A stretch of 64,000 bases of DNA from an uncultured Gammaproteobacteria bacterium (GTDB lineage Bacteria > Patescibacteriota > Patescibacteriia > UBA9570 > XYC2-FULL-38-9): positions 13,218 through 77,217 of the forward strand of contig CAZBLE010000001.1 in the NCBI GenBank assembly GCA_964492735.1. The letters run 5' to 3'. Shown here piece after piece: positions 1-64,000 of this stretch. A model generated the notes under the pieces. The model ran no database searches. It was not told the origin of the DNA and saw nothing but the letters and a program-made list of their open reading frames with translations. Numbering within the stretch: position 1 is the first letter of the stretch; each line of letters begins with the position of its first letter. Made by a program: the position numbers and the translations under genes.

Positions 1-1050
1 CAGAACGGTGCTTGCGCCGTTCCCAAGTTCCGCGCCAGCAACGCCGAGGCGAACGCCAGACACAGAACCAGGAACCGAGAACTGCCGCGCTCCAGTCGCA
101 GCGTCGAACACCGTCATCAACCCGGCGTCACGACCGGTGACAATGGAGTCGAAGCGGGAATCGCCGACCGCGATGCGCCCGCCCGTCAACGGCAGCGTGA
201 AGTACGGGAACCACTCCGGTATTCCCAGGTCATCCGTGATGCCATGGCTGTAAAAGACCGCGCCGTAGCTTTCCAGATCGGTGACGAGGTGGTCGCCGCT
301 CGGGATACCGAAGAAGCCGGCAGTCGACAAGCAGTAGAGCCCGCCGATGCTTGCGTCTGCGTTGGAGTTGCCGATGCAGACCATGTCCGTCTGCGTGCCA
401 TCGATGAGCGTACGCGGGCCGAACTCGATGTCGGCGTAGGCGTTTTCGCCCACACCACCCAGAGTCAACCGCGCCACCGAAGCGGCGTTCTGCACGGCAG
501 AGGCTCCGGTAACGAGTGGGAGGGCATACACCTTCCCAGCCGCGGGTTCGCCTACTGCCCCCTCCGCGTACTGCTCAGCAGAGATGACGACGGTGCCGGT
601 TTCGTCTCGGAGGATCTGGCACTTGATGCCGAGGTGCCCTCCTTCGATGCCCCCGAAGAACTTCGTCGTTGTTCCTTGGGAGCTGGTGCAGGTCAAGGAC
701 CCAGCACCGTTCAGATCCCTGGGAACTCCGGGGGCGGTCTCGTCGTACGCACCGACGCAGGTCCAGTCCGGATTGGTGTCATCTCCCTCAATGGAGCAGG
801 CGACGTAGCCATACTCCGAGCCGCCAGTCGCGGTCGTGACGACGTTGCCGTCGAGGCGGATAGCATCCACCTCCTGAACGAACTGTACGTCAGCGCACGG
901 ATCTGACAGGTCGGTGTCAACCGGTCCAGTCGTGTCCGTGTCGTCCGCGGTCGTGTCAGCCGGGTCCTTGTCGACCTCGCCCGTGCAGGCGACGCCGAAT
1001 CCCAGAGTCAGCGCGACCCACAGCAATGTCAATATGCGAAAGGGATTCAT
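1..1050 (-). CDS. High-GC secreted lipoprotein-like protein, N-terminal 350 codons; the gene runs off the window start
   Basis: Manual translation of the minus strand shows an uninterrupted frame from the ATG at 1048-1050 to position 1. It is absent from the ORF track only because it is truncated. N-terminus MNPFRILTLLWVALTLGFGVACTGE is a signal peptide with a lipobox-like Cys. Gly/Asp/Thr-rich with FG-GAP-like stretches. About 65% GC versus about 42% elsewhere. Confidence 0.6.
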   Translation of the reverse strand, partial: MNPFRILTLLWVALTLGFGVACTGEVDKDPADTTADDTDTTGPVDTDLSDPCADVQFVQEVDAIRLDGNVVTTATGGSEYGYVACSIEGDDTNPDWTCVGAYDETAPGVPRDLNGAGSLTCTSSQGTTTKFFGGIEGGHLGIKCQILRDETGTVVISAEQYAEGAVGEPAAGKVYALPLVTGASAVQNAASVARLTLGGVGENAYADIEFGPRTLIDGTQTDMVCIGNSNADASIGGLYCLSTAGFFGIPSGDHLVTDLESYGAVFYSHGITDDLGIPEWFPYFTLPLTGGRIAVGDSRFDSIVTGRDAGLMTVFDAATGARQFSVPGSVSGVRLGVAGAELGNGASTVL

Positions 1051-1205
1051 CGCAACTCTCCTTGTTTTGCGCTCGCAATTATTACGAGCACTAAAGAGAC
1101 AAGCTCGTCCCTTAGCGCTCACAACAATAACGAAATGAGGTCTAAAATTTGCGGACAGTGTACTGATTTTTGACAAAATGTCAAGTCATAGTACACTCTA
1201 TTCCT

Positions 1206-2147
1206 ATGAAAGCTGACATCAAAACACCCGACCGCCCATACACCATTCTGTTGTTTTATAAATACACAGATATTACTGATCCAGAAGGCTTGCGCGACTC
1301 CCAAAAAACACTCATGGCACAGCTCAATTTGAAAGGCCGCACCCTGATTAGCTCAGAAGGAATCAACGGAACACTTGCCGGGCTCGACGCGGACACAGAA
1401 GCGTATATCGAAGCAATGCACGCTGACCCACGCTTTTCTGATATTTTTTTCAAAAAAGAGTATTATCACAAAAATCCGTTCCCTGGCATTCGTGTCAAAG
1501 TCCGTTCAGAAATTGTCGCATCTGGAAAAGCCAAGGAGTATGACGAAACAATCGTCCCACAAAAACTCAGCCCAAAAGAATTTCACAAAATGATGCAAGA
1601 AGACAATGTTGTTATCCTCGATGCCCGAAACAACTTTGAAGCGCGGATTGGTCGATTTAAAAATGCGATCACCCCAGATATTGATCACTTCCGTGACTTT
1701 CCAGAATGGATGGATGAACACAAAGATATCGTGCGCGGAAAAAAAGTTTTGATGTATTGCAACGGAAACATTCGTTGCGAAAAATCATCGATCTATGTTG
1801 ATTCGCTCAAAGAAGCAGAAGAGGTGTATTCGCTGCAAGATGGCATCGTAAATTACACATCTGAAATTCCAGACGGTTTATGGGAAGGTAGCTTGTATGT
1901 ATTTGACGATCGCACCCAAGTGCAACTGAATGACGACGCACATCACACCGTCATTTCAACGTGTGATTTTTGTGACACTGCCTGCGATACCTATTACAAC
2001 TGCTCAAATGCTGAATGCAATAAAATGGTGATTTTGTGCGACACCTGTGCCGAAGATAGCAACGGTGCATGCAGTAAAGACTGCTCCACAAAACATCGTG
2101 CCGGTATTGTCAAAAAATGGAATATTAAAACACGGCAAGCAGAATAA
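1206..2147 (+). CDS. trhO: tRNA uridine(34) hydroxylase TrhO (rhodanese-related sulfurtransferase, UPF0176/YceA family)
   Basis: N-terminal UPF0176 region, rhodanese domain with YCNGNIRCEK active-site loop, Cys-rich C-terminus. Start chosen at the ATG at 1206 (MKADIKTP), in frame with track ORF 1170..2147. Confidence 0.75.
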   Translation: MKADIKTPDRPYTILLFYKYTDITDPEGLRDSQKTLMAQLNLKGRTLISSEGINGTLAGLDADTEAYIEAMHADPRFSDIFFKKEYYHKNPFPGIRVKVRSEIVASGKAKEYDETIVPQKLSPKEFHKMMQEDNVVILDARNNFEARIGRFKNAITPDIDHFRDFPEWMDEHKDIVRGKKVLMYCNGNIRCEKSSIYVDSLKEAEEVYSLQDGIVNYTSEIPDGLWEGSLYVFDDRTQVQLNDDAHHTVISTCDFCDTACDTYYNCSNAECNKMVILCDTCAEDSNGACSKDCSTKHRAGIVKKWNIKTRQAE

Positions 2148-2175
2148 ATCACACCTGCCGTTACAAACGAAACTG

Positions 2176-2202
2176 AAAGCGGATCTTACTTCCGCTTTTT
2201 TT
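2176..2202. terminator. Rho-independent, probably bidirectional, terminator between convergent genes
   Basis: Hairpin AAAGCGGA-tcttact-TCCGCTTT followed by a T-run. It overlaps the stop of minus gene 2186..2944. Confidence 0.5.
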
Positions 2203-2944
2203 GTACAAAGACAACGAGAGACACGAAAGCAAGCAACGCTGCCGCAAAATAGGCCACTTGGGCAAGCTGTGGAACATCTGCAAATTTCACACCAATGCCG
2301 ACAAATGCCCAAACAAGCACGAGCGTATATGCAATGTCTTTTTCTCGAACCAACATCAACAATCCAAGCACTGTCGCAACTGCAATCATAATTGCAGACC
2401 ACCACATCGGTTCAATCCCAAAACCATTCCAGTTTGCGAGCGTCAATACTGCTGATGCATATGCAATTGTCGCAACACTAATCCAACCAAGGTACACAGA
2501 AAATGGTAACTGCGCGCACCATGCAAATTGCGCGCTCTGGTTCTTTTTTTGTCCGTGCGTTAATTGTGTGTAAATCATCAGCAGCGACACAAGCAGCACC
2601 GCCATCACGATAATCGTCGTATAAAAATATTGATAATGCCACAACAAAATCCAAGCACTATTGGCAACACTCGACAGGACAACCCACCAACTCACTGCAT
2701 TGAGCGCACGATTGGCATACGTTTTTGGCATCAATTGATAGACCGCATACACCGCGAGCAAGAGATAAATCACACCCCAGATTGAAAAAACATACCCAGC
2801 CGGCACAAAATAGATCGCAAATGAATCAGAAATTTCGCCTGTTAATTTTCCATTATATGGAATGATGTTTGCCAATGCATTCATCACAATCATTGCAACA
2901 ATAGAAATTGCAACGACAATACGCTGAAAGAGAGGATTGTTCAT
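2186..2944 (-). CDS. Polytopic tryptophan-rich membrane protein, possibly TspO/MBR-like
   Basis: 252 aa with about 7 predicted TM segments. Motif PAGYVFSIWGVIYLLL resembles the TspO-family PxGW(T)FxIWxxIY motif. The assignment is tentative. Confidence 0.35.
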   Translation of the reverse strand: MNNPLFQRIVVAISIVAMIVMNALANIIPYNGKLTGEISDSFAIYFVPAGYVFSIWGVIYLLLAVYAVYQLMPKTYANRALNAVSWWVVLSSVANSAWILLWHYQYFYTTIIVMAVLLVSLLMIYTQLTHGQKKNQSAQFAWCAQLPFSVYLGWISVATIAYASAVLTLANWNGFGIEPMWWSAIMIAVATVLGLLMLVREKDIAYTLVLVWAFVGIGVKFADVPQLAQVAYFAAALLAFVSLVVFVQKKRK

Positions 2945-3017
2945 ATTTTTTTATTTAATCGCTAATAGAAAAAGTATAGCGGAAATAGATTTTTACACAA
3001 CGTCACTGCGACTGACT

Positions 3018-3048
3018 TGACGTTTTTCTAGTGTGTGATACTCTGTAC
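3018..3048 (+). promoter_or_regulatory. Candidate sigma70-like promoter upstream of the padR-pspC pair
   Basis: TTGACG, a 16-17 nt spacer, then TGTGATACTCT (extended -10-like). Confidence 0.3.
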
Positions 3049-3071
3049 CGTGTAATACCAAGTACTGAAAT

Positions 3072-3425
3072 ATGTCTACATCATCACCCACTCCACAAGA
3101 AGAATATATTGAGAATATTCAATCGCAAATGCGCAAAGGTTTTTTGGAATTTTGCATTTTATTAATTTTGCATGAAGGCGCAATGTACACAACTGACATC
3201 ATGCGCTCTCTGAAATCTGCCAACCTGATTGTTGTAGAAGGAACGCTCTACCCTCTTTTGAATCGGATGCGACGTTCTGGTTTATTAGAATATGAATGGC
3301 AAGAATCCTCTTCTGGTCCACCACGGAAATACTATCGACTGACAGCTGATGGACGCGTGATGTCGCAGCAACTCACCGACACGTGGCACAATCTCAACGA
3401 CACCATTCATCTTTTAGAACAATAA
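3072..3425 (+). CDS. PadR-family transcriptional regulator
   Basis: 117 aa winged-helix protein; GTLYPLLNRMRRSGLLEYEW...RKYYRLTADG is the PadR signature. Confidence 0.8.
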   Translation: MSTSSPTPQEEYIENIQSQMRKGFLEFCILLILHEGAMYTTDIMRSLKSANLIVVEGTLYPLLNRMRRSGLLEYEWQESSSGPPRKYYRLTADGRVMSQQLTDTWHNLNDTIHLLEQ

Positions 3426-3430
3426 CCTGT

Positions 3431-4303
3431 ATGACTATCAAAAAAAGTATCACCATCAACCTTGCACAAACACTCATCACCATCGACGAAGATGCATATG
3501 AAGCGCTGCAAAAATACCTTCATGAGGTTGAGCGTTTTTTTATACAGACAGAAGATTCCAGTGAAATTATTTCTGATATTGAAGCGCGAATTGCTGAAGT
3601 GCTCAAAGAAAAAACAACCAACTCTCACCCATCGATTTCAATTGATGATGTCAATGACGTTATTGCCGCAATGGGAACACCGGATGATTTTGCTGGAACT
3701 ACCGACAATGAAGCGTCGTCATCTCATTCATCAAATGAATCACACACGAAGTCAGAAAAGAACACCCCTCGACGATTATTTCGTGACGCAGACAATGCTG
3801 TTATTGCTGGCGTCTGCTCTGGTATTGGAAATTATTTTGGAACCGACCCTGTCTTTATCCGCATCTTGTTCGTCTTCTTATTTTTTGCATCCGGTGGCAC
3901 CGCATTATTTTTGTACATCTTATTATGGATCGCTATTCCACCTGCAACAACTGTCAGTGAAAAAATGGAAATGAATGGGGAGCCTGTCACGTTAGAAAGC
4001 TTGAAAAACCGCGCGCAACAATTCGCCACGCAAGAACAGATTGCCCAAGCCCAAAAAAATATTGAACGTGGAGCGCGGCAATTTGCGACAGAAGCGCAGC
4101 ACATTGGACGCCGTCTGGGATCTAAAATTGAATATTGGGCAACGCATAGCGGCCGCGTCATTCTGCGCATCCTTGGCATTATCATGAGTGTTCTCGGCAT
4201 CATCTTTCTCAGCTGTTTGATTTGGCTCATTCTCATTGCTATCCGTCCAGACATCACGCATGTACAAATCAACGACGTTGAAACACGGCTCGAGCTTGAA
4301 TAA
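3431..4303 (+). CDS. PspC-domain membrane protein
   Basis: DNAVIAGVCSGIGNYFGTDPVFIRILFVFLFF is the PspC domain, followed by a TM segment and a second TM near the C-terminus. The PadR plus PspC-domain pairing is common. Start at the ATG at 3431. Confidence 0.7.
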   Translation: MTIKKSITINLAQTLITIDEDAYEALQKYLHEVERFFIQTEDSSEIISDIEARIAEVLKEKTTNSHPSISIDDVNDVIAAMGTPDDFAGTTDNEASSSHSSNESHTKSEKNTPRRLFRDADNAVIAGVCSGIGNYFGTDPVFIRILFVFLFFASGGTALFLYILLWIAIPPATTVSEKMEMNGEPVTLESLKNRAQQFATQEQIAQAQKNIERGARQFATEAQHIGRRLGSKIEYWATHSGRVILRILGIIMSVLGIIFLSCLIWLILIAIRPDITHVQINDVETRLELE

Positions 4304-4354
4304 TTACTGATTCGTGCGTATCATAAAAAATAACATTCTATTGATTGATTTTTA

Positions 4355-5422
4355 TTGTTTTTTTATATGAACACACGCAACGAATTTCGCATCCTGCAAA
4401 CCATTAGTTTCTTTATCGTTTTAGCGGCTGTTGGTTGGATTCTCTACACCATGACAGCGCCGTACATCATGAGTCTCTTCTGGGCTGGTGTTGTCGCCGC
4501 TCTGTTTCACCCGCTGTACACGCGCATTCTCCATGTCACAAAACGGCAAGCAGTCAGTAGCCTGCTCACAATGCTGATCATTTTTATCGGCGTCTTGTTA
4601 CCAACAGCCGGCATCATCACACTCGTTGTCCGACAATCAATCAGTACATATGAATACGTCACCAACCCTGCAACCATTGAAGTTGCACAAACTGAAATTG
4701 ACACTATTTTGCATCAACCGCTTGTAGAAAAATACGGATCACAAATCAACGTCAAAGAACGCACTGCGAGTATCGTGAACAGCGTTGCAAAAAATAGCTT
4801 GTCTATTGCACGCCAAGGCTCGATGAGCGCGGTCCAAGGAATTGTGACATTTGCGATTATGCTCTATTGTCTCTTCTTCTTTTTGAAAGACGGCGAAGAA
4901 TGGCTCAAACGCTTCATGGAACTTCTTCCGTTTGGCGATGACAACGAACGTATTCTCTATAAAAAATTCGTCTCCACAGCACGTGCGACACTGAAGGGGA
5001 CATTTTTAATTGGCGTCATTCAAGGAAGTCTCGGCGGCATCTTCTTATTTATTTGCGGTGTACCATCAAGCGCATTCTGGGGATTAATTATGATTTTACT
5101 CTGCATCATTCCAGCTGTTGGTCCAGCACTCGTTCTTGTTCCGGTTGCCATTTTTTTCGCGATCAATGCGCTGTGGTGGAAAGTCGGCGTGATTGTTCTC
5201 GGCATGGTTATCATTGGACTGATCGACAACGTCCTGCGTGGCCCACTGGTTGGCAAAGATTTACAAATGCATCCTGTGATGATTTTATTTGCAACGATTG
5301 GTGGTATTGGCATGTTCGGTATTTCTGGTGTTGTGATTGGACCGATGATCGCAGCCTTCTTCTTTGCACTGATTCAAATGTACGAAGTCAAATATAAAAA
5401 CGATCTCCGTCACGAAGGATAA
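4355..5422 (+). CDS. AI-2E family transporter (PerM/YhhT-like)
   Basis: 355 aa with about 8 TM. C-terminal MHPVMILFATIGGIGMFGISGVVIGPMIAAFF is typical of the AI-2E family. Confidence 0.75.
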   Translation: MFFYMNTRNEFRILQTISFFIVLAAVGWILYTMTAPYIMSLFWAGVVAALFHPLYTRILHVTKRQAVSSLLTMLIIFIGVLLPTAGIITLVVRQSISTYEYVTNPATIEVAQTEIDTILHQPLVEKYGSQINVKERTASIVNSVAKNSLSIARQGSMSAVQGIVTFAIMLYCLFFFLKDGEEWLKRFMELLPFGDDNERILYKKFVSTARATLKGTFLIGVIQGSLGGIFLFICGVPSSAFWGLIMILLCIIPAVGPALVLVPVAIFFAINALWWKVGVIVLGMVIIGLIDNVLRGPLVGKDLQMHPVMILFATIGGIGMFGISGVVIGPMIAAFFFALIQMYEVKYKNDLRHEG

Positions 5423-5423
5423 T

Positions 5424-5456
5424 AAAAACCCCACTCTGAAAATGAGCAGGGTTTTT
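5424..5456. terminator. Bidirectional hairpin terminator between convergent genes
   Basis: AAAAACCC-loop-GGGTTTTT hairpin with flanking A/T runs. Confidence 0.45.
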
Positions 5457-5477
5457 CAGTCCTAGTAAACCGTATGT

Positions 5478-7052
5478 TTATTGATTGACTGGAAAGGCTT
5501 TACGGTTTTGCGCAATAATCGCATACGCACTATTGAGTGACTCTACACTATCTGAGCCAATAGTGTCATACGCATAGCTGCCATCTTTGGCATATGTTTT
5601 CTTCAGGTAACTGAAACCATTTTCATTATTTTTTGAAACACTACCCGCTTCACGTCCTTGAGCAGAGAATGCCATCATCGCCCAGGCCGTTGATGAACTA
5701 TTTGAATCTTGTCCTGCCTCATACCCAAAACCACCGTCTGGATTTTGTGCAGAGCGCAAAAATGCAACTGCTTTTGTATATTTTGTATTCAGTAATTTTT
5801 TATAGTATGCATTTTCTGTGCGGACTTTTGACGCAAACATAATCCATGCTGCAGTTGTATCGACGTCAGAATCTCCAGACACTGCATAGCTGAATCCACC
5901 ATCTGCATTTTGACACGGCAATGAACCGTTTACTGCATCCTTCATATCATCACTTGTTTTTTTCACATCAGCTGCAAGAAGAGCAAGGCCTGCAAAAATA
6001 TCATCATTGCAATAACTGCTACTACCGTATTGATTATTTGATTTTGTTGTTGTTAATCGTTTGATGAAATTAATTTTTCCTGTATTTTTACTATTTTCAC
6101 CAATAGCTTCTAATGCCAAGATATGACGCGCAATTTCACTTGTACCTTCTGCTGAAGTTGGTTGGTATTTTTTCACCGCTGCATTGAGCGCAGCATTTGA
6201 CTCACCGGCTGTTGCAAGTGCCATTGCTGACCACTCTGTTGTTGCCTGACTTTCATCAACAATCCCTTTTTTATTCATCTGCTTTTTGATGTATGCAAGG
6301 CCATTTGCTGATTGCGCAAGACGCTGATCAAAATTCACTGCCTGTCGTTTTGCTTTGACAGCATGGACTGTTACTTTTTTGACTGGCGTTTTTGTATACC
6401 CTGTCGCTGTTGCGTACACAGAAATACGACCAGCTTTATTTCGTGTGAATGTTGCTTTTCCATCTGCGTTGGTTGTTACTGCGGTTTTTCCAAAATACAC
6501 TGTTGCATTACTCATTGGAAGATAGGTTTCTCCAGATTTGTATCGCACAGTCGCAACAATCTCTTTTTCTGTTGTCGGTTGCATTGTATTTACTGTTAAT
6601 TGCAGTGGAGATGTCATGCCATAGTCACCGTACACAAACAATAACTGATCCCCATCTTCTAAATCATACTCTGATGCACCGACCGCTCCCTCAACATCGT
6701 TCACATAATATGTCCAATACTGACTATCTCCAACATATGTATCGATAGAGTTTAAAAATAAACCGAACGAAGAATTTTGAACTGCAAAATCAACATTGTA
6801 TTGTTCGCTCGCTGTTTGCAATGCACACAATGCATTAGCACCCGAAAGAGTGTGCTTCACACTTGCGCTATCTGTCACTGTGCAGTCAGCGTCTGATAGG
6901 TAAATTGTTTTATTCAAAATACTTTTATCTGGAGCTTCAATGCGAATTGTCACACCAGTATAGTTTGCAGCCTGCGCGGGTGTCGCGTTGACTGCGGCAA
7001 CGACCACAACCAGTGTGACGATGCTAGATAATTTTGTGAGGAAGTATTTCAT
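5478..7052 (-). CDS. Secreted protein with an N-terminal DUF4430 domain and alpha/alpha-toroid (prenyltransferase/terpenoid-cyclase-like) repeats
   Basis: Signal peptide MKYFLTKLSSIVTLVVVVAAVNATPAQA. DUF4430-like block (...YWTYYVNDVE...LEDGDQLLFVYG). Repeated (N/Q)xDGGFxY...AWxMxAF motifs as in squalene-cyclase/prenyltransferase beta-subunit repeats. Confidence 0.6.
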   Translation of the reverse strand: MKYFLTKLSSIVTLVVVVAAVNATPAQAANYTGVTIRIEAPDKSILNKTIYLSDADCTVTDSASVKHTLSGANALCALQTASEQYNVDFAVQNSSFGLFLNSIDTYVGDSQYWTYYVNDVEGAVGASEYDLEDGDQLLFVYGDYGMTSPLQLTVNTMQPTTEKEIVATVRYKSGETYLPMSNATVYFGKTAVTTNADGKATFTRNKAGRISVYATATGYTKTPVKKVTVHAVKAKRQAVNFDQRLAQSANGLAYIKKQMNKKGIVDESQATTEWSAMALATAGESNAALNAAVKKYQPTSAEGTSEIARHILALEAIGENSKNTGKINFIKRLTTTKSNNQYGSSSYCNDDIFAGLALLAADVKKTSDDMKDAVNGSLPCQNADGGFSYAVSGDSDVDTTAAWIMFASKVRTENAYYKKLLNTKYTKAVAFLRSAQNPDGGFGYEAGQDSNSSSTAWAMMAFSAQGREAGSVSKNNENGFSYLKKTYAKDGSYAYDTIGSDSVESLNSAYAIIAQNRKAFPVNQ

Positions 7053-7073
7053 AGATCAGTTATTCATTAGTTT

Positions 7074-7772
7074 TTAAAATTCTTTTTCGTACGACCACTG
7101 GACGGTATCACCTTTTTTTAATCGCTTGGTTGTAATCCCAGAAGTCGCTTTTTTCTCATTGACCTTGTAAAACCAATACAATCCTGCGTCTTTGTCTTCC
7201 GTTACACCGTTCAGCGTCGTAACATATGTTCCAAGGCCTGCGAACTGTTTAGTTTTAAAAGAAAATCCTTGAGTTACTGCTGCGTTCATGAGGTCTTGAA
7301 CCGTTGCACCCACGTCGACGTCAACAGAGTAATGTGTAGTGCTGTTTGGCCCCCGGACAGTCAGCACTGCTGTATACGTTTCTTTCTTTGATTCAGTTGG
7401 TGTGGGCGTTTTCTTTGCTTCTGTGGACGGTTCCGAAGGTGTCTTTTTTTCTACAGGAGGCGCAGTTGCTGCAGTGGTTATCGTTTCTTTTACGTCTGTT
7501 GCGGGCTGAGGCTTCTGCTCTTGCACATTTGCGACAGTTTCAGACGACTCATTTGTCGACACTTCATTGGCCGCAGGAGGCGGATCTATGGTCGGTGTGG
7601 CAGCAACATCTGATGGCGCACTAGTATGTATCGTGAGCTCTGGCACAGAATCACTCTCTCGCGTAGTAACATAGGGCATCACAAACACGCCGACGAATGC
7701 AATAAAAACCACCAGCAACCCGATACCGAGAGCAAGGAAAGAAGTTCGTGATAGAAATGGAAATTGTTTCAT
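7074..7772 (-). CDS. Membrane-anchored protein with a Pro/Thr-rich linker and a C-terminal DUF4430 domain
   Basis: Start chosen at MKQFPFLS (ATG at 7770-7772), followed by a TM helix and a PT-rich low-complexity linker. C-terminal ...LYWFYKVNEKKATSGITTKRLKKGDTVQWSYEKEF matches DUF4430. Confidence 0.6.
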   Translation of the reverse strand: MKQFPFLSRTSFLALGIGLLVVFIAFVGVFVMPYVTTRESDSVPELTIHTSAPSDVAATPTIDPPPAANEVSTNESSETVANVQEQKPQPATDVKETITTAATAPPVEKKTPSEPSTEAKKTPTPTESKKETYTAVLTVRGPNSTTHYSVDVDVGATVQDLMNAAVTQGFSFKTKQFAGLGTYVTTLNGVTEDKDAGLYWFYKVNEKKATSGITTKRLKKGDTVQWSYEKEF

Positions 7773-8044
7773 AAAAATAAAATCCGCTAACGAGCGGATA
7801 CAGAAACGGAGGAAACAATAGAAAAATATTGAAACACCCGCGTCTTGCTCGAAACGCATACAAGTGACAAGAGATCTGGCTTACTTTGCAGATGCAAAGC
7901 TTACAGTTGCGGCACAGCTCCGGAATTGCCTGTAATCAGACGCACCGGATTCCCTCGAAAAAAAATTGCAAAAGAAATAAGAGTGAACGCATTGTAGCCT
8001 TGGAGTTGCCCGCTTGTCAAATAGCGCTATTTTTAGTAGATTGA

Positions 8045-8779
8045 GTGCAGTTATACACATCTATTATGATTCATTCTCTTCCTTCACGACTCGCCTTTCT
8101 CTTCGGTTTTTTTCTCACCACAGGCATTATCATGACGATTGGTTTTATTCTTGCGCTCAGTGTTTTTCTCTCTGGCGCATTGCAAAAAAACACAGACGAT
8201 ACGCCATCAACTGTCACGAGCGCGCCTGTTGAAACAGAACAAACAACAAAAATTGACCTCACAACACTCCGTCACACAATCGGCAAAGGTGACTTTACAT
8301 TGATTGAATACACTGATCTTGAGTGTCCATTTTGTAAAAAATTTCATCCAACTGTTGAAGCAGTGATGAAAGACTATGACGGGCGCATGCGTTATTCAAT
8401 GAAACACTTTCCACTGAACATTCATCCGAAAGCACAGAAAGAAGCGCTAGCAGCAGAATGTGCTGGTCAACAAAATCAATTCTTTGAATTTGTTGATGCG
8501 ATTTTTGCAACAACACCAAGTAATAATAAACTGGAGGAGTCCGTTTTGTTTGACACTGCGTCACAACTAGGACTCCAAATGGATCAATTCAAAACCTGTG
8601 TAGAAACCGAGTCTTTTGCACAAGAAGTAGCTGATGATGCTGTTGAGGCTCAAGCCACAGGCGGTACCGGCACACCACACACTATCATTGTTGATAAAGA
8701 CGGAAATATTGTCACTGGCATCCGTGGTGCAGTTTCTGAAAAACAACTACGAGACGCGATTGATTCGATTCTACAATAA
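8045..8779 (+). CDS. DsbA-like thiol:disulfide oxidoreductase (thioredoxin fold), membrane-anchored
   Basis: N-terminal TM segment and a CPFC active site (DLECPFCKKFHP) with a DsbA-like C-terminal region. Confidence 0.7.
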   Translation: MQLYTSIMIHSLPSRLAFLFGFFLTTGIIMTIGFILALSVFLSGALQKNTDDTPSTVTSAPVETEQTTKIDLTTLRHTIGKGDFTLIEYTDLECPFCKKFHPTVEAVMKDYDGRMRYSMKHFPLNIHPKAQKEALAAECAGQQNQFFEFVDAIFATTPSNNKLEESVLFDTASQLGLQMDQFKTCVETESFAQEVADDAVEAQATGGTGTPHTIIVDKDGNIVTGIRGAVSEKQLRDAIDSILQ

Positions 8780-8784
8780 CCCGC

Positions 8785-9615
8785 ATGCTCGCTGTTCCAG
8801 AGTCTGGTGTCTTGCCGGTAAACAAACCAAGTGGAATGAGCTCGCACGATGTTGTGGGTTGGGCACGCCGAGAAACAGGCATTCGAAAAATTGGCCACGC
8901 AGGTACGCTTGATCCTCTTGCTGATGGATTATTGATTTTACTTATTGGGCGTGACGCCACAAAACAACAAGACTCTTTTATGGGTCAACCGAAAATATAT
9001 GAAGGCACTGTCGTTTTTGGCGTATCCTCTGAGTCAGAAGACGCTGAAGGGCCATTACAGTTATCTCCACAAATTGAAGATTTAGGCAGACTCAATGCTG
9101 AAAAAGTTTCTGCGACATTCGAAAAATTCATCGGCACAACTGAACAAGTTCCACCGCTCTATTCAGCAATTCAGGTCGACGGCAAAAGACTCTACAAAGC
9201 CGCTCGGTCTGGAACAGCTTCTGAGATTACAATCCCAACACGAACCATTACAATTGATGCGATTGAGCTCCTGAATTTTACCCGGCTTTCTGTTGATGCA
9301 AATCCAGAAAAAATCACAGAGCTTCTAAAAGCAACTCCTCCAGAGAACCTGAAACACCGCGAACGTTATCAGTGGTACGCAAACCGCAGCCGTGAGATTC
9401 AACAACTCTTACCAACTGCACGAATCCGTGTTCATTGCCAAAAAGGCGTATATATCCGCTCACTTGCTCGTGACCTCGGTGTCGCACTGAACACTGTTGC
9501 CTTTCTCGGCAACCTCACACGTACACACATCGGCGAATATTCATTAGACACTGCTATTACGCCCTCTGCTGAAAAGGTGGGTGGATTTGTATCTACTGAA
9601 TTGATGACACAATGA
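8785..9615 (+). CDS. truB: tRNA pseudouridine(55) synthase
   Basis: GHAGTLDPLADGLLILLIG catalytic-Asp motif; 276 aa. Confidence 0.85.
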   Translation: MLAVPESGVLPVNKPSGMSSHDVVGWARRETGIRKIGHAGTLDPLADGLLILLIGRDATKQQDSFMGQPKIYEGTVVFGVSSESEDAEGPLQLSPQIEDLGRLNAEKVSATFEKFIGTTEQVPPLYSAIQVDGKRLYKAARSGTASEITIPTRTITIDAIELLNFTRLSVDANPEKITELLKATPPENLKHRERYQWYANRSREIQQLLPTARIRVHCQKGVYIRSLARDLGVALNTVAFLGNLTRTHIGEYSLDTAITPSAEKVGGFVSTELMTQ

Positions 9616-9688
9616 ATCCTGTGGTCTAGGCTCGATGAGAATTTTTCGGTGACTACGTTTCGCTACGCTGCAAACGGATCGTGTCTAT

Positions 9689-10258
9689 TTATTTCTTCCA
9701 CGGTGTTTCTACAACACCCGCAGTATGATTCACAAATCGTGCTGCAACAAACAAATAGTCTGACAACCGATTAAAGTATTGGATAATTTCTGGTAATACC
9801 GCCTCTTCTGCGGCAAGACGAATCACTGCCCGCTCAGCACGACGTGCAACAGTCCGAGCGACATGCAACTGAGAGCCAATAATAGTTCCTGATGGTAAAA
9901 TAAAATTCTGCAAAGGTGGTAAATCTGCATCCATCTCGTCAATCCATTGCTCAAGATCTGTTATTGCACTTGCCTCTACTGGTGGCAGCGTCTCAGGAAT
10001 ATTTGTTGGGTCATACGGCGTCGAAAGATGAGAGCCAACTACAAACAATGTCTGCTGAATAGACTCACATTGCAAGACGAGCTGATTGAGTCGTTCTCTC
10101 ATATCTGCTTCTTGTAAGAACGCCAAAGCAAGTCCAATCTGCGCATTTAATTCATCAACTGTTCCGTAACTCTCAATACGCTGGTGGGCTTTTGTAATCC
10201 GCTGCCCACCAAACAAACTTGTCTTTCCCGTATCTCCTGTTTTTGTATAAATTTTCAT
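9689..10258 (-). CDS. PduO-type ATP:cob(I)alamin adenosyltransferase
   Basis: MKIYTKTGDTGKTSLFGGQRI...ESYGTVDELNAQIGLA is the canonical N-terminus. Start moved to the ATG at 10256-10258. Confidence 0.8.
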   Translation of the reverse strand: MKIYTKTGDTGKTSLFGGQRITKAHQRIESYGTVDELNAQIGLALAFLQEADMRERLNQLVLQCESIQQTLFVVGSHLSTPYDPTNIPETLPPVEASAITDLEQWIDEMDADLPPLQNFILPSGTIIGSQLHVARTVARRAERAVIRLAAEEAVLPEIIQYFNRLSDYLFVAARFVNHTAGVVETPWKK

Positions 10259-10279
10259 GTCGACGTTATACCGCAATCC

Positions 10280-12295
10280 TTAATCTAAATCAACAACACG
10301 AATTGCATCATTCAATCGATCCGCAACATAGATCTTACTGCCAACTACCAATGTACCAATTGGGTAATCAAATTTTGCATCATTCATATTGCCATTTTTA
10401 TATCCTCGCTTCACGCTACCACCTGAAATTAACTCAGTGCGTTTTGTTGCAATATTATACTTACGAACCGCCATGTTAATGGAGTCGGTGAAATAAATAT
10501 TTCCAGATGAATCAGTAGACAAGAATGTTGGCCACGCGAGTCGCGCCTCAGATCGAGCCGCACCTTCGGCATACCCTGGAATTTCTTTACGACCAACAAG
10601 TGTTGAAACCCGTTTTGTACCAAGATCCATTTGACGAATCACACGATTGTTGCGATCTGCAATGTAGAGCATTTTGCCTGATGGGCTGAGCGCAAGACCA
10701 ATAGGTGCATCAAACGCAGCGCTTGTTCCAACAGCATCAGAATAACCAGCGCTACCAGTTCCAGCGATTGTTTTTACATCTCCTTTATTACTTCCCGTTA
10801 CCGTCACTTGTCGAATCAAATTATTTCCTGAATCAGCAACATAGAGATACTGCCCATCTTTTGACAGTACACCACCAATTGGACGAGTGAAATACGCGCA
10901 ACCACTTGCGTTGAGATCATATTCATCTTTACATCGTGCACCATCTTGTTTCCCATTTGTGATATTACTACCGTCATTGTAGCGACCAGCACCTGTAAGA
11001 TATGTTGTCTCTCCAGTGTCGACATCAACTTCTTGGATACGATTGTTGTTACGATCTACAACATATAATGACTTACCATCTTTTGAAAGCGACATTGATA
11101 GCGGGTCAGAAAAACGTGCTTTTTCTCCACTCTTCACCTGATCGTCTTTGCCTTTTAAGTAATTGTCGACAACGCTCCCCGCAATAACTTCGGTCTTTTT
11201 ATCTGAAATACGAATTTTACGGATTCGATTACTTTCAGAGAAATAGATCCATTTTTTATCTTTTGACAACACAAGTGCCTTTGGTTGACCAACGAGAACT
11301 GGGTTACTATCTTTCACATTAAACCGAATTTCACCTGCGAATTTTGCATTGATATTAAAATTATCAAGTGAGTACTGTTGTACAATTCCAATGCCCGTCG
11401 CAACAACATAGAGTTTTCCGTTATATGATGTTAAACCTTCTGGGTAATTCACAGACAGCATACTTTCATCAGACGCGACAGTTGAAACAGTACAATCAGG
11501 AAGGTCAATTTTTCGCACAACATCATCAGAGCCATTTCCATCTGACACATACAAATCTTTTCCGACACGATGCACGGCAGTCACATTTTGAAACTGCGCA
11601 CTCGCACAAGAGCCATTTTTCACTGATGCCGCACCAGTTCCAGCAAGAATTGAAACACGTTTTGTGCGCAAATCTACTTGCAACACTTTATGCGCACCGA
11701 TGTCTGCAACATATGCAACGGATGCATCACTTGATAACGCAAATTTTCGTGGTGAATTCAGTGAGCTGGTGATCGTATTGACTCGACCACCGTTAATGTT
11801 CACAGACTTCAATGCATGGTTTAACGTATCAGTAAAATACACTGTACTTCCATAGATCTCAACGGCGTCCGGCCATTTTAAACCAGATGCAATGGTCGTC
11901 ACTTTTCCATCTTTGATTTTTTTAATTTTATTATTCTGTGTGTCCGCAACAACAATGACACCATTCCGTTCAGCAACACCAGACGGCGCAGCAAATTGTG
12001 CATTTGCACGATCACCATTTACATCACCATATGCACCTGTGCCAGCAACACGTTGCACAACGCCATTTTTATCAATTTTGCGAATCGCATTATTCCCAGT
12101 GTCCGCGATATAAAATTCACCATCTTTATTGACCGCAATGTCTTCAGGAAAATCAAAAATAGCTGTTGTACGAAATTTGCCATTCCCCCACATTGGTGTT
12201 CCAACAAATGTTTTCGTATCGCCTTTTGCCGCAAATGCCGAAGCTGGTGCAATAAGGCCAAGCGTGAGCACTGTAAGTAACAATATTTTTTTCAT
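10280..12295 (-). CDS. Secreted NHL-repeat beta-propeller protein
   Basis: Signal peptide MKKILLLTVLTLGLIAPASAFA. About 12 repeats of the (Y/F)(V/I)ADxxNxxIR(K/Q)(I/V) type (NHL). Confidence 0.75.
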   Translation of the reverse strand: MKKILLLTVLTLGLIAPASAFAAKGDTKTFVGTPMWGNGKFRTTAIFDFPEDIAVNKDGEFYIADTGNNAIRKIDKNGVVQRVAGTGAYGDVNGDRANAQFAAPSGVAERNGVIVVADTQNNKIKKIKDGKVTTIASGLKWPDAVEIYGSTVYFTDTLNHALKSVNINGGRVNTITSSLNSPRKFALSSDASVAYVADIGAHKVLQVDLRTKRVSILAGTGAASVKNGSCASAQFQNVTAVHRVGKDLYVSDGNGSDDVVRKIDLPDCTVSTVASDESMLSVNYPEGLTSYNGKLYVVATGIGIVQQYSLDNFNINAKFAGEIRFNVKDSNPVLVGQPKALVLSKDKKWIYFSESNRIRKIRISDKKTEVIAGSVVDNYLKGKDDQVKSGEKARFSDPLSMSLSKDGKSLYVVDRNNNRIQEVDVDTGETTYLTGAGRYNDGSNITNGKQDGARCKDEYDLNASGCAYFTRPIGGVLSKDGQYLYVADSGNNLIRQVTVTGSNKGDVKTIAGTGSAGYSDAVGTSAAFDAPIGLALSPSGKMLYIADRNNRVIRQMDLGTKRVSTLVGRKEIPGYAEGAARSEARLAWPTFLSTDSSGNIYFTDSINMAVRKYNIATKRTELISGGSVKRGYKNGNMNDAKFDYPIGTLVVGSKIYVADRLNDAIRVVDLD

Positions 12296-12325
12296 ATGGT
12301 ATAGGTTATTGAAACCAGTATACCA

Positions 12326-14047
12326 CTATTCACGATCTGGGGGAATTTCTAAATAGTTCACCAAATATTTTGCGAGCTTACCAAATACTGGACTTACAGC
12401 CCCTTCAGCCCATTGCGTTTGTGGTTCATCTAATTTTACTAAAATAACAAACTGCGGATCCTTTAATGGACCAAAACCAATAAACGAACTTTTGTGACGA
12501 TTTTCGTCATAACCACCACGACCATTTGGGATTTGTGCTGTACCGGTTTTGCCACTCATGTAATAACCATCAACGTACGCACTGCGAGTCAATGATTTAT
12601 CAATAACCCCAACCATCATTGTCGCAACAGTGTTTGCTGCTTCTGCGGTAATTGGCTGACTGACCACCTCAGGCTCAACCTGCTCTTGATGTCCATTTGC
12701 ATAGACTACCCGATCAATAATATGCGGCTTCATCATTGTTCCACCATTAGCAATAGCGCCAGCTGCTTGTACCATTTGCAACGGTGTGACTGTCAGTCCT
12801 TGTCCATATGATGTAGTAGCACCGTAAATATCTTTTTTCTTTTTTACAGCAGAAATATCACCAGGGTTTTCTCCGGATAATTCAATGCCTGTTTTCTTGC
12901 CAAAACCAAATGCTGTCACATAATCTTCCCAACGTTCGTGACCGACCTGTTGCTCAACAAATGTTGTTCCCGTGTTCAAAGATTTTTCCAAGACTGTTCG
13001 CATGTCAGTCACTCCATGGCCTTTGCGATCTGAATTACGAATTTCATATTTTCCAATTTTCACAGAACCATTATCTTGATAGGTGGTGTATGGCGTGACT
13101 TTTTTTTCATTCACGCCCGCAGACATGGTGATAATTTTAAAGATGGACCCTGGTTCGTATTGATCAGACACCGCATCATTTAAAAAGATACTTTCATCTT
13201 CAACTTCATTATAGGTATTTGGATCATAATTCGGCACATTACACAGCGCCATAATCGCACCTGTTTTTGGATTCATGACAATGATACTCCCCTTTTTTGC
13301 ATGATGTTTTTCAAAAGCTTCTTGCAAAAATGTACAGGCATTGTATTGAATATTTTTATCGATCGTTAAAATCAATGTATCACCATTTTTTTGCTGTGTG
13401 AGTGCAGAGCCGACCGTGTCTACTTTTGCAACCGTGCCTGCCAATCGATCATTAGCAAACCCTTCGAGGGCATATTGCCCAACGCGTTTTTCATCTACAA
13501 ATCCCATGAATCCTGTAATAGAACTCGCGATGTTTGTTTCCGGGTAATATCGCGCTTCTTCTGGTTTCCAATACAAGCCTTTGATATTTTGTTCATCACG
13601 GATTTTTTTCAACGCATCAACTACTTGCTCAGAAACACCATGTCCAAGCAGCTCATAAATATCATCTTTTTTTGATAGTCGTTCACGCACTGTGTCTTCA
13701 CTGAGATTGAGTAGTGGTGCAATCTGTTTTGCGGTTGCATCAATATCACCTTTGAAACGACTTGGTTCAGCAAAGACATGATACATATCTCGATTAATTG
13801 CGAGCGGTGTAATACCGTCAGTCGTTGTTTTATCTTGTGCGTAAATCTCACCTCGCTTTGGAGTCAGCTCTGTAAGTGATGATTGTTGTGTTTCTGCAAG
13901 TGCTTCATACGAATTATGCTGAATCACTTGTACATACAATAACCGCACCGATAATACACACGCGGATACAATAAAAACACCGGACAGGATTTTCAATCGC
14001 CCACCACTCTCTTGCGATGAACGATTGTCGACTGACCGGCGTACCAT
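12326..14047 (-). CDS. ftsI: Penicillin-binding protein 2/3-type transpeptidase (FtsI-like)
   Basis: N-terminal TM, PBP dimerisation region and transpeptidase motifs SIFK (SxxK), SLN (SxN) and KTGT. It lies in the dcw block next to ftsL, rsmH and mraZ. Confidence 0.85.
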   Translation of the reverse strand: MVRRSVDNRSSQESGGRLKILSGVFIVSACVLSVRLLYVQVIQHNSYEALAETQQSSLTELTPKRGEIYAQDKTTTDGITPLAINRDMYHVFAEPSRFKGDIDATAKQIAPLLNLSEDTVRERLSKKDDIYELLGHGVSEQVVDALKKIRDEQNIKGLYWKPEEARYYPETNIASSITGFMGFVDEKRVGQYALEGFANDRLAGTVAKVDTVGSALTQQKNGDTLILTIDKNIQYNACTFLQEAFEKHHAKKGSIIVMNPKTGAIMALCNVPNYDPNTYNEVEDESIFLNDAVSDQYEPGSIFKIITMSAGVNEKKVTPYTTYQDNGSVKIGKYEIRNSDRKGHGVTDMRTVLEKSLNTGTTFVEQQVGHERWEDYVTAFGFGKKTGIELSGENPGDISAVKKKKDIYGATTSYGQGLTVTPLQMVQAAGAIANGGTMMKPHIIDRVVYANGHQEQVEPEVVSQPITAEAANTVATMMVGVIDKSLTRSAYVDGYYMSGKTGTAQIPNGRGGYDENRHKSSFIGFGPLKDPQFVILVKLDEPQTQWAEGAVSPVFGKLAKYLVNYLEIPPDRE

Positions 14048-14059
14048 ATATAAATAGAA

Positions 14060-14419
14060 TTATTGACCAAGCAATGATGCAACAGCCGTATCTGTTGTGA
14101 CAAATTGAGAAACACCAGCGGAAGTCAACTGTAACTGCTTTGTTTTTTCTTGTGTGTGCGTCATAGAACGCAGCGCTGTTTGTTTCAGTTCCATTTTTTG
14201 ATAGCTATCTTCAAGCGCAACAGATTGTTTTCGTAAATCAGATAATTGAAAATTTGCACTTGTTGAACTGTTCACTAACCATACATACACCACACTTAAT
14301 CCAATGACCGCACCAACCAATGCAACACGAATTATTGTTGTATCAAGCAACTCCATAAAACGTTGGGCCTGTGGAACCTGGTTCATTCGAAGATGCATAA
14401 GTGTAGCGAGTCGTGACAT
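14060..14419 (-). CDS. ftsL: FtsL-like cell-division protein
   Basis: 119 aa with a single TM plus a coiled-coil, positioned between rsmH and ftsI. Confidence 0.6.
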   Translation of the reverse strand: MSRLATLMHLRMNQVPQAQRFMELLDTTIIRVALVGAVIGLSVVYVWLVNSSTSANFQLSDLRKQSVALEDSYQKMELKQTALRSMTHTQEKTKQLQLTSAGVSQFVTTDTAVASLLGQ

Positions 14420-14430
14420 ATATTTTTGTT

Positions 14431-15393
14431 TTAAATTTTTTCGATGATGCGGAGTTTTGCGCTACGAGCGCGTGGGTTAGATGTTATTTCTTCTTCAGTT
14501 GGAATAATGGGCTTCCGTGTAATCTGCTTCCCTATCGCCCGATGATCACAGCGACATTCAGGAATTTCTGGTGGGCAGATACAGTCTGTTGCAAGGTCGC
14601 GGAACGCATGTTTCACAATCCGATCTTCCAATGAATGGAAGGTAATGATCGCCAGACGACCACCTACTTCAAGTCTCTGCATCGCTTCTGGAATAAACTG
14701 CTTGATATGATCAAACTCGTTATTCACTGCAATGCGTAAGGCTTGAAATACAGTTGTTGCTGGATGCACGCGTGACTGACGTCGCTTAGCTGGCGCGGTA
14801 AGGCGCACAACAAGCTCTGCAAGATCACTGACTGTTTCAAAAGGAACGTCTTTTCGGTCTGTCGCAATGGCCTGCGCGAGTTTACGAGCTTGTGGATATT
14901 CTCCATAGTCTCGAAAAATCTGCGCGAGCGTTTCTTCAGATGCAGTGTTAATCAACTCAGCAGCAGTTTTGCCGGTGGTTTGATCAAAGCGCATATCAAG
15001 TGGCCCATTGCCGTGGAACGAAAAGCCCCGTGAAGGATCGTCGATTTGAATGGATGAATATCCAAGATCTGCCAGAATTCCTGTAATCGGACCGTGCTGA
15101 GAAAGCTCATCAGCAAAGTAATTTAGGTTACTGTACGAATCGTGGATGCCAATGAACCGATCGCCAAACTCTGTATGCAACTCTGCTGACGTTGCGTGAA
15201 GTGTCGCGGCGTCGCGGTCGAAACCAATGACAATGCCTCGCGGTGCTGTTCGTTTGAGGATTTCGCGGGTATGCCCTCCTCCACCAAGTGTCGCGTCAAT
15301 AATCGTGACATTTGACGAGAGGTGTAAGCCCTCAAGCGTTTCATGTAAAAAAACTGGTATGTGTTGTTGATTATTCATCTTCACCTTCTTCAA
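14431..15393 (-). CDS. rsmH: 16S rRNA (cytosine1402-N4)-methyltransferase
   Basis: SAM-binding ATLGGGGH motif and ...ITFHSLEDRIVK... conserved MraW block. Confidence 0.9.
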   Translation of the reverse strand: MKKVKMNNQQHIPVFLHETLEGLHLSSNVTIIDATLGGGGHTREILKRTAPRGIVIGFDRDAATLHATSAELHTEFGDRFIGIHDSYSNLNYFADELSQHGPITGILADLGYSSIQIDDPSRGFSFHGNGPLDMRFDQTTGKTAAELINTASEETLAQIFRDYGEYPQARKLAQAIATDRKDVPFETVSDLAELVVRLTAPAKRRQSRVHPATTVFQALRIAVNNEFDHIKQFIPEAMQRLEVGGRLAIITFHSLEDRIVKHAFRDLATDCICPPEIPECRCDHRAIGKQITRKPIIPTEEEITSNPRARSAKLRIIEKI

Positions 15394-15424
15394 AAAAATC
15401 GTGCATATACTTTTTGTTGATTAA

Positions 15425-15856
15425 TTAAACGCCAAGTTCTCCTAATGTTTCAGCAATTTCATTACTTTCTTTTTCAGTCGCAGTCTTGTATTTCTTCCAT
15501 GCCTTGTCATCCCAGATTTCTAAGCGATCAAACAGTCCAGCAACAATCACTTGTTTTTTTGCAGATGCATATTCACGTAAATATTCCGGCAACATAATAC
15601 GACCTTGTTTATCCACTGCAACATCCATTGCTCCAGCAAGCATCAAGCGAGCAAAAGCGCGTGATTTACTTTGTGAGATTGGCAAATTACTCAGTTTTTT
15701 TGCCAATTCATTCCAAACGTTGATTGGATACAGCACGAGACAATGATCAAGTCCACGCGTCACAACAGCCCCTTTTGAAAGGTCACCACGAAATTTCGTC
15801 GGAATCATCATCCGACCTTTTTCGTCGATTGTGTGCTGATATTCGCCAATAAACAT
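15425..15856 (-). CDS. mraZ: Transcriptional regulator MraZ
   Basis: Start at MFIGEYQHTIDEKGRMMIPTKFR (ATG at 15854-15856). Duplicated MraZ/SpoVT-AbrB-like halves. Confidence 0.85.
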   Translation of the reverse strand: MFIGEYQHTIDEKGRMMIPTKFRGDLSKGAVVTRGLDHCLVLYPINVWNELAKKLSNLPISQSKSRAFARLMLAGAMDVAVDKQGRIMLPEYLREYASAKKQVIVAGLFDRLEIWDDKAWKKYKTATEKESNEIAETLGELGV

Positions 15857-16001
15857 AAAATATCTTATTTCCCACTTTCTACCACTTGCAACCATTATAC
15901 ACCACACCACAAAACCTTGCAACCACCAAGTCCCACATCAAAAAAACGCCGACTGTGTATAACATCGGCGCTTTTAGTGTGTGAACTACCTCCAAGGCTC
16001 G

Positions 16002-16394
16002 CTATCCAATTCGTGGATCAGCAGAATATGCAATCGGCACAATAGTTGTCGTTGTTTGCTGCAAGCGCTGTAGGGCAGATTCAAGAGATTCGCCTGACTG
16101 CTGGACAATCGCTGGTAGTTGGTGCGTCATTGCAAGCACATTCACTGTCACGCCTGTTAATCGAGAAACGGTAAAGCGTGATTCAGCTCCCCACTGAACA
16201 ATAATGCCACTCAATGTTTCCACACCTATATCATTAGCCTGCAACAGCTCCGTGAATACTTGCACAAAAGGAACTCCAGCATCTTTTTCCTCAGAAAAGT
16301 CGTAGACACCAAGTTCTCGCACAGTCACGCTGTCGCTTGATACAACGGCAATATGTGCAAGGTCTTTTCCAGAAAAGGTCATATAGAGTATCAT
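16002..16394 (-). CDS. tsaB: Short TsaB/YeaZ-like protein (N-terminal domain only)
   Basis: 130 aa. ...LAHIAVVSSDSVTV... and ...QWGAESRFTVSRLTGVTVNVLAMTHQLP... align to the TsaB GPGSFTGxRIG...A.GLA...P block. Truncated relative to the E. coli protein. Confidence 0.45.
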   Translation of the reverse strand: MILYMTFSGKDLAHIAVVSSDSVTVRELGVYDFSEEKDAGVPFVQVFTELLQANDIGVETLSGIIVQWGAESRFTVSRLTGVTVNVLAMTHQLPAIVQQSGESLESALQRLQQTTTTIVPIAYSADPRIG

Positions 16395-16416
16395 AGAACC
16401 TGATCCTACCTATTTT

Positions 16417-16959
16417 ATGAAACGAATTCAAGCACATATTCCAAATAGCCTCACAATTACTCGATTGATGATCGGCATTATTATTATTCTCTGCGCTATC
16501 ATTCCTGAAATGGCGACACTGCGCTTTGTGCAGATCTTGGGCGTTCTTGGTGTTGTTTCTGATAAACTCGACGGCACACTCGCCCGTTTTTGGAAAACTG
16601 AAAGCGACCTTGGTAAGCGTTTAGAGTCAATTGCCGACCCGCTGTTTGGAGCGAGCTTAGTGATCTATATCTGGCTGCAGATTGGGTTTCCTCCCTATTT
16701 CTTTTTGTGTGCCGCTATCTTACTCTTCATTGGAACTGGTGGCCGCTTGTTAGTGAAATATCTCACCGGCAAATTCTTTTACGAAAAATCTCAAATCACC
16801 CGAATTGGGGTCGGACTGATTTTTATCTTAGTCTTGTGGTATTTATTTGACGGTCCGCAAAAAGAATTCTTCGCGTGGAGCGTGATGGCTTACAGTGTTT
16901 TTTTAACTGCCAATTACGTGCGGATGATGGTAGTATTTATTCGCACGCATCATCGTTAG
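16417..16959 (+). CDS. CDP-alcohol phosphatidyltransferase family protein
   Basis: Polytopic, with DKLDGTLARF...G...ADP matching the CDP-OH_P_transf motif. Confidence 0.7.
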   Translation: MKRIQAHIPNSLTITRLMIGIIIILCAIIPEMATLRFVQILGVLGVVSDKLDGTLARFWKTESDLGKRLESIADPLFGASLVIYIWLQIGFPPYFFLCAAILLFIGTGGRLLVKYLTGKFFYEKSQITRIGVGLIFILVLWYLFDGPQKEFFAWSVMAYSVFLTANYVRMMVVFIRTHHR

Positions 16960-18509
16960 ATTTTTTGTAAATACACAATCAACGTACGGACAGAAAATCC
17001 AGAACCTCCAGCTGGTGTATATGGCAACATTGGTTTTTCAACGATAGCGGGACCTGCAATATCCAAGTGTGCCCATGGCGTTTGTTTGGCGAAGTGTTCT
17101 AAAAATAACGCGCCCATTGCACTACCGGCCCAAATCGTTTTTGGTGAGTTATCTAAATCCGCAACCGGACTTTTCACCATCGCTCGATACTCTTCAGTCA
17201 GTGGCATTCTCCACCATTGTTCACCTGCCTGTTTTCCAGCTGCTTCAAGTTGCTGGTGCAGCTCTTCATTATTCGTAAAGTATGCTGCGACTTCTTGGCC
17301 AAGTGCATAAATTGCAGCACCTGTGAGCGTCGCAACATCAATAACTGCATCTGGTTTAATCGTGTCCACAGTCCATGCAATCGCGTCAGCCAGAACCAAA
17401 CGACCTTCCGCATCTGTATTTGTAATTTCAATAGTTGTGCCGTCATAGGCAGTCACAATATCTCCAGGTCGAGTCGCTTTTCCAGAAATCATATTTTCCG
17501 TCGCCGGAATCACCCCATGTACTTCAACATCTAATTGCAGCTTGGTGATCACAGAAAACAATCCGAGAATGCTGGCAGCGCCTGACATGTCCATGTGCAT
17601 ACCATGCATATAATTTCCTGGCTTGAGCGAGAGCCCCCCAGAATCAAACGTAATCCCCTTCCCGCACAATGCAATGCGCTTGGTTTTTTTGGTTTTATTT
17701 TTTGGCGTGTATTTCAAATGAATAAACTGTGCTTCTTGTTCAGAGCCTGCGGAGACAGACAGTAAAGCACCCATACCGAGACGTTTCATTTCACGCTCAC
17801 CAAAAATCTTAACGGCCACTCCAGGTTGCTTGCCGATTTTTCGAGCAGTATCTGAAAGAACAGTTGGCGTTACATGCACTGCTGGCTCATTAATTAAATC
17901 ACGAGCAGTGATTGTCGCCTCAGCAGTCACTTGTCCGAGAGTAATGCCCTTTTTGCTAGCGGCTTGGTTTTTTGCATCACCAAAAAACGTAATCATCTGT
18001 GGCAGTGACTCGAGCCATTTTTTCTGCTCCACTTTTTTGTATTTATAAAAACGATACGACGCGAGCTGCATGCCCTCTGTAATGGCCTGTGCAATGTCTG
18101 TCACAGTCGCATCTTTGGCGGTTAGCGCTTCAGTCAGCACGGCGATAGTTTTTGGCTTCATTGCAGTGACTGCAATCAGTGCTGCTGCGTATGCGCGACG
18201 CACACCTTCAAGGGTGATTGTATTTTCTGCACCAAGCCCAACAAGTAACACACGCTGTGCAGCGAGCGTTGGCACTTCAAGAAAAAATGTTGCGCCTGCT
18301 CCGCCAGTAAATCCAGTTGTTTTTACTGCCTGTGCAATTGCACCATTCAATATGGTATCAATCTGTTTTGTTGCGGCATTCAGTGTCGGCAGCGCTGCTT
18401 TTTTCGTTGCTGATTTTTTTTCTTCTGCCAAAATCACTGGTATCAATAAAACGTCGCACGTGATTTGAGCGACTGCTGTTTTGGTTGTGTTCTGTGTGTG
18501 GAATTTCAT
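16956..18509 (-). CDS. pepA: Leucyl aminopeptidase (M17 family)
   Basis: NTDAEGRL signature and an M17 catalytic C-terminal domain. Confidence 0.85.
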   Translation of the reverse strand: MKFHTQNTTKTAVAQITCDVLLIPVILAEEKKSATKKAALPTLNAATKQIDTILNGAIAQAVKTTGFTGGAGATFFLEVPTLAAQRVLLVGLGAENTITLEGVRRAYAAALIAVTAMKPKTIAVLTEALTAKDATVTDIAQAITEGMQLASYRFYKYKKVEQKKWLESLPQMITFFGDAKNQAASKKGITLGQVTAEATITARDLINEPAVHVTPTVLSDTARKIGKQPGVAVKIFGEREMKRLGMGALLSVSAGSEQEAQFIHLKYTPKNKTKKTKRIALCGKGITFDSGGLSLKPGNYMHGMHMDMSGAASILGLFSVITKLQLDVEVHGVIPATENMISGKATRPGDIVTAYDGTTIEITNTDAEGRLVLADAIAWTVDTIKPDAVIDVATLTGAAIYALGQEVAAYFTNNEELHQQLEAAGKQAGEQWWRMPLTEEYRAMVKSPVADLDNSPKTIWAGSAMGALFLEHFAKQTPWAHLDIAGPAIVEKPMLPYTPAGGSGFSVRTLIVYLQKI

Positions 18510-19027
18510 GAAATTTCAATCTGATAACGTTGTAAAATATTTTCTATTCTTCCCCAAAAAATAGCGGGTTGTTCGAGCTCTAAGGCAATGGCACTTTCAC
18601 TCGTTGCTGGTTCAAGCAAACCAATTGCTTGAACAACATCCAGCTTATCTAATAAAAGCTGCACACGACCTGCTTCTGTTGGCGGATCTTTCCTGTCTTC
18701 CATCATGTCAGTAATCCCATCCGCGAGCATATCTAGAATCACAGGATCATTACGCAGATATTCAACAACACGCATTGCTGCTTCTGGCAGATCAGATTCA
18801 TGAGAAATTGCGACCGTGTCTGGAATTGTATTCCCACGACGAATTGTAGAAACATCAATTGGATCATCGAGCATTGACGGATCCATTGTGCCGGCATCGT
18901 CCAGCTCTGAAGAATAGGTCGTTGGTGTGCGCATCTCTTCTCGACGAGCCACTGCTTCTTGGCGTCGTGCGTTATCTACCTGCAGTGAACGAGGTCGCTG
19001 TTGTAATGGCTGTATGTGTCCTTCCAT
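18506..19027 (-). CDS. Hypothetical acidic protein
   Basis: 173 aa ORF with a 4-nt overlap with pepA; no recognisable domain. Confidence 0.45.
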   Translation of the reverse strand: MEGHIQPLQQRPRSLQVDNARRQEAVARREEMRTPTTYSSELDDAGTMDPSMLDDPIDVSTIRRGNTIPDTVAISHESDLPEAAMRVVEYLRNDPVILDMLADGITDMMEDRKDPPTEAGRVQLLLDKLDVVQAIGLLEPATSESAIALELEQPAIFWGRIENILQRYQIEIS

Positions 19028-19132
19028 AATACGGAAATGTTAGCATATCTCCTCAAAAAAACAATAACTATTACTGATTGACAAGTGAGTGATTTTTATG
19101 GCATGATCGATGTTCAAATAACTGATTTTTTC

Positions 19133-19885
19133 ATGAAACTTTCGATTATCGACTTACACGCTCAGGCGGACGAAAAAGAAATTCTTAAAGGAATTGATTT
19201 AACTGTTGAGCAAGGTGAGGTCCACGCGATTATGGGACCAAATGGCTCTGGAAAATCAACGCTCTCACAAGTGCTCTTTGGGCATCCTTCCTATGAAGTT
19301 ACCAGTGGTGACATTACCGTAGACGGTGAATCTATTATTGAACTCTCCCCTGACAAACGGTCACACAAAGGATTATTTTTGGCATTTCAATCACCACAAG
19401 CGGTGCCTGGTGTAAATATTGGCACATTCCTCAAACAAGCAATTAATAGTAAACGACGCGCTGCCGATCCGGCATATAAAGGCATGCGAATTCGTGAATA
19501 CCGCGAACTCCTTCAAGGCACAATGGACGAACTCTCAATGGATCGCTCTTTTGCAGATCGCTATATCAACGATGGCTTTTCTGGTGGTGAACGGAAAAAA
19601 ACTGAAATTCTACAGATGGCAATGCTCAAGCCACAGATTATTGTCCTCGATGAAATTGATTCAGGGCTAGATGTTGATGCACTGCGTCTTGTCAGCTCTC
19701 ATATTATGAAGCTCAAGAAAGAATTGAATTTGGGAATTATTATCATTACCCACTACCCTCGTATTTTGACAGAAATTGTACCGGACAAAGTACACGTTTT
19801 ATTAAATGGAAAAATCGTCTCTTCAGGCACCGCAGATTTAGCACAACAGATTGAACAACATGGCTATGACTGGCTACGTATTTGA
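19133..19885 (+). CDS. sufC: Fe-S cluster assembly ATPase SufC
   Basis: Walker A GPNGSGKST, ABC signature FSGGERKK, Walker B IIVLDEIDSG. Start at MKLSIIDLHA. Confidence 0.9.
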   Translation: MKLSIIDLHAQADEKEILKGIDLTVEQGEVHAIMGPNGSGKSTLSQVLFGHPSYEVTSGDITVDGESIIELSPDKRSHKGLFLAFQSPQAVPGVNIGTFLKQAINSKRRAADPAYKGMRIREYRELLQGTMDELSMDRSFADRYINDGFSGGERKKTEILQMAMLKPQIIVLDEIDSGLDVDALRLVSSHIMKLKKELNLGIIIITHYPRILTEIVPDKVHVLLNGKIVSSGTADLAQQIEQHGYDWLRI

Positions 19886-21272
19886 AAATTTAGATCGCGA
19901 TACGTTTGATCATAAAAATACCGCTGACTACACTACTGGAAGTGAACGCGGTGTCAGCGAAGCGCTTGTGCGTCGTATTTCAGCTGATAAAAAAGAACCG
20001 GATTGGATGCTTGCCATTCGGCTTGAGGGCTTACGGCTATGGAATGAAAAGCCATTGCCGACATGGGGACCAGATCTGAGCACTGTCACATTTGATGACA
20101 TTATTTATTATGCGTCACCTGACGATGTGTCTGCGGACAACAAGTCATGGGAAGATGTGCCTGATGATATTAAAAAAACCTTTGATCGTCTCGGCATTCC
20201 AGAGGCAGAGAAAAAAATGCTCGCGGGCGTTGGCGCGCAATACGAAAGTGAAACAGTGTATCATCGACTCAAGGCTGAATGGGAATCCCTTGGAGTTATT
20301 TTTGAAGACATGGATGAAGCAGTAAAAAAACATCCAGAACTCGTGCAAAAATATTTCATGAAATGCGTGCCGCCGAACGATCACAAGTTCGCCGCATTGC
20401 ATGCAGCTGTCTGGAGTGGTGGAACTTTTTTATATGTTCCAAAAGGCATTAAGGTTTCACAACCACTGCAAGCCTATTTTCGAATGAACGCCAAAAACAT
20501 GGGCCAATTTGAGCACACGCTCATTATTATTGAAGACGATGCGCAGGCGCATTACATTGAAGGTTGCTCTGCTCCAAAATATGGCAGTGATTCTTTGCAC
20601 GCTGGATGCGTTGAAGTCTTTGTTGGAAAGAATGCACAGATGCGCTATAGCTCAGTCGAAAATTGGAGTTCAGATACCTATAATTTAAATACAAAACGAG
20701 CGCGGGTTGGCGCAGACAGTCGGATGGAATGGGTTGGTGGAAACTTAGGCTCAGGAGTCACTATGCTCTATCCATGCTCTATTTTGCTTGGTGAGCGTGC
20801 GCATGCCGAACATTTGGGAATCGCGTTTGCGGGCCGCGGCCAATGGCAAGACACTGGCGCGAAGGTCTATCATTCCGCATCTCACACCACGAGTAATATT
20901 GTCATGAAAAGTATTAGTAAAGATGGCGGCACATCGGTCTATCGCGGGTTAGTACAAGTTGCGCCACACGCTCGTGAAATTGTGTCGAATGTAAAATGTG
21001 ATGCCTTGATTTTGGACGGTGATTCTCGGTCAGATACAATCCCCCAAATGAATATCGACAACAATACTGCAACAGTCACACATGAAGCGACAGCTGGAAA
21101 AATCTCTGATGATGCTATTTTCTATTTACGCACCCGTGGACTTTCAGAAGATGAAGCGGTTGCGATGGTAGTGAATGGTTTCATTGAGCCGATTGTAAAA
21201 GAGCTGCCACTAGAATACGCGGTTGAAATGAATCGCTTGATCGAAATGGAAATGGAAGGATCTGTTGGATAA
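19851..21272 (+). CDS. sufB: Fe-S cluster assembly protein SufB
   Basis: 473 aa SufB/SufD-family beta-helix downstream of sufC, with the conserved C-terminal block. Confidence 0.85.
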   Translation: MNNMAMTGYVFENLDRDTFDHKNTADYTTGSERGVSEALVRRISADKKEPDWMLAIRLEGLRLWNEKPLPTWGPDLSTVTFDDIIYYASPDDVSADNKSWEDVPDDIKKTFDRLGIPEAEKKMLAGVGAQYESETVYHRLKAEWESLGVIFEDMDEAVKKHPELVQKYFMKCVPPNDHKFAALHAAVWSGGTFLYVPKGIKVSQPLQAYFRMNAKNMGQFEHTLIIIEDDAQAHYIEGCSAPKYGSDSLHAGCVEVFVGKNAQMRYSSVENWSSDTYNLNTKRARVGADSRMEWVGGNLGSGVTMLYPCSILLGERAHAEHLGIAFAGRGQWQDTGAKVYHSASHTTSNIVMKSISKDGGTSVYRGLVQVAPHAREIVSNVKCDALILDGDSRSDTIPQMNIDNNTATVTHEATAGKISDDAIFYLRTRGLSEDEAVAMVVNGFIEPIVKELPLEYAVEMNRLIEMEMEGSVG

Positions 21273-21927
21273 TAATGATGCTATGCAAACGATACATACA
21301 CACAACTGGAAAATTCGAATCATTGACGAGACCGATAGCCTTGCAGATGAAGTCGTAACTGTCGATGCAGGATTCATGGAGCAGCCGCATAATCTATGTA
21401 CAATCGTTTTTGATGCACCGGAATTTACAACAACTGCGCTGCTTGAAACTGCTGGCGGCGCCATCGAGCATCATGTGCTCTACGTTGCGACAGGCAACAC
21501 ATCAATGTCACTTGCTGTTCGCAGTGTTCATAGCGCACCTGAAACCAGCGCTCGTATGATTATTCATGGTATTGCGCTCGGTACATCACAAGTAAATTTT
21601 ACTGGATCAATTGACATTCAACACGGCGCAACACAAACAGATGGTGAACTACGACATTCTGGAATGATTCTTAGTGAGCGTGCAAAAATCGCAGCACTCC
21701 CCGGTTTTGAAATTCATAGTAATGACGTCAAAGCAGCGCACAGTTCAGCGGTATATTATATTCGACCGGAACAATTATTTTATTTACAGTCTCGCGGAAT
21801 TGATGAACAGGAAGCTCGCCAAATGATTGTTGAAGGATTTTTATTTGAACTCTTACCAGAAATAACAGACGAAGCACAACGCATGGCAATTCAGCAGATG
21901 ATTATTGAGCGAATGAGTGTAGAATAA
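21265..21927 (+). CDS. sufD: Short SufD-like protein (SufBD domain)
   Basis: 220 aa with SufB-like C-terminal repeats, between sufB and sufS. Confidence 0.65.
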   Translation: MDNNDAMQTIHTHNWKIRIIDETDSLADEVVTVDAGFMEQPHNLCTIVFDAPEFTTTALLETAGGAIEHHVLYVATGNTSMSLAVRSVHSAPETSARMIIHGIALGTSQVNFTGSIDIQHGATQTDGELRHSGMILSERAKIAALPGFEIHSNDVKAAHSSAVYYIRPEQLFYLQSRGIDEQEARQMIVEGFLFELLPEITDEAQRMAIQQMIIERMSVE

Positions 21928-21931
21928 CGTT

Positions 21932-23146
21932 ATGGATATGCATACCGATTTTCCAATACTAAACAGCGGCATGATCTATCTTGATAGTGCGGCCAGCAGT
22001 CTCACCCCTACCGTCGTAAGCGACGCGATGACTGAATACTACACACACTATCGTAGCAACGTGCACCGTGGACTCTACGCAACTGCTGAACACGCAACTG
22101 CTGCATACGAAGCCGCACGTGCCAGTGTAGCGCAGTTTGTTGGCGCGCACGCAACTGAAGTTGTATTTACCAGCGGCACAACACTTGCTCTGAATATGGC
22201 CGCGCATATGACTGCAGATTCTTTCGGCGCAGATTGGCAAGCTGGAGATGAAATTCTCATCACATCACTCGCCCATCATTCACTCTATCTCCCGTGGCAA
22301 AAAATTGCCGCTCAGCGCAATCTAAAAATTGTCATGGTGCAACCAAATGCAGATGGCTCACTTGCAGCGGAAGATATTCTTTCACACATAACAGATCGCA
22401 CGAAAGTTGTATTACTCACGCATGTATCAAATGTTACGGGACTTATTCTACCGATTACAGAAATTGCCACAGAGTGTCGCGCGCGCGGAATTATGACGAT
22501 TGTTGACGCAGCTCAGTCAGTTGCGCACGTACCGATTCAGTTTGCAGATCTGGGTGTTGATTTTTTTGCATTTTCTGGACACAAAATGTATGGACCAACT
22601 GGCATTGGTGCACTCATTATTCGCAAAGACTTGCACAGCACACTTGAGCCATGGATTGTTGGCGGCGGAATGGTTGATACTGTTGGTGATACTGATTCTC
22701 GTTGGGCAGAAGCACCGCTGAAATTTGAAGCTGGAACTCCAAACATCGCAGAGGCTGTCGGTCTCGCACGAGCGATTCAATGGATAACAGACAACGGTGG
22801 CATCCACGCATTCGCAAAAAGTGAACACATGCTCTACGCAGCACTGATTGCGGAACTGCAACAAATTCCAGAAGTGCAGATTATCGGCTATTCGAATAAT
22901 CCAGAACATCACACCGGCTGTGTGTCATTTGTAATGAATGGCGTTCATGGGCATGATGTATCAGCGATTTTAGCAGAAAAAGATATTGCTGTGCGGGCCG
23001 GTCACCACTGTTGCCAACCGTTAATGAAACACCTTGGTGTCAGTAGCACAACACGCATAAGTCTTGGGCCATACAACACATTGGATGATATTCATCAGCT
23101 TGCCGTTGCACTCAAAAGCATGAAAAAAATTCTTGGACTCTTTTAA
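21932..23146 (+). CDS. sufS: Cysteine desulfurase, class V aminotransferase (SufS-type)
   Basis: PLP lysine in FFAFSGHKMYGPTGIG; catalytic Cys in RAGHHCCQPLM. Confidence 0.85.
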   Translation: MDMHTDFPILNSGMIYLDSAASSLTPTVVSDAMTEYYTHYRSNVHRGLYATAEHATAAYEAARASVAQFVGAHATEVVFTSGTTLALNMAAHMTADSFGADWQAGDEILITSLAHHSLYLPWQKIAAQRNLKIVMVQPNADGSLAAEDILSHITDRTKVVLLTHVSNVTGLILPITEIATECRARGIMTIVDAAQSVAHVPIQFADLGVDFFAFSGHKMYGPTGIGALIIRKDLHSTLEPWIVGGGMVDTVGDTDSRWAEAPLKFEAGTPNIAEAVGLARAIQWITDNGGIHAFAKSEHMLYAALIAELQQIPEVQIIGYSNNPEHHTGCVSFVMNGVHGHDVSAILAEKDIAVRAGHHCCQPLMKHLGVSSTTRISLGPYNTLDDIHQLAVALKSMKKILGLF

Positions 23147-23153
23147 CACGCCT

Positions 23154-23537
23154 ATGACATCTCTCTATCAAGAAGAAATACTTGAGCACTATCGTCACCC
23201 AGATCATCATGGTCGTCTCACAAAACCGAGCATTACTCGCACAGAGAGAAATTCATCCTGCGGGGATGAGTTAATTTTTGATCTTGCAATCGACAATGGG
23301 GTTGTGACTGACGTTGCATTTGAAGGTGACGGCGGCGCGATTTCTCAAGCAACAGCAAGTATGTTAACCAGTGAGTTAATTGGTCAGCCACTCGATACAA
23401 TCATGAAACTTACAACCGATGATATTGTTGAACTCGTCCATATTCCCCTTGGCCCAACCCGTCTCAAATGCGCACTGCTCTCGCTCCAAGCAGTAACAAC
23501 AGCGATCGCTGAATATCAAAAAGAGTCCGTATCATAA
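23154..23537 (+). CDS. sufU: SufU/IscU-like sulfur acceptor or scaffold
   Basis: ...NSSCGDELIFDLAI..., ...GDGGAISQATASM... and ...RLKCALLSLQA... are the conserved Cys blocks. An alternative start at 23133 is possible. Confidence 0.8.
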   Translation: MTSLYQEEILEHYRHPDHHGRLTKPSITRTERNSSCGDELIFDLAIDNGVVTDVAFEGDGGAISQATASMLTSELIGQPLDTIMKLTTDDIVELVHIPLGPTRLKCALLSLQAVTTAIAEYQKESVS

Positions 23538-23553
23538 CGGACTCTTTTTTTAC
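23521..23553 (+). terminator. Rho-independent terminator of the suf operon
   Basis: GAGTCCGT-atcata-ACGGACTC hairpin overlapping the sufU stop, followed by TTTTTTT. Confidence 0.65.
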
Positions 23554-23577
23554 AGATGTAGATTGTACTATCTGCTA

Positions 23578-24732
23578 TTACGCTTTTTTGCGGTAATCTG
23601 TTTTGTTTGCAAAGACGAGATACAATGAACCAAGTCCAGTTGCAGTCACAAGCAGTGTCACAATCCAGCCAATAAATGGTGTGATGCCAATGAGTGAAAT
23701 AATCGCACTACCGGCAAGATACTGGGTAAATAATCCTTGAAAATGCTCATCAGATTGTGATGGCAAGAGCTTTTGACCGATCCAAATAGACACTGGAATC
23801 GATGACAAGATTAACGCGACACCATAGACAATGAATGTAAAGATACTCAATGGAATGCCGATGAATGTAAATAGCAAGATGAACGCAAGAACTGGAACGC
23901 AGATGAGTACAGCAAAACCAATAGCCAATACATTTCCAGAACGCACTTCAATTTGAGCCACTGAACGCATCATTGGAGCGCTCATGAAATACAGCACAAC
24001 AGCTGCAATAAGTGCAGTCGCGATAAATGAATAGAGCACACCCATAGCAGCGCCAACTACTACTTCTTGCATTGAACGTTCTGATTGAGTTTGTAGTTGT
24101 CTTTCTGTAAACGTCACCTTCTCTTTCATTGCATCATTATTGATCGTTGGTGCATTTGGACCATTTACTGTCATTGCTGTTGCAACAACAGCTTCTTTTC
24201 CAAGGGTTGCGTTTGTTGCCTCTACCGCAACATCCCCGTTAAACACACCGTTGAGTGCAACTTCTTCAGCACTGGCATGCACTGCTTTTTCAACAGTGCC
24301 ATCAATCACAACAGTTGCACCATAGGCATTCACATACCCTTTGATTTTTGCATCCTTTGCAATTTTCACTGTACTTCCCGCCGCAACAACGTTTCCATCA
24401 ACAACACCGGTAATTGTCACAACACTTCCAGCAACACGAACATCGCCATGCACTGTTCCATCAACGGTCACGTCTTGGCCAGCAGCAAAAACATCTCCAC
24501 TAATTTCATTTTTAATCGTCACTGTTGAACCAGCAACATAGAGATCTTTGTCAGTCGCTTCATCCATTGTCACCACGTTTGCAGCGTGAAAATGCATTCC
24601 TGCAACTGAATAGTCCGCTTCTTCAGAGGGTTGCACTGCATCGTCAGATCCAGTCGCATACGCCGCTCCTGGCAGCGCAACCATTAATGCGATCGCAAAG
24701 GCTGCGAGTAATCGCTGTATAGAATAGTTCAT
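23578..24732 (-). CDS. Signal-peptide protein with bactofilin-like beta-helix repeats and a C-terminal polytopic membrane anchor
   Basis: SP MNYSIQRLLAAFAIALMVALPGAAYA. Repeats GDVxAAGxDVTVDGTVHGDVRVAGSVVTITG are bactofilin/DUF342-like. Four or five C-terminal TM segments. Confidence 0.55.
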   Translation of the reverse strand: MNYSIQRLLAAFAIALMVALPGAAYATGSDDAVQPSEEADYSVAGMHFHAANVVTMDEATDKDLYVAGSTVTIKNEISGDVFAAGQDVTVDGTVHGDVRVAGSVVTITGVVDGNVVAAGSTVKIAKDAKIKGYVNAYGATVVIDGTVEKAVHASAEEVALNGVFNGDVAVEATNATLGKEAVVATAMTVNGPNAPTINNDAMKEKVTFTERQLQTQSERSMQEVVVGAAMGVLYSFIATALIAAVVLYFMSAPMMRSVAQIEVRSGNVLAIGFAVLICVPVLAFILLFTFIGIPLSIFTFIVYGVALILSSIPVSIWIGQKLLPSQSDEHFQGLFTQYLAGSAIISLIGITPFIGWIVTLLVTATGLGSLYLVFANKTDYRKKA

Positions 24733-24829
24733 AATATATACTTAAAAATTATTACGCACAGTATAGCATATATTGTATGATTGCTAAAAAATAGCTATAC
24801 TTTTCGCACTAACTGTATAAAATTGCGTT

Positions 24830-25441
24830 ATGGGAATCACAGAACAAGTTATTGAAATTGCGGTCAAAGTCATTGATGCGACCGGTTACCTCGGAGTCAT
24901 GATCATGATGATTGGTGAAAGCATGCTTACACCAATTCCAAGTGAAGCGGTTATGCCGTTTGCAGGATTTTTAATTGCAGACGGAAAAATGAGCTGGATT
25001 GGCGTGATTGTATTTAGTACGCTCGGCAGCATTATTGGATCTGGAATCTCCTACTACATCGGTCGATACTTAGGACAACCGTTTATTACACGGTTTGGAA
25101 AATATTTTTTACTCAACGAAGAGCACTTACATTGGAGTGAGCAGTTTTTTGCGAAATACGGACAAGGTGCGATTTTTGTCAGTCGATTTGTTCCTGTCGT
25201 GCGACACTTTATTTCTATTCCAGCCGGAACAGCAAAAATGCCTTTTGGAAAATTCATGGCGTATACAGCAGCCGGAGCTGCGGGTTGGAACACTATCTTG
25301 ACCTTTGTTGGTTTTAAACTTGGAGAGCACTGGGACACAGTAAAGTCGTACACCCACTATTTAGACATTATCGTCGTAGCAGTACTATTGCTTGCTGCGG
25401 CCTACTTTGTCTACTCACAATTACAAAAACGTCGCGGATAG
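24830..25441 (+). CDS. DedA/VTT-family membrane protein
   Basis: GAIFVSRFVPVVRHFISIPAGTAKMPF is the DedA signature. Confidence 0.75.
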   Translation: MGITEQVIEIAVKVIDATGYLGVMIMMIGESMLTPIPSEAVMPFAGFLIADGKMSWIGVIVFSTLGSIIGSGISYYIGRYLGQPFITRFGKYFLLNEEHLHWSEQFFAKYGQGAIFVSRFVPVVRHFISIPAGTAKMPFGKFMAYTAAGAAGWNTILTFVGFKLGEHWDTVKSYTHYLDIIVVAVLLLAAAYFVYSQLQKRRG

Positions 25442-25495
25442 TCGAAATACGTGTATTGTAAAAAATCTAATGTAACTCGTAGAATCTAAAATACT

Positions 25496-25945
25496 CTACA
25501 TTTCTTTTTTATCTTTGTGTATTAGAAAAAATATTTGGGTTAGTTTTATAGAAATAGCTGCGAGCATACTAATGCCTAGTGCCTGTATTACACTGCCAAA
25601 AAACATTGATGCGGAGATGCTTTGTGTTGGAGCTGATGTGAAAATAAAAATCAAAGCGTCTAAAAACCATTGGAAAGCAAAAGAACACAATCCCATACTT
25701 ACACTAAAAGTAAATATACTCTTTGTATTTAATACAAGCGTATGTATTTTATCCTTAGCTATAACTAAGATAACCGGCACGCAAACCACTATATATATAA
25801 ACGATGAAATGATATAAAAATACTGAAGAGACAGATCTATATATTGTTGAAATAATAGTGGCAGAATTGTTGAAATAACAGCTACGCCAAATAGTGGAGT
25901 AGAAAAAAGAAATACTAATGTATACCATGATTTAGTAAAATTCAT
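25496..25945 (-). CDS. Hypothetical small polytopic membrane protein
   Basis: 149 aa with about 4 TM. Confidence 0.45.
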   Translation of the reverse strand: MNFTKSWYTLVFLFSTPLFGVAVISTILPLLFQQYIDLSLQYFYIISSFIYIVVCVPVILVIAKDKIHTLVLNTKSIFTFSVSMGLCSFAFQWFLDALIFIFTSAPTQSISASMFFGSVIQALGISMLAAISIKLTQIFFLIHKDKKEM

Positions 25946-25989
25946 ATGGATAAAAATAATTTATTTAGATAAAGCAGAAATGCGCAGGT

Positions 25990-26022
25990 GTAAAAATGAG
26001 ATTTCTACACCTGCATTAGCGC
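25990..26022 (-). terminator. Hairpin terminator downstream of high-GC lipoprotein gene 26039..26392
   Basis: GCAGGTGTA-13 nt loop-TACACCTGC, followed on the minus strand by a T-rich run. Confidence 0.5.
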
Positions 26023-26038
26023 GTCTCGTATATGACGA

Positions 26039-26392
26039 CTAGCAGGAGCCGACCTGCAGCCAATAGGAACTGGGCCTATTGACCATCGAGCAATACCAAG
26101 AGCCGCGCCACTCAACCCACATGTAGAGGCGGTGGAAAACGCAGTTGGTGCTGCCAGAGTAGTACAGATAGCAGCTGCCTCGAGGCATGCCGCCGCCCAT
26201 GAACTCGTCGGTGTCGGAGATGCTGCCAGTGTCAGAGGGTTCGTTGACCTCGGACTGCTCCAGACTGACCTCCGGGTACAGGACCGGGTCGTGCTGTTCC
26301 GTACAACCACCGGTGAAGGCGGTGAGAACGAAGGTGAGCAGCAGGTACATGACCTGCCACTTGAGGATGATACGCGACATGGCGCGCTCCAT
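26039..26392 (-). CDS. Small high-GC Cys-rich secreted lipoprotein-like protein (variable cargo 1 of the conserved 5' module)
   Basis: N-terminal 32 aa (MERAMSRIILKWQVMYLLLTFVLTAFTGGCTE) are identical to those of gene 43326..44024; the rest is unrelated. About 60% GC. Confidence 0.6.
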   Translation of the reverse strand: MERAMSRIILKWQVMYLLLTFVLTAFTGGCTEQHDPVLYPEVSLEQSEVNEPSDTGSISDTDEFMGGGMPRGSCYLYYSGSTNCVFHRLYMWVEWRGSWYCSMVNRPSSYWLQVGSC

Positions 26393-26642
26393 TGTACTGC
26401 TCGCTGCGGGTTGTTGCTGGGCTTCGAGTGACGAAACAACAGCAGGTGCAACGAGTCTGAACGAATCTCTTCGCCAGAAGGAAAGGCGCGAGGGTGGACC
26501 CGGGCTTCTTTCTGGAAAGTGATTCGCTGATATTGTGAATGAACTATAGAAGAATCATACGCAAGCCTTCTTGCTTTTGTATATGGCGAAAAAACGCCGT
26601 CTGGGGAAAACTCAAAAAACCCTAAACATTAGATAAAAAAAT
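26299..26642 (-). repeat. Conserved 5' module, copy 1 (promoter-proximal -10 region, ~240-nt 5'UTR and the first ~32 codons)
   Basis: About 344 bp, about 99% identical to 43931..44272 (one substitution and one A-run indel). Weaker similarity continues to about 26690. Confidence 0.9.
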
Positions 26643-26680
26643 CACGTGCGCTGTCAAAAAATCGCCAGAATCGACTTATT

Positions 26681-27712
26681 TTATAGCAAGCTAAAATCAG
26701 CAGCTTTCCGCATCCGGTTCATCAACCCCAGATTTTTTTGTGTTGGAAAGTCTGCATAGATAATAATCGTCTGAATCTCTTGTTTATCAGCATCACGAAA
26801 ATGCGCATATACCGTTTGGTTTAAGAGCGGTTTCCAACGTAAATATGCGGCCGCAGATTTTGCTGGTGGTTTTGCTGAGAGGTACCAGACTGTTCCACCC
26901 TTCTCTGCTCCGCGTGCAAATCCGTGCATTGCCTGTTTTTCATCTGTATACAGCTCTACACGAGCATTTGGCGCATAATGTGCATACTTCATCCCTGGAG
27001 AGCGTGGCGCGCTATCAGTCGTTGCGTCCGCTTCACGCCATCGAGGGATTTTTTTTCCGAGAACGTCAGAAATTTCTTGCGCTGTAATCACACCTGGTCG
27101 CATGATTCGCGGCACACTCCCTGTACAGTCAACAACAGTTGACTCAATACCAACATCACACGAACCACCATCAATAATTCCAGCGATCTTTCCACGAAAA
27201 TCATCAAATACATGGTCAGCGGTTGTTGGACTCGGCTTTCCGCTTAGGTTTGCAGATGGTGCAACAAGTGGTGTTTTGGCGGCACGGATCAAAGATAGTG
27301 CAATAGGGTGTGATGGCATACGCACACAAACGGTTGGCAATCCTGCGGTGACACCATCAGGAACAGTCTCTTGTTTTTCTAAAACGAGCGTGAGTGGTCC
27401 TGGCCAAAAATGATCCATCAGCGTTTTTGCATCTGCAGAAATGTGTTGCGCAATCTGCCCAACTGCTCGCTTGCTTGCGACATGAACAATTAAAGGGTTG
27501 TCTTGCGGGCGGCCTTTTGTCTTGAAGACGGCTCGCACCGCTTTTTTGTTATACATATCAGCCCCAAGGCCGTACACCGTTTCTGTCGGGAACGCAACAA
27601 GACCACCAGCCTGCACCATCGCTGCGGCTGCCTGAATATCTACTCGTTTCTTTCCGTCTAATCGTACTGTATTCATTGATTGAATACTGCCGTAATTAGG
27701 CGATTTCGTCAA
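26681..27712 (-). CDS. L-threonylcarbamoyladenylate synthase (Sua5/YrdC; YrdC plus Sua5 C-terminal domain)
   Basis: ...VAFPTETVYGLGADMYN... YrdC motif; 343 aa long form. Confidence 0.8.
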   Translation of the reverse strand: MTKSPNYGSIQSMNTVRLDGKKRVDIQAAAAMVQAGGLVAFPTETVYGLGADMYNKKAVRAVFKTKGRPQDNPLIVHVASKRAVGQIAQHISADAKTLMDHFWPGPLTLVLEKQETVPDGVTAGLPTVCVRMPSHPIALSLIRAAKTPLVAPSANLSGKPSPTTADHVFDDFRGKIAGIIDGGSCDVGIESTVVDCTGSVPRIMRPGVITAQEISDVLGKKIPRWREADATTDSAPRSPGMKYAHYAPNARVELYTDEKQAMHGFARGAEKGGTVWYLSAKPPAKSAAAYLRWKPLLNQTVYAHFRDADKQEIQTIIIYADFPTQKNLGLMNRMRKAADFSLL

Positions 27713-29244
27713 CGTTTTTGCTTTTTTGTGCTTGGTGCTTTTTTGCGAGTTTGCTGCGTTGGACGATCTTTTTTGCGAATCCGAGTTGGCGTATCTGTTG
27801 TTGCCGGTGCCATTGTTGAAAGTTTTCGTGAGGTTGTTTTGGTTGTCACGTTTTTTTTCATAGGCACCTCAAATTGAAACAACGACCCTTTGCCTTCCCC
27901 TTCAGATTCTGCCCAGATTTTACCACCATGTGCCTCGATAATTTTTTTAGCGATAAAGAGGCCAAGTCCAGAACCATTTGGCTCCACGCGTGCAATGCCA
28001 GAGCCACGCACAAATTTATCAAACAATGCTTTGTCCTCCCCTTTTGGAATTCCTACACCTGTGTCTTGCGACATAAATCGAATCATGCCATTGTCAGACA
28101 CTTTTGCTGAAACAGCGATGGTACCACCTGGTGAATATTTAATAGCATTATCGACAAGGTTTAAGACAACGTCTTTAATTTTATCTGGGTCGACTTCTAC
28201 AGTTGGGAGTTTGGAGCGGTTGTATGTGAGCGTGACCTGTTTCTTTTGTGCCGTTGGCAGCAGTTCAACAATGACGGAATGAATCAGCTCGTCGAATGGC
28301 ACACTCGAATAATTAATCGCGAGTCGACCAGCCTCAATGCGCGTTGCATTTAAAAAAGAATTGACCAGTCGAGTGAGTCGCTGCCCTGCTGTAAACATTT
28401 CTGAAAGGACCTCAGTCTGAGAGTTTGTGATGCGGCCGTAGTCCCCGGAAAGCATCATAGAAAGATATCCCATCATCCCGGCAAGCGGTGTACGCAGTTG
28501 ATGGGAAGCGATCGACATAAACTCTGATTTTGCAACATCGAGATCTTTGAGATGTTTGTTTGCATTTACCAGCTGATCATAAATCAACGCCTTGTCAAGA
28601 GCGATAGTTGTTACTTTCGCAATAGTATCCAGCGACTCTTTTTCATAAGCATCAAGCTTTTCATATGCACGATTCATGATGACATAAAAAACACCGATAG
28701 GCTGCCCCTCAGACTCTAGTGGGTAAATAATACCTGACTGCGGACCGCTGGATTCGGTAAGTTGCGCGAGAATTTCTAATGGCAAAGAGCCTGAAAATAA
28801 ACTAGTAAGTGAACTTGCGGATATTGGCTTATGTGTTGAAAGCACTTTTGAAAAAAGACTTTTTTTTGATCGACGTGTAATTGTTATTTCAGAGTATGCT
28901 TTTTCGATTTTTTGAAATTGTAACTGAAAAGCATCACTGTAATTAATCGCAACAGGAAAAATCTTATTTTGATTTTTTTCAAACAAAAAAATACCAACAA
29001 GGTCAAAGCTTAAATTACTACGAATTGTTTCAACAAATTTACATGCCAAATCCTCACTTGAAAGTGTGAGGTTAGAAATTTCATATAATTGACTGAGCAG
29101 TGACAGTGTCTTATTTTTAACAGCAAGCTCAAAATTACGTTGATATAAGACCTGATTAATACGACCAGAGTCAATAATCTCATCATCTTTTTCCTCCGGC
29201 GGATCTGTTGCAAACGGAATCCACTGACTAAGTTTTCTCCACAT
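27709..29244 (-). CDS. Sensor histidine kinase with an N-terminal GAF-like region
   Basis: H-box MSIASHQLRTPL, N-box LVDNAIKYSP, G-boxes DTGVGIP and GSGLGL. No response regulator in the window. 4-nt overlap with sua5. Confidence 0.8.
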   Translation of the reverse strand: MWRKLSQWIPFATDPPEEKDDEIIDSGRINQVLYQRNFELAVKNKTLSLLSQLYEISNLTLSSEDLACKFVETIRSNLSFDLVGIFLFEKNQNKIFPVAINYSDAFQLQFQKIEKAYSEITITRRSKKSLFSKVLSTHKPISASSLTSLFSGSLPLEILAQLTESSGPQSGIIYPLESEGQPIGVFYVIMNRAYEKLDAYEKESLDTIAKVTTIALDKALIYDQLVNANKHLKDLDVAKSEFMSIASHQLRTPLAGMMGYLSMMLSGDYGRITNSQTEVLSEMFTAGQRLTRLVNSFLNATRIEAGRLAINYSSVPFDELIHSVIVELLPTAQKKQVTLTYNRSKLPTVEVDPDKIKDVVLNLVDNAIKYSPGGTIAVSAKVSDNGMIRFMSQDTGVGIPKGEDKALFDKFVRGSGIARVEPNGSGLGLFIAKKIIEAHGGKIWAESEGEGKGSLFQFEVPMKKNVTTKTTSRKLSTMAPATTDTPTRIRKKDRPTQQTRKKAPSTKKQKR

Positions 29245-29266
29245 GATTTTTAAATTTTGTTTTTAT

Positions 29267-29554
29267 TTACCGAAGCATTTCAGGAATTTGATCCTCTTGT
29301 AATTTTGGCAAAAGATCTTTTACCGCATCTTTACATGCCTCCACAGAAGCTCGGCCAAATAGTCGCTCATATTGTCTGACTAGCCTATTAATCACATCAG
29401 ATTCATTTACATTATTTGTAATTTTTACATTCTTTTCGGACTCGAAGACGGATATTCCATCTACCTTAGCCGCCTCTTCCCATGCCAAAGGACCAATGAT
29501 AAGTTCTTGCTCAAGGATAATTTTTTTTGTTATTTCGAGAGTTAGGTTGGCCAT
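29267..29554 (-). CDS. Hypothetical protein
   Basis: 95 aa ORF in the operon-like minus-strand string. Confidence 0.4.
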   Translation of the reverse strand: MANLTLEITKKIILEQELIIGPLAWEEAAKVDGISVFESEKNVKITNNVNESDVINRLVRQYERLFGRASVEACKDAVKDLLPKLQEDQIPEMLR

Positions 29555-29576
29555 ACTAGTTAATCTATGCAGCAGT

Positions 29577-30383
29577 TTATTTTTTTGATTTTAATTTTAC
29601 CAATGCTCTTTCAATGTAAAGAAGGCCCGCTCCCATTAAAAAATATGATATTGAATAAATAAAATCATTTACACCACCAACATACCAACTATCATTATTC
29701 GTTTGAAATAAAAACATGAAATCAGCAAAGAATTGAGTAGTCAATGCAAATAATAATAGAAGCACTGGAAATCTCATTAATCCTTTGGCATAATTAAAAG
29801 ACAAAAGTAGAATACTAACTGTTAATGCTAGATATATTGACTGTCCTATTGGATAGGCATAATTTAAAATACTGATCAATAATTCAGATTTATCAAAAAT
29901 ATAATTTCTTAAGAAAAATCCATAGACAATACTGAAGGATACTAACGCAACTAAAATAATTAAAAAAATATTTTTAATTTCTTTTAGTTGCCTACCAATA
30001 CCCATTGCGAATCCTAAATATATAGCACCAAAAAAATAAAAAACTATACTGCCAAAGTAACCAATATCTCCTACCGATGGAAAAGCCTCTGTGTCCAATA
30101 TATAAATATAATAAGCATATACAAATTGTCCAAAAAACTGAGAAAACAGGCCTAATGATAAAAAAATAATTGATTTTCCAATGTAACTTTTATAGCCACC
30201 CCATTTAATAGCACTCAATGCTCCTAAAATTGAACCTAGTAATGATAAAATAGGATAAGCAACTGTGTAGAGATTGTTGTGAATTGTGTCAATGTAATTG
30301 TTAGAGTAAATAAATCCCCACCAAATAGAAAGTACTAAAAAAATTAATGACAAGCCAACGTATTTAATGGTATTTGCATTCAT
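29577..30383 (-). CDS. Polytopic membrane protein
   Basis: 268 aa with about 8 TM; 4-nt overlap with the upstream gene. Confidence 0.5.
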   Translation of the reverse strand: MNANTIKYVGLSLIFLVLSIWWGFIYSNNYIDTIHNNLYTVAYPILSLLGSILGALSAIKWGGYKSYIGKSIIFLSLGLFSQFFGQFVYAYYIYILDTEAFPSVGDIGYFGSIVFYFFGAIYLGFAMGIGRQLKEIKNIFLIILVALVSFSIVYGFFLRNYIFDKSELLISILNYAYPIGQSIYLALTVSILLLSFNYAKGLMRFPVLLLLFALTTQFFADFMFLFQTNNDSWYVGGVNDFIYSISYFLMGAGLLYIERALVKLKSKK

Positions 30384-31252
30384 AAGTGTAATTGATATTT
30401 TTTTAGAAAAAACTTTGGCTTTAAAGATTTTTTAAAATACCTCAAACCTTCAATGCCTAAGTCTTGTTCAAAATTAATATATTTAATATTTTTTTCTTGC
30501 AAAATATTCGCTACCGCATTTATTAAATAATGCGCAGAACCTTTATATAAGGTATCAGTTTTTTGAAAATGAAACAATGCATAATCCTGATTTAGGATTT
30601 CATAAAAACAAAATCCAACTATACTACCATCAATAAAAAATCCTAATTCTTCAGTTTTAATATCAATTTCACTTAGATGATAACGAAAATACTCAGTCAT
30701 TGCTTTTTTCTCTTTGATATTAAAATGCTCATTTTTTTTATCAGAAAAAAATTTATCGACTTTTTCTACGTCTACAAAATGAATATCACCTTTATCATAT
30801 TTTGCCAAAAAACGATTTTTCATATTTCTAATAGTAGCCATCTCACTATTTTCTAGTTGAGCAAGTTTTTGAACACTTAAAATATAATCAAAATTATCAT
30901 CATCCAATATGACCGGATATCCCAACCTACTTAATCGTTTCGCTAAGTGTTCTGGGATGTATTTTATTTTTTTATTCGGATAAAACCGGCTTAAAAGATG
31001 CATCAGATAAATAAGATTCTCATCGCTAACTTCTTTTTTTATAATGATAGATACAAAAAAATCATTTGATACATAGTCCTGCATTAGCAAAATTGCACCC
31101 TCATCAAAAAAACATACGCTTGCGTCATTTTTACACCAACTCCATAAGCTAGTAAAATTATGATCGGAGTATGGCGGGTATTCATTTGTAATACTTTCAA
31201 TTTTAGAACGATCAGTTATTTTGATGCTTCTAAAATTTAATTTGATATTCAT
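30380..31252 (-). CDS. Hypothetical protein, possibly DUF2156 (aminoacyl-phosphatidylglycerol-synthase C-domain)-like
   Basis: 290 aa soluble protein translationally coupled to the downstream polytopic membrane protein. The family assignment is from memory of domain size and architecture only. Confidence 0.3.
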   Translation of the reverse strand: MNIKLNFRSIKITDRSKIESITNEYPPYSDHNFTSLWSWCKNDASVCFFDEGAILLMQDYVSNDFFVSIIIKKEVSDENLIYLMHLLSRFYPNKKIKYIPEHLAKRLSRLGYPVILDDDNFDYILSVQKLAQLENSEMATIRNMKNRFLAKYDKGDIHFVDVEKVDKFFSDKKNEHFNIKEKKAMTEYFRYHLSEIDIKTEELGFFIDGSIVGFCFYEILNQDYALFHFQKTDTLYKGSAHYLINAVANILQEKNIKYINFEQDLGIEGLRYFKKSLKPKFFLKKYQLHL

Positions 31253-31263
31253 TTACAGTATTT

Positions 31264-31746
31264 TTATGATTGATATTGATATACCGCCAGACTTATTACT
31301 GAAATAGGTAAGTCAATGCAAACTGTTGCGTGTATATTTTTATCTACAAACGAAGAGTCAAATTTAATTTTCCGACGCTCACACATATCTTGAAGTGTCT
31401 GATCAATTAGCCTAGATACTTTTAAATAAACATCTGACCCACCTTTAGCGTGATGTTCAACAAAAAAACCCTTACCTTCTTCAATTTTATACCACCCAAT
31501 ACCCGCTGCTATATGCTCTTCAATTTTAGAAGTAGTTTCGAATGCCTTGACAACATAAAGTCTTTTTCCAAAATCCTCTTCTGGTGTTATATAATTCTCT
31601 ACTTGTTTTATATTAGAGTTGGGGGGTATGATAGAAGATAGATAAATTAAATTGTAATTTGAAACACCGGCATTAAACAGGGCATCGTCAAAAGAAGAGA
31701 GTTCAGTACTCCCAGTTCCAACTCCTCCAGTAATAATAATATCCAT
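31264..31746 (-). CDS. pdaD: Pyruvoyl-dependent arginine decarboxylase
   Basis: ...FDDALFNAGVSNYNLIYLSSIIPP... matches the PdaD self-cleavage region (cleavage between the two Ser of the SS pair); 160 aa. Confidence 0.7.
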   Translation of the reverse strand: MDIIITGGVGTGSTELSSFDDALFNAGVSNYNLIYLSSIIPPNSNIKQVENYITPEEDFGKRLYVVKAFETTSKIEEHIAAGIGWYKIEEGKGFFVEHHAKGGSDVYLKVSRLIDQTLQDMCERRKIKFDSSFVDKNIHATVCIDLPISVISLAVYQYQS

Positions 31747-31841
31747 ACTATAATACTAGTACTTATATAAAAAACCATTATACAGTATAGCACAAAATAA
31801 AAAAATCTTTATACTTTTTTTTAAACTAATCGCCCAATTTT

Positions 31842-33290
31842 CTAACGGCTATAACGATCTGATTGTATTTTTGTATAATCAACACTCATTTGCCAGCGTA
31901 AAACAATAGGCAGTATCTCTTGACCAAAATCATGAAGTTCTTTCAATTTTTCAATATGCTCACGCTTAAATGGCATATTATTTTTATGCCTGCCAATAAA
32001 AAAAATTCCTAAGGTTGAGTTTATAAAAGGAAGGGTATTTGATTGAACTAAGAATAACATTTTTGCATTCATTTTTTGCATGATTTTGGGCAGCGTCGTA
32101 TGGCTATACTCTTCTTCAATCTTCCCTACTGTTAAAATCATAGGAAGACCTTGCAATTCATCTACAAACTCTGAATCAAATAAATAATATCGATTAGTTT
32201 TCTTTTTTGGAAAAAATTCTACAAATCTACTCATGTGTTTTTGTTGTACATAAACAGAAACTACTGGCGCCTCAACAGCTTCTTGAATCATCCCAGCATA
32301 CTTAAGCAAAAAAGACTCAAGCTCATGGGTTGAATTTAACAAAAAATCTCGCTCAGAAATATATTTTGAAAAATCCAATGTTTCACGCATAAATAAATTA
32401 TTCATCAACTTTGTCACAAATAATGAAAATAAATGAAAGAAAAAAGTAAACACAAAAACTGACAATAGGAAATAGGCAATAATTTCTTTGGTCCCAACTA
32501 TATTACGTAACACAAAAAAATACACGGACGAAACTGCCAAATAGTACATTAGTGTAAACAAGCTAAATAATGTGAGTTGAAAAATTCGTTTTTGTACAAT
32601 GATGCGAATATTAAATAATCGCAAGCGCACAATAGCGTAAAGCATAAATAATCCAAGAACATAAACACTTAACGGCCCATATAATGTACTTACATATTGA
32701 TTAAAAAATACTGGTAGGATGATATTATTCCAAAAACCAAAGAGAAATGTCACAGAAAATCCAGTAGTAATATATCTAAGTTGTGTTCTATAGCGAACAC
32801 TATTGTTTGGATTGCGATATTCTTGAATTAATAAAAAAAGTGTATACCCAAAAAATGCAAACGCATATGGTAAAAATAAGTAGTATACTGGACCGAGATT
32901 TATTTCATCATAATTTGGATTACCATGAATAAAATACGATGCTGTGTAGCTAGTAAACGAAAACGGAAACAATACCCAGGCAATGACATATATGTTTAAT
33001 TCACGAATTTTTGAAATTTCAGTTTTTGTAAAAACGTAAACAAAATGTAAAAATGTTGCCGGAAAAAATATAACAGCCGTTAATGACCAGCGCGATAAAT
33101 AAATCATTAATACTGGGTCTGTGATAAAATGCGCTATTACATGAATACCACTCCATAAAAATAATTGTAGGCAAATAAATGAAAGCAAAATAACCACCTT
33201 ATTAAAAGATCTATAATAAATAACAACTAGAACAATAGCAGATAATAAAAAACAAACTCCAAATAGGCTGATAAGAAAAAATGTGTTCAT
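31842..33290 (-). CDS. Membrane protein: N-terminal ~8-TM domain plus a ~180-aa cytoplasmic C-terminal domain
   Basis: 482 aa; resembles 7TM-receptor-type sensor N-domains but has no kinase motifs. Confidence 0.45.
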   Translation of the reverse strand: MNTFFLISLFGVCFLLSAIVLVVIYYRSFNKVVILLSFICLQLFLWSGIHVIAHFITDPVLMIYLSRWSLTAVIFFPATFLHFVYVFTKTEISKIRELNIYVIAWVLFPFSFTSYTASYFIHGNPNYDEINLGPVYYLFLPYAFAFFGYTLFLLIQEYRNPNNSVRYRTQLRYITTGFSVTFLFGFWNNIILPVFFNQYVSTLYGPLSVYVLGLFMLYAIVRLRLFNIRIIVQKRIFQLTLFSLFTLMYYLAVSSVYFFVLRNIVGTKEIIAYFLLSVFVFTFFFHLFSLFVTKLMNNLFMRETLDFSKYISERDFLLNSTHELESFLLKYAGMIQEAVEAPVVSVYVQQKHMSRFVEFFPKKKTNRYYLFDSEFVDELQGLPMILTVGKIEEEYSHTTLPKIMQKMNAKMLFLVQSNTLPFINSTLGIFFIGRHKNNMPFKREHIEKLKELHDFGQEILPIVLRWQMSVDYTKIQSDRYSR

Positions 33291-33568
33291 ATTTTTGTAA
33301 TCAATGTAAAACTATGCCTATACACCTAGAGTACGAAGAAGTAGAAATACATCTACCCCTTCGACACAGATGCTCCCCGATAAGGGTATTCAATTGTACT
33401 TCTCATAAAACACGCAGCGTCACAATGCGTCAATGATCTAATTTGGCAGATTTTTGACGGCAAAAAATCGCCGAGAAAATACCCCCATAAACATTGATTC
33501 TCCTAAAAAAATAGACAAAAAACGACGGCATTTTTGTGTGGAAAACTTTTTTTCGACAACACGCCCTA

Positions 33569-34339
33569 TTACGCCAATAACTCCAAAAACACCGGCTCGC
33601 TGACAGGCACTCTCCCCAACTGGTATGCAATAACAGATCGAATCAACCCATCAATATCACGCCAAACATCATCCTCTACCCGCAGTCGCAACACATCGTC
33701 AAACGACTGATCTTGCACAAACCGCATTACACGAAGAGTGTCTACCGACATCTCACGCACCTGCTCAATAGAACGACAATTTCCACACTCAACAGCGCGT
33801 AAATCATAATGCAATTTCATCTCACCTTCTGTTGCACTCCCAGCAAATTCAGCCACCTCTCTCTTACACACATGGCAGGCTGATAATTCAAATCGATATC
33901 CGAGATACTCAAAAATCTGCACAATCGCCGCATAAACAGATAATGTATTCACCCGCTGCTGCTGCGACAACATTTCAAAAATTCCAATCACATATTCAAA
34001 TAGCAATGGGTCAACCTCTCGGTCTTCCACTAACCGGTCAATAATCTCTGCGATATACTGCCCTGCTGCCATGTGCGTCAGTGAGGTTCGCAAGCGCTCA
34101 TTACTCATAATCGTATTACTCCCCGCGACAATATCAATCGTCTTGCTTTTCGCAAAGAAAAAATCTGCCACGACAAATGGCTCTAAATGCCCGGCGAGCT
34201 TGCTAGTGATTTTTTTACTTGAAATCGCCCGCGCCGTAATCTTCCCAAAATCGCGCGACAACACGCGGACCATCGTGTCCTTTTCACGATAATCCCACCG
34301 CTTTAAAATCACTCCTTCCGTTTTATATGTCGCGGCCAT
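33569..34339 (-). CDS. recO: DNA repair protein RecO
   Basis: N-terminal OB-fold (...EGVILKRWDYREKDTMVRVLSRDFGKITARA...) and a C4 zinc motif CHVCK...CGNC. Confidence 0.75.
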   Translation of the reverse strand: MAATYKTEGVILKRWDYREKDTMVRVLSRDFGKITARAISSKKITSKLAGHLEPFVVADFFFAKSKTIDIVAGSNTIMSNERLRTSLTHMAAGQYIAEIIDRLVEDREVDPLLFEYVIGIFEMLSQQQRVNTLSVYAAIVQIFEYLGYRFELSACHVCKREVAEFAGSATEGEMKLHYDLRAVECGNCRSIEQVREMSVDTLRVMRFVQDQSFDDVLRLRVEDDVWRDIDGLIRSVIAYQLGRVPVSEPVFLELLA

Positions 34340-34348
34340 ATCCGCAAA

Positions 34349-37300
34349 TTACACAACCTGAATTGCTAGTGTCGTTTCCCCATCATCCAGCTTCAATATG
34401 TTTTCTTGCGATTCATCTGTCAGGATCAATGCAGTCGCGAGTACACTACGCAAATATTCCTCTTTGTAATCTTGAAGCGTTTGTTTCACATCTGCACTAG
34501 TTGTCGCAATAGTGAGTTGCACGCGATCTTGAATGGTCAACTTCATTTGTTTGCGCAACTGATTGGTTTGCCGTGTCAGTTCACGCAGCAAGCCTTCACG
34601 CTTGAGTTCTGGAGTGAGCGTCGCATCAATCGCCATCTCGCTACCAAACAGAATTTCTTTCACATTGAGCTCATCTTTCAAAATTTCAACATACGCCACA
34701 TCTAATACCTCGACAGGAACAGTCGCTGATTGCAATGGTTGGCGCACTTTCATTTTATGCTGCTGGCGAAGCGCGAGCGCGGATTCAATATATTCACGCA
34801 CTTGTGCCATATCAGCGAGCACTTGCGCATCAACGGCAAACGCTTCTGGCCAATCACACAAATGCACAGATTCTGGATCTGCTTCAAGGCGCAATTCCTG
34901 GTAGATTTTTTCTGTGATAAAGGGCGTCACAGGCGCTGCAATTTTCACAAATATTTTCAACACAGTGTAGAGCGTGCGCAATGCCATTTCACGATCAGCC
35001 GCATCTTCTCCTTTGAAACGGTCACGACTGCGACGGACATACCACGTCGACAACTCTTGCACAAAATCTTGTAATGGTGAGGCTGTTTTGCGAATCGTGT
35101 AATTCTCATACGCCGTTGTCACTTCCGCCAAACACACATCAAGCCGCGCCAAAATCCATTTGTCGAGCACATGTGTTACCTCTGCCCCGCTCACTTCTGT
35201 CATCTTCACTTGCTCGCCGGCAAACAATTTGTAAAACGTAAAGACATTCCACAATGTGTTGATTGTTTTCTTGTAAATCTCCGCAACATCATGCTCTGAA
35301 AAATTTACTTTCGCGCCATCCATGATCGGTGAACTGAGCAAATAAAATCGCATCGCATCGACACAATATTTATCAAACATGAGTTGTGGCTCTGGGTAAT
35401 TCTTCTTTGATTTACTCATCTTCTGTCCATCGTCTCCCATCATGGTTCCGGTTGTCACCGCGTGTTTAAACGATGGCTTGTTGAACAATCCAGTCGACAA
35501 CACATGCAAGGTATAAAACCAACCACGTGTCTGCGCAATATATTCAGAAATAAAATCTGCTGGATACCGCGCTTCGAACTTCTCTCTATTTTCAAACGGA
35601 TAATGCTCTGCTGCAAATGGCATTGAACCAGACTCCACCCAGCAATCAAACACTTCTGGAATACGCGTCATGGTTTGTGCGCCACTACACGCGGAACAAT
35701 CCCATTTCACCTCATCAATATATGGACGATGTAAATCAAGCTCGCTCAAATCACGACCGGCTTTTTCTGACAACTCTGCAACGGAGCCAACCACTTCCAA
35801 GTGCTCGCATTCAAGCTCGGAGCATTTCCACACCGGAATCGCTGTTCCCCAAAAACGTGACCGGGAAATATTCCAATCCGGCGCTTGCTCAAGTCCTTTT
35901 CCAAACCGACCTTCTTTCAAATGATCCGGCTTCCAATCAAGCGGTTTATTATTTTCAATCATTTGTGGCTTCAGCTCCTGCACATTAAAGAACCACGCTG
36001 GACCAGCGTAATAATAGAGCGGAGTTTCACAACGCCAACAATGCGGATATGGATGCTTGTATGGTTTCACCTCAAACACAAGCCCGCGTTCTTGCAAGTC
36101 ATCGATGATATCTTGTTCTGCATCTTTAAAAAACTTTCCAGCAACCAATGTTACTTCTGAACGGAAATTTCCTTGCTCGTTCAAAATTTCACCTGTCAGT
36201 AAATTGTGCTCCTGCGCCATTCGAAAATCGTCTTCACCATGGAGCGGCGCCATGTGCACAATGCCGGTTCCTTCGGTCATTTCCACAAAATCGCCCGCGA
36301 ACACTTCAAATGATTTTTTTGCTTGCTCGTCAGATTCTTCTGCGCCATCTAACAGGTATTCATAGAGCGGTGTATATGTTTTTCCAACCAGTGCGCTACC
36401 TTTCACTGTTTCAACAATCTCTGCTCCATCTTGACCGACTTCATCCTTGAGAGAAAATAATTTTATCGCCGCTTGCGCTGAGCAATAAAAATACTCATCT
36501 CCGCGCTGTACTTTCACATACTCTTCTTCTTGGTTCACCACCAACGCAACGTTTCCAGGAAGTGTCCATGGAGTTGTTGTCCAGGCGAGTAAAAATGTGT
36601 TTACTTCTCCCACGACCGGTAACTTCACTGTGATTGACTGGTCGGTCACATTTTTGTATGAGTTATCCATCGCAATTTCAAAATTGGACAACGTGGTTGC
36701 ACAACGTGGGCAATATAATGAAACCCGTCGTCCTTCATATGCCAAATCCTTTTTATACATTTCTGAAAATGCCCACCACACAGATTCCATGTATGAGTTG
36801 TCCATGGTCTTGTACGAGTTTTCAAAATCAACCCATCGACCCATGCGTTTCACAAATTTCCCCCACTCTTTATCATATTTCAACACTGATGCACGACAGG
36901 CATCATTAAACTTATCGATTCCGTACGCTTCAATGTCTTTGCGTGAATTCAAACCAAACTCTTTTTCGATGAGGTTTTCAACCGGCAAGCCATGACAATC
37001 CCAACCCCAGCGGCGTTCCACTTTATAACCTCGCATTGTCCAAAAACGCGGCACAGAATCTTTGACTGTTGACGCGAGCATGTGGCCGTAATGCGGAAGG
37101 CCCGTTGCAAACGGTGGTCCATCATAAAAAACGTACGGCTTGTCAGCTGGACGTTGGTCAATAGATTTTTGAAAGGCATTTGTATTATCCCAAAATTCGA
37201 CTAATTCTTCTTCAAATTGGGCAAATTGGCTTTTATATGATTCGTTGTCTGATGATACAGCTGCCGAATCTGAAGCAGCGTGAGAAAGGTCCTTTTTCAT
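34349..37300 (-). CDS. ileS: Isoleucyl-tRNA synthetase
   Basis: PHYGH (HIGH motif), GWDCHGLPVE, KMSKS, and CP1 editing and anticodon-binding domains. The true start is probably MKKDLSH (ATG at 37298-37300) rather than the track start at 37654. Confidence 0.9.
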   Translation of the reverse strand: MKKDLSHAASDSAAVSSDNESYKSQFAQFEEELVEFWDNTNAFQKSIDQRPADKPYVFYDGPPFATGLPHYGHMLASTVKDSVPRFWTMRGYKVERRWGWDCHGLPVENLIEKEFGLNSRKDIEAYGIDKFNDACRASVLKYDKEWGKFVKRMGRWVDFENSYKTMDNSYMESVWWAFSEMYKKDLAYEGRRVSLYCPRCATTLSNFEIAMDNSYKNVTDQSITVKLPVVGEVNTFLLAWTTTPWTLPGNVALVVNQEEEYVKVQRGDEYFYCSAQAAIKLFSLKDEVGQDGAEIVETVKGSALVGKTYTPLYEYLLDGAEESDEQAKKSFEVFAGDFVEMTEGTGIVHMAPLHGEDDFRMAQEHNLLTGEILNEQGNFRSEVTLVAGKFFKDAEQDIIDDLQERGLVFEVKPYKHPYPHCWRCETPLYYYAGPAWFFNVQELKPQMIENNKPLDWKPDHLKEGRFGKGLEQAPDWNISRSRFWGTAIPVWKCSELECEHLEVVGSVAELSEKAGRDLSELDLHRPYIDEVKWDCSACSGAQTMTRIPEVFDCWVESGSMPFAAEHYPFENREKFEARYPADFISEYIAQTRGWFYTLHVLSTGLFNKPSFKHAVTTGTMMGDDGQKMSKSKKNYPEPQLMFDKYCVDAMRFYLLSSPIMDGAKVNFSEHDVAEIYKKTINTLWNVFTFYKLFAGEQVKMTEVSGAEVTHVLDKWILARLDVCLAEVTTAYENYTIRKTASPLQDFVQELSTWYVRRSRDRFKGEDAADREMALRTLYTVLKIFVKIAAPVTPFITEKIYQELRLEADPESVHLCDWPEAFAVDAQVLADMAQVREYIESALALRQQHKMKVRQPLQSATVPVEVLDVAYVEILKDELNVKEILFGSEMAIDATLTPELKREGLLRELTRQTNQLRKQMKLTIQDRVQLTIATTSADVKQTLQDYKEEYLRSVLATALILTDESQENILKLDDGETTLAIQVV

Positions 37301-37330
37301 AAAAGAGATTGAATTGTTAAAGATTGTTGA

Positions 37331-37359
37331 AGTATATGAGAAAAAGGCTAAAATCGCAA
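37331..37359 (-). promoter_or_regulatory. Candidate sigma70 promoter of ileS
   Basis: Minus strand reads TTGCGA, 17 nt spacer, TATACT, about 30 nt upstream of the proposed ileS start. Confidence 0.4.
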
Positions 37360-37368
37360 GAAAAAGGC

Positions 37369-37397
37369 TTGACAAGAATAGTATTTTATGGTAATTA
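37369..37397 (+). promoter_or_regulatory. Candidate sigma70 promoter driving the high-GC membrane methyltransferase gene
   Basis: TTGACA, 17 nt spacer, TAATTA in low-GC sequence, about 105 nt upstream of the ATG at 37503. Divergent from the ileS promoter. Confidence 0.4.
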
Positions 37398-37502
37398 CTT
37401 GCCCCTGTAAAAACGACTTTTGCTGAAAAGCGAAGCAGTTTTTTGCTCCCTACAACGCGGCAGAAATGCCAAACACGCGGCTCACAGCCGCAACGTGGAG
37501 AC

Positions 37503-38321
37503 CTCATGGTCAACGTCATTTTTACCCTCTGTTTTCTGATCGTCACCACCCCGAGCGTGCTGCGGCGCGCCCTGGTTGCCCGGGCAATCGCCTGGGCCAA
37601 CTTCCGCGACACGATCGGCAGCGTCAAAGGCTGGGCCAGCATGCGCTGGTTCATTAACTACTACAAGATGATGACTCCGCTCGTCGTCTTGGACCTGATG
37701 GCCTACTTCGAGACCTGGAGCTCGACGGCATGGATTTACTTCGCGGCCCATAGCGCGTACTGCCTGGTGTGGCTCGTAAAGGACAACAAATGGCCGCACT
37801 CCAGCTTCAGCGGCTTGATGCTGAACTGGCAAGGCCTTGCCGGCCTGTGGTTCAGCGTCTTGGGCGCCTTCTGGGTCTGCCCGACGCTGCTCATGGCAGG
37901 GCACATCGAGGTTCCGCTTTGGTGGGCGGCGCTGTGCGGCAGCATGACCATAACAGGCGGCGCGATCACGTACGTCGCCGATGGTCACAAGGCGGATCAA
38001 GTTGCAATCGCGCGCGCGAACGGTGAGAAACACCCACTGATCACGAGCGGCCTGTGGCGCCACATCCTTCACCCGAACTACACGGGTGAAATTGTGACCT
38101 ACACAGCACTGTCCGCCTTCCCGCTTCCGTGGGCATTCATTGCCACGGACTGGCGCTGGCAGGTTGCGGCAATTGTGCCGCTGGTGATCATGGTCCAGGT
38201 GTTCTGGAACGCCATGTTCCCGAACATCTGTCGGATCAACCAGCACATGCTGCAAACCCGCGGTGAGCGCTGGACCCAGCACACGCAGCAAGCCTGGCAG
38301 ATCCTGCCGTATATCTGGTAA
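37503..38321 (+). CDS. High-GC polytopic membrane protein of the ICMT / DUF1295 / steroid 5-alpha-reductase-like methyltransferase superfamily
   Basis: ...LITSGLWRHILHPNYTGEIVTY... matches the RHPNYxGE signature. About 62% GC. An alternative start at 37443 is possible. Confidence 0.6.
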   Translation, partial: LMVNVIFTLCFLIVTTPSVLRRALVARAIAWANFRDTIGSVKGWASMRWFINYYKMMTPLVVLDLMAYFETWSSTAWIYFAAHSAYCLVWLVKDNKWPHSSFSGLMLNWQGLAGLWFSVLGAFWVCPTLLMAGHIEVPLWWAALCGSMTITGGAITYVADGHKADQVAIARANGEKHPLITSGLWRHILHPNYTGEIVTYTALSAFPLPWAFIATDWRWQVAAIVPLVIMVQVFWNAMFPNICRINQHMLQTRGERWTQHTQQAWQILPYIW

Positions 38322-38423
38322 AACCAGCTATACGGCAGCACGACAACGGGTCGGAAATAACGTAAGCAGACGGCTTGCAGTATCTTCCGGCCCAACTCCC
38401 CTCCCTTTTTTATATTCAAAACC

Positions 38424-39074
38424 CTACTTCAATTTCATCCACGCAATATTCCGTTCAAGTTTGTCGCCGCGCCGTGCAGAATACAATTTGTCATCTGAAA
38501 ATGTTGACCGCTTCACAACTTCAATATTTTTGAGCGGAATACCAGCGTCAACCAACTGATCCACATTCGCCTGCCACAAATCAACCGTATATTTCTGTTC
38601 CCCGCTGTCATCTTCTGGCAACTCCGCAACCACACTGCGTGGAAATTGACGCGCCACTTCAGCACCAACAATAAAATCTTGCGGGCCAATTGCTGGGCCA
38701 ATGCCAATCATCGTTTTTTGTACACTGATCTGCGCTTCTTTCCGCAACCATTCAATAGACTTGCGCGCAATGCCAAGCGCTGTTCCCCGCCAACCAGCAT
38801 GGATCACCACTGCAATCTTTTTCTGAGAATCATAGAGAAAAATTGGTACACAATCAGCCACCCGCACAGAAATTCCAACACCTGACTCACGGGTCGCTAC
38901 AGCATCAACTCCAGGGATTACATCCGGCAACCGCGGTGAAGTCGCCACTGCCCAAGCAATGCCCGTTTTATGCAACTGCTCCCCTTGCACCAAACCGTCT
39001 GGGATTACATCGCCAATTTCGGTCATTCCATGGGAAAGCTCGGGAAAACGAGATAAGTTTTTAAAATAAATCAT
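38424..39074 (-). CDS. pgeF: Peptidoglycan editing factor PgeF (YfiH/DUF152 laccase-domain protein)
   Basis: ...HGMTEIGDV...VATRESGVGISVRVADCVPIFLYD...VIHAGWRGT... matches the conserved His/Cys/His blocks. Confidence 0.75.
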   Translation of the reverse strand: MIYFKNLSRFPELSHGMTEIGDVIPDGLVQGEQLHKTGIAWAVATSPRLPDVIPGVDAVATRESGVGISVRVADCVPIFLYDSQKKIAVVIHAGWRGTALGIARKSIEWLRKEAQISVQKTMIGIGPAIGPQDFIVGAEVARQFPRSVVAELPEDDSGEQKYTVDLWQANVDQLVDAGIPLKNIEVVKRSTFSDDKLYSARRGDKLERNIAWMKLK

Positions 39075-39131
39075 GCTCGGATTGTGCCATAATTCGACAA
39101 AAAATACCACATTCGTTACTATCTACTCATT

Positions 39132-39716
39132 ATGAATGCATCCTATACAAAGACAGAAAAAATTGCGGCATTGCGCACAGCATTAGACAATCGAACAATT
39201 GCTGACATACGAACAATATTGGCCAGCGATCATGGATGGAGCAAACATGGGACCGTTGGCACTATTATTGACGCATGTATTGAACAAAGCCCGAACATAG
39301 CAGGCTTACCCTTATCTGGTTTTTTACATTGGCTTGCGACTATTCATCTCAGTGATGAGCAAGCTCAAGATCCTGCAGCAAGCGAGCGCCGTCTCAACTA
39401 CACTGGATATATGACAAGCTTTGGCTCTGCTATTACACAAATGGCGGAAGAAAAAGCACACCTCCCAATGCAACCGATGCTTTCCGACTGGAGAGAGGTT
39501 TGCTTTCGCCCTGAGTTGTCTGAAATAGCACAAGATATCTCTACATTGATTCTTGAATTCACCCAAGAACAGATGACAGGCTTTGAAGAAATACAATCAG
39601 AAATAGAAGCGGACACGCTCTTTTTAAAAAGTCACCCCACAATACTCCCTCCTATTGTTCCAAAAATAGAAAACGCAACAAGACCTACTGAGATTCAACG
39701 CCGACCGCTACGATAG
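39132..39716 (+). CDS. Hypothetical protein
   Basis: 194 aa ORF between convergent and divergent neighbours; no domain recognised. Confidence 0.4.
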   Translation: MNASYTKTEKIAALRTALDNRTIADIRTILASDHGWSKHGTVGTIIDACIEQSPNIAGLPLSGFLHWLATIHLSDEQAQDPAASERRLNYTGYMTSFGSAITQMAEEKAHLPMQPMLSDWREVCFRPELSEIAQDISTLILEFTQEQMTGFEEIQSEIEADTLFLKSHPTILPPIVPKIENATRPTEIQRRPLR

Positions 39717-39724
39717 CGGCCATG

Positions 39725-40981
39725 TTACTGCATTGCTGTTTTAAGGTCTTCAACAAATTGTTTGATTTCATCGCGCGTGTGAGTCGCTGCAATTTGCGCA
39801 CGAATTTCGTCGCGACCTTTTGGCACAACTGGGTAGCTAATATTTGTTACTAAATATCCACGATCAAACATCGCCTGAACAAGCGCTTTGGTTTTTAATG
39901 TTTCACCAATCAGAACTGGTTGAATTGGATGATCAGACGGTGCTGCAAGTTCAATGCCAGCTTCTTTCAGCAACTCTTTGAAATAGACAATGTTGTCTTG
40001 TGATTGTTTGAGCAACTGCGTTCCTTCTGCAGAGTCCACAATTTCAACCGCTTTGAGCGCAGCGCCAGCAGTGCCTGGTGAAATAGAATTACTATAAATA
40101 TACGTCGCTGACGATTCACGCAAATAGTCGATGAGTACTTGGTCGCCCACGACATATCCGCCGTCTGCGCCAAACCCTTTTCCGAGTGTACCGACTAGCA
40201 GATCGGCTTTTACTCCTTCAATTTCTTCCACGCCGCGACCAGTTTCGCCGCACGCTGCGACGCCATGACAATCATCAACCACCAAGAGAATACCTTGTTC
40301 ATATGAGGCTTGATGCCTGTCAATCACTGCTTGCATTTGCGCAAGATGCTGATATTCGCCGAGCATTGAAAACACGCCATCGGTGACGATCACGACACGT
40401 TTGTGTTTGCCGGCATATTCTGTCAGCAAACGATCAAGATCTTCAATATTCATGTGATCAAAAATCAGACGGTTATCTTTTGCAAGACCAGAAATACGCA
40501 CACCGTCAATGATACTGCGGTGATTGAGCGCGTCAGAAATCATCAGCACATCTGAATCAATCAATGCATCTTTTGTTAGGCCATTGACCAAACAAAACAA
40601 CACAGCGAGATTGGTCGCAAAGGCTGATGAATACACAATCGCATCTTCACGGCCATGAAATTTCGCTAAAGCTTTTTCAAGATCGCGATGGACTTTAAGT
40701 GACCCTGAAATAAATCGCACTGCCCCCGGCCCTGCGCCATACTGCTCACTTGCTACATGTTCTGCGGCTTTGACTTCTGGGTGATGACGCAATCCTAAAT
40801 AATCATTTGAATTAAAAATGCCATATTCTTTGTTGTCGATCACAGCCTTTGGAAAAGCGTCTTTTGAAAATCCTTCAATAATGCGCTCTCGACGTTTTGT
40901 GATACCGGCCGCATCAATGCGATCAATTTCGGCTTGCAGCATGCTGCGGAATGAATCGTTCATAGAATTATTGAATACCAA
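39725..40981 (-). CDS. kbl: 2-amino-3-ketobutyrate CoA ligase (glycine C-acetyltransferase), class II aminotransferase
   Basis: AONS/Kbl family with PLP-Lys context GTLGKGFG. Adjacent to tdh with a 14-nt overlap. Confidence 0.75.
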   Translation of the reverse strand: MVFNNSMNDSFRSMLQAEIDRIDAAGITKRRERIIEGFSKDAFPKAVIDNKEYGIFNSNDYLGLRHHPEVKAAEHVASEQYGAGPGAVRFISGSLKVHRDLEKALAKFHGREDAIVYSSAFATNLAVLFCLVNGLTKDALIDSDVLMISDALNHRSIIDGVRISGLAKDNRLIFDHMNIEDLDRLLTEYAGKHKRVVIVTDGVFSMLGEYQHLAQMQAVIDRHQASYEQGILLVVDDCHGVAACGETGRGVEEIEGVKADLLVGTLGKGFGADGGYVVGDQVLIDYLRESSATYIYSNSISPGTAGAALKAVEIVDSAEGTQLLKQSQDNIVYFKELLKEAGIELAAPSDHPIQPVLIGETLKTKALVQAMFDRGYLVTNISYPVVPKGRDEIRAQIAATHTRDEIKQFVEDLKTAMQ

Positions 40982-41909
40982 ATTTTTTCTTCAGCTCAGC
41001 AATCATCACTTCCGTCATTTTTGTGAGATCAAACGCATGACTCCAACCCCAATCCTTTCGAGCAGCTGAATCATCAATTGTTTGCGGCCATGAATCAGCG
41101 ATAGCTTGTCGGTGGTCTGGATTATATGTGACGGCAACTGGTAACTGTTTGTTGATTTCTTCTGCGAGTTCCTGCGCAGTAAACGAAATCGCCGCGAGAT
41201 TATAACTTGTGCGGACGGTGAGTGTTTCTGCTGGTGCGTTCATTAAATCAATTGTCGCTTTCACCGCATCATCCATATACATCATCGGCAATTTTGTTTC
41301 TGGTTTCACAAAGCAATCATATTTGCCAGTTTGTAATCCATCATAAAAAATCGCAACAGCAAAATCAGTTGTTCCCCCACCCGGCGGTGTTTTCCAACTA
41401 ATGATTCCAGGATAGCGAACACTACGAACATCAACGCCAAATTTATTAAAATAATATTGGCACAATAATTCACCAGCAACTTTTGTCACGCCATACATTG
41501 TTGATGGCTCAAGCACAGTGTGTTGAGGAGTGTCAACGCGCGGAGTTGTTGGTCCGAAAGCAGCAATAGAGCTTGGCCAAAAAATGCGGAGTTTATATTC
41601 AACTGCTAAATCGAGCACATGGCGCAATGAGTCCATATTGGTGTTCCATGTGAACACTGGATCAACTTCCCCTTTTGCACTCAAAATCGACACCAAGTGA
41701 TAAATCGTATCAATCTTGTGTTCTTCAATAATTGCGCGCATTTGCTCTTTGTCTGTTGCGTCGCATTTAATAGCGATACCATCAAAATCATCGGGTAATG
41801 TGTTGTTATAGCCTGCAATGACATGCTCTTTGCCGAATTGTTGTTGAAGCGCTGGAACGAGCTCTGAGCCGATTTGCCCGAATGCGCCGGTAATGAGGAT
41901 ATTATTCAT
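40968..41909 (-). CDS. tdh: L-threonine 3-dehydrogenase (NAD-dependent epimerase/dehydratase-fold type)
   Basis: ITGAFGQIGSEL Rossmann motif, extended-SDR fold, and operon context with kbl. Confidence 0.7.
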   Translation of the reverse strand: MNNILITGAFGQIGSELVPALQQQFGKEHVIAGYNNTLPDDFDGIAIKCDATDKEQMRAIIEEHKIDTIYHLVSILSAKGEVDPVFTWNTNMDSLRHVLDLAVEYKLRIFWPSSIAAFGPTTPRVDTPQHTVLEPSTMYGVTKVAGELLCQYYFNKFGVDVRSVRYPGIISWKTPPGGGTTDFAVAIFYDGLQTGKYDCFVKPETKLPMMYMDDAVKATIDLMNAPAETLTVRTSYNLAAISFTAQELAEEINKQLPVAVTYNPDHRQAIADSWPQTIDDSAARKDWGWSHAFDLTKMTEVMIAELKKKFGIQ

Positions 41910-41977
41910 GCTCAGACTATAGCATAATGGGATAATTTTAGAAAAATTATGGTTTTAATACCCAAATTATAGTACCA

Positions 41978-42445
41978 CTATACGTTCATGAATTTTTTCT
42001 TCGCAAGGTAAAAATGTATTACTGGAATTGCGATAGCTATACAAACTGTAATAAATGCCGTATGTACAGCCGTAGCAAAAACCACCTGCTTTAATACATC
42101 GCTCGGGATATATGCGAACTTGAAGGAAACAAAATGAATAAACATAATACTCAAAAATATTAACCCCATTACTCCCCCAAGTGTCCAAAATAAATTTTTA
42201 GTGTGTAACAAATGATCTTGTTTCATTATTAATAATTGACGGACAAAATATGGCACGATCAATAAAAGGTAAGATAATAAAAATATTGGAAAAAGATAGA
42301 TAGCGAAATTGAGAAAGTTATTAGGTGTAATAAAAGGCAACGTTTGCATGAACAATGAAAATGCAATCACCGGCAGACTTAGCTGTGTGATCAATTTTTG
42401 TAAATCTTTTAGAGTTTGCATAGGTCTGTAAATTTTTATTGACAC
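41978..42445 (-). CDS. Hypothetical polytopic membrane protein
   Basis: 155 aa with about 4 TM. Confidence 0.45.
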   Translation of the reverse strand: MSIKIYRPMQTLKDLQKLITQLSLPVIAFSLFMQTLPFITPNNFLNFAIYLFPIFLLSYLLLIVPYFVRQLLIMKQDHLLHTKNLFWTLGGVMGLIFLSIMFIHFVSFKFAYIPSDVLKQVVFATAVHTAFITVCIAIAIPVIHFYLAKKKFMNV

Positions 42446-42858
42446 TCTTTATTCAAAATACGTTCACGAATTTTTTGTTCGTCCTGTTCTTCAAAAACAG
42501 TTTTTAAATTTAACTCGTCACTGCGATTTATGCAATATAAGTATACTTGTTTCGTCTCATGAACATAATTCATATAAAATTCACGCTCACTATTTGCATA
42601 CACTATATCACTCTGTCCGTATGGAAGGACTTCAAATGTTGCATTAGGATACTGTTCAAGAAATAATTGAATCACAGGATTATTTTTCATTGCTTGAATG
42701 CGCCTTTCTACCTCTTTATCTTGTTGATAACCGTGAATAAAAAAAGCCAACAAAAGACAAATTAAAATTGCAAGGGCAAAAACTAAAAAGAAAATGAAAC
42801 GTTTATTTGTCATATGTATTATTTTATTTCCCAACCTTGGTAAACCCCCGGCGTACAA
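42436..42858 (-). CDS. Hypothetical N-terminally anchored small protein, paralog of the next gene
   Basis: 140 aa with an N-terminal TM. LEQYPNATFEVLPYGQSDIVYANSE...VYLYCINRSDE parallels FEKQYPGVVKEKLYGRNYVIRYHV...LYLACEGSQ in the next gene. Confidence 0.45.
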   Translation of the reverse strand: MYAGGLPRLGNKIIHMTNKRFIFFLVFALAILICLLLAFFIHGYQQDKEVERRIQAMKNNPVIQLFLEQYPNATFEVLPYGQSDIVYANSEREFYMNYVHETKQVYLYCINRSDELNLKTVFEEQDEQKIRERILNKECQ

Positions 42859-43220
42859 ATAGCTTCCTGCTGAATCATTACTTTAAATTCATCAGGCGTA
42901 ATATTTTTTACTGGCTCACTCTCCAACTGACTGCCTTCACATGCTAGATAGAGACGCTTATATGAATCTGTCGCTAAAGCAAATTCTGAATCTTTTAGTT
43001 GAACATGATAACGAATTACATAATTACGACCATATAACTTTTCCTTTACCACTCCAGGGTACTGTTTTTCAAAAGCTTGAAATATTTCATCTTTCTGCAC
43101 TGTCCTGTAAGCTTGATTTGCTGGTTGATAAAATAAATACCCCCAGACAATGAATGCAAAACATAAAATAATTGCACTGGCTGATACAGCAATAAGAATA
43201 TAGAAGGGGATTTTTTTCAT
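42819..43220 (-). CDS. Hypothetical N-terminally anchored small protein, paralog of the previous gene
   Basis: 133 aa with an N-terminal TM and sequence similarity to 42436..42858. Confidence 0.45.
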   Translation of the reverse strand: MKKIPFYILIAVSASAIILCFAFIVWGYLFYQPANQAYRTVQKDEIFQAFEKQYPGVVKEKLYGRNYVIRYHVQLKDSEFALATDSYKRLYLACEGSQLESEPVKNITPDEFKVMIQQEAICTPGVYQGWEIK

Positions 43221-43261
43221 CGGATAAAAAATATTATTCTGACTTTTGATTAAAAAGAATG

Positions 43262-43307
43262 CTGAGAATTAGCAGTAAATCACTAAGATTACTACTAATT
43301 CTCAGAG
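43262..43307 (-). terminator. Rho-independent terminator of high-GC lipoprotein gene 43326..44024
   Basis: 17-bp stem CTGAGAATTAGCAGTAA/TTACTACTAATTCTCAG with one mismatch, followed on the minus strand by TTTTT. Confidence 0.6.
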
Positions 43308-43325
43308 AAGACCTCGGCCTGAAAG

Positions 43326-44024
43326 CTACCGCATCTGCTTGAGCTGCATGTGCGCCATGTAGGAATCGAGGGACTTCGGCCAACAGGCATAGACACTGTG
43401 CTGTCCGTTGCCGTCGTTCTTGTAGATCTCGACGCCGTAGTGACCCTCCCAGGCCCAGAGGTAGAGGCGAGGCCACCAGTGGGAGGAGTAAGCCTTCAGC
43501 TTGGACTGCTGCCCACGGTAGTCACGGTTCATCCAGAAGCTAACCACCCAATCATCGTTGCCGCACTGTGCCGGCTTCGTGTAGAAGTAGCAGTTGGGCG
43601 ACCAGATGTTGGAGTAGTTTGTTCCTGAATCATAAGGCACTTCACCGAAGCCAATGATGCGACCATCCTTGTAGTGACAGTCCGGCAGGAAGGTCGGCGG
43701 CGGAGCCTTCTGTCCGTCCATGTTGATGATCGTGTCATCGGGATCATCGTGAGGAATACCGAAGTACTCGATCGCGTCGATAAGATCCTGACGCTCCTCA
43801 GCACTCATGCCCTCGACGACCGTGAAGTCATCGACCTTGAGCTGCTCAACGATCTGAACCACCTCGTCGTAGGTCCAGCCGCGGAACTCCTCGGCCTGCT
43901 CAAACGCCTGGCTGTCGATGCTCGACTCCTCCGTACAACCACCGGTGAAGGCGGTGAGGACGAAGGTGAGCAGCAGGTACATGACCTGCCACTTGAGGAT
44001 GATACGCGACATGGCGCGCTCCAT
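43326..44024 (-). CDS. High-GC secreted lipoprotein-like protein (variable cargo 2 of the conserved 5' module)
   Basis: N-terminal 32 aa identical to gene 26039..26392. The mature part (Trp/Tyr-rich, ...WWPRLYLWAWEGHYGVEIYKNDGNG...) is unrelated to it. About 60% GC. Confidence 0.65.
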   Translation of the reverse strand: MERAMSRIILKWQVMYLLLTFVLTAFTGGCTEESSIDSQAFEQAEEFRGWTYDEVVQIVEQLKVDDFTVVEGMSAEERQDLIDAIEYFGIPHDDPDDTIINMDGQKAPPPTFLPDCHYKDGRIIGFGEVPYDSGTNYSNIWSPNCYFYTKPAQCGNDDWVVSFWMNRDYRGQQSKLKAYSSHWWPRLYLWAWEGHYGVEIYKNDGNGQHSVYACWPKSLDSYMAHMQLKQMR

Positions 44025-44272
44025 TGTACTGCTCGCTGCGGGTTGTTGCTGGGCTTCGAGTGACGAAACAACAGCAGGTGCAACGAGTCTGAACGAATCT
44101 CTTCGCCAGAAGGAAAGGCGCGAGGGTGGACCCGGGCTTCTTTCTGGAAAGTGATTCGCTGATATTGTGAATGAACTATAGAAGAATCATACGCAAGCCT
44201 TCTTGCTTTTGTATATGGCGAAAAAACGCCGTCTGGGGAAAACTCAAAAAACCCTAAACATTAGATAAAAAA
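43931..44272 (-). repeat. Conserved 5' module, copy 2
   Basis: About 99% identical to 26299..26642. Sequence further upstream (putative -35 region) diverges between the copies. Confidence 0.9.
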
Positions 44273-44334
44273 TCAATGGCTCATTTTAAAAAGTCGCCAG
44301 AATCGGGGTATTTTGCTACTGTTGTCTATATTGT

Positions 44335-45039
44335 ATGACATCACAGACACCCACAATTTTCACTCTCCCACTCACTGACCTATCTCGTGACGCTATTATT
44401 GCGACAGCCTTAAAACGTAGCGCGGAAGAAAAAAATACCTGGATTGCGACCGTTAATCCAGAAATTTTGTTACATGCACATCGTGACGCTGCGTATCACG
44501 CAACGCTCCAAAAAGCAGACATGCGCGTTGTCGATGGCTTTGGTGCCAAGCTATTTTCTGGCGTGCAACATCGCATCACTGGCGTTGAACTAACAATGAC
44601 ATATCTTTCATATGCCGCAGAACATCAACTGTCTGTATTGTGCATTGTGCGACCAGATGGACTATCAAGCCCTGCAGCAATTCAAGCTACCGTCGCAGAG
44701 CGCTACCCTGGAATCAATCTCACAGTCACAACACCCCAAGATGATTACACATCAATCGCCAAAACACTGAGCCCAAAAATTGTGCTGTGCAGTGTTGGTT
44801 TTCCAAATCAAGAAACAATTCTCGAAGCACTGCAACCACATCTCCATGGAACAGTCAGCATTGGTATCGGCGGAACATTCGACTTTTTACTTGGTGCAAA
44901 AAAACGCGCTCCTCAAATATTTCAAACCCTTGGCATTGAATGGCTCTGGCGACTGATTCAACAACCAACCCGAATCAGCCGCATATTCAATGCAGTCATC
45001 GTCTTCCCGCTCACTGTTTTATTTCGTTCAAAAAAATAA
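44335..45039 (+). CDS. WecB/TagA/CpsF-family glycosyltransferase
   Basis: ...TVNPEILLHAH..., ...VVDGFGAKLFSG... and ...CSVGFPNQETILE... match conserved family blocks. Confidence 0.7.
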   Translation: MTSQTPTIFTLPLTDLSRDAIIATALKRSAEEKNTWIATVNPEILLHAHRDAAYHATLQKADMRVVDGFGAKLFSGVQHRITGVELTMTYLSYAAEHQLSVLCIVRPDGLSSPAAIQATVAERYPGINLTVTTPQDDYTSIAKTLSPKIVLCSVGFPNQETILEALQPHLHGTVSIGIGGTFDFLLGAKKRAPQIFQTLGIEWLWRLIQQPTRISRIFNAVIVFPLTVLFRSKK

Positions 45040-45049
45040 TGCACGTTGT

Positions 45050-46072
45050 ATGAATAAATTATTCCTTGCAATTATAGGCCTCCTACTTCTTGGTGCCGCT
45101 GGATATTGGTGGCTCGCACAATATAACCTTGCGGATGACAGTGTGGTTCATACAGAAGTAAATGCCGTGAAACAAGCTGTTGATCAATATATTCCACTTG
45201 AGAGAGATGATGAACACAAAACACTCTCTGTGAGTTTTGCAACAACAAAACTCAGTGATATTGAACATCATGATCTATTCGAAACACCACTTCCTTCATA
45301 TACTCCTTCAGATACCCTACTTGCTGATGCAGAAAAAATAGAAAATATTTTCACGTTGAATACACCATTGACAGCAACCCGCTATGACCAAAGTTTTGCA
45401 AGCACACCTCTCTACTCGCTTGAAATTCTTAAAGGCGGCACGCGTCATGCACTCTACACAGAAATTGAATCCCGAGTTGATAGCAGTATGCTCTCACCAG
45501 ACAAAACACACGTTTATATAACGAATGCAATAGAAAAAAATAACGCCTGGGTTCAGGTTCATCGCATCATTACTATCGATTCCAAAAAAATAATTGAACT
45601 TCCTGCTATTGACTGTGTTTCAGAAGAAGGATATTGGCAAGGATCGGACAGGCTAATTACCTATGGCGCGACTCCAGAATTAGGTGGTCGGGAATCAACT
45701 CCTGTTTGCGTGTGGTCTGCTGATGGATCTTTGCTCACACGACTGACAGCAGATTTGTATTGGGCAACAGACGCGTCAGCCGCCTATCTCTACGACGCTG
45801 TTGGTATTGTTCCACAAAAACCATCACTGTTATGGATCTATGCACGAAGCGCTGAACATGAATGTTCGCTGTCTGTGTATGACACGGAGACGAAACAACG
45901 TGATGTACAAAAAGTGATCAACGGTGCACTAGACAAAAGTGATGATAACAACAATCGCTGCGCACCAATCCAAATCAATTTTTCTCAATACAACGGAACT
46001 GCGGAAAGTATAACAACAGAATTTGTAGAGGCGGATTCTCCATTGGATGTCATCCGATCGAAAAATGAATAA
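45050..46072 (+). CDS. Hypothetical secreted or anchored protein
   Basis: Start at MNKLFLAIIGLLLLGAAGYWWL (signal/anchor); 340 aa; no domain recognised. Confidence 0.5.
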   Translation: MNKLFLAIIGLLLLGAAGYWWLAQYNLADDSVVHTEVNAVKQAVDQYIPLERDDEHKTLSVSFATTKLSDIEHHDLFETPLPSYTPSDTLLADAEKIENIFTLNTPLTATRYDQSFASTPLYSLEILKGGTRHALYTEIESRVDSSMLSPDKTHVYITNAIEKNNAWVQVHRIITIDSKKIIELPAIDCVSEEGYWQGSDRLITYGATPELGGRESTPVCVWSADGSLLTRLTADLYWATDASAAYLYDAVGIVPQKPSLLWIYARSAEHECSLSVYDTETKQRDVQKVINGALDKSDDNNNRCAPIQINFSQYNGTAESITTEFVEADSPLDVIRSKNE

Positions 46073-46700
46073 CAAAAAAAGGCGGTCTGTGCATCATCCC
46101 CGCAATGCATACCACCTTTGTGAACCGCCGCGCGATCGCGTGCCGGTTCGGTCGCTCCTACCCCCTCCTCTTGCTCTACTCCTCTTTTTTTTGTTTTTGA
46201 AAGTTTTTCGCGCATTGCGGCGCGATAACAAATGCTGCAAACAATTGCACAAGAACCAGCATGGTCGCAAATTTGATCATTCTACCCCCTGTTGGGTGAG
46301 CTTGGCGACACAACCACTGTGCCTGCCATAGAGCGGTATACTCCTCCTGTATAAAAAAACAAGAGGGTCTTATTTTGACCGGTGGATAACTCATTTATTC
46401 CTTTATAATAGACAAAATTTCCCCCTCTTCGTGCAATAGTGTGGTCAGAAAACCCCAACCAAACTCGCACAGATTAGGAAGATATAACCAAGCGGAAACC
46501 CGCTTGCATCCACTGCCATTGCAACGAGCTCGGTTACAATGAACAGCCCAATCAAAATATCAAGCCCCTGAAACAGGGACACCGTCGGGACAATCTCCCG
46601 ACGAGGCTTCACCTCATCGCCACGATCCTCCATGCGCGCCCCCAATGTTTTGTTGCGGGTACAGCCTACTCTCTTTTACAATAGAGAGTCAATATCCTGT

Positions 46701-46997
46701 TTAGAAAAAAGGTGGATAAATAACACCAAATTGAATCAGCGCAAAAAGAACCCCGATTTGCAGGGCAATAATCACAATCAGCGGCAATTGAAATGAGAGC
46801 TTTTTTGTTTTATGTCGAAATTGATTCATGGCGAGCAAAGCTCCAATAGACCCACCGATCAGTGCCAAAAACCACAAGGTTTTTTCCGGGGTACGCCAGC
46901 GGTGTGAATTCGCTTGCGCCTTATCAAGGCCATACGCCAAAAATGTCACAGCGTTGATGATTATGATATAGCCAATAACAATTTGCTCAATAGTCAT
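46701..46997 (-). CDS. DUF1294-domain membrane protein
   Basis: ...YGLDKAQANSHRWRTPEKTLWFLALIGGSIGALLAMNQFRHKTKK... is the DUF1294 signature. Confidence 0.65.
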   Translation of the reverse strand: MTIEQIVIGYIIIINAVTFLAYGLDKAQANSHRWRTPEKTLWFLALIGGSIGALLAMNQFRHKTKKLSFQLPLIVIIALQIGVLFALIQFGVIYPPFF

Positions 46998-48400
46998 ACT
47001 TTTTTTGAGGGAAATAATTCTTCACGCCAGCGACCAGCTTGCATCATATCAAGTGCATCGTTAATGGAATGCGTATGTATATATCGTTGCAATCGGACAT
47101 ACAATCCTGGAGCAAATGCCTCATTGATAGCACGCAGTAGTGCCTTTGTGTGAACTGGCGATGAAACAGTTGTTACTGATTCTTGTCGTGTGTTTTCTGT
47201 ATAGGCTTTCAAAAATAATTCTTCCGGAATCACTTTTTTGAATACTGCGTATAACCCTGTCTCTTCTTTGTGATTTTGATTCAGGGCAATATCTTCAGGA
47301 AATAGCGCATTGTGAATATCTACTGTTATCGCTTCATTTAACCATTCTAAGTCTCGGTTTGGTGTTCCAATAAATGACAAGCCTTCTTTTGTCGACAAGT
47401 AATCTATAACCGCACCTGCCTCAGCTAATGGATCATAAATCAAACCTTCTGGCCCAAACATTTCTGGGTCACTACTTGCCATATCCTCAGTGATCATGCG
47501 ATCAATTTCCACACTATTCTCAACACTGCCGGAAATACGCACAAATGGCCGCTGTCCAGATATGACAGCATGAACCAATTCATGCATCACTGTACTTTTT
47601 TCTTCTTCTAAGGCTCGTGCGCGTGATGGTTCTGTGTCATCAGAAATACCAAGCAACATCGGATTTAAGAAAATCATAATTCTATCTTGATATTGTTGAT
47701 ACGCACCAAAACACATGGTATCACTCAATGGAGCACGCATGAGATCCCCACTATCAAACACCAAAAACTGCAAACGCTCTGCAATCAGCTGTTCGTCAAT
47801 ATCGAGTTGATGTTCACGAACATACGCAACAGCTCGGTTTTGAAATTCTTCCATGTATTGAATAACGCGCTCTTGAAAACGTGCATGTTCAACAGCTATT
47901 TGATCAGCATGTGTAGTCAAAGTCAGCTCTTGTAAATCTTGAGGTAATTGAGCAAAATCATTTTGCATAATCCGTGCGATAGATTGTGGTGAAGCTTTTG
48001 GATCTTTTAACCAGCTTTGCACTACTGGATGTTGCCGCACTTCTTGCGAGCGTAATACGGATAAGAAAAAATTGAACACCAAACTATAATGCTCAGAATA
48101 TTTCCTGCTATTCACTGCATCTATCAAATGTTGAATTTCAGAAAAAATACCTTTATTCAGTACCTCTATCAATAATTCTACACCCTCTACCCTCTCGTTA
48201 GAGGCAGTCTGTAATTGAGCTTTTAATTGCTCAATGTTTTTATGTAAACTTGGAATTGAAGCGCCCAGTATATTATCAGCATACTTTGCTCCATCACGCT
48301 CTGCAATATTCTGCTCTTGTAATAACTCTCGATTACCCTGATACGCGGGATGATCAATTCCAATCGGCTTTTGCTTACGATAACTGTATTCAGTGGACAT
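46994..48400 (-). CDS. Hypothetical protein with an HExxH (zincin-like) motif
   Basis: 468 aa with VMHELVHAV and no signal peptide. 4-nt overlap with the DUF1294 gene. Confidence 0.45.
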   Translation of the reverse strand: MSTEYSYRKQKPIGIDHPAYQGNRELLQEQNIAERDGAKYADNILGASIPSLHKNIEQLKAQLQTASNERVEGVELLIEVLNKGIFSEIQHLIDAVNSRKYSEHYSLVFNFFLSVLRSQEVRQHPVVQSWLKDPKASPQSIARIMQNDFAQLPQDLQELTLTTHADQIAVEHARFQERVIQYMEEFQNRAVAYVREHQLDIDEQLIAERLQFLVFDSGDLMRAPLSDTMCFGAYQQYQDRIMIFLNPMLLGISDDTEPSRARALEEEKSTVMHELVHAVISGQRPFVRISGSVENSVEIDRMITEDMASSDPEMFGPEGLIYDPLAEAGAVIDYLSTKEGLSFIGTPNRDLEWLNEAITVDIHNALFPEDIALNQNHKEETGLYAVFKKVIPEELFLKAYTENTRQESVTTVSSPVHTKALLRAINEAFAPGLYVRLQRYIHTHSINDALDMMQAGRWREELFPSKKV

Positions 48401-48447
48401 GCCTATAGTATAGCAAATATATAGAAGTACTTAAATTATTATGAGAG

Positions 48448-48957
48448 TTGTGTTACGCTCAAGGCATGTTTAAAAGATCATGCGCACACGCTCAATTTAC
48501 GCCCCACCCTATTCCACGCATTGCGAATATTGGAACGAACCTCGGCACTGAATACACCATTGGTCATTGCGCGAAATGCAATGCTCCATTGATTGATGCC
48601 TATGTTGTAGCAACAAACACTCACACAATCACCCCGGTTGATCCACTGGTGATTGAAGGAGCCCTGCAGCAATATGACACGGCAACACGAAATGCGTATG
48701 TAACTGATTGTCTCAATCAAGAATTATCACTCCCGGAATTGGTGCAAAAATATCAGATCTTTCAAGTTGGTGATGTTGTGTACGTTGACTCATGGGATGA
48801 GCTTGTTGGAGGCACGGCGACTATTTCCGGCATCAAAGACGGGATGCTGACATTTATTGATCTCCCTGGATTAGAATATTCCAGCAAAGAACTCTTTGAA
48901 CACCAAGCAGCGCTCCGCGCACATTTCGGCGAACAAAAAGCCCAGTATCAATATTAG
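48448..48957 (+). CDS. Hypothetical protein
   Basis: 169 aa ORF translationally coupled to the next gene (stop/start overlap at 48957). Confidence 0.4.
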   Translation: MCYAQGMFKRSCAHAQFTPHPIPRIANIGTNLGTEYTIGHCAKCNAPLIDAYVVATNTHTITPVDPLVIEGALQQYDTATRNAYVTDCLNQELSLPELVQKYQIFQVGDVVYVDSWDELVGGTATISGIKDGMLTFIDLPGLEYSSKELFEHQAALRAHFGEQKAQYQY

Positions 48958-49781
48958 TGATATTAGACAAAATTGGAGAGACTTATTATCATAGGGCAAT
49001 GAAAGAGCCTGGATTTACACCACAACGACCCACCCAAGAACAACATCGTGAGGGTCATTGGAGCTATGAAGAGCTAAAACGTCGTATTGTTGACACCTAT
49101 ACAGATGGCGAAGGAAATTTGATTCCATTTTCAGAACTCCCAAAAAGCGTAGATATTGGAATTATGGGAACAAAGACACTAGAATGTGTCCGACGTATGA
49201 ATGAAGATCCAGAACACCGAGAACATGGCATGTCGATTGTCTATGACCCCGGCAATCGCAGATTGTTGATACAGAAGGATGATAAAATAACCGTTGGTGA
49301 AAAAAGAGAGATCGCCAATAAACAGACACTATTTCGAACGGGAACGGGTGAAATTTCAGCACTTGCCGGACATATTCATACACACCCAACAATGGATCCA
49401 TTTAGCTTTAAAGATATACTCTCGTTGTTATTTGGAATAAAAATCCGCATCAGAGATACAAAAATCTATCAACCAATGCATCTTTCTATTCTCGGAAATG
49501 TGGATGGCTCTCTTAGTTTATTATTCGCTGGACGTGAGAGTATAGGAAGAGGAGATATTTCCGAGGAATTGATCAAAGCTAAGTATTATGAGCTTGTCAA
49601 GAAGCGTCTGGAGACAATACCAAAAAAACAAAAAATGGGACTCGCGGCAGACTACGCTATTATCGATGCCAGTCATGTGGCTATTGCACAGCTTGCCGAA
49701 GAATTTGGCCTCGGCTATTATCGCGGTAATGAGTCAGGTATCTTGCGACGCTTTCGCGTGAAAAAACCCGCGCAAGAATAA
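48957..49781 (+). CDS. Hypothetical protein with a JAB/MPN-like HxH...S..D motif
   Basis: GHIHTHPTMDPFSFKD approximates the JAMM metalloprotease motif HxHx7Sx2D (spacing off by one). Tentative. Confidence 0.35.
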   Translation: MILDKIGETYYHRAMKEPGFTPQRPTQEQHREGHWSYEELKRRIVDTYTDGEGNLIPFSELPKSVDIGIMGTKTLECVRRMNEDPEHREHGMSIVYDPGNRRLLIQKDDKITVGEKREIANKQTLFRTGTGEISALAGHIHTHPTMDPFSFKDILSLLFGIKIRIRDTKIYQPMHLSILGNVDGSLSLLFAGRESIGRGDISEELIKAKYYELVKKRLETIPKKQKMGLAADYAIIDASHVAIAQLAEEFGLGYYRGNESGILRRFRVKKPAQE

Positions 49782-49853
49782 CTACTCCTCCCCTTCAAAC
49801 TCCTCCATCTCTTTCAGCAGTTTTTTGAATTTGCGAGATGGGTATTGTAGGTG
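49782..49853 (-). repeat. Duplicated dnaJ 3' end, direct repeat copy A (remnant of the last ~23 codons plus a stop)
   Basis: The reverse complement encodes ...YPSRKFKKLLKEMEEFEGEE* ; about 94% identical to the dnaJ terminus at 51178..51249. Confidence 0.8.
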
Positions 49854-49891
49854 TAATAAAAACTAATCACAGTATAGAAAAAAACAGCTGT

Positions 49892-51163
49892 CTATTCTTG
49901 CAATAGATCACTCACAGATGCAGGTAAAGTCTGCGACCAAATCTCTGGATCTTTTGTATAGACCATTGCATCAACACCAAGCTGACTCTTGAATACTGCA
50001 AGTTGTCGCTCCCGGCTCAGATGACGCAAGCCCGGCAATGCGGACAAGCGATCACCATGAATCGAAGCCATGGAACCCAGTCCGAGATCACGAATAATAC
50101 CGGCATATTGTGTGCGTATATTTTTTGCACGATCTGTCATGCCAAGACTCTCAATCACAGATGCAACCAGTGTGACTGTTGACAGTGAAATGATGCCAGC
50201 AAATGGATCAGCCGAATCCTCTTTGCGTTGCCCCTGCATCGCTTGTAACAACTCTGGCGGAACAACTGTTGTGATGTATCCAGTATTTTTGCGGTGTCCA
50301 TCATCTCTCTGCACAATCTCGGTCGCCGCAGAGACAACAACTTCTGCACTTCCAATCCCAAAAGCTCGAAAACGTGAATTCTGTGGCAATACACTTTCAA
50401 CGAGTGCTGACCCTGTCGCATCATAACTCATGAATGGAACAATTCCACCATTCCACATCAACGGTATGTGTGGCATTGCTTTATACAGCTCTATCAAAAT
50501 CGCTGGCGATATTGCAGAAAATGCAATGGACTCTTGAACATCTTGTGTTTCAATATATTTTTGTAACGCACGAACGTGGTCTTGATATTGCGCAGGATTA
50601 GCGCCAAGAGATTTTATTTCAATAATTAAACGATGAGCGTCTTTGTAACGATCAAACTTTTTCAATAACGATTCGAGCGTCAATTGCTGTGGTCGCGCTG
50701 CCTCAATCTGCTCTGGGTCCAATGTATCAATATACGCCTGCCGCGCAAAGAGACCTGAGCCGGACAGAGCTATTGTTGGATCATGTTGTACCCATGGTGT
50801 TCCGGATTTATCAAATCGTACGTCTAATTCTTGTGCCCATCTACCAGCAGCAAAAGCCGTATCGAACGCATGAGCGTCAAAGTGATGTCGATGATCAATT
50901 AAGCCAAATTGCTCTTGAGTTGCGCGTGACCGCTCAACGATATCAAGAGCCGCTTGTATTCTTTCAAACGAGTCGACAATCATGTCTGAAACCTCACCAG
51001 AAAAATACCCAGCTTCGACAATGGCGTCGAGGCGAGACAACGCATCAATCAATTCCGGGCGCTGTTGATATGCTTCAGCTAGTGTTAACAAGTGTGTATC
51101 CTCGGGTGAAACACCAGGAATACGGTCAATGCTCTTTTTTGCTGAAAATGATAGTTCGGTCAT
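49892..51163 (-). CDS. Glycerophosphodiester phosphodiesterase (GDPD)-family protein with an N-terminal extension
   Basis: ...IDHRHHFDAHAFDTAFAAGRWAQELDVRFDKSGTPWVQHDPTI... matches the GDPD HR...E.D(V/I)..T.DG..V..HD block. It is flanked by the dnaJ-3' direct repeats. Confidence 0.55.
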   Translation of the reverse strand: MTELSFSAKKSIDRIPGVSPEDTHLLTLAEAYQQRPELIDALSRLDAIVEAGYFSGEVSDMIVDSFERIQAALDIVERSRATQEQFGLIDHRHHFDAHAFDTAFAAGRWAQELDVRFDKSGTPWVQHDPTIALSGSGLFARQAYIDTLDPEQIEAARPQQLTLESLLKKFDRYKDAHRLIIEIKSLGANPAQYQDHVRALQKYIETQDVQESIAFSAISPAILIELYKAMPHIPLMWNGGIVPFMSYDATGSALVESVLPQNSRFRAFGIGSAEVVVSAATEIVQRDDGHRKNTGYITTVVPPELLQAMQGQRKEDSADPFAGIISLSTVTLVASVIESLGMTDRAKNIRTQYAGIIRDLGLGSMASIHGDRLSALPGLRHLSRERQLAVFKSQLGVDAMVYTKDPEIWSQTLPASVSDLLQE

Positions 51164-51177
51164 CGTATCATTATTCG

Positions 51178-52290
51178 TTATTCCTCCCCTTCAAACTCCT
51201 CCATCTCTTTGAGGAGTTTTTTGAATTTGCGAGATGGGTATTGTGGGACATGAATATTCACTTTCACAAGATGGTCACCACGACCGTGTCCGTGCAACCG
51301 TTGAATGCCTTTTCCACGCAGTCGCAAAATCGTTCCGGCGGTTGTTCCGGCTGGAATTTTTAGATCAACCAATCCGTCCAGTGTTTCAACTTCAATACGA
51401 CCACCGAGGACAGCAGTTGGATATGACACCAACTCTTCCACAACCACATCATCACCTTGGCGTTGAAAATTTTCATGGGACTTCACATGGACCACGACAT
51501 ATAAATCACCGGCTGGTCCACCAAATTGCCCAGCCTCACCTTGGCCGCTCATTCGCATGGTTTGTCCATCTTCAATACCGGCTGGAATATTCAACTCAAG
51601 GGTGGTGTTCTTTTTTTCAATCCCGTTTCCACGACACGTTTTGCACGGTGTCTTCACTGTTTTGCCGCGACCATTACAACTTGAACAGGCAACTTGCGTT
51701 CGAATTTGCCCGAAGACGCTGCGCTGAATCTGGTCAACCACGCCTGAACCTTTACAGGTGTCGCAGGCTTCAATTGGCGTTCCTGGCTCTGCGCCGTTTC
51801 CAGAACAGTGTGAACAGGTCGCCCCTTTATACAGCTCCACTTCTTTTTTGACGCCAAAGGCTGCTTCTTTGAAATCAATCGTCGTGTCCATTTGAATATC
51901 TTGGCCACGCTGCTGCGCGCTCGCACCGCCACGTCTGCGTCCACCGCCAAACAAATCACCAAAAATATCGCCGAGATCAAACTCCACGCCTTGGCCGCCG
52001 AAACCGCCTTGGCCTCCAGCTTGGCGCATAATATCTTCCCAATTCATGCCAGCGCCGCCGCCGAAACCGCCTTGGCCATTCACACCCGCTTCTCCAAATT
52101 GGTCGTAGGCGCTGCGTTTTTGCTTATCTGAAAGGACTTGATACGCCTCATTCACCTCTTTGAATTTCGCTTCATCGCCACCGTCTTTGTCAGGGTGATA
52201 TTTGTGCGCAGCTTTCCGAAACGCCTTTTTAATCTCATCTTCTGAGGCGGTTTTTGAAACTCCTAAAATATTGTAATAATCTTTTGCCAT
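51178..52290 (-). CDS. dnaJ: Molecular chaperone DnaJ
   Basis: J-domain with HPD (KYHPDKD), G/F-rich region and four CxxCxGxG zinc-finger repeats. The last 23 codons make up direct repeat copy B. Confidence 0.9.
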   Translation of the reverse strand: MAKDYYNILGVSKTASEDEIKKAFRKAAHKYHPDKDGGDEAKFKEVNEAYQVLSDKQKRSAYDQFGEAGVNGQGGFGGGAGMNWEDIMRQAGGQGGFGGQGVEFDLGDIFGDLFGGGRRRGGASAQQRGQDIQMDTTIDFKEAAFGVKKEVELYKGATCSHCSGNGAEPGTPIEACDTCKGSGVVDQIQRSVFGQIRTQVACSSCNGRGKTVKTPCKTCRGNGIEKKNTTLELNIPAGIEDGQTMRMSGQGEAGQFGGPAGDLYVVVHVKSHENFQRQGDDVVVEELVSYPTAVLGGRIEVETLDGLVDLKIPAGTTAGTILRLRGKGIQRLHGHGRGDHLVKVNIHVPQYPSRKFKKLLKEMEEFEGEE

Positions 52291-52296
52291 ATCTTC

Positions 52297-52638
52297 TTAT
52301 ACTGTATTAGTTTTTCGCAGTCGTTGCACTATATAAAGAATTCCCCAAACTGGCAATGACCAGATAAATGCGGAAAAAAGAACGAAGGCAGCTAATCCAA
52401 GGACTTGATACACTACTCCTCCAAATCCATAAACACTGGTTAGATATGGATCAACCATAAATGCCCACGCGATTGCTGGGAATGTTATAAACAGCATTGC
52501 TCGAGAAAAAAAAGTTTCACCATTAAATAGATCTTGTCCAAATACATACGACAAAAATAGCACCACGATAAACACCAAGACCCACACGAGATATGTCAGG
52601 ATATATGGATTGACTAGTTTTGTAAGGAAAGATTTCAT
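52297..52638 (-). CDS. Small 3-4-TM membrane protein, paralog 3 of a tandem triplet
   Basis: 113 aa; shares MKxFLxKLVNxYxLTYL...WSLPVWGI motifs with the two upstream genes. Confidence 0.55.
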   Translation of the reverse strand: MKSFLTKLVNPYILTYLVWVLVFIVVLFLSYVFGQDLFNGETFFSRAMLFITFPAIAWAFMVDPYLTSVYGFGGVVYQVLGLAAFVLFSAFIWSLPVWGILYIVQRLRKTNTV

Positions 52639-52647
52639 GAGTGTCTG

Positions 52648-52974
52648 TTATTTATTCTTACTTTTTATTGCATGGATAATTCCCCAAACCGGAAGTGACC
52701 AAACCAATGAACTAAAAACAGTGACGCTCAATGCTTCTTGCGTAAGGTGGACAACGGCAGCATCTTGAAACATACGCTCAATAGCAAATCCGATTACAAA
52801 AAAATATGCGATCGCGGGTATCTCAAAAACCATAAACACCCGATAAATAATATCATTGTCGTATGTTGCTCGTTGTAAGAGCACAATGATAATTGAAAAC
52901 ACAAAGAAAATCAGAAACGTGATGACGTATGGATTTTTGAGCGTCTTGATCATTTTTTGAAAAGTCGTATTCAT
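52648..52974 (-). CDS. Small membrane protein, paralog 2 of the tandem triplet
   Basis: 108 aa; conserved WSLPVWGII block. Confidence 0.55.
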   Translation of the reverse strand: MNTTFQKMIKTLKNPYVITFLIFFVFSIIIVLLQRATYDNDIIYRVFMVFEIPAIAYFFVIGFAIERMFQDAAVVHLTQEALSVTVFSSLVWSLPVWGIIHAIKSKNK

Positions 52975-52983
52975 AGGTGTCTG

Positions 52984-53325
52984 TTATTTTTTATTACTGC
53001 GTTTCCAAGGATTGATTTGCGCAACAAATAACATCCCCCAAATCGGAAGTGACCAAGTAAGTGCTGAAAAAAATGTTGCTAGCACAATACCAATAAGTTG
53101 ATACCACACTGTATTGGAAAACCCTGACATGTATATATCTAATGGCATTGCCAAAAATATTCCGGGCAGCAATATTAACACCAGCGCATTTCCAAATAAA
53201 CTATCTGGGGGCGCATTTTGCCCATCTAATAATTGAGCTAAAAGCACTGCACTCACACACACCAAAAATAATATAAGATACGTTAGCGTATATCGATTGA
53301 CGAGTTTTATAAGGAAAGGTTTCAT
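52984..53325 (-). CDS. Small membrane protein, paralog 1 of the tandem triplet
   Basis: 113 aa; conserved WSLPIWGML block. Confidence 0.55.
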   Translation of the reverse strand: MKPFLIKLVNRYTLTYLILFLVCVSAVLLAQLLDGQNAPPDSLFGNALVLILLPGIFLAMPLDIYMSGFSNTVWYQLIGIVLATFFSALTWSLPIWGMLFVAQINPWKRSNKK

Positions 53326-53356
53326 AGGTGTGTATTATGATTGTTTATTGGCTTGC

Positions 53357-53438
53357 GGGGAAGTAGCTCTCAAAACCCCGTTCGCTTCGCTCTCTGGCAG
53401 CAGAGCTGCTAATTGGTTTTGAGTAGCCACTTTCCCCT
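53357..53438. repeat. Inverted repeat element, copy L; it is itself a long imperfect hairpin
   Basis: GGGGAAGTAGCTCTCAAAACC...GGTTTTGAGTAGCCACTTTCCCC. Its core is about 91% identical to the reverse complement of 54597..54662. Confidence 0.8.
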
Positions 53439-53479
53439 CCGTCTTTACATGTTATTTTTCGCTTTTCGGTAAGTCATGG

Positions 53480-54007
53480 TTATTTTTTTGGCTCAATGCC
53501 TAACTCTAATAAAATACAATCCGCTGAACCTACTTTATTATCCTCCAATTTACATTCAACTTTTTTTATAGAATTGAGTAATTGATTATATTGCACGCCG
53601 TCGATTTTGAGATATTGTGTCTCATCTATTTTAACGGGAACAATCACTTGCCATATTCCAATCATTAAAGCAATTAACGAAATAAAAATAGCGATTAAAG
53701 AGTATTTTTTAGCATCTTGTGCATTTACTCGCGCTAATTTTAATTCATCATATTCAATTAATTTAAAATACCCCTCAAAAGAAATTGCATATCTCCAATC
53801 CAGCATTGGTTTATTCGGATATTGAGTAAGGATTTCCACAACTTCTCGCCTGTCAAATACACTGATTAAATAATTTTCCCATTCTGGAAATTTTTCTAAT
53901 GCTTCTTTTTGTGTAAAACCTGATTTTTGAGACACACAATACCGAAGAAACTGAATCTGAAAATCATTATCGTCGAGGAACTCCTTTGTTCTTTTTCGGT
54001 AGGTCAT
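53480..54007 (-). CDS. Hypothetical cassette protein with a central TM helix
   Basis: 175 aa; about 33% GC; 4-nt overlap with the upstream cassette gene. Confidence 0.5.
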   Translation of the reverse strand: MTYRKRTKEFLDDNDFQIQFLRYCVSQKSGFTQKEALEKFPEWENYLISVFDRREVVEILTQYPNKPMLDWRYAISFEGYFKLIEYDELKLARVNAQDAKKYSLIAIFISLIALMIGIWQVIVPVKIDETQYLKIDGVQYNQLLNSIKKVECKLEDNKVGSADCILLELGIEPKK

Positions 54008-54522
54008 TTTATTTCGGATATTTTTCTTGGAATCTTAATTTTTCCTTTTTGATAAAAATGAAAACTGTACTTATTTAATAATTTCATGGCTTGAAATAAA
54101 TCTTTCGTGTCTCGATTAATTTTTTCTAAAGATGTACTACCTGAGTATTTATCAGCGGTTCCAAATTCAGTATGTGTTTCAGAAAACATAGCCTTTGAAG
54201 CAAGCGTCCAAAACTTTTTATTTACAGTACTATGAACATGATCATTTCGTGTGTTTATAATTTTCTGTAAAGAAGTAATTAATTCATGATTTTTTGGATA
54301 AAACTTTGCAAGATATTTAATTATTTCTTTAGTACTGTGTCCTTGAAGATTGGTTTTTTTATAGTTACGAGCATTTAAATCTTTTATAATCAACTTTTCT
54401 ATTCTAACGTTAATATCATCAGCATGTTCTTTAATACTACTAATAAAAATATTAAAAAACACTTGATAAATAAAATGTGCTTCTAAAAATTCATTTAAAT
54501 TCTGATACTCTTCTTCGTCCAT
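54004..54522 (-). CDS. Hypothetical all-alpha cassette protein; possible HEPN-like Rx4H motif
   Basis: 172 aa. ...INTRNDHVHST... fits the Rx4-6H motif of HEPN domains. Speculative. Confidence 0.45.
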   Translation of the reverse strand: MDEEEYQNLNEFLEAHFIYQVFFNIFISSIKEHADDINVRIEKLIIKDLNARNYKKTNLQGHSTKEIIKYLAKFYPKNHELITSLQKIINTRNDHVHSTVNKKFWTLASKAMFSETHTEFGTADKYSGSTSLEKINRDTKDLFQAMKLLNKYSFHFYQKGKIKIPRKISEIK

Positions 54523-54587
54523 TTAATCGATTATAAGGATATTGACTAAAAATAAAACTAAAAAACTTATATATTTTGTGCGGTGTA

Positions 54588-54670
54588 AGGTGTGGTGTCT
54601 ACTCAAAACCAATTAGCGGCTCTGCCGCCAGCGAGCGAACGCGAGCGGGGTTTTGAGAGACACGCACACC
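54588..54670. repeat. Inverted repeat element, copy R; long hairpin, inverted relative to copy L
   Basis: GGTGTGGTGTCTACTCAAAACC...GGTTTTGAGAGACACGCACACC. Lies 18 nt downstream of the dnaK stop. Confidence 0.8.
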
Positions 54671-54688
54671 TGAAACCATTACACGATG

Positions 54689-56605
54689 TTATTTCTTTTC
54701 TTCGTCTGTCTTCTCTTCAAAATCTGCATCAACAACATCTTCTTTCTTGGCTTCACCTTCAGCTCCGCCTTCTGCTCCAGCAGCTTTTTCTTCTTCCGCT
54801 GCTTTATACAAAATCTCGCCAATCTTTTGCGCTGCTTCAGAGAGCGCTTGAGATGCTGTGTCGATTGCTTCTTTTTCTGACTTGTCGTCTGCAAGCACTT
54901 TCTTCAAGGCTTCCGCTTTTTCCTCAATCGCTTTTTTATCTTCTTCTGGAACTTTGTCGCCAGCATCTTTCACAGCTTTTTCTGTTGAATAGAGCAAGCT
55001 TTCAGCAATGTTGCGCGCTTCGATCAATTCTTTTTTCGCGCGATCTTCATCAGCATGCGCTTCAGCATCTTGTTTCATCTTTTCGATTTCCGCATCTGAC
55101 AAACCGCTGGACGCTTCAATGCGAATAGATTGTTCTTTGCCTGACGCCTTATCAACCGCTTTCACATTCAAGATACCGTTGGCATCAACATCAAAGGTGA
55201 CTTCCACTTGTGGCACGCCACGTGGAGCTGGTGGAATACCGGACAAAATAAATCGTCCGAGTGATTTATTGTCTGCCGCCATTTCACGTTCCCCTTGTGT
55301 GACATGCACTTCAACTTGTGTTTGATTGTCTGCCGCAGTTGAGAAAATTTGTGACTTACTACTTGGAATAGTTGTATTACTTTCAATCAACTTTGTTGCA
55401 ACGCCGCCCAATGTTTCAATTCCGAGGCTGAGAGGGATCACATCCAAAAGCAAAATATCTTTCACATCTTTTTGCAGAACGCCAGCTTGCACAGCAGCAC
55501 CGAGCGCGACCACTTCATCTGGATTCACTGTTGCGTTTGGTTTTTTACCGAAGAACTCTTCCACTTTTGATTGGATTAGTGGCATTCGAGTTTGTCCACC
55601 AACCAAAATAATTTCATTGATCGCTCCCTTATCAACACCTGCAATCTTCAAGGCTTCACGCACTGGTTCGAAGGTGCGAGCAACCAAGTCACTCACCAAT
55701 TCTTCGAGTTTCGCACGAGTCACTTTCATCACCAAATGTTTTGGTCCAGTACTTGGATCGTTGGCGATAAATGGTTCGTTGATTTCTGTGTCAGCTGCTG
55801 ATGACAATTCAATCTTGGCTTTTTCTGCTGCTGATTTCAAGCGTTGCAATGCAAGATTGTCTTGTTTCAAATCAATGCCTTCTTGTTTTTTGAATTCATC
55901 AACAATGTGATTGATTAAGACTTGGTCAAAATCGTCACCACCCAAATGCGTGTCACCATGCGTTGATTTCACTTCAACGGTATCTTCTGATACTTCAAGG
56001 ACAGAAACATCGAATGTGCCGCCACCCAAATCGTATACCAAGATTTTTTCATCTTTCTTTTTATCAAAACCATACGCAAGGGCCGCTGCTGTTGGTTCAT
56101 TGATAATGCGCTTTACATCAAGACCTGCAATTTTTCCGGCATCTTTTGTTGCTTGGCGTTGTGAATCATCAAAATACGCAGGAACAGTAATCACTGCTTC
56201 AGTGATTGTTTCACCGAGCTTTTCTTCTGCATCCGCTTTCAATTTCATCAAAATTTTTGCAGAAATTTCTTGTGGAGTGTATTGCTTTTCTCCCATTTTC
56301 ACCATCACGCGTTCACCGTCTTTGACGATTTCGTATGGCATCAATGACAAATCTTTTTGCACTTCTGCGTCTTCAAACCGGCGACCAATCAAACGCTTCA
56401 CACTAAAGATTGTGTTTTTCGCATTTGTCACGGCTTGGCGTTTTGCACCAACCCCGACTAAAATTTCACCAGTTTTTGTTTCCGCAACAATTGATGGAGT
56501 TGTGCGGTTGCCTTCATTGTTTTCGATCACCTTCGCCGCGCCGCCTTCAAAAATCGCGACACACGAGTTGGTGGTTCCGAGATCGATTCCGAGAATTTTA
56601 CTCAT
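54689..56605 (-). CDS. dnaK: Molecular chaperone DnaK (Hsp70)
   Basis: [34 protein letters not shown] and an EEVD-less acidic C-terminus; 638 aa. Confidence 0.95.
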
Positions 56606-56761
56606 ATATATAATTATTATTAGTTATTTATTGAATGTAAGACTTTCAGATTTGAGTGAAGTTCGAGGAAAAAGTGAGGAGCGTACCGAGGCGTAGGCTG
56701 CCTACGTCGAGGGAGCACCGGAGCTTTTGACAAAGAAATTCACCAAATATGGAAGTCGTAA

Positions 56762-57286
56762 TTATTTAACAACTTTGACTCGCGCCACTTGGATGACTTT
56801 CCCGTTGAGAGTAAATCCAGTGGACACTTCTTCTGCGACTGTACCGGATTTCTGCTTTCCGTCGCCGTCCACTTCTTCGACTGCTTCATGCATTGTGGCG
56901 TCAAACGGTTTTCCGACAGCTGCAATCGGCTCTGCTCCATGCGCTTTTAAAATGTTCATGAAGTTTTGCTGAATGTATTCAATGCCCTTCGCCCACGCAT
57001 TGTCGCGATCCTCTGGCGGAATGCCAGCGAGCGCATATTTGAAATGGTCGACCATCGGCAAGAGCTCTTGGAGGAATTGTTCAGTCGCAAACTTGTTAAT
57101 GTGCTGCAGGCGTTGCTGCGTGTCTTTTTGAAGGTTTTGGTAATCGGCTTGTGACCGCTTCCAGCCTTCTAAGTATTCTGCCGCGCGCTCGGCATCAGTT
57201 TTTTCTTCTGGTGTTGCCTCTTCTGTTTCTGGTGTTTCCGGCGGCGCGTGTTCTTGTTCGTCTTGTGGTGTGTCATTTTTTGTCAT
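56762..57286 (-). CDS. grpE: Nucleotide exchange factor GrpE
   Basis: Coiled-coil N-terminus and a conserved C-terminal beta-domain; sits between hrcA and dnaK. Confidence 0.8.
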   Translation of the reverse strand: MTKNDTPQDEQEHAPPETPETEEATPEEKTDAERAAEYLEGWKRSQADYQNLQKDTQQRLQHINKFATEQFLQELLPMVDHFKYALAGIPPEDRDNAWAKGIEYIQQNFMNILKAHGAEPIAAVGKPFDATMHEAVEEVDGDGKQKSGTVAEEVSTGFTLNGKVIQVARVKVVK

Positions 57287-58011
57287 AAGCGTTTTTGTTG
57301 CTGATTCATAAATTGTTCGAGTGCCTGCAGAATGTTGATGTTGCGGTTATAATCCATCCGCATTGGCCCAAGAATGCCGAAGACCGACTGTCTTCCATCT
57401 TGGTCATATTCAGCAACGATCATGGCGCAATGACGTGACACTGGATTTTTATCTCCAATAAACACCTCAATGTCTTTTTCCATTTTCGATCGCGCGGAAT
57501 CCAAGACACTTTCCATGTCATCAAACATATCAGACACTTCCAGCATCATTTCACGACCATCCACAAATTCTGGCTTGCGGAGCATATTGGCGATTCCAGT
57601 ATAATAAAATTCTTCGCCATCAATACTCATCACGACCATCTCGTCAGTGAGTGACGAAATCGCGCGTGCCATTTGTTTCGCGGTTTGCACGGCGCTGTCT
57701 GGGGCGCTGGTTGCTGCTTCAGACAGTTCGTGATGCTGCCGCTTGGTGAGTGATCGTTTGTGCAGAAAATTGGTAATATAATATTGATACCCCATTTCTG
57801 TTGGGATTCGGCCGGCGGATGTATGCGGCTGCTCAATGTAGCCACCTGTTTCCAGCTCTGCCAAATCGTTACGCAATGTCGCTGGTGAGACGCCAAAGTC
57901 ATGGTCATCAAACAGCTGTTTTGAGCTGACCGGTTTTGCGGTTGCGATATATTGCTCGACAACGGCTTGCAAAATCGATTCTAAACGCTCTGTATTGCCT
58001 AATTGGGTCAT
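57283..58011 (-). CDS. hrcA: Heat-inducible transcription repressor HrcA (short form)
   Basis: N-terminal wHTH (...PVSSKQLFDDHDFGVSPATLRNDLAELE...). 4-nt overlap with grpE. CIRCE lies immediately upstream. Confidence 0.8.
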   Translation of the reverse strand: MTQLGNTERLESILQAVVEQYIATAKPVSSKQLFDDHDFGVSPATLRNDLAELETGGYIEQPHTSAGRIPTEMGYQYYITNFLHKRSLTKRQHHELSEAATSAPDSAVQTAKQMARAISSLTDEMVVMSIDGEEFYYTGIANMLRKPEFVDGREMMLEVSDMFDDMESVLDSARSKMEKDIEVFIGDKNPVSRHCAMIVAEYDQDGRQSVFGILGPMRMDYNRNINILQALEQFMNQQQKRL

Positions 58012-58021
58012 ATATTTTGAA

Positions 58022-58048
58022 TTAGCAGTCTCTTGGTGAGAGTGCTAA
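58022..58048. promoter_or_regulatory. CIRCE operator (HrcA binding site)
   Basis: TTAGCAGTC-N9-GAGTGCTAA against the consensus TTAGCACTC-N9-GAGTGCTAA (1 mismatch), 11-37 nt upstream of the hrcA start. Confidence 0.8.
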
Positions 58049-58060
58049 TTCAGTATGCCA

Positions 58061-58089
58061 AAAAACCCTTGAACGTGTCAAGGGTTTTG
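58061..58089 (-). terminator. Rho-independent terminator of the HAD hydrolase gene
   Basis: 11-bp stem AAAACCCTTGA/TCAAGGGTTTT, followed on the minus strand by TTTTTT. Confidence 0.6.
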
Positions 58090-58105
58090 ATTCTATAGAG
58101 TTATT

Positions 58106-59095
58106 CTACATTTTTTGCGTGGTAAACAGATCAACTACTTGGCCCAAACCACTCAATGCGGCATTCACACCTGCGACTTCAACACCTTGAACATGGAAGG
58201 TATGTTGTGTGCGATGCTCGTTATCTGCTGTTAAGCCTTGTGTATATTTTTTTGTAGAATCTCCAGCATTTTCTGGAACAATCACCACAGGAGAGCCTTC
58301 CATTGCTTTATAATCTCCACTCGAGTCACCGAAGTATATTGCCGCTGGCTCAGAGCCGAGCGCTTCTTCAAGCGCAGCGCGTTTTGTTGTGCCTTTTGCA
58401 AACACATCAATGGCCGTTGGAGATGCAACAATATCAAAGACAGCTGGGTCTACGCCTTGATCTTGCATCCATGTTTTTAATTCTGGAATAAAGTCTTGCG
58501 GCACTCTTCCTGGAATTTGCGGCGGGTTTAAAGTGATGTTCGCTTTTTTTTGTTCCACTCCCCATCCTTGAGCAGCAAATGCAGCTTCTAATGACTCTTT
58601 AATTTGCAACATTCCTGCCTTACTGTCTGGTTGCATTGCTCCAACAAATCGTTCATTTCCTTCTTTATCTGTGATCAAACCACCATGATCTGTAATCATC
58701 CAATCAATACTTCCTTCTGGGAAAAACGCTTGAATCACACGCGATGTAAACACATCACCACGACCAGTATTTACGACAATGCCAAAACCACGCGCTTGCA
58801 AATCAGCAATATGCGCTTTAAATGCAGCAACCTCAGCTGCGTGGCTATCAACATACTCTTCTAATGTTGTTGGAAGCGCGGTTTCAAGACCCACTTCAAT
58901 CAGGGTTCCATCAAGATCAAAAATAAGATAGGGCTTTTTGGCATCTTCTCCAGACTCAGGATTGAGAGTTGTTTCAGAAAACAAATCAAACAAATCTTTT
59001 GTAAATCGGCGAAACTCTTGGTTTTCTGTCTCTGGGTTATTTACCACCTCTTGACCTTGTGTAAAAGCACGAGAGCGTTCATGATTGTTTGCCAT
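58106..59095 (-). CDS. HAD-superfamily hydrolase (Cof/SPP-like IIB)
   Basis: Motif I LIFDLDGTL; C-terminal GDSSGD (motif IV GDxxND-like). Confidence 0.6.
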   Translation of the reverse strand: MANNHERSRAFTQGQEVVNNPETENQEFRRFTKDLFDLFSETTLNPESGEDAKKPYLIFDLDGTLIEVGLETALPTTLEEYVDSHAAEVAAFKAHIADLQARGFGIVVNTGRGDVFTSRVIQAFFPEGSIDWMITDHGGLITDKEGNERFVGAMQPDSKAGMLQIKESLEAAFAAQGWGVEQKKANITLNPPQIPGRVPQDFIPELKTWMQDQGVDPAVFDIVASPTAIDVFAKGTTKRAALEEALGSEPAAIYFGDSSGDYKAMEGSPVVIVPENAGDSTKKYTQGLTADNEHRTQHTFHVQGVEVAGVNAALSGLGQVVDLFTTQKM

Positions 59096-59160
59096 AGAAT
59101 CAGTTTATATAATATATTGCTGAAATTATAGCAGTAAATGACGTATGTGTCGAGTGGTAA

Positions 59161-59712
59161 TTACACGTCTACATCGCTTAGATTGCGCCCTTCTTCTACG
59201 AGTAATTTCTTTTCTGATTTATCCACCTGCGGTGCTGTTGGCAAGATCTGCACATCAATCTTTGGTGTCATGTGATATCGCTGGGCAATATGCTCGGCCG
59301 CAAAATCAGCCATTGTTTGTTGAAGCGAGTTTAGTAGCCCTGCATCAACACCCTTCACATGTGTAAACACCACAACTGTTGCGTCCATTGTTTTTGAGCC
59401 CACCAGTGGAGCATGAAACTGAATTTGCACATCTACCCTGCCTTTGGCTACATCAGTCAAATGATATTCAATCGTTTTTTGTGCGATACCCCACTGATCT
59501 ACTGCTGCTTCTAGCAACAAAAATCCAATACGTTGCTCAACGTGTACTGCATCTGCACCTTCTCCAGCTGTCCATGATTCTACTTGTGGTTCTGCTAATG
59601 ATTCATCGACTACGGTTGGTTCTGGTGGAAGGTGCTCAAATAACAGTGCAGTTGAGAAATGAGTGCGTTCTCGCTCCCCTTCTTGAGTTGGTGTTCTAAA
59701 ATATTCAGACAT
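59161..59712 (-). CDS. Hypothetical protein
   Basis: 183 aa acidic ORF; no domain recognised. Confidence 0.4.
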   Translation of the reverse strand: MSEYFRTPTQEGERERTHFSTALLFEHLPPEPTVVDESLAEPQVESWTAGEGADAVHVEQRIGFLLLEAAVDQWGIAQKTIEYHLTDVAKGRVDVQIQFHAPLVGSKTMDATVVVFTHVKGVDAGLLNSLQQTMADFAAEHIAQRYHMTPKIDVQILPTAPQVDKSEKKLLVEEGRNLSDVDV

Positions 59713-59765
59713 AGAACATCAGCATACGGGAATTTAACCAGATATACAACACAGCTCAACGTGCG

Positions 59766-61556
59766 CTACTCAATATCCTCGACTTCTGGAATATAACCAC
59801 CAGCTTGCAGACTCCATAATTTGTGATACAGACCACCATTCTTCAATAACTCTTCATGTGTTCCCTGCTCTGAGACCACACCCTTGTTAATGACTGCGAT
59901 GTTGTCTGAATGCATAATCGTCGATAAGCGATGTGCGATAATCACCACTGTTCGCTCTTTCATGAGATTCTCGAGCGCTGCTTGAATTTCTTGCTCAGAT
60001 GCTGAATCGAGACTCGATGTCGGCTCATCCAAAATCACAATCGGCGTATCCCGCAACAATGCCCGTGCAATACTAATGCGTTGTTTTTCGCCACCACTGA
60101 GTTTCACACCACGTTCTCCAACCATTGTCTTGTATCCATCCGGCAGCGTCATGATAAATTCATGGATGTGCGCAAGTTTCGCAACTCGTTCAATGTCTTC
60201 TTGACTGGCGTTTTCTTGACCATACGCAATATTGTAGCCAATGGTTTCATTGAACAGCGCGGTTTCTTGCGGCACAATCGACAATTGTTCACGAAGCGAT
60301 AATTGTGTGACATCAACAATAGGTTGACCATCAATCATAATCGATCCAGACTGCGGATCGTAAAACCGATACAGTAATTTGACAATCGTTGACTTCCCGA
60401 CTCCGGATGGACCCACCAACGCAATGCTACTGCGTGGCGCAACCTCGAGGGTTAAACCTTTCATGATCTGTTTTGTGTCAGAATAGCCAAATTCAACGTC
60501 TACAAACGAAATCGCACCGTCAGTCACTTGCAACCGCTCAGCATTCGGAGCATCAATAATTTCTTGACCTTCTTCAAAGTAGGCAAAAAATTTATTCGCA
60601 TCTGTCACACCTTCAATAAACCTGCGAATATTCCATTGCACTTCCCATAAGATTCCAGCCATCACGGTGACATATGACACAATCACCACAACAGTGGATG
60701 CGCTGGTTTGCCCGAGCTGTAAAATAGACAGCAAAATCCACAAAATCGCAGAGACCGCAATTGCCACAATTGTCATTTGAAAACTACCGACAAAAATCCA
60801 ACTGTCCCATTCCTGCAGCTTGCGACGTTTCCATTCAACGCGAGAATCTGCAAACAACCGCGCTTCATTTTCTTCTTGCTGATAATATTTCACAAGCTCC
60901 GCGTTCATGAGCGCATCAATGATTCGCCCGGTTCCTTCATCGTCTGAATCATTGGCTTTCGTGCGCTTTTTTTGGAGAGACAACGACACAACGAGTGTGA
61001 CCGTCATGAAAAAAATCACCATGAAAAAGACAATCGCAGCAAGGCGCGGATCAATCGTCCAAAAGACAATCGTCACACCTGTCACACGAATCACGAGCGG
61101 AATCCAGTTGAACATAATCGCGTCCATAATCGCTTCCAGCGCAGAAATGCCACGCGCAAATTCTTTGCTGAGCGTTCCTGTTTTACGATTACTATGAAAC
61201 CGAAATGACAAGTTGAGTACATGTTGAATGAAATTCTGTGCAGCAGAACTCATTACGTTTACTTGAAAACGATTCACCGTGTAAAACTGCAAGATAAATG
61301 CCGCGACGAGCAAACATTGCACTTGAACATAGAGCTTCAAAGAATCAAGTGCTTGAGCGCGAACCTCAGCCCCATCAATTGCGCCATCGTTAAATGACTG
61401 GAACGATTCAAGGATCTGTTTATAAATTTGTGGCTCAAACAAAATAGACAATTCGCGAACAAGAATCGCGACAAAAAAGAATGCGAACCACCAACGGTTT
61501 GCGAGCCAATATGGAAGCATTCGCTTCAAAATATCAATAATAATTTTTTTATTCAT
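59766..61556 (-). CDS. ABC exporter, fused permease plus ATPase (MsbA/type-I exporter-like)
   Basis: 6-TM N-domain; Walker A GPSGVGKST, signature LSGGEKQR, Walker B IVILDEPTSSLD, H-loop AHRLST. Confidence 0.85.
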   Translation of the reverse strand: MNKKIIIDILKRMLPYWLANRWWFAFFFVAILVRELSILFEPQIYKQILESFQSFNDGAIDGAEVRAQALDSLKLYVQVQCLLVAAFILQFYTVNRFQVNVMSSAAQNFIQHVLNLSFRFHSNRKTGTLSKEFARGISALEAIMDAIMFNWIPLVIRVTGVTIVFWTIDPRLAAIVFFMVIFFMTVTLVVSLSLQKKRTKANDSDDEGTGRIIDALMNAELVKYYQQEENEARLFADSRVEWKRRKLQEWDSWIFVGSFQMTIVAIAVSAILWILLSILQLGQTSASTVVVIVSYVTVMAGILWEVQWNIRRFIEGVTDANKFFAYFEEGQEIIDAPNAERLQVTDGAISFVDVEFGYSDTKQIMKGLTLEVAPRSSIALVGPSGVGKSTIVKLLYRFYDPQSGSIMIDGQPIVDVTQLSLREQLSIVPQETALFNETIGYNIAYGQENASQEDIERVAKLAHIHEFIMTLPDGYKTMVGERGVKLSGGEKQRISIARALLRDTPIVILDEPTSSLDSASEQEIQAALENLMKERTVVIIAHRLSTIMHSDNIAVINKGVVSEQGTHEELLKNGGLYHKLWSLQAGGYIPEVEDIE

Positions 61557-61649
61557 AGAATATATTCAATACAAGAATTCAAGAGATGCAACAAAAAGAG
61601 TTACATTACATTTATAGACGGACAACAGCTAGTCCAAAATCGCGATGGA

Positions 61650-61677
61650 ATAAGAAAAAGTAGGCTATGTGAGCCTA
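61650..61677 (-). terminator. Rho-independent terminator downstream of tRNA-Glu
   Basis: Minus strand: GTAGGCTCACATAGCCTAC hairpin followed by TTTTTCTTATT. Confidence 0.6.
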
Positions 61678-61715
61678 CCGTTTTCTGTGTATGCTGTCAA
61701 ACTCTCTCTCTCTTT

Positions 61716-61790
61716 TGGTACCCGCACGGAGAATCGAACTCCGATTGTCGGAATGAGAATCCGATGTCCTAGCCGTTAGACGATGCGGGC
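61716..61790 (-). tRNA. tRNA-Glu (anticodon CUC), with encoded CCA
   Basis: Minus strand: GCCCGCA-TC-GTCTAACGGCTAGGAC-A-TCGGA-TTCTCAT-TCCGA-CAAT-CGGAG-TTCGATT-CTCCG-TGCGGGT-A-CCA. Cloverleaf with a 7-bp acceptor stem (G.U first pair), U33, anticodon CTC, A37, TTCGATT T-loop. The D-arm closely resembles E. coli tRNA-Glu. Confidence 0.85.
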
Positions 61791-61833
61791 ATGTCTACCG
61801 GCAGCCTATCAAAGCTGGTTTTGCTTGTAAAGA

Positions 61834-62061
61834 TTAGATTGTGAAATCAACGGTCGTTTCTTCTGTTACATTATCGTTTGGCACATTAAAAGAACCTCGT
61901 TCTGATTCTTCTGTTACATCGTCTGGAACACTATCTGGCTCCACTGGTGGTTGTGGCGATGGTGCTTCTAATGGAACCCCTGTATCTGTATCGTCTTTTG
62001 GCTCTGGTGGTTTTGGGGTTCTTGGGTTTTCAATCTTGAGCGGCATTCTTGGTTCTGGCAT
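61834..62061 (-). CDS. Possible small Pro/Asp/Glu-rich disordered protein
   Basis: 75 aa ORF 19 nt downstream of gap. Low complexity; weak support. Confidence 0.25.
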   Translation of the reverse strand: MPEPRMPLKIENPRTPKPPEPKDDTDTGVPLEAPSPQPPVEPDSVPDDVTEESERGSFNVPNDNVTEETTVDFTI

Positions 62062-62079
62062 GTGTATGTAAAAAATTAT

Positions 62080-63108
62080 TTATTTTGATTTTCCAACTAA
62101 GACAGCCTGTTCAACCAAGCGATGTGAATAGCCGAATTCATTATCATACCACGCAATCACTTTCACCATATTCCCTGCAACGACATTGGTCATTTGTAAA
62201 TCAACAATCGATGAATGCTTGTTGCCAATAATATCTGAACTGACGATCGGATCATTGGTCACCGCAAGGATACCTTTCATTCCCGCACTTTCTGACGCTT
62301 TTGTGAGCGCAGCGTTTACTTCTTCGATAGTGACATTTTTTTTGAGCACGGCGGTGATGTCAGAAACTGAACCAACGGGCGTTGGGACGCGCAAAGACAA
62401 ACCATCGAAAATATTTTTTAACTCCGGAACAGTTTCAGCCGTTGCAATCGCAGCGCCTGTTGTTGTTGGAATAATGTTAATCGCAGCAGAGCGAGCACGA
62501 CGTGGATCTTTGTGAATCCCATCAACCAGATTTTGATCAGCAGTATATGAATGGACGGTTGTCATCATCGCTTTTTCAATACCAAATTCTTGCTCGAGCA
62601 CTTTCATGACAGGCGCAATGCAGTTTGTCGTACATGAAGCGTTCGACAACACGCGATCGGCTTCTGGATTTCGCTTATCATCATTCACACCAATGACAAA
62701 TGTTCCAACTGGATCACCATCTTTGGCAGGCGCAGAAATAATCACATTTTTCGCTCCGGCAGTTAAATGCTTACTCGCCCCTTCTTTATTTGTGAAGACA
62801 CCAGTACATTCAAGAACAACGTCTACCTCAAGGTCACCCCATGGCAATTGGGTTGGATCTTTTTCTGCAAACTTCCGCACTTTCACCCCATCGACAATTA
62901 AATGCCCTTCATCACTGGTCACATCGGCATCAAATGTATGGTAAATGGAATCGTATTTCAGGGCTTGCACAGCCATTTCGACAGTGTTCAAATCATTAAT
63001 CCCGACGATTTCAATTTCATCGCGATGATCTTCCCATGCGATTTTAAACGCCATTTTTCCAATTCGTCCAAATCCGTTAATCGCGACGCGTACTTTTTTG
63101 TCAGCCAT
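62080..63108 (-). CDS. gap: Glyceraldehyde-3-phosphate dehydrogenase
   Basis: Start at MADKKVRVAINGFGRIG (ATG at 63106-63108). Active-site ASCTTNC. Confidence 0.9.
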   Translation of the reverse strand: MADKKVRVAINGFGRIGKMAFKIAWEDHRDEIEIVGINDLNTVEMAVQALKYDSIYHTFDADVTSDEGHLIVDGVKVRKFAEKDPTQLPWGDLEVDVVLECTGVFTNKEGASKHLTAGAKNVIISAPAKDGDPVGTFVIGVNDDKRNPEADRVLSNASCTTNCIAPVMKVLEQEFGIEKAMMTTVHSYTADQNLVDGIHKDPRRARSAAINIIPTTTGAAIATAETVPELKNIFDGLSLRVPTPVGSVSDITAVLKKNVTIEEVNAALTKASESAGMKGILAVTNDPIVSSDIIGNKHSSIVDLQMTNVVAGNMVKVIAWYDNEFGYSHRLVEQAVLVGKSK

Positions 63109-63186
63109 ACTATTATTTTTATTAATTGATAAAAGCATTTTATCATATTTTGCGGCTAATTTCAATAGCGTGTACACTATAGAAAC

Positions 63187-63771
63187 ATGGAATTTATTCA
63201 TCTTTTACAAAGTGGGATTGTGACCTATGGCTGGATTGGCCTCTTTTTTGGTGCATTTTTCTTTGGTGAAACGGTGATTATTTCCAGCGCACTGGTTGTT
63301 TTTGCGCAAGGCCTATCTGTTCCAATTGCATTTGGCATTGCTTTTCTCGGCACGATTCTTTCAGACACTGTTTGGTTTTTACTTGGCACATCGGTTGTCC
63401 GCAAACGTCTTGAACGCAACGGGACATGGCAAAAAAATCAGCACTTTATCGCGCGACTCAATACGGTATTTGGTCGCTTCCCGTTTCTGATATTATTGGT
63501 TATTAAATTTTTGTATGGGACACGCATTCTAACAATTGTGTATTTGTCTGTTCGCAAATTACCGCTCTGGCAATTCATTGTGTTTAATGCAGCTGGCACA
63601 GTTTTGTGGCTGAGTGTATTATTCGGATTGTCATATGCAGCAGTGCATGCCGCAATTTCAATTGACGGAACGCTCAGCACGATTCAAATTGTTGTCATGA
63701 GTGCTGTTACTGTCTTTATTGTCGTGAAATTAGTAAACCTATGGATCACCAAACGCTTGGACAACAAGTAA
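63187..63771 (+). CDS. DedA/VTT-family membrane protein (second copy in the window)
   Basis: ...FLILLVIKFLYGTRILTIVYLSV... in a 4-TM VTT-domain architecture. Confidence 0.6.
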   Translation: MEFIHLLQSGIVTYGWIGLFFGAFFFGETVIISSALVVFAQGLSVPIAFGIAFLGTILSDTVWFLLGTSVVRKRLERNGTWQKNQHFIARLNTVFGRFPFLILLVIKFLYGTRILTIVYLSVRKLPLWQFIVFNAAGTVLWLSVLFGLSYAAVHAAISIDGTLSTIQIVVMSAVTVFIVVKLVNLWITKRLDNK

Positions 63772-63774
63772 GCG

Positions 63775-64000
63775 CAATTATCCCGATCTTTAATGAGGGT
63801 GATCGCGCGCGCGCAATTTTAGATGTTGTGACGCGTTTTCCATTTGCGGAAATTATTGTTGTGAACGATGGGTCAACTGACAACACCGCTGATGTTGTGC
63901 GAGAATATCCGAGCGTGCGACTCATTGACCTGCCGGTAAATGGCGGCAAAGGCGCAGCAATGAATCGAGGCGTTTTGGAAGCCGCGAGTGATATCGTCTT
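63775..64000 (+). CDS. Family-2 glycosyltransferase, N-terminal part (runs off the window end)
   Basis: Open frame from the ATG at 63775: ...SAIIPIFNEGDRA...IIVVNDGSTDNT...PVNGGKGAAMNRG... is the GT2 DxD-region signature. Not in the ORF track because it is truncated. Confidence 0.7.

Follow-up and report, generated by a model that had tools for sequence, protein, structure and literature searches.

An ancient, strain-variable array of small membrane-protein paralogues between dnaK and dnaJ in a Patescibacteria lineage

What are three small membrane-protein genes doing inside a chaperone operon? In the window, by which we mean the whole 64-kb stretch of DNA analysed here, three ORFs of 113, 108 and 113 aa (A, B and C) lie on the same (minus) strand, with an AT-rich cassette of two genes on one side and dnaJ on the other, exactly where the first-pass annotation had placed them (Table 1). 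We asked whether these ORFs are genes, how they are related to one another, and whether they belong to the chaperones, to the neighbouring cassette or to neither. Loci of related strains are referred to by their L numbers.

Table 1. Features of the region from dnaJ to the hrcA promoter, with positions in the window.
Feature	Position	Strand	Description
dnaJ	51178..52290	-	P0014; Pfam DnaJ, DnaJ_CXXCXGXG and DnaJ_C, also on orthologues; starts 6 nt after C stop
Paralogue C	52297..52638	-	113 aa; tail IVQRLRKTNTV; dnaJ-proximal copy
Sigma-70-like site TTGCCA-17-TATAGT	52328..52356	-	within WSLPVWGILYIV codons of C; consensus scan, 10/12 match
Paralogue B	52648..52974	-	108 aa; short tail ...KSKNK
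Paralogue A	52984..53325	-	113 aa; tail end ...AQINPWKRSNKK; orthologues P0007, P0008, P0009
Array-proximal long hairpin	53350..53445	-	inverted copy of dnaK-proximal hairpin; -42.9 kcal/mol, z -5.1
ORF175	53480..54007	-	soluble N-part and one C-proximal hydrophobic helix; GC 31%
ORF172	54004..54522	-	GC 25%; R-x4-H string RNDHVH
dnaK-proximal long hairpin	54580..54675	-	RNA fold -46.3 kcal/mol, z -5.6; inner stem terminator-like
dnaK	54689..56605	-	ORF; 98% aa identity to L008 gene with Pfam HSP70
grpE	56762..57286	-	ORF; 97% identical to L003 gene with Pfam GrpE
hrcA	57283..58011	-	ORF; 99.6% identical to L003 gene with Pfam HrcA
CIRCE operator	58022..58048	.	TTAGCAGTC-N9-GAGTGCTAA, one mismatch; between promoter-like site and hrcA
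Promoter-like site TTGACA-18-CATACT	58081-58052		just upstream of CIRCE and hrcA

BLASTP comparison confirmed that the three ORFs are paralogues, far beyond chance: A and C shared 39% identity (E 3e-24), B and C 26% (E 1e-16), and A and B 29% (E 2.5e-9). The 30-40% identity reported at first holds for A and C, but not for B. The C-terminal motif WSLP(V/I)WG was invariant across all three, as originally described; the N-terminal motif MKxFLxKLVNxYxLTYL was recovered in A and C, but B begins with a looser version that is four residues longer (MNTTFQKMIKTLKNPYVITFL). The copies are separated by 9 nt, and a tblastn search of the 64-kb window returned no family member besides A, B and C. Synonymous sites between the three are near saturation (pS 0.58-0.63). 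In addition, a highly divergent second haplotype (L008 and L009) has its own trio in the same order and with corresponding tail types. The genes therefore do not go back to a recent triplication; A, B and C are ancient, diverged paralogues of one small membrane-protein family. B is missing in L001 and L003, and B-like types are present in L007, L008 and L009.

Short ORFs in a T-rich spacer, for which databases hold neither an annotation nor a family, might be chance reading frames rather than genes. However, dN/dS was 0.18-0.41 in seven orthologue pairs (0.33-0.41 for copy C and its orthologues), frames, helix pattern and motifs were conserved across 20-80% identity, and E-values between paralogues went down to about 1e-24; paralogy, conserved frames and motifs, and dN/dS effectively refute this reading, to which we give next to no credence. 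Judged from the substitution pattern, the array ORFs are real genes, kept under a relaxed form of purifying selection. For dnaJ, dnaK and hrcA dN/dS was 0.03-0.07 (dnaJ 0.055-0.069) and for grpE 0.11, and the array genes change at 5-10 times the rate of the chaperones. Positive selection was considered and dropped, as a regional scan of the array genes revealed no segment with pN/pS above 1. Because no codon region had a dN/dS above 1, diversifying selection can be deduced only from the depth of the alleles and their turnover.

About 20 family sequences were recovered in total among the billions searched. A word-indexed search of 5.8 billion clusters gave 10 matches, an exhaustive HMMER profile scan of 1.84 billion representatives gave 7, and a broader family profile gave 8; wider searches (HMMER and two word-indexed) returned only the same small lineage. 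One true locus was detected in a scan of GTDB species representatives, and no match was obtained in JGI metagenome contigs, in IMG/VR or, by tblastn, in phage and plasmid collections. Every family locus with readable context occupies the same spot upstream of dnaJ, and partial contigs were consistent with it. All carriers belong to one genus-level Patescibacteria lineage; their nearest named DnaJ is that of Candidatus Kerfeldbacteria (64% identity), and the next DnaJ relative beyond the carrier cluster is 68% identical. For A, B, C and 15 family members, Pfam, NCBIfam, PHROG and PADLOC gave nothing at the curated cut-offs, and no PDB sequence or fold match passed the threshold. Copy A weakly matched the likewise small membrane proteins of DUF7942 (E 0.007, 16.7 bits, curated cut-off 26.7) and NF046119, the SCO4225 family (E 0.003, 17.4 bits, curated cut-off 33), and type-2 copies matched DUF5326, also small membrane proteins, over one helix only and in 3 of 15 members (E 1.9e-5, 25.2 bits, cut-off 27). 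Each of these matches was limited to 1-3 of the 15 members and stayed below its curated cut-off, which fits hydrophobic composition rather than homology. A literature search on genes between dnaK and dnaJ, or on variable membrane-protein arrays of Patescibacteria, returned nothing relevant. Judged by these searches, the family is an orphan, previously undescribed and restricted to one genus-level lineage.

The members share a common plan of a short basic N-tail, a firm first transmembrane (TM) helix, an acidic middle, a last helix and a short basic C-tail. The N-tail contains 2-4 K/R in every full-length member, and the C-terminal segment 3-5 K/R and no acidic residues wherever the last helix of a full-length member was delimited; the last helix bears W-S-L-P-x-W-G in all members. 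The middle (40-65 residues) diverges fast, is net acidic in every full-length member and includes a proline-centred, marginally hydrophobic helix. On the Hessa scale the first and last helices, with sums of about 0 kcal, are the only firm membrane spans family-wide, bearing out the first description of the products as small membrane proteins, and the middle helix sums to 0.5-3.4 kcal in most types and 6-9 kcal in types 2 and 4. Because of this shared charge and helix pattern we favor an N-in/C-in membrane protein, in which both tails would be cytoplasmic and the variable middle would face outward or dip into the outer leaflet. The AF2 model of C (pLDDT 73) has three long helices (11-33, 43-69, and 75-111) and by itself gives no support for a two-span topology.

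With about 110 aa, three predicted helices, a conserved intramembrane Pro/Trp/Gly motif and a tandem order conserved in two haplotypes, the proteins could be subunits of a small channel, transporter or holin-like pore, assembled as homo- or hetero-oligomers and possibly of dual topology. SMR proteins (EmrE, EbrAB) and Fluc/CrcB are likewise tandem paralogues of this size, and the array proteins share their weak K+R bias (-1 to -2) if three spans are assumed. Unlike these pairs, however, they have three hydrophobic segments instead of four, with a marginal middle helix that is clearly non-spanning in types 2 and 4; their alignment contains no conserved membrane-embedded acidic residue, and every paralogue has both tails basic, without the opposite charge biases of dual-topology pairs. 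The four TM helices, helix-1 Glu and Multi_Drug_Res/EmrE profile of SMR proteins were not found, Pfam gave no match, and no similarity to transporter, SMR, CrcB or holin families was detected. Nor did the array resemble class I holins: PHROGs gave no match at E <= 0.001, the best Foldseek hit in BFVD had an E of 2.3, phage or IMG/VR relatives were absent, and the neighbors are chaperone genes rather than a phage or lysis cassette. As strains with a single copy exist and no endolysin or substrate-related gene adjoins, we regard a pore or transporter as improbable.

The array is indeed intercalated in a heat-shock operon, as first annotated: a CIRCE-headed hrcA-grpE-dnaK...dnaJ cluster runs on one strand, with spacers of 6-9 nt down to dnaJ. 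The CIRCE consensus (TTAGCACTC-N9-GAGTGCTAA, an inverted repeat) matched once, 10 nt upstream of hrcA, and not at all in 100 shuffles; CIRCE and a promoter-like site thus stand at the head of the operon, as in an HrcA/CIRCE heat-shock regulon. Same strand and tight spacing favor, as a prediction, that the small genes are on a heat-inducible transcript. Co-transcription with dnaK, which had been presumed, is uncertain, since the stretch between dnaK and the array contains an AT-rich insert and a pair of highly stable hairpins, and a sigma-70-like site lies in the last copy. This setting could mean that the proteins are heat-shock or membrane-stress accessories of the HrcA/CIRCE regulon, stabilizing the membrane or recruiting DnaJ/DnaK via their basic tails; their conserved termini are cytoplasmic by charge, and in every carrier locus with a readable junction at least one copy directly precedes dnaJ.

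The junction with dnaJ is itself conserved. The sigma-70-like site is located about 40 nt upstream of the dnaJ ATG and is a candidate dnaJ promoter; TATATAGT is invariant across six loci, and among C-type orthologues the final 27 nt of C show no synonymous change. A and B encode Leu-Pro as CTTCCG and therefore lack the -35. In all loci the distance from the stop codon to the dnaJ ATG is 6-7 nt, no Shine-Dalgarno sequences were found in this genome, and P0010 and P0012, otherwise 30-38% identical, have the same last 14 codons. Such features would suit a cis-acting leader, in which translation of the last small ORF controls dnaJ by coupling or as a monitor similar to SecM-secA or MifM-yidC2, the other copies being duplicates. 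Nevertheless, the conserved stretch is more simply explained as a dnaJ promoter or leader combined with a recombination boundary, the tails differ in L008 and L009, purifying selection extends across the whole proteins and not the ends alone, and DnaJ is no membrane-insertion factor; control of dnaJ through translation of the last ORF appears highly improbable.

Copy number ranged from 1 to 5 among strains with DnaJ at least 93% identical (1 in L001, 2 in L003, 3 in the window, L008 and L009, and 5 in L007), and the L003 orthologue of A carries a nonsense codon (TAA at codon 12); a number of the related loci come from short metagenome contigs of low coverage, so that misassembly could account for this codon and for some of the copy counts. 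Beside nearly identical dnaJ DNA, the allele proteins are 20-35% identical, i.e., 65-80% different. Between the window and L007, nucleotide identity was 35-57% over the gene and 95-100% from position ~301 into dnaJ, a boundary about 40 nt before the stop of the last copy, and pS was 0.054 in dnaJ compared to 0.58 in the adjacent array gene. The member upstream of dnaJ was C-type or its type-5 equivalent at every readable junction. Because of the copy-number changes, the nonsense codon and the sharp identity boundary, we assign the array to a variable islet between dnaK and dnaJ that is shuffled by recombination. In outgroups this gap is filled by genes unrelated to the array (TIR_2, def, and orphans), which points to a general insertion hotspot. 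Two proteins of 218 aa and 194 aa, encoded before dnaJ in L010 and L012 of the outgroups, were considered as fused family members and turned out to be unrelated to the family.

Rapid turnover makes a stress-induced membrane protectant less likely. A copy number between 1 and 5 with a pseudogene, amino-acid change 5-10 times that of the chaperones, alleles swapped beside a near-identical dnaJ, next relatives that hold unrelated genes in place of the family, and two strong hairpins with a foreign AT-rich cassette between array and dnaK all speak against accessories of the chaperone regulon, a role that we consider possible but unlikely. Alternatively, the family copy beside dnaJ in all relatives seen and the ordered trio in two haplotypes could reflect a conserved operon-linked function.

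The first-pass annotation had also linked the array to a HEPN toxin-like cassette. This link was not borne out: the R-x4-H string of ORF172 had been seen by eye only, and ORF172 gave no HEPN match at E <= 1 in Pfam and no match in NCBIfam, PADLOC, PHROG or PDB. Its AF2 model (single-sequence) is all-helical with a pLDDT of 53.6, too low for a fold search. ORF175 had no family match in Pfam, NCBIfam, PADLOC and PHROG searches. The two hairpins that flank the cassette form an inverted repeat (91-95% complementary); the array-proximal one is kept at 94-95% in L001 and L003, and the dnaK-proximal one has a copy at the equivalent place in L008. As a candidate dispersed repeat the hairpin was rejected, being confined within the window to this locus.

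The array might still provide immunity to a toxin module formed by ORF172 and ORF175, neutralizing the toxin or its variants, as the two gene sets adjoin, ORF172 is compositionally foreign and bears the R-x4-H string, and ORF175 (83% aa identity between the window and L003) occurs together with A- and C-type copies in both. Yet ORF172 lacks any toxin profile match and was found in none of the related loci; in L003, with the same A and C types, a different 256-aa protein replaces it, L001 retains C without either ORF, and L008 and L009 combine other array types with other neighbors. HEPN RNases, moreover, are cytoplasmic and normally countered by soluble antitoxins, not membrane proteins. The cassette, with 172 + 175 aa in the window, 256 + 175 aa in L003, 144 + 254 aa and GNAT in L008, and a 75-aa ORF in L001, varies independently of the array, and no toxin or secretion domain was found among the array neighbors examined. 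Immunity to this particular module is therefore decidedly improbable.

The reading we prefer, tentatively and at slightly less than an even chance, is that of an undescribed, lineage-restricted membrane-protein family whose members are recombination-exchanged, dispensable accessory envelope factors and not components of the DnaK/DnaJ machine. The array forms the portion next to dnaJ of a hypervariable islet occupying the space between dnaK and dnaJ. Whole copies or arrays would be exchanged by homologous recombination, anchored on one side in dnaJ together with the conserved 3' terminus of the last copy and on the other in dnaK or the hairpin. Expression would occur with dnaJ, and the 3' end of the last copy probably doubles as dnaJ promoter and leader. 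Such strain-specific proteins may protect against or mediate antagonism involving a membrane-acting toxin, a phage or host-cell contact. We infer a role in the envelope or one akin to immunity; variable copy numbers, a pseudogene and swapped alleles fit an accessory or antagonism-related function, and no toxin, phage or receptor partner was found. A more far-reaching version, which we hold to be distinctly unlikely, treats the dnaK-dnaJ gap as a dedicated cassette-exchange site, where ancient shuffled alleles with heat-shock-wired expression set strain-specific outcomes of antagonism or host attachment. The proteins, with their variable outward loop, would then make cells immune to a membrane-acting toxin, exclude phages or let an epibiont recognise its host, and ultra-small bacteria would thereby have a variable envelope determinant of a new class.

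The tiny genomes of candidate-phyla-radiation bacteria encode many uncharacterised membrane proteins thought to mediate host-cell dependence; to our knowledge, hardly any of them has been assigned a function or even a population-genetic signature. The present locus offers a clean, small test case, in which the gap of a housekeeping operon holds fast-turning, recombination-bounded membrane-protein alleles. Should the array turn out to determine immunity or recognition, it would illustrate how such organisms vary their envelope without dedicated mobile elements; otherwise the annotation still gains real genes of a new genus-restricted family that should be annotated neither as chaperone parts nor as partners of a HEPN toxin.

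Among known systems, immunity proteins of the colicin E1 type and other bacteriocins are small inner-membrane proteins of 3-4 helices, often duplicated and strain-specific. The array proteins resemble them in length (~110 aa), in their several hydrophobic helices and in their short charged tails; unlike them, they show no sequence, profile or fold similarity and have no bacteriocin gene or transporter nearby. A cognate gene with a toxin or delivery domain, which adjoins polymorphic-toxin and bacteriocin immunity arrays, was not found here. Accessory islets at fixed hotspots, such as defence or immunity islands and orphan immunity arrays, differ in that the present hotspot sits inside the hrcA-grpE-dnaK-dnaJ operon, that the array is accompanied by neither a toxin gene nor a secretion-system, integrase or known defence gene, and that no member matches a known immunity or defence family. 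Nevertheless, the likeness to such islets is manifold: the spot between conserved flanks is fixed, close relatives differ in gene content, small paralogues stand in tandem and vary in number, with pseudogenes among them, alleles diverge deeply beside near-identical flanks, and a TIR-domain gene occupies the equivalent gap of a related MAG.

Three adjacent small ORFs (A, B and C, with C proximal to dnaJ) were located just upstream of dnaJ, where the first-pass annotation had described a tandem triplication within a heat-shock operon. BLASTP alignments (A–C, 39% identity, E 3e-24; B–C, 26%, E 1e-16; A–B, 29%, E 2.5e-9) mark the three as homologous well beyond chance, although the approximate range of 30–40% identity given earlier fits only A–C, the other two pairs falling below it. 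The C-terminal WSLP(V/I)WG motif was invariant in all three proteins, as described, while the N-terminal motif quoted with it holds for A and C but not for B, which carries a longer and looser version. No fourth copy was found in the 64-kb window by tblastn.

Features of the heat-shock block and its downstream flank (window positions)
Feature	Position	Strand	Description
CIRCE operator	58022-58048		one mismatch; immediately 5' of hrcA
hrcA	57283-58011	minus	ORF
grpE	56762-57286	minus	ORF
dnaK	54689-56605	minus	ORF
dnaK-side hairpin	54580-54675		~85 nt, after dnaK stop; -46.3 kcal/mol, z -5.6 (RNA fold)
ORF172	54004-54522	minus	short ORF, 172 aa; GC 25%
ORF175	53480-54007	minus	short ORF, 175 aa; GC 31%
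Array-side hairpin	53350-53445		just 5' of A; -42.9 kcal/mol, z -5.1 (RNA fold)
A	52984-53325	minus	small ORF, 113 aa
B	52648-52974	minus	small ORF, 108 aa
C	52297-52638	minus	small ORF, 113 aa
dnaJ	51178-52290	minus	last gene in the order from hrcA
dnaJ 3'-end duplication	49786-49848, 51182-51244		63-nt direct repeat, 96.8%
ORF423	49892-51163		weak GDPD match

The CIRCE operator (matches in shuffled sequences, 0/100) is preceded by a promoter-like TTGACA-18-CATACT, which makes the block a class-I heat-shock operon, in line with the setting originally proposed. Co-transcription with dnaK and dnaJ had also been presumed; the small genes do lie in the operon, but read-through from its start into A/B/C is not assured because the two hairpins, with the low-GC ORF172/ORF175 cassette bracketed between them, intervene. 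The hairpins are mutually inverted copies flanking the cassette on both sides; their outer stems are unlike in sequence, yet each pairs. No further copy was found elsewhere in the 64-kb window, and among related loci the dnaK-side copy alone occurs in L008 and the array-side copy alone in L001 and L003. GC of the cassette is far under the genome value of ~43%, and that of A/B/C is 36–37% with ordinary GC3. The suggested link of the array to a HEPN toxin cassette is not supported: neither profile nor PDB searches nor a usable structure back ORF172 as HEPN, and the cassette varies independently of the array.

Spacers between the copies are 9 nt and that between C and dnaJ is 6 nt; TAACAGACAC is kept ahead of the ATG in B and C. 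Among 18 window genes inspected, almost no start codon was preceded by a Shine-Dalgarno-like purine run (dnaK, dnaJ, A, B and C being among those without), and this genome seems to start translation without SD sequences. Over 80 nt that take in 13 nt ahead of the ATG, A and C (53259-53338 and 52572-52651) are 76% identical in DNA at their 5' ends, with the remainder of the genes near saturation; this could reflect inter-copy gene conversion or a constrained initiation region.

The family is small. A profile of A/B/C retrieved 10 proteins from 5.8 billion clusters, an exhaustive HMMER scan of 1.84 billion representatives 7, and a broader profile (15 members) 8; GTDB species representatives held a single true locus. 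JGI metagenome contigs, IMG/VR, phage and plasmid records gave no family match. No match in Pfam, NCBIfam, PHROGs or PADLOC came up to a curated cut-off; the top sub-threshold signals, DUF5326 (25.2 bits vs cut-off 27, single helix), DUF7942 and NF046119, each appeared in just 1–3 of 15 members. Foldseek with the AF2 model of C against PDB and BFVD found no match, and a sequence profile search of PDB was empty. All tight relatives of the window DnaJ (≥93% identity) are family carriers, and the next are at 68% and lower, the first named matches being Candidatus Kerfeldbacteria (64%) and other Patescibacteria. Together, the searches and this identity gap define a new orphan family of small membrane proteins restricted to one genus-level candidate-phyla-radiation lineage.

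All members with sufficiently long context occupy one position, upstream of dnaJ, and the gap content is unlike from strain to strain. L003 carries dnaK, 256-aa and 175-aa ORFs, the hairpin, a 106-aa soluble protein, A with TAA at codon 12, C and dnaJ; L001 and L002 have a 75-aa ORF, the hairpin, the 106-aa protein and one copy, C, before dnaJ. Three copies precede dnaJ in L008 (after dnaK, the hairpin, membrane proteins of 144 and 254 aa and a GNAT acetyltransferase) and in L009 (after a 220-aa ORF), and at least five in L007. In the L003 copy A orthologue (5271-5306), TAT->TAA leaves a remnant ORF of 90–93 aa, which marks a pseudogene unless the low-coverage assembly is in error. The soluble protein between hairpin and array (106–109 aa; L003 4941-5261, L001 723-1043, L006 217-546) is well conserved in the three relatives (dN/dS 0.02), missing throughout the 64-kb window and without library match; it seems similar to the PII-like insert of NIF3/YqfO proteins in its stand-alone form (COG3323).

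In outgroups (DnaJ identity 64–68%) the gap is also filled, by genes unrelated to the family: a 218-aa orphan in L010, another orphan in L014, and a TIR_2-domain protein, peptide deformylase and 194-aa protein in L012 (3903-5996; GCA_016182555.1, a Candidatus Kerfeldbacteria MAG). The L012 content suggests that accessory and defence-type genes have landed here repeatedly, and the unrelated outgroup genes mark the gap as a general insertion hotspot of the clade, the small-protein family being one lineage's cargo. Downstream, the dnaJ 3'-end duplication brackets ORF423, as though this one gene had been inserted and the dnaJ end restored in the process; L001 (3840-3909) carries the same duplication. 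At window 28000-34000, GC falls to 0.30–0.36 vs ~0.43 elsewhere, and this may be another foreign island.

Nei-Gojobori dN/dS was 0.18–0.41 for the small genes (seven orthologous pairs), 0.03–0.07 for dnaJ, dnaK and hrcA, and 0.11 for grpE. The small genes thus evolve 5–10 times faster than the chaperones; they are real coding sequences, and a regional scan found no segment with pN/pS > 1. Between haplotypes the small proteins share just 27–34% identity and synonymous sites are saturated (pS 0.58–0.73), whereas the adjoining dnaJ is 94–98% identical. Against L007, nucleotide identity is 35–57% in the last small gene and 95–100% from ~40 nt 5' of its stop into dnaJ (pS 0.054 over the first 65 dnaJ codons). 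Such old alleles beside near-identical flanks imply that the array was exchanged through recombination and not merely inherited. Tail motifs (A-type Q-x-N-x-W-K-R; B-type short, K-K-Q-K-like; C-type IVQR(L/R)(R/K)K) recover the ordered A/B/C trio in the divergent L008/L009 haplotype, suggesting that this trio of ancient paralogues is itself old.

A sigma-70-like TTGCCA-17-TATAGT lies within WSLPVWGILYIV codons of C, ~40 nt 5' of the dnaJ ATG, and its TATATAGT is unchanged across six related loci. The final 27 nt of C show zero synonymous changes among C-type orthologues, and the Leu-Pro codons of A and B are CTTCCG, so the -35 is missing from both. The 3' end of C thus probably embeds a dnaJ promoter and leader; a reading of the last small ORF as a dnaJ leader is a minor alternative. 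The last gene's 3' end would be kept for these expression signals and as one recombination anchor.

Every full-length member has 2–4 Lys/Arg in an N-tail all but free of acidic residues (one Asp in family protein P0008), 3–5 Lys/Arg in the C-terminal segment, with no acidic residue wherever the last helix is delimited, and a net acidic region between. By a position-independent Hessa-scale sum, most members have first and last helices near or below 0–1 kcal/mol; for the proline-centred helix between them, types A, B, C and 5 give marginal values (0.5–3.4 kcal/mol) and types 2 and 4 clearly non-spanning ones (6–9 kcal/mol). Under the positive-inside rule, this pattern points to two spans as the family-wide common denominator, with both tails cytoplasmic and the variable acidic middle outside or dipping into the membrane. 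The AF2 model of C (pLDDT 73; helices 11-33, 43-69, 75-111), taken alone, would allow three spans; charge bias is then nearly neutral, so dual topology may apply, and we regard a channel or dual-topology reading as a minor alternative.

The feature is real and, small corrections apart, had been described correctly. From its fixed position beside dnaJ, variable copy number, the L003 pseudogene (if not an assembly error), deeply diverged alleles and an abrupt recombination boundary, we infer a variable islet whose small proteins are accessory envelope factors that differ between strains and can be dispensed with; they probably take part in antagonism or recognition and would not be chaperone components. 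A stress protectant or DnaJ tether is possible, but fits poorly with array turnover and with the absence of the family from the next relatives. Because candidate-phyla-radiation genomes commonly encode orphan small membrane proteins, their presence here is less of a surprise; the noteworthy part is a hypervariable islet with a recombination boundary inside a heat-shock operon. We regard the A/B/C array as a form of strain-variable accessory islet or small-membrane-protein array.

What the first reader, a model, noticed from the sequence alone, without database searches (positions are those of the whole stretch)
53357..54670. Two-gene low-GC cassette flanked by hairpin-forming inverted repeats, inserted between dnaK and dnaJ
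About 82-nt elements at 53357..53438 and 54588..54670 are mutual reverse complements (about 91% over the 66-nt core). Each folds into a long imperfect hairpin of about 22 bp (core CTCAAAACC...GGTTTTGAG plus inner GCAGC-AGA-GCTGC). They bracket 1.15 kb of about 33% GC DNA encoding two overlapping hypothetical proteins: one with a TM helix, one all-alpha with an HEPN-like Rx4H motif.

The insert splits the normally contiguous dnaK-dnaJ pair. Copy R sits 18 nt after the dnaK stop; copy L sits just upstream of the small-membrane-protein triplet. The architecture (terminal inverted repeats, AT-rich cargo, no transposase) resembles a MITE-like or recombinase-mobilised cassette. Alternatively, a pre-existing dnaK-dnaJ intercistronic stem-loop was duplicated by the insertion.
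Basis: seen in the sequence. Interest (0 to 1): 0.75.

Follow-up and report, generated by a model that had tools for sequence, protein, structure and literature searches.

The report
Swappable gene slot between dnaK and dnaJ
The two hairpin repeats are real, but they are fixed landmarks of a small hot spot inside a heat-shock operon where close relatives carry completely different AT-rich genes, not the ends of a jumping element.

Summary
Two hairpin-forming elements, really about 106 nt each, lie in inverted orientation at 53345-53450 (L) and 54575-54682 (R). They bracket 1.12 kb of 28% GC DNA holding two translationally coupled genes.

The mobile-cassette reading is not supported:
- Six related loci carry at least six unrelated AT-rich cargos at this position.
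- R stays beside three different cargos and L beside four.
- Unrelated long palindromes (X, Y) replace R or L in two alleles.
- One allele has cargo and R, no L, and an intact GNAT gene. The first 26-40 nt of that gene survive elsewhere as a stub before L and as the start of gene 2. So R is the resident post-dnaK stem-loop and L is a later inverted paralogue.
- No further copies were found in the window or in the one related draft genome that the public scan reached.

Flanking genes show mosaic divergence, as expected from recombination. The hairpins keep their pairing through compensatory changes. They are 90-95% identical between genomes whose synonymous divergence is 0.3-0.8.

Best reading: a "minimal mobile element"-type cargo slot inside the hrcA-grpE-dnaK-dnaJ operon. 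The hairpins are probably transcript processing or insulating stem-loops. The HEPN claim is unsupported; gene 1 is an ORFan.

The parts
54575..54682 (.).
   Evidence: Orthologous copies sit at the same place in L004 (7754-7859) and L011 (3294-3400), 91-93% identical. No U-tract follows the stem.
53345..53450 (.). Hairpin unit L, an inverted paralogue of R (73-79% identical over 106 nt). The 19-nt and 14-nt core blocks are identical. The outer 12-bp stem differs in sequence but still pairs.
   Evidence: Orthologous copies are in L003, L005 and L009, 91-95% identical. L is absent from L011. In L010 it is partly overwritten by hairpin Y.
54004..54522 (-). Cargo gene 1. 172 aa, predicted all-alpha, an ORFan, 25% GC. 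Carries an RNDHVH motif of unproven meaning.
   Evidence: Only itself is found among 5.8 billion proteins and 1.84 billion representatives. No family hit. AF2 pLDDT is 53.7. A 172-codon ORF in 25% GC DNA is very unlikely by chance.
53480..54007 (-). Cargo gene 2. 175 aa with one transmembrane helix, translationally coupled to gene 1 through an ATGA overlap. Its first roughly 9 codons derive from the 5' end of a GNAT gene.
   Evidence: One homologue (P0003, 83% identity) at the same position in L003. dN/dS is 0.17. The 5'-end alignment is A4.
53452..53477 (-). Stub: a 26-nt remnant (extending to about 40 nt) of the 5' end of the GNAT gene that is intact in L011. It lies between the gene 2 stop and hairpin L and forms a direct repeat with the gene 2 start (53982-54007).
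   Evidence: the repeat finder family D11; alignment A4; intact GNAT gene at L011 4768-5202.
54530..54535 (-). Perfect TATAAT hexamer 7 nt upstream of the gene 1 ATG, with no Shine-Dalgarno sequence. Possibly an own, leaderless-type promoter for the cargo.
   Evidence: Read directly from the sequence. Not picked up by the consensus scan, which needs a -35 match. Inference only.
54689..56605 (-). dnaK, the conserved left anchor of the slot.
   Evidence: PF00012.
52297..53325 (-). Three paralogous small-membrane-protein genes. Their number varies from 1 to 3 among relatives. They lie between the slot and dnaJ.
   Evidence: The window has three paralogues, L003 two, L005 and L009 one each. L011 has three genes (119, 129 and 122 aa) in the same position that I did not align with the family.
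51178..52290 (-). dnaJ, the conserved right anchor of the slot.

Best explanation
Overall picture. The region is one allele of a hypervariable accessory-gene slot inside the HrcA/CIRCE-controlled operon of a rare uncultured bacterial lineage. The gene order is hrcA-grpE-dnaK-[slot]-small membrane genes-dnaJ.

The hairpins. R is the resident long stem-loop that follows dnaK. L is a later inverted paralogue of R. It marks the far edge of the slot in alleles where a GNAT gene was truncated.

The cargo. The AT-rich cargo between them (here an ORFan plus a small membrane protein) is replaced wholesale between close relatives. The likely route is recombination that uses the conserved flanks, as in Neisseria 'minimal mobile elements'. 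It is not transposition of an R-cargo-L unit.

How the hairpins probably work. They are kept by selection for both pairing and sequence. Most likely they act in the polycistronic transcript as processing, 3'-end-protecting or insulating stem-loops of the RNase III-substrate type, as described for CREE elements. This would uncouple dnaK and dnaJ expression from whatever cargo sits between them.

What is shown and what is inferred. Shown: the repeats, their pairing and covariation, cargo replacement, resident hairpins, the GNAT stub, and mosaic flanks. Inferred: homologous recombination as the exchange mechanism, the RNA-level role of the hairpins, and a conflict or defence role for the cargo.
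For: 1. Cargo differs at one position.
- Window: 172 aa + 175 aa.
- L003: 256 aa + the 175-aa homologue.
- CALKUP01 (L004/L005/L012): other genes, one on the opposite strand.
- L009 and the P0022 contig: 195 aa + 283 aa.
- L010: another gene.
- L011: a short ORF of about 40 codons read by eye, then 144 aa + 254 aa.
- P0013 contig: 270 aa.
- All sequenced cargos are 24-32% GC against about 43% for the host.

2. The hairpins are resident. R lies beside three different cargos and L beside four. Orthologous copies are 90-95% identical, while flanking genes have dS 0.3-0.8.

3. Pairing is selected. 98.5% of cells are paired, and 6 pairs carry changes on both sides against 0-1 in the slid controls.

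4. The role looks structure-based. Unrelated long palindromes sit at the same positions: X after dnaK in L003 (z -7.2) and Y in L010.

5. R is ancestral and L derived. L011 has R, cargo and an intact GNAT gene but no L. The other alleles keep only the GNAT 5' end.

6. Flanks are mosaic. For L011 against CALKUP01, dnaK dS is 0.185 but dnaJ dS is 0.596. For the window against L003, dS is 0.09 in hrcA, 0.14 in grpE, 0.32 in dnaK and 0.51 in dnaJ.

7. The element is not a dispersed repeat and not mobile as a unit. There are only two copies in the window, and only the two locus copies in CALKUP01, the one related genome the genome scan reached. Nothing related was found in the metagenome or viral scans. 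No recombinase appeared among the 10 neighbouring ORFs tested.

8. The hairpins are not canonical terminators. No U-tract follows them, although the genome does use a canonical terminator at about 58063-58092.

9. Precedent. The MME definition is in PMC3082526. CREE hairpins bind RNase III and are cleaved or protected by it (PMC2649163). In E. coli the main dnaK transcript carries dnaK alone, and dnaK and dnaJ mRNA levels respond differently to loss of RNase III or RNase E (PMC3082872).

10. One cargo protein (L009, 283 aa) matches the PADLOC defence candidate PDC-S32 at E 9e-10.
Against: - Only about seven loci from a rare lineage are available, several on short contigs. CALKUP01 is a binned MAG, so its left and right flanks may not come from one genome.
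- No transcript data exist. Strand asymmetry does not favour the sense strand consistently: L folds better in sense, R is equal on both strands, and X and Z fold better in antisense.
- Unpaired core bases are conserved between L and R in reverse-complement form. An RNA-sequence reader cannot explain that. It points to DNA-level recognition or to gene conversion.
- Junctions between conserved and variable DNA hug the hairpin bases. That is also what a site-specific mechanism would give.
- No 'empty' allele was seen.
- Evidence for cargo function is thin: one candidate-family hit, and the rest are ORFans.
Confidence: 0.55

Rival explanations
1. Structure-specific recombination sites. The long hairpins (R, L, X, Y) would be attC-like folded recombination sites, and cargo modules would be inserted or exchanged at them by a recombinase encoded elsewhere. 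This would be a hairpin-based cassette-exchange system without a linked integrase.
For: - Junctions between conserved and variable DNA lie at or within about 30 nt of the hairpin bases.
- Different cargos arrive with different hairpins of similar architecture but unrelated sequence: X with the L003 gene, Y with the L010 cargo.
- The core is extremely conserved, including unpaired bases, in both orientations.
- The cargos are small AT-rich ORFans, as in integron cassettes.
- A 26-nt direct repeat flanks gene 2.
Against: - No recombinase was found among the 10 nearby ORFs scanned, and none is evident by eye from the other ORFs of the window.
- The attC R''/R' consensus (RYYYAAC/GTTRRRY) is not matched. 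The stem reads TCAAAAC/GTTTTGA (sequence).
- There are no arrays.
- L011 has cargo with only one hairpin.
- Junctions next to hairpins are expected anyway in a tightly packed spacer.
Confidence: 0.15
2. Selfish small palindromic MITEs. R and L would be two independent insertions, in opposite orientations, of one family of about 106-nt foldback elements, like the Z element nearby. They would have no host function and no causal link to the cargo. Their conservation would reflect recent spread or gene conversion.
For: - Z (56636-56757) behaves like a MITE. It is present in the window and L011 at 98% identity while the flanks are about 91% identical.
- Z is absent from L003 and L004 with clean boundaries, has roughly 20-nt terminal inverted repeats, and has TTAC on both sides.
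- X/R and Y/L are replacement polymorphisms.
- Covariation in the outer stems could reflect matched terminal repeats rather than hairpin function.
Against: - Only two R/L copies were found in the window, and two in the one related genome reached, all at this locus.
- R is at the identical position in three divergent genomes and L in four, with paralogue divergence (73-79%) far above orthologue divergence. These are old, fixed, constrained elements, not recent insertions.
- I saw no target-site duplication for R or L.
- L coincides exactly with the GNAT truncation.
Confidence: 0.2
3. R-cargo-L would be a non-autonomous transposon or recombinase-mobilised cassette with the hairpins as its terminal inverted repeats, recently inserted between dnaK and dnaJ.
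For: Inverted repeats bracket low-GC cargo with no transposase.
Against: - The repeats stay while the cargo changes.
- R exists without L in L011.
- The repeats are as old as the lineage split.
- No copies occur elsewhere.
- I found no target-site duplication by eye.
- The cargo itself is composite, since gene 2 is flanked by its own 26-nt repeat.
Confidence: 0.05
4. Invertible segment (phase variation). Recombination between the inverted repeats would flip the cargo relative to the operon promoter.
For: About 60 nt of more than 90% identical inverted repeats lie 1.15 kb apart.
Against: - All assemblies show the cargo co-oriented with dnaK. These are the window plus the fragments L001, L002 and L008 from two further datasets.
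- The outer stems of each copy pair with themselves, whereas inversion through the core would mismatch them.
- No invertase gene was seen.
Confidence: 0.03

Closest known systems
Minimal mobile elements (MMEs) of Neisseria (Saunders & Snyder 2002; Snyder et al. 2007; definition quoted in PMC3082526)
   Same: Two conserved genes (dnaK and dnaJ plus the membrane genes) lie on either side of a site where different whole-gene cassettes occur in different strains. The cassettes carry no mobility genes, are low in GC, and the flanks have mosaic histories consistent with homologous recombination.
   Different: The slot lies inside an essential heat-shock operon. It is bracketed by a private pair of inverted paralogous hairpins rather than by a dispersed repeat family. 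The lineage is an uncultured bacterium whose competence is unknown. Exchange by homologous recombination is inferred, not shown.
Correia repeat enclosed elements (CREE) of Neisseria, and similar small palindromic intergenic repeats such as ERIC, REP/BIME and Rickettsia RPEs (CREE: PMC2649163; the others from my own knowledge)
   Same: They are imperfect palindromes of about 100-150 nt in transcribed spacers that fold into long hairpins. They show presence/absence or replacement polymorphism between relatives (Z, X/R, Y/L). CREEs bind RNase III, affect the expression of neighbouring genes, and (from my own knowledge) often border MMEs.
   Different: The R/L family has only two copies, both at one locus. 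Neither RNase III cleavage nor any promoter activity has been tested.
Integron cassettes and attC sites
   Same: Small AT-rich ORFan cargo. Boundary hairpins of 60-140 nt conserved in structure more than in sequence across alleles, with bulged bases and a branched tip.
   Different: The R''/R' consensus is absent. The two sites are inverted, there is no array, and no integrase was found in the 64 kb. One allele has cargo with a single hairpin.
Stem-loops and processing between dnaK and dnaJ in model bacteria (E. coli: PMC3082872; B. subtilis dnaK operon processing, from my own knowledge)
   Same: A structured element directly after dnaK within a dnaK-dnaJ polycistron, with the expected consequence of different dnaK and dnaJ mRNA levels.
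   Different: Here the stem is 21-22 bp with a branched tip, about 106 nt long, duplicated in inverted form, and 1.1-1.4 kb of foreign genes are interposed.

Membership tests
Composite MITE-like / TIR-bounded transposable cassette | Terminal inverted repeats at both ends | tested here: met
   Inverted repeats of 45 nt (91%) and 19 nt (95%); the units extend to about 106 nt.
Composite MITE-like / TIR-bounded transposable cassette | Target-site duplication directly outside the ends | tested here: not met
   The flanks read ...ATGATTGT | unit L and unit R | ACGATGTT... on the + strand. No clear direct repeat by eye. The R-distal flank is also native in L011, which lacks L.
Composite MITE-like / TIR-bounded transposable cassette | Ends travel with the cargo, and further copies exist elsewhere | tested here: not met
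   The same R or L lies beside different cargos. Only two copies in the window. In the scan of one genome per species, only the two locus copies of CALKUP01 matched. No related copy in the metagenome or viral scans.
Integron cassette / attC | R'' RYYYAAC and R' GTTRRRY core sites at the base of the hairpin | tested here: not met
   The only AAC/GTT triplets are in the inner stem TCAAAAC/GTTTTGA, which does not fit the consensus. The outer stems are GGGGAAAGTGGC and AGGTGTGGTGTC.
Integron cassette / attC | attC sites in one orientation, in arrays, next to intI and attI | tested here: not met
   The copies are inverted and there is no array. No recombinase was found among the 10 nearby ORFs scanned. 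Only 64 kb of the 143-kb contig was visible.
Minimal mobile element (MME) | Two conserved genes flanking a site that holds different whole-gene cassettes in different strains | tested here: met
   At least six different cargos lie between dnaK and the membrane genes/dnaJ.
Minimal mobile element (MME) | Incorporation by homologous recombination in the flanks, with no mobility genes of its own | tested here: inconclusive
   No mobility genes in any cargo. Mosaic dS across the slot supports recombination. The mechanism itself cannot be observed, and one comparison relies on two contigs of a binned MAG.
HEPN-domain protein (gene 1) | Rx4-6H motif | tested here: met
   R92-N-D-H-V-H97. Expected by chance about 0.25 times in this protein (my count).
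HEPN-domain protein (gene 1) | Profile or sequence similarity to a HEPN family | tested here: not met
   No HEPN hit in Pfam at E<=1, PADLOC, NCBIfam or PDB sequences. No homologue at all among 1.84 billion representatives.
HEPN-domain protein (gene 1) | Four-helix up-down bundle with the motif at the start of the last core helix | tested here: inconclusive
   The AF2 single-sequence model is all-helical, with the motif at the start of helix 94-112. Mean pLDDT is 53.7, too low for a fold search.
Intrinsic (Rho-independent) terminator | GC-rich stem followed by a U-tract | tested here: not met
   No U-tract follows either outer stem in the sense strand. The scan only picks out the inner mini-hairpin followed by the stem's own TTTTG. 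A canonical terminator does exist upstream of the CIRCE element.
Small palindromic intergenic repeat (CREE/ERIC/RPE-like) | Imperfect palindrome of about 100-150 nt in transcribed spacers | tested here: met
Small palindromic intergenic repeat (CREE/ERIC/RPE-like) | Dispersed multi-copy family | tested here: not met
   Two copies of R/L only. X, Y and Z are single-copy in all sequence held. Whole genomes could not be scanned for X, Y and Z.
IS200/IS605-derived element (PATE) | Subterminal hairpins on the same strand at both ends, with TnpA in trans | tested here: not met
   The R and L hairpins are reverse complements of each other. No TnpA was seen.

The most novel reading that the evidence does not exclude
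The long hairpins would be structure-specific recombination sites of a cassette-exchange system that has no linked integrase. It would load alternative conflict or defence genes into an HrcA/CIRCE heat-shock operon, so that their expression is tied to proteotoxic or phage-induced stress. This would be an integron-like principle with inverted, sequence-diverse hairpin sites in a rare uncultured lineage.
Probability: 0.1. Interest if true: 0.75.

Novelty: new variant of a known kind. Interest (0 to 1): 0.45.

Why it matters
It shows that even the core heat-shock operon can host a gene-swapping hot spot. It also gives a clean natural series of at least six alleles with defined junctions, a gene stub, and resident and replacement hairpins. 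That series could be used to study how small genomes exchange accessory, possibly defence, genes without mobility genes. It could equally show how long stem-loops insulate essential genes from foreign inserts. If the hairpins turn out to be recombination sites, this would be a new cassette-exchange mechanism.

Tried and rejected
- Rfam: no family matches the hairpins at any threshold.
- Public scans with the hairpin core. The metagenome scan gave one chance match, an unrelated terminator (L006). The viral scan gave none.
- Homologue searches. Gene 1 finds only itself. Gene 2 has one homologue. tblastn against phages and plasmids finds nothing.
- Structure prediction. Gene 1 has pLDDT 53.7 and gene 2 has 37.8. 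Both are too poor for fold searches, so none were run.
- HEPN: no profile support (see the membership test).
- attC: the consensus boxes are absent.
- Target-site duplication for R and L: none seen by eye.
- CIRCE link. The core shares AATTAGCA with the operon's CIRCE half-site. It is only an 8-mer with no second half-site, so I treat it as chance.
- Strand-asymmetry test for an RNA role: inconsistent between hairpins.
- The GC-rich 'structured' regions found by the MFE scan are a protein-coding gene at 37443-38321 and a region at 1-950 with no Rfam match. No RNA family matches either region.
- Exact look-ups of window proteins returned only fragments of the same strain.
- The taxon could not be named: the records are titled only 'uncultured bacterium'.
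Full report
**1. The observation**

All genes of the region lie on the - strand:
- hrcA 57283-58011
- grpE 56762-57286
- dnaK 54689-56605
- gene 1 54004-54522 (172 aa)
- gene 2 53480-54007 (175 aa)
- three paralogous small-membrane-protein genes 52297-53325
- dnaJ 51178-52290

A CIRCE element (58022-58048) and a canonical U-tract terminator lie upstream of hrcA.

The two repeats are real. The repeat finder gives inverted arms of 45 nt (91%) and 19 nt (95%). The core pattern is expected 0.04 times by chance. Each copy folds into a long imperfect hairpin with z -5 to -7.

Aligned in one orientation, homology extends to about 106 nt: R 54575-54682 and L 53345-53450. The DNA between them is 28% GC against 43% for the window.

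**2. Anatomy of the hairpins**

All seven copies recovered share two blocks exactly: a 19-nt block (CTACTCAAAACCAATTAGC) and a 14-nt block (CGGGGTTTTGAGAG). The copies are L in the window, L003, L005 and L009, and R in the window, L004 and L011.

The outer 12-bp stem differs between L (GGGGAAAGTGGC) and R (AGGTGTGGTGTC), yet it pairs in both. On the alignment, 98.5% of cells are standard pairs. Six pairs show changes on both sides, five separating L from R and one arising within the L copies. Slid controls give 0-1 such pairs.

Orthologous copies are 90-95% identical, while synonymous divergence of the neighbouring genes is 0.3-0.8. L and R are 73-79% identical to each other. The elements are therefore old and constrained in both pairing and sequence.

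No U-tract follows them, so they are not canonical terminators. No Rfam family matches.

**3. Copy number**

A covariance model of the element finds only the two copies in the 64-kb window, and only the locus copies in 106 kb of related DNA. A scan of one genome per species found the element in a single MAG (CALKUP01, a species other than the window's), and there only at this locus. The metagenome scan gave one chance match and the viral scan none. This is not a dispersed repeat family.

**4. Relatives**

The lineage is rare: a profile of the membrane paralogues finds 10 proteins among 5.8 billion. Six loci with DNA and two with gene maps only were recovered.

| Locus | Arrangement |
|---|---|
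| L003 | dnaK - unrelated roughly 150-nt palindrome X - 256-aa gene - gene 2 homologue (83%) - L - 106-aa gene - 2 membrane genes - dnaJ |
| CALKUP01 (L004, L005, L012) | dnaK - R - other cargo with a contig break inside it and one gene on the opposite strand - L - 106-aa gene - 1 membrane gene - dnaJ |
| L009 and P0022 contig | dnaK - 141-nt spacer - 195 aa - 283 aa - L - 1 membrane gene - dnaJ |
| L010 | other cargo - palindrome Y, which overwrites the left part of L but keeps its right arm - 106-aa gene |
| L011 | dnaK - R - short ORF of about 40 codons (read by eye), 144 aa, 254 aa (27% GC) - intact GNAT gene (50% GC) - three genes of 119, 129 and 122 aa in the place of the membrane paralogues - dnaJ, with no L |
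| P0013 contig | dnaK - 116 nt - 270 aa - 135 nt - 106 aa - membrane genes |

Three fragments from two other datasets (L001, L002, L008) are 100% identical to the window and collinear with it.

**5. Origin of L and the composite nature of the 'cassette'**

The first 26 nt of the L011 GNAT gene (ATGACCTACCGAATAGCGACAAAGGA) recur twice in the window and in L003. One copy is the start of gene 2. The other is a stub between the gene 2 stop and L, where similarity runs about 40 nt, right up to the base of L.

L is present exactly in the alleles where GNAT is truncated and absent where it is intact. So R is the older, resident post-dnaK stem-loop, and L is a secondary inverted paralogue that arose with the loss of GNAT. 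Whether this was an inverted duplication or a second insertion followed by a deletion cannot be decided.

The variable/conserved junction between the window and L003 falls at the dnaK stop on one side and at the gene 2 start codon on the other. The swapped module there is [hairpin + gene 1].

**6. Recombination signature**

Between the window and L003, dS rises toward the slot: hrcA 0.09, grpE 0.14, dnaK 0.32, gene 2 0.54, dnaJ 0.51. L011 and CALKUP01 are near-identical on the dnaK side (dS 0.185) but not on the dnaJ side (dS 0.596). The caveat is that CALKUP01 is a binned MAG. Gene 2 is under purifying selection (dN/dS 0.17).

**7. Cargo function**

Gene 1 is a true ORFan with no family match. 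Its RNDHVH motif is expected by chance about once in four such proteins (my count). The AF2 model is too weak to test a HEPN fold.

Gene 2 has one transmembrane helix and no matches. Other cargos are also small, often membrane-associated ORFans. Only the 283-aa protein of L009 hits a family, the PADLOC defence candidate PDC-S32 (E 9e-10). A conflict or defence role is a reasonable guess, not a result.

A perfect TATAAT sits 7 nt before the gene 1 ATG (54530-54535), so the cargo may have its own leaderless-type promoter. This is inference.

**8. How it most likely works**

The best-supported picture is an MME-like slot (definition in PMC3082526). Conserved anchor genes allow incoming DNA from related strains to replace the cargo by homologous recombination. 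The hairpins are resident elements that survive because they matter to the operon.

Four facts point to a role for the fold itself, most simply in the transcript:
- their position directly after dnaK and at the far edge of the insert
- the 21-22-bp stems
- the missing U-tract
- unrelated long palindromes (X, Y) taking the same positions

Such a role would be RNase III-type processing, 3'-end protection or insulation. Two precedents exist. CREE elements bind RNase III and are cleaved or protected by it (PMC2649163). In E. coli, dnaK and dnaJ mRNA levels respond differently to loss of RNase III or RNase E (PMC3082872).

Two facts argue against a purely RNA role. Strand asymmetry is inconsistent. 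Unpaired core bases are conserved in reverse-complement form between L and R, which points to DNA-level recognition or gene conversion. These keep the attC-like rival alive at about 0.15.

**9. Verdict**

This is a new variant of known kinds: an MME-type hot spot combined with CREE/ERIC-like palindromes. What is notable is its location inside the heat-shock operon and its private pair of inverted paralogous hairpins. Interest is moderate.

Noticed in passing
window 56636-56757 (grpE-dnaK spacer); L011 1221-1343: A third, unrelated palindromic element of about 118 nt (Z) with roughly 20-nt terminal inverted repeats. It is present in the window and in L011 at 98% identity although the flanks are about 91% identical. 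It is cleanly absent from L003 and L004. TTAC lies on both sides in the window. It folds much better on the + strand (-50.5 kcal/mol, z -6.0) than on the operon-sense strand (-32). It looks like a recently moved MITE.
   Followed up: partly
L003 3343-3497; L010 about 545-640: Two more unrelated long palindromes occupy the positions of R (X, about 150 nt, z -7.2; -69 kcal/mol on the antisense strand) and of L (Y, which keeps only the right arm of L). Each comes with a different cargo.
   Followed up: partly
window 52297-53325; L003 5340-5963; L005 1053-1394; L011 5212-6333: The small membrane-protein genes between the slot and dnaJ are paralogues with an invariant FS..WSLP.WG motif. Their number varies: three in the window, two in L003, one in L005 and L009. 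L011 has three genes in the same position that I did not align with the family. The family has only 10 members among 5.8 billion proteins.
   Followed up: partly
L003 4941-5261; L005 723-1043; L010 668-988 (absent from the window and L009): A conserved 106-aa gene (dN/dS 0.02) is present or absent directly distal to hairpin L. The indel junction lies at the end of the L unit (GCCAATAAA|). So variation occurs on both sides of L.
   Followed up: partly
window 37443-38321 and 1-950: GC-rich patches (up to 71% GC in a 43% GC genome) gave the strongest folding energies in the window. The first is a 292-aa membrane protein gene; the orthologous CALKUP01 gene carries a faint DUF1295 hit. No Rfam family matches either patch. 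They look like horizontally acquired high-GC DNA.
   Followed up: partly
window 58022-58048 and about 58063-58092: A textbook CIRCE operator (TTAGCACTCTC-N5-GAGACTGCTAA in the sense strand) lies upstream of hrcA, preceded by a canonical hairpin + U-tract terminator. The genome therefore does use ordinary terminators.
   Followed up: yes
L009 276-1127: The 283-aa cargo protein of another allele matches the PADLOC phage-defence candidate PDC-S32 (E 9e-10, residues 108-280). No paper in the library mentions that family.
   Followed up: partly
window 54530-54535: A perfect TATAAT lies 7 nt upstream of the gene 1 start codon with no Shine-Dalgarno sequence. Several host genes here also lack an obvious Shine-Dalgarno sequence.
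   Followed up: no
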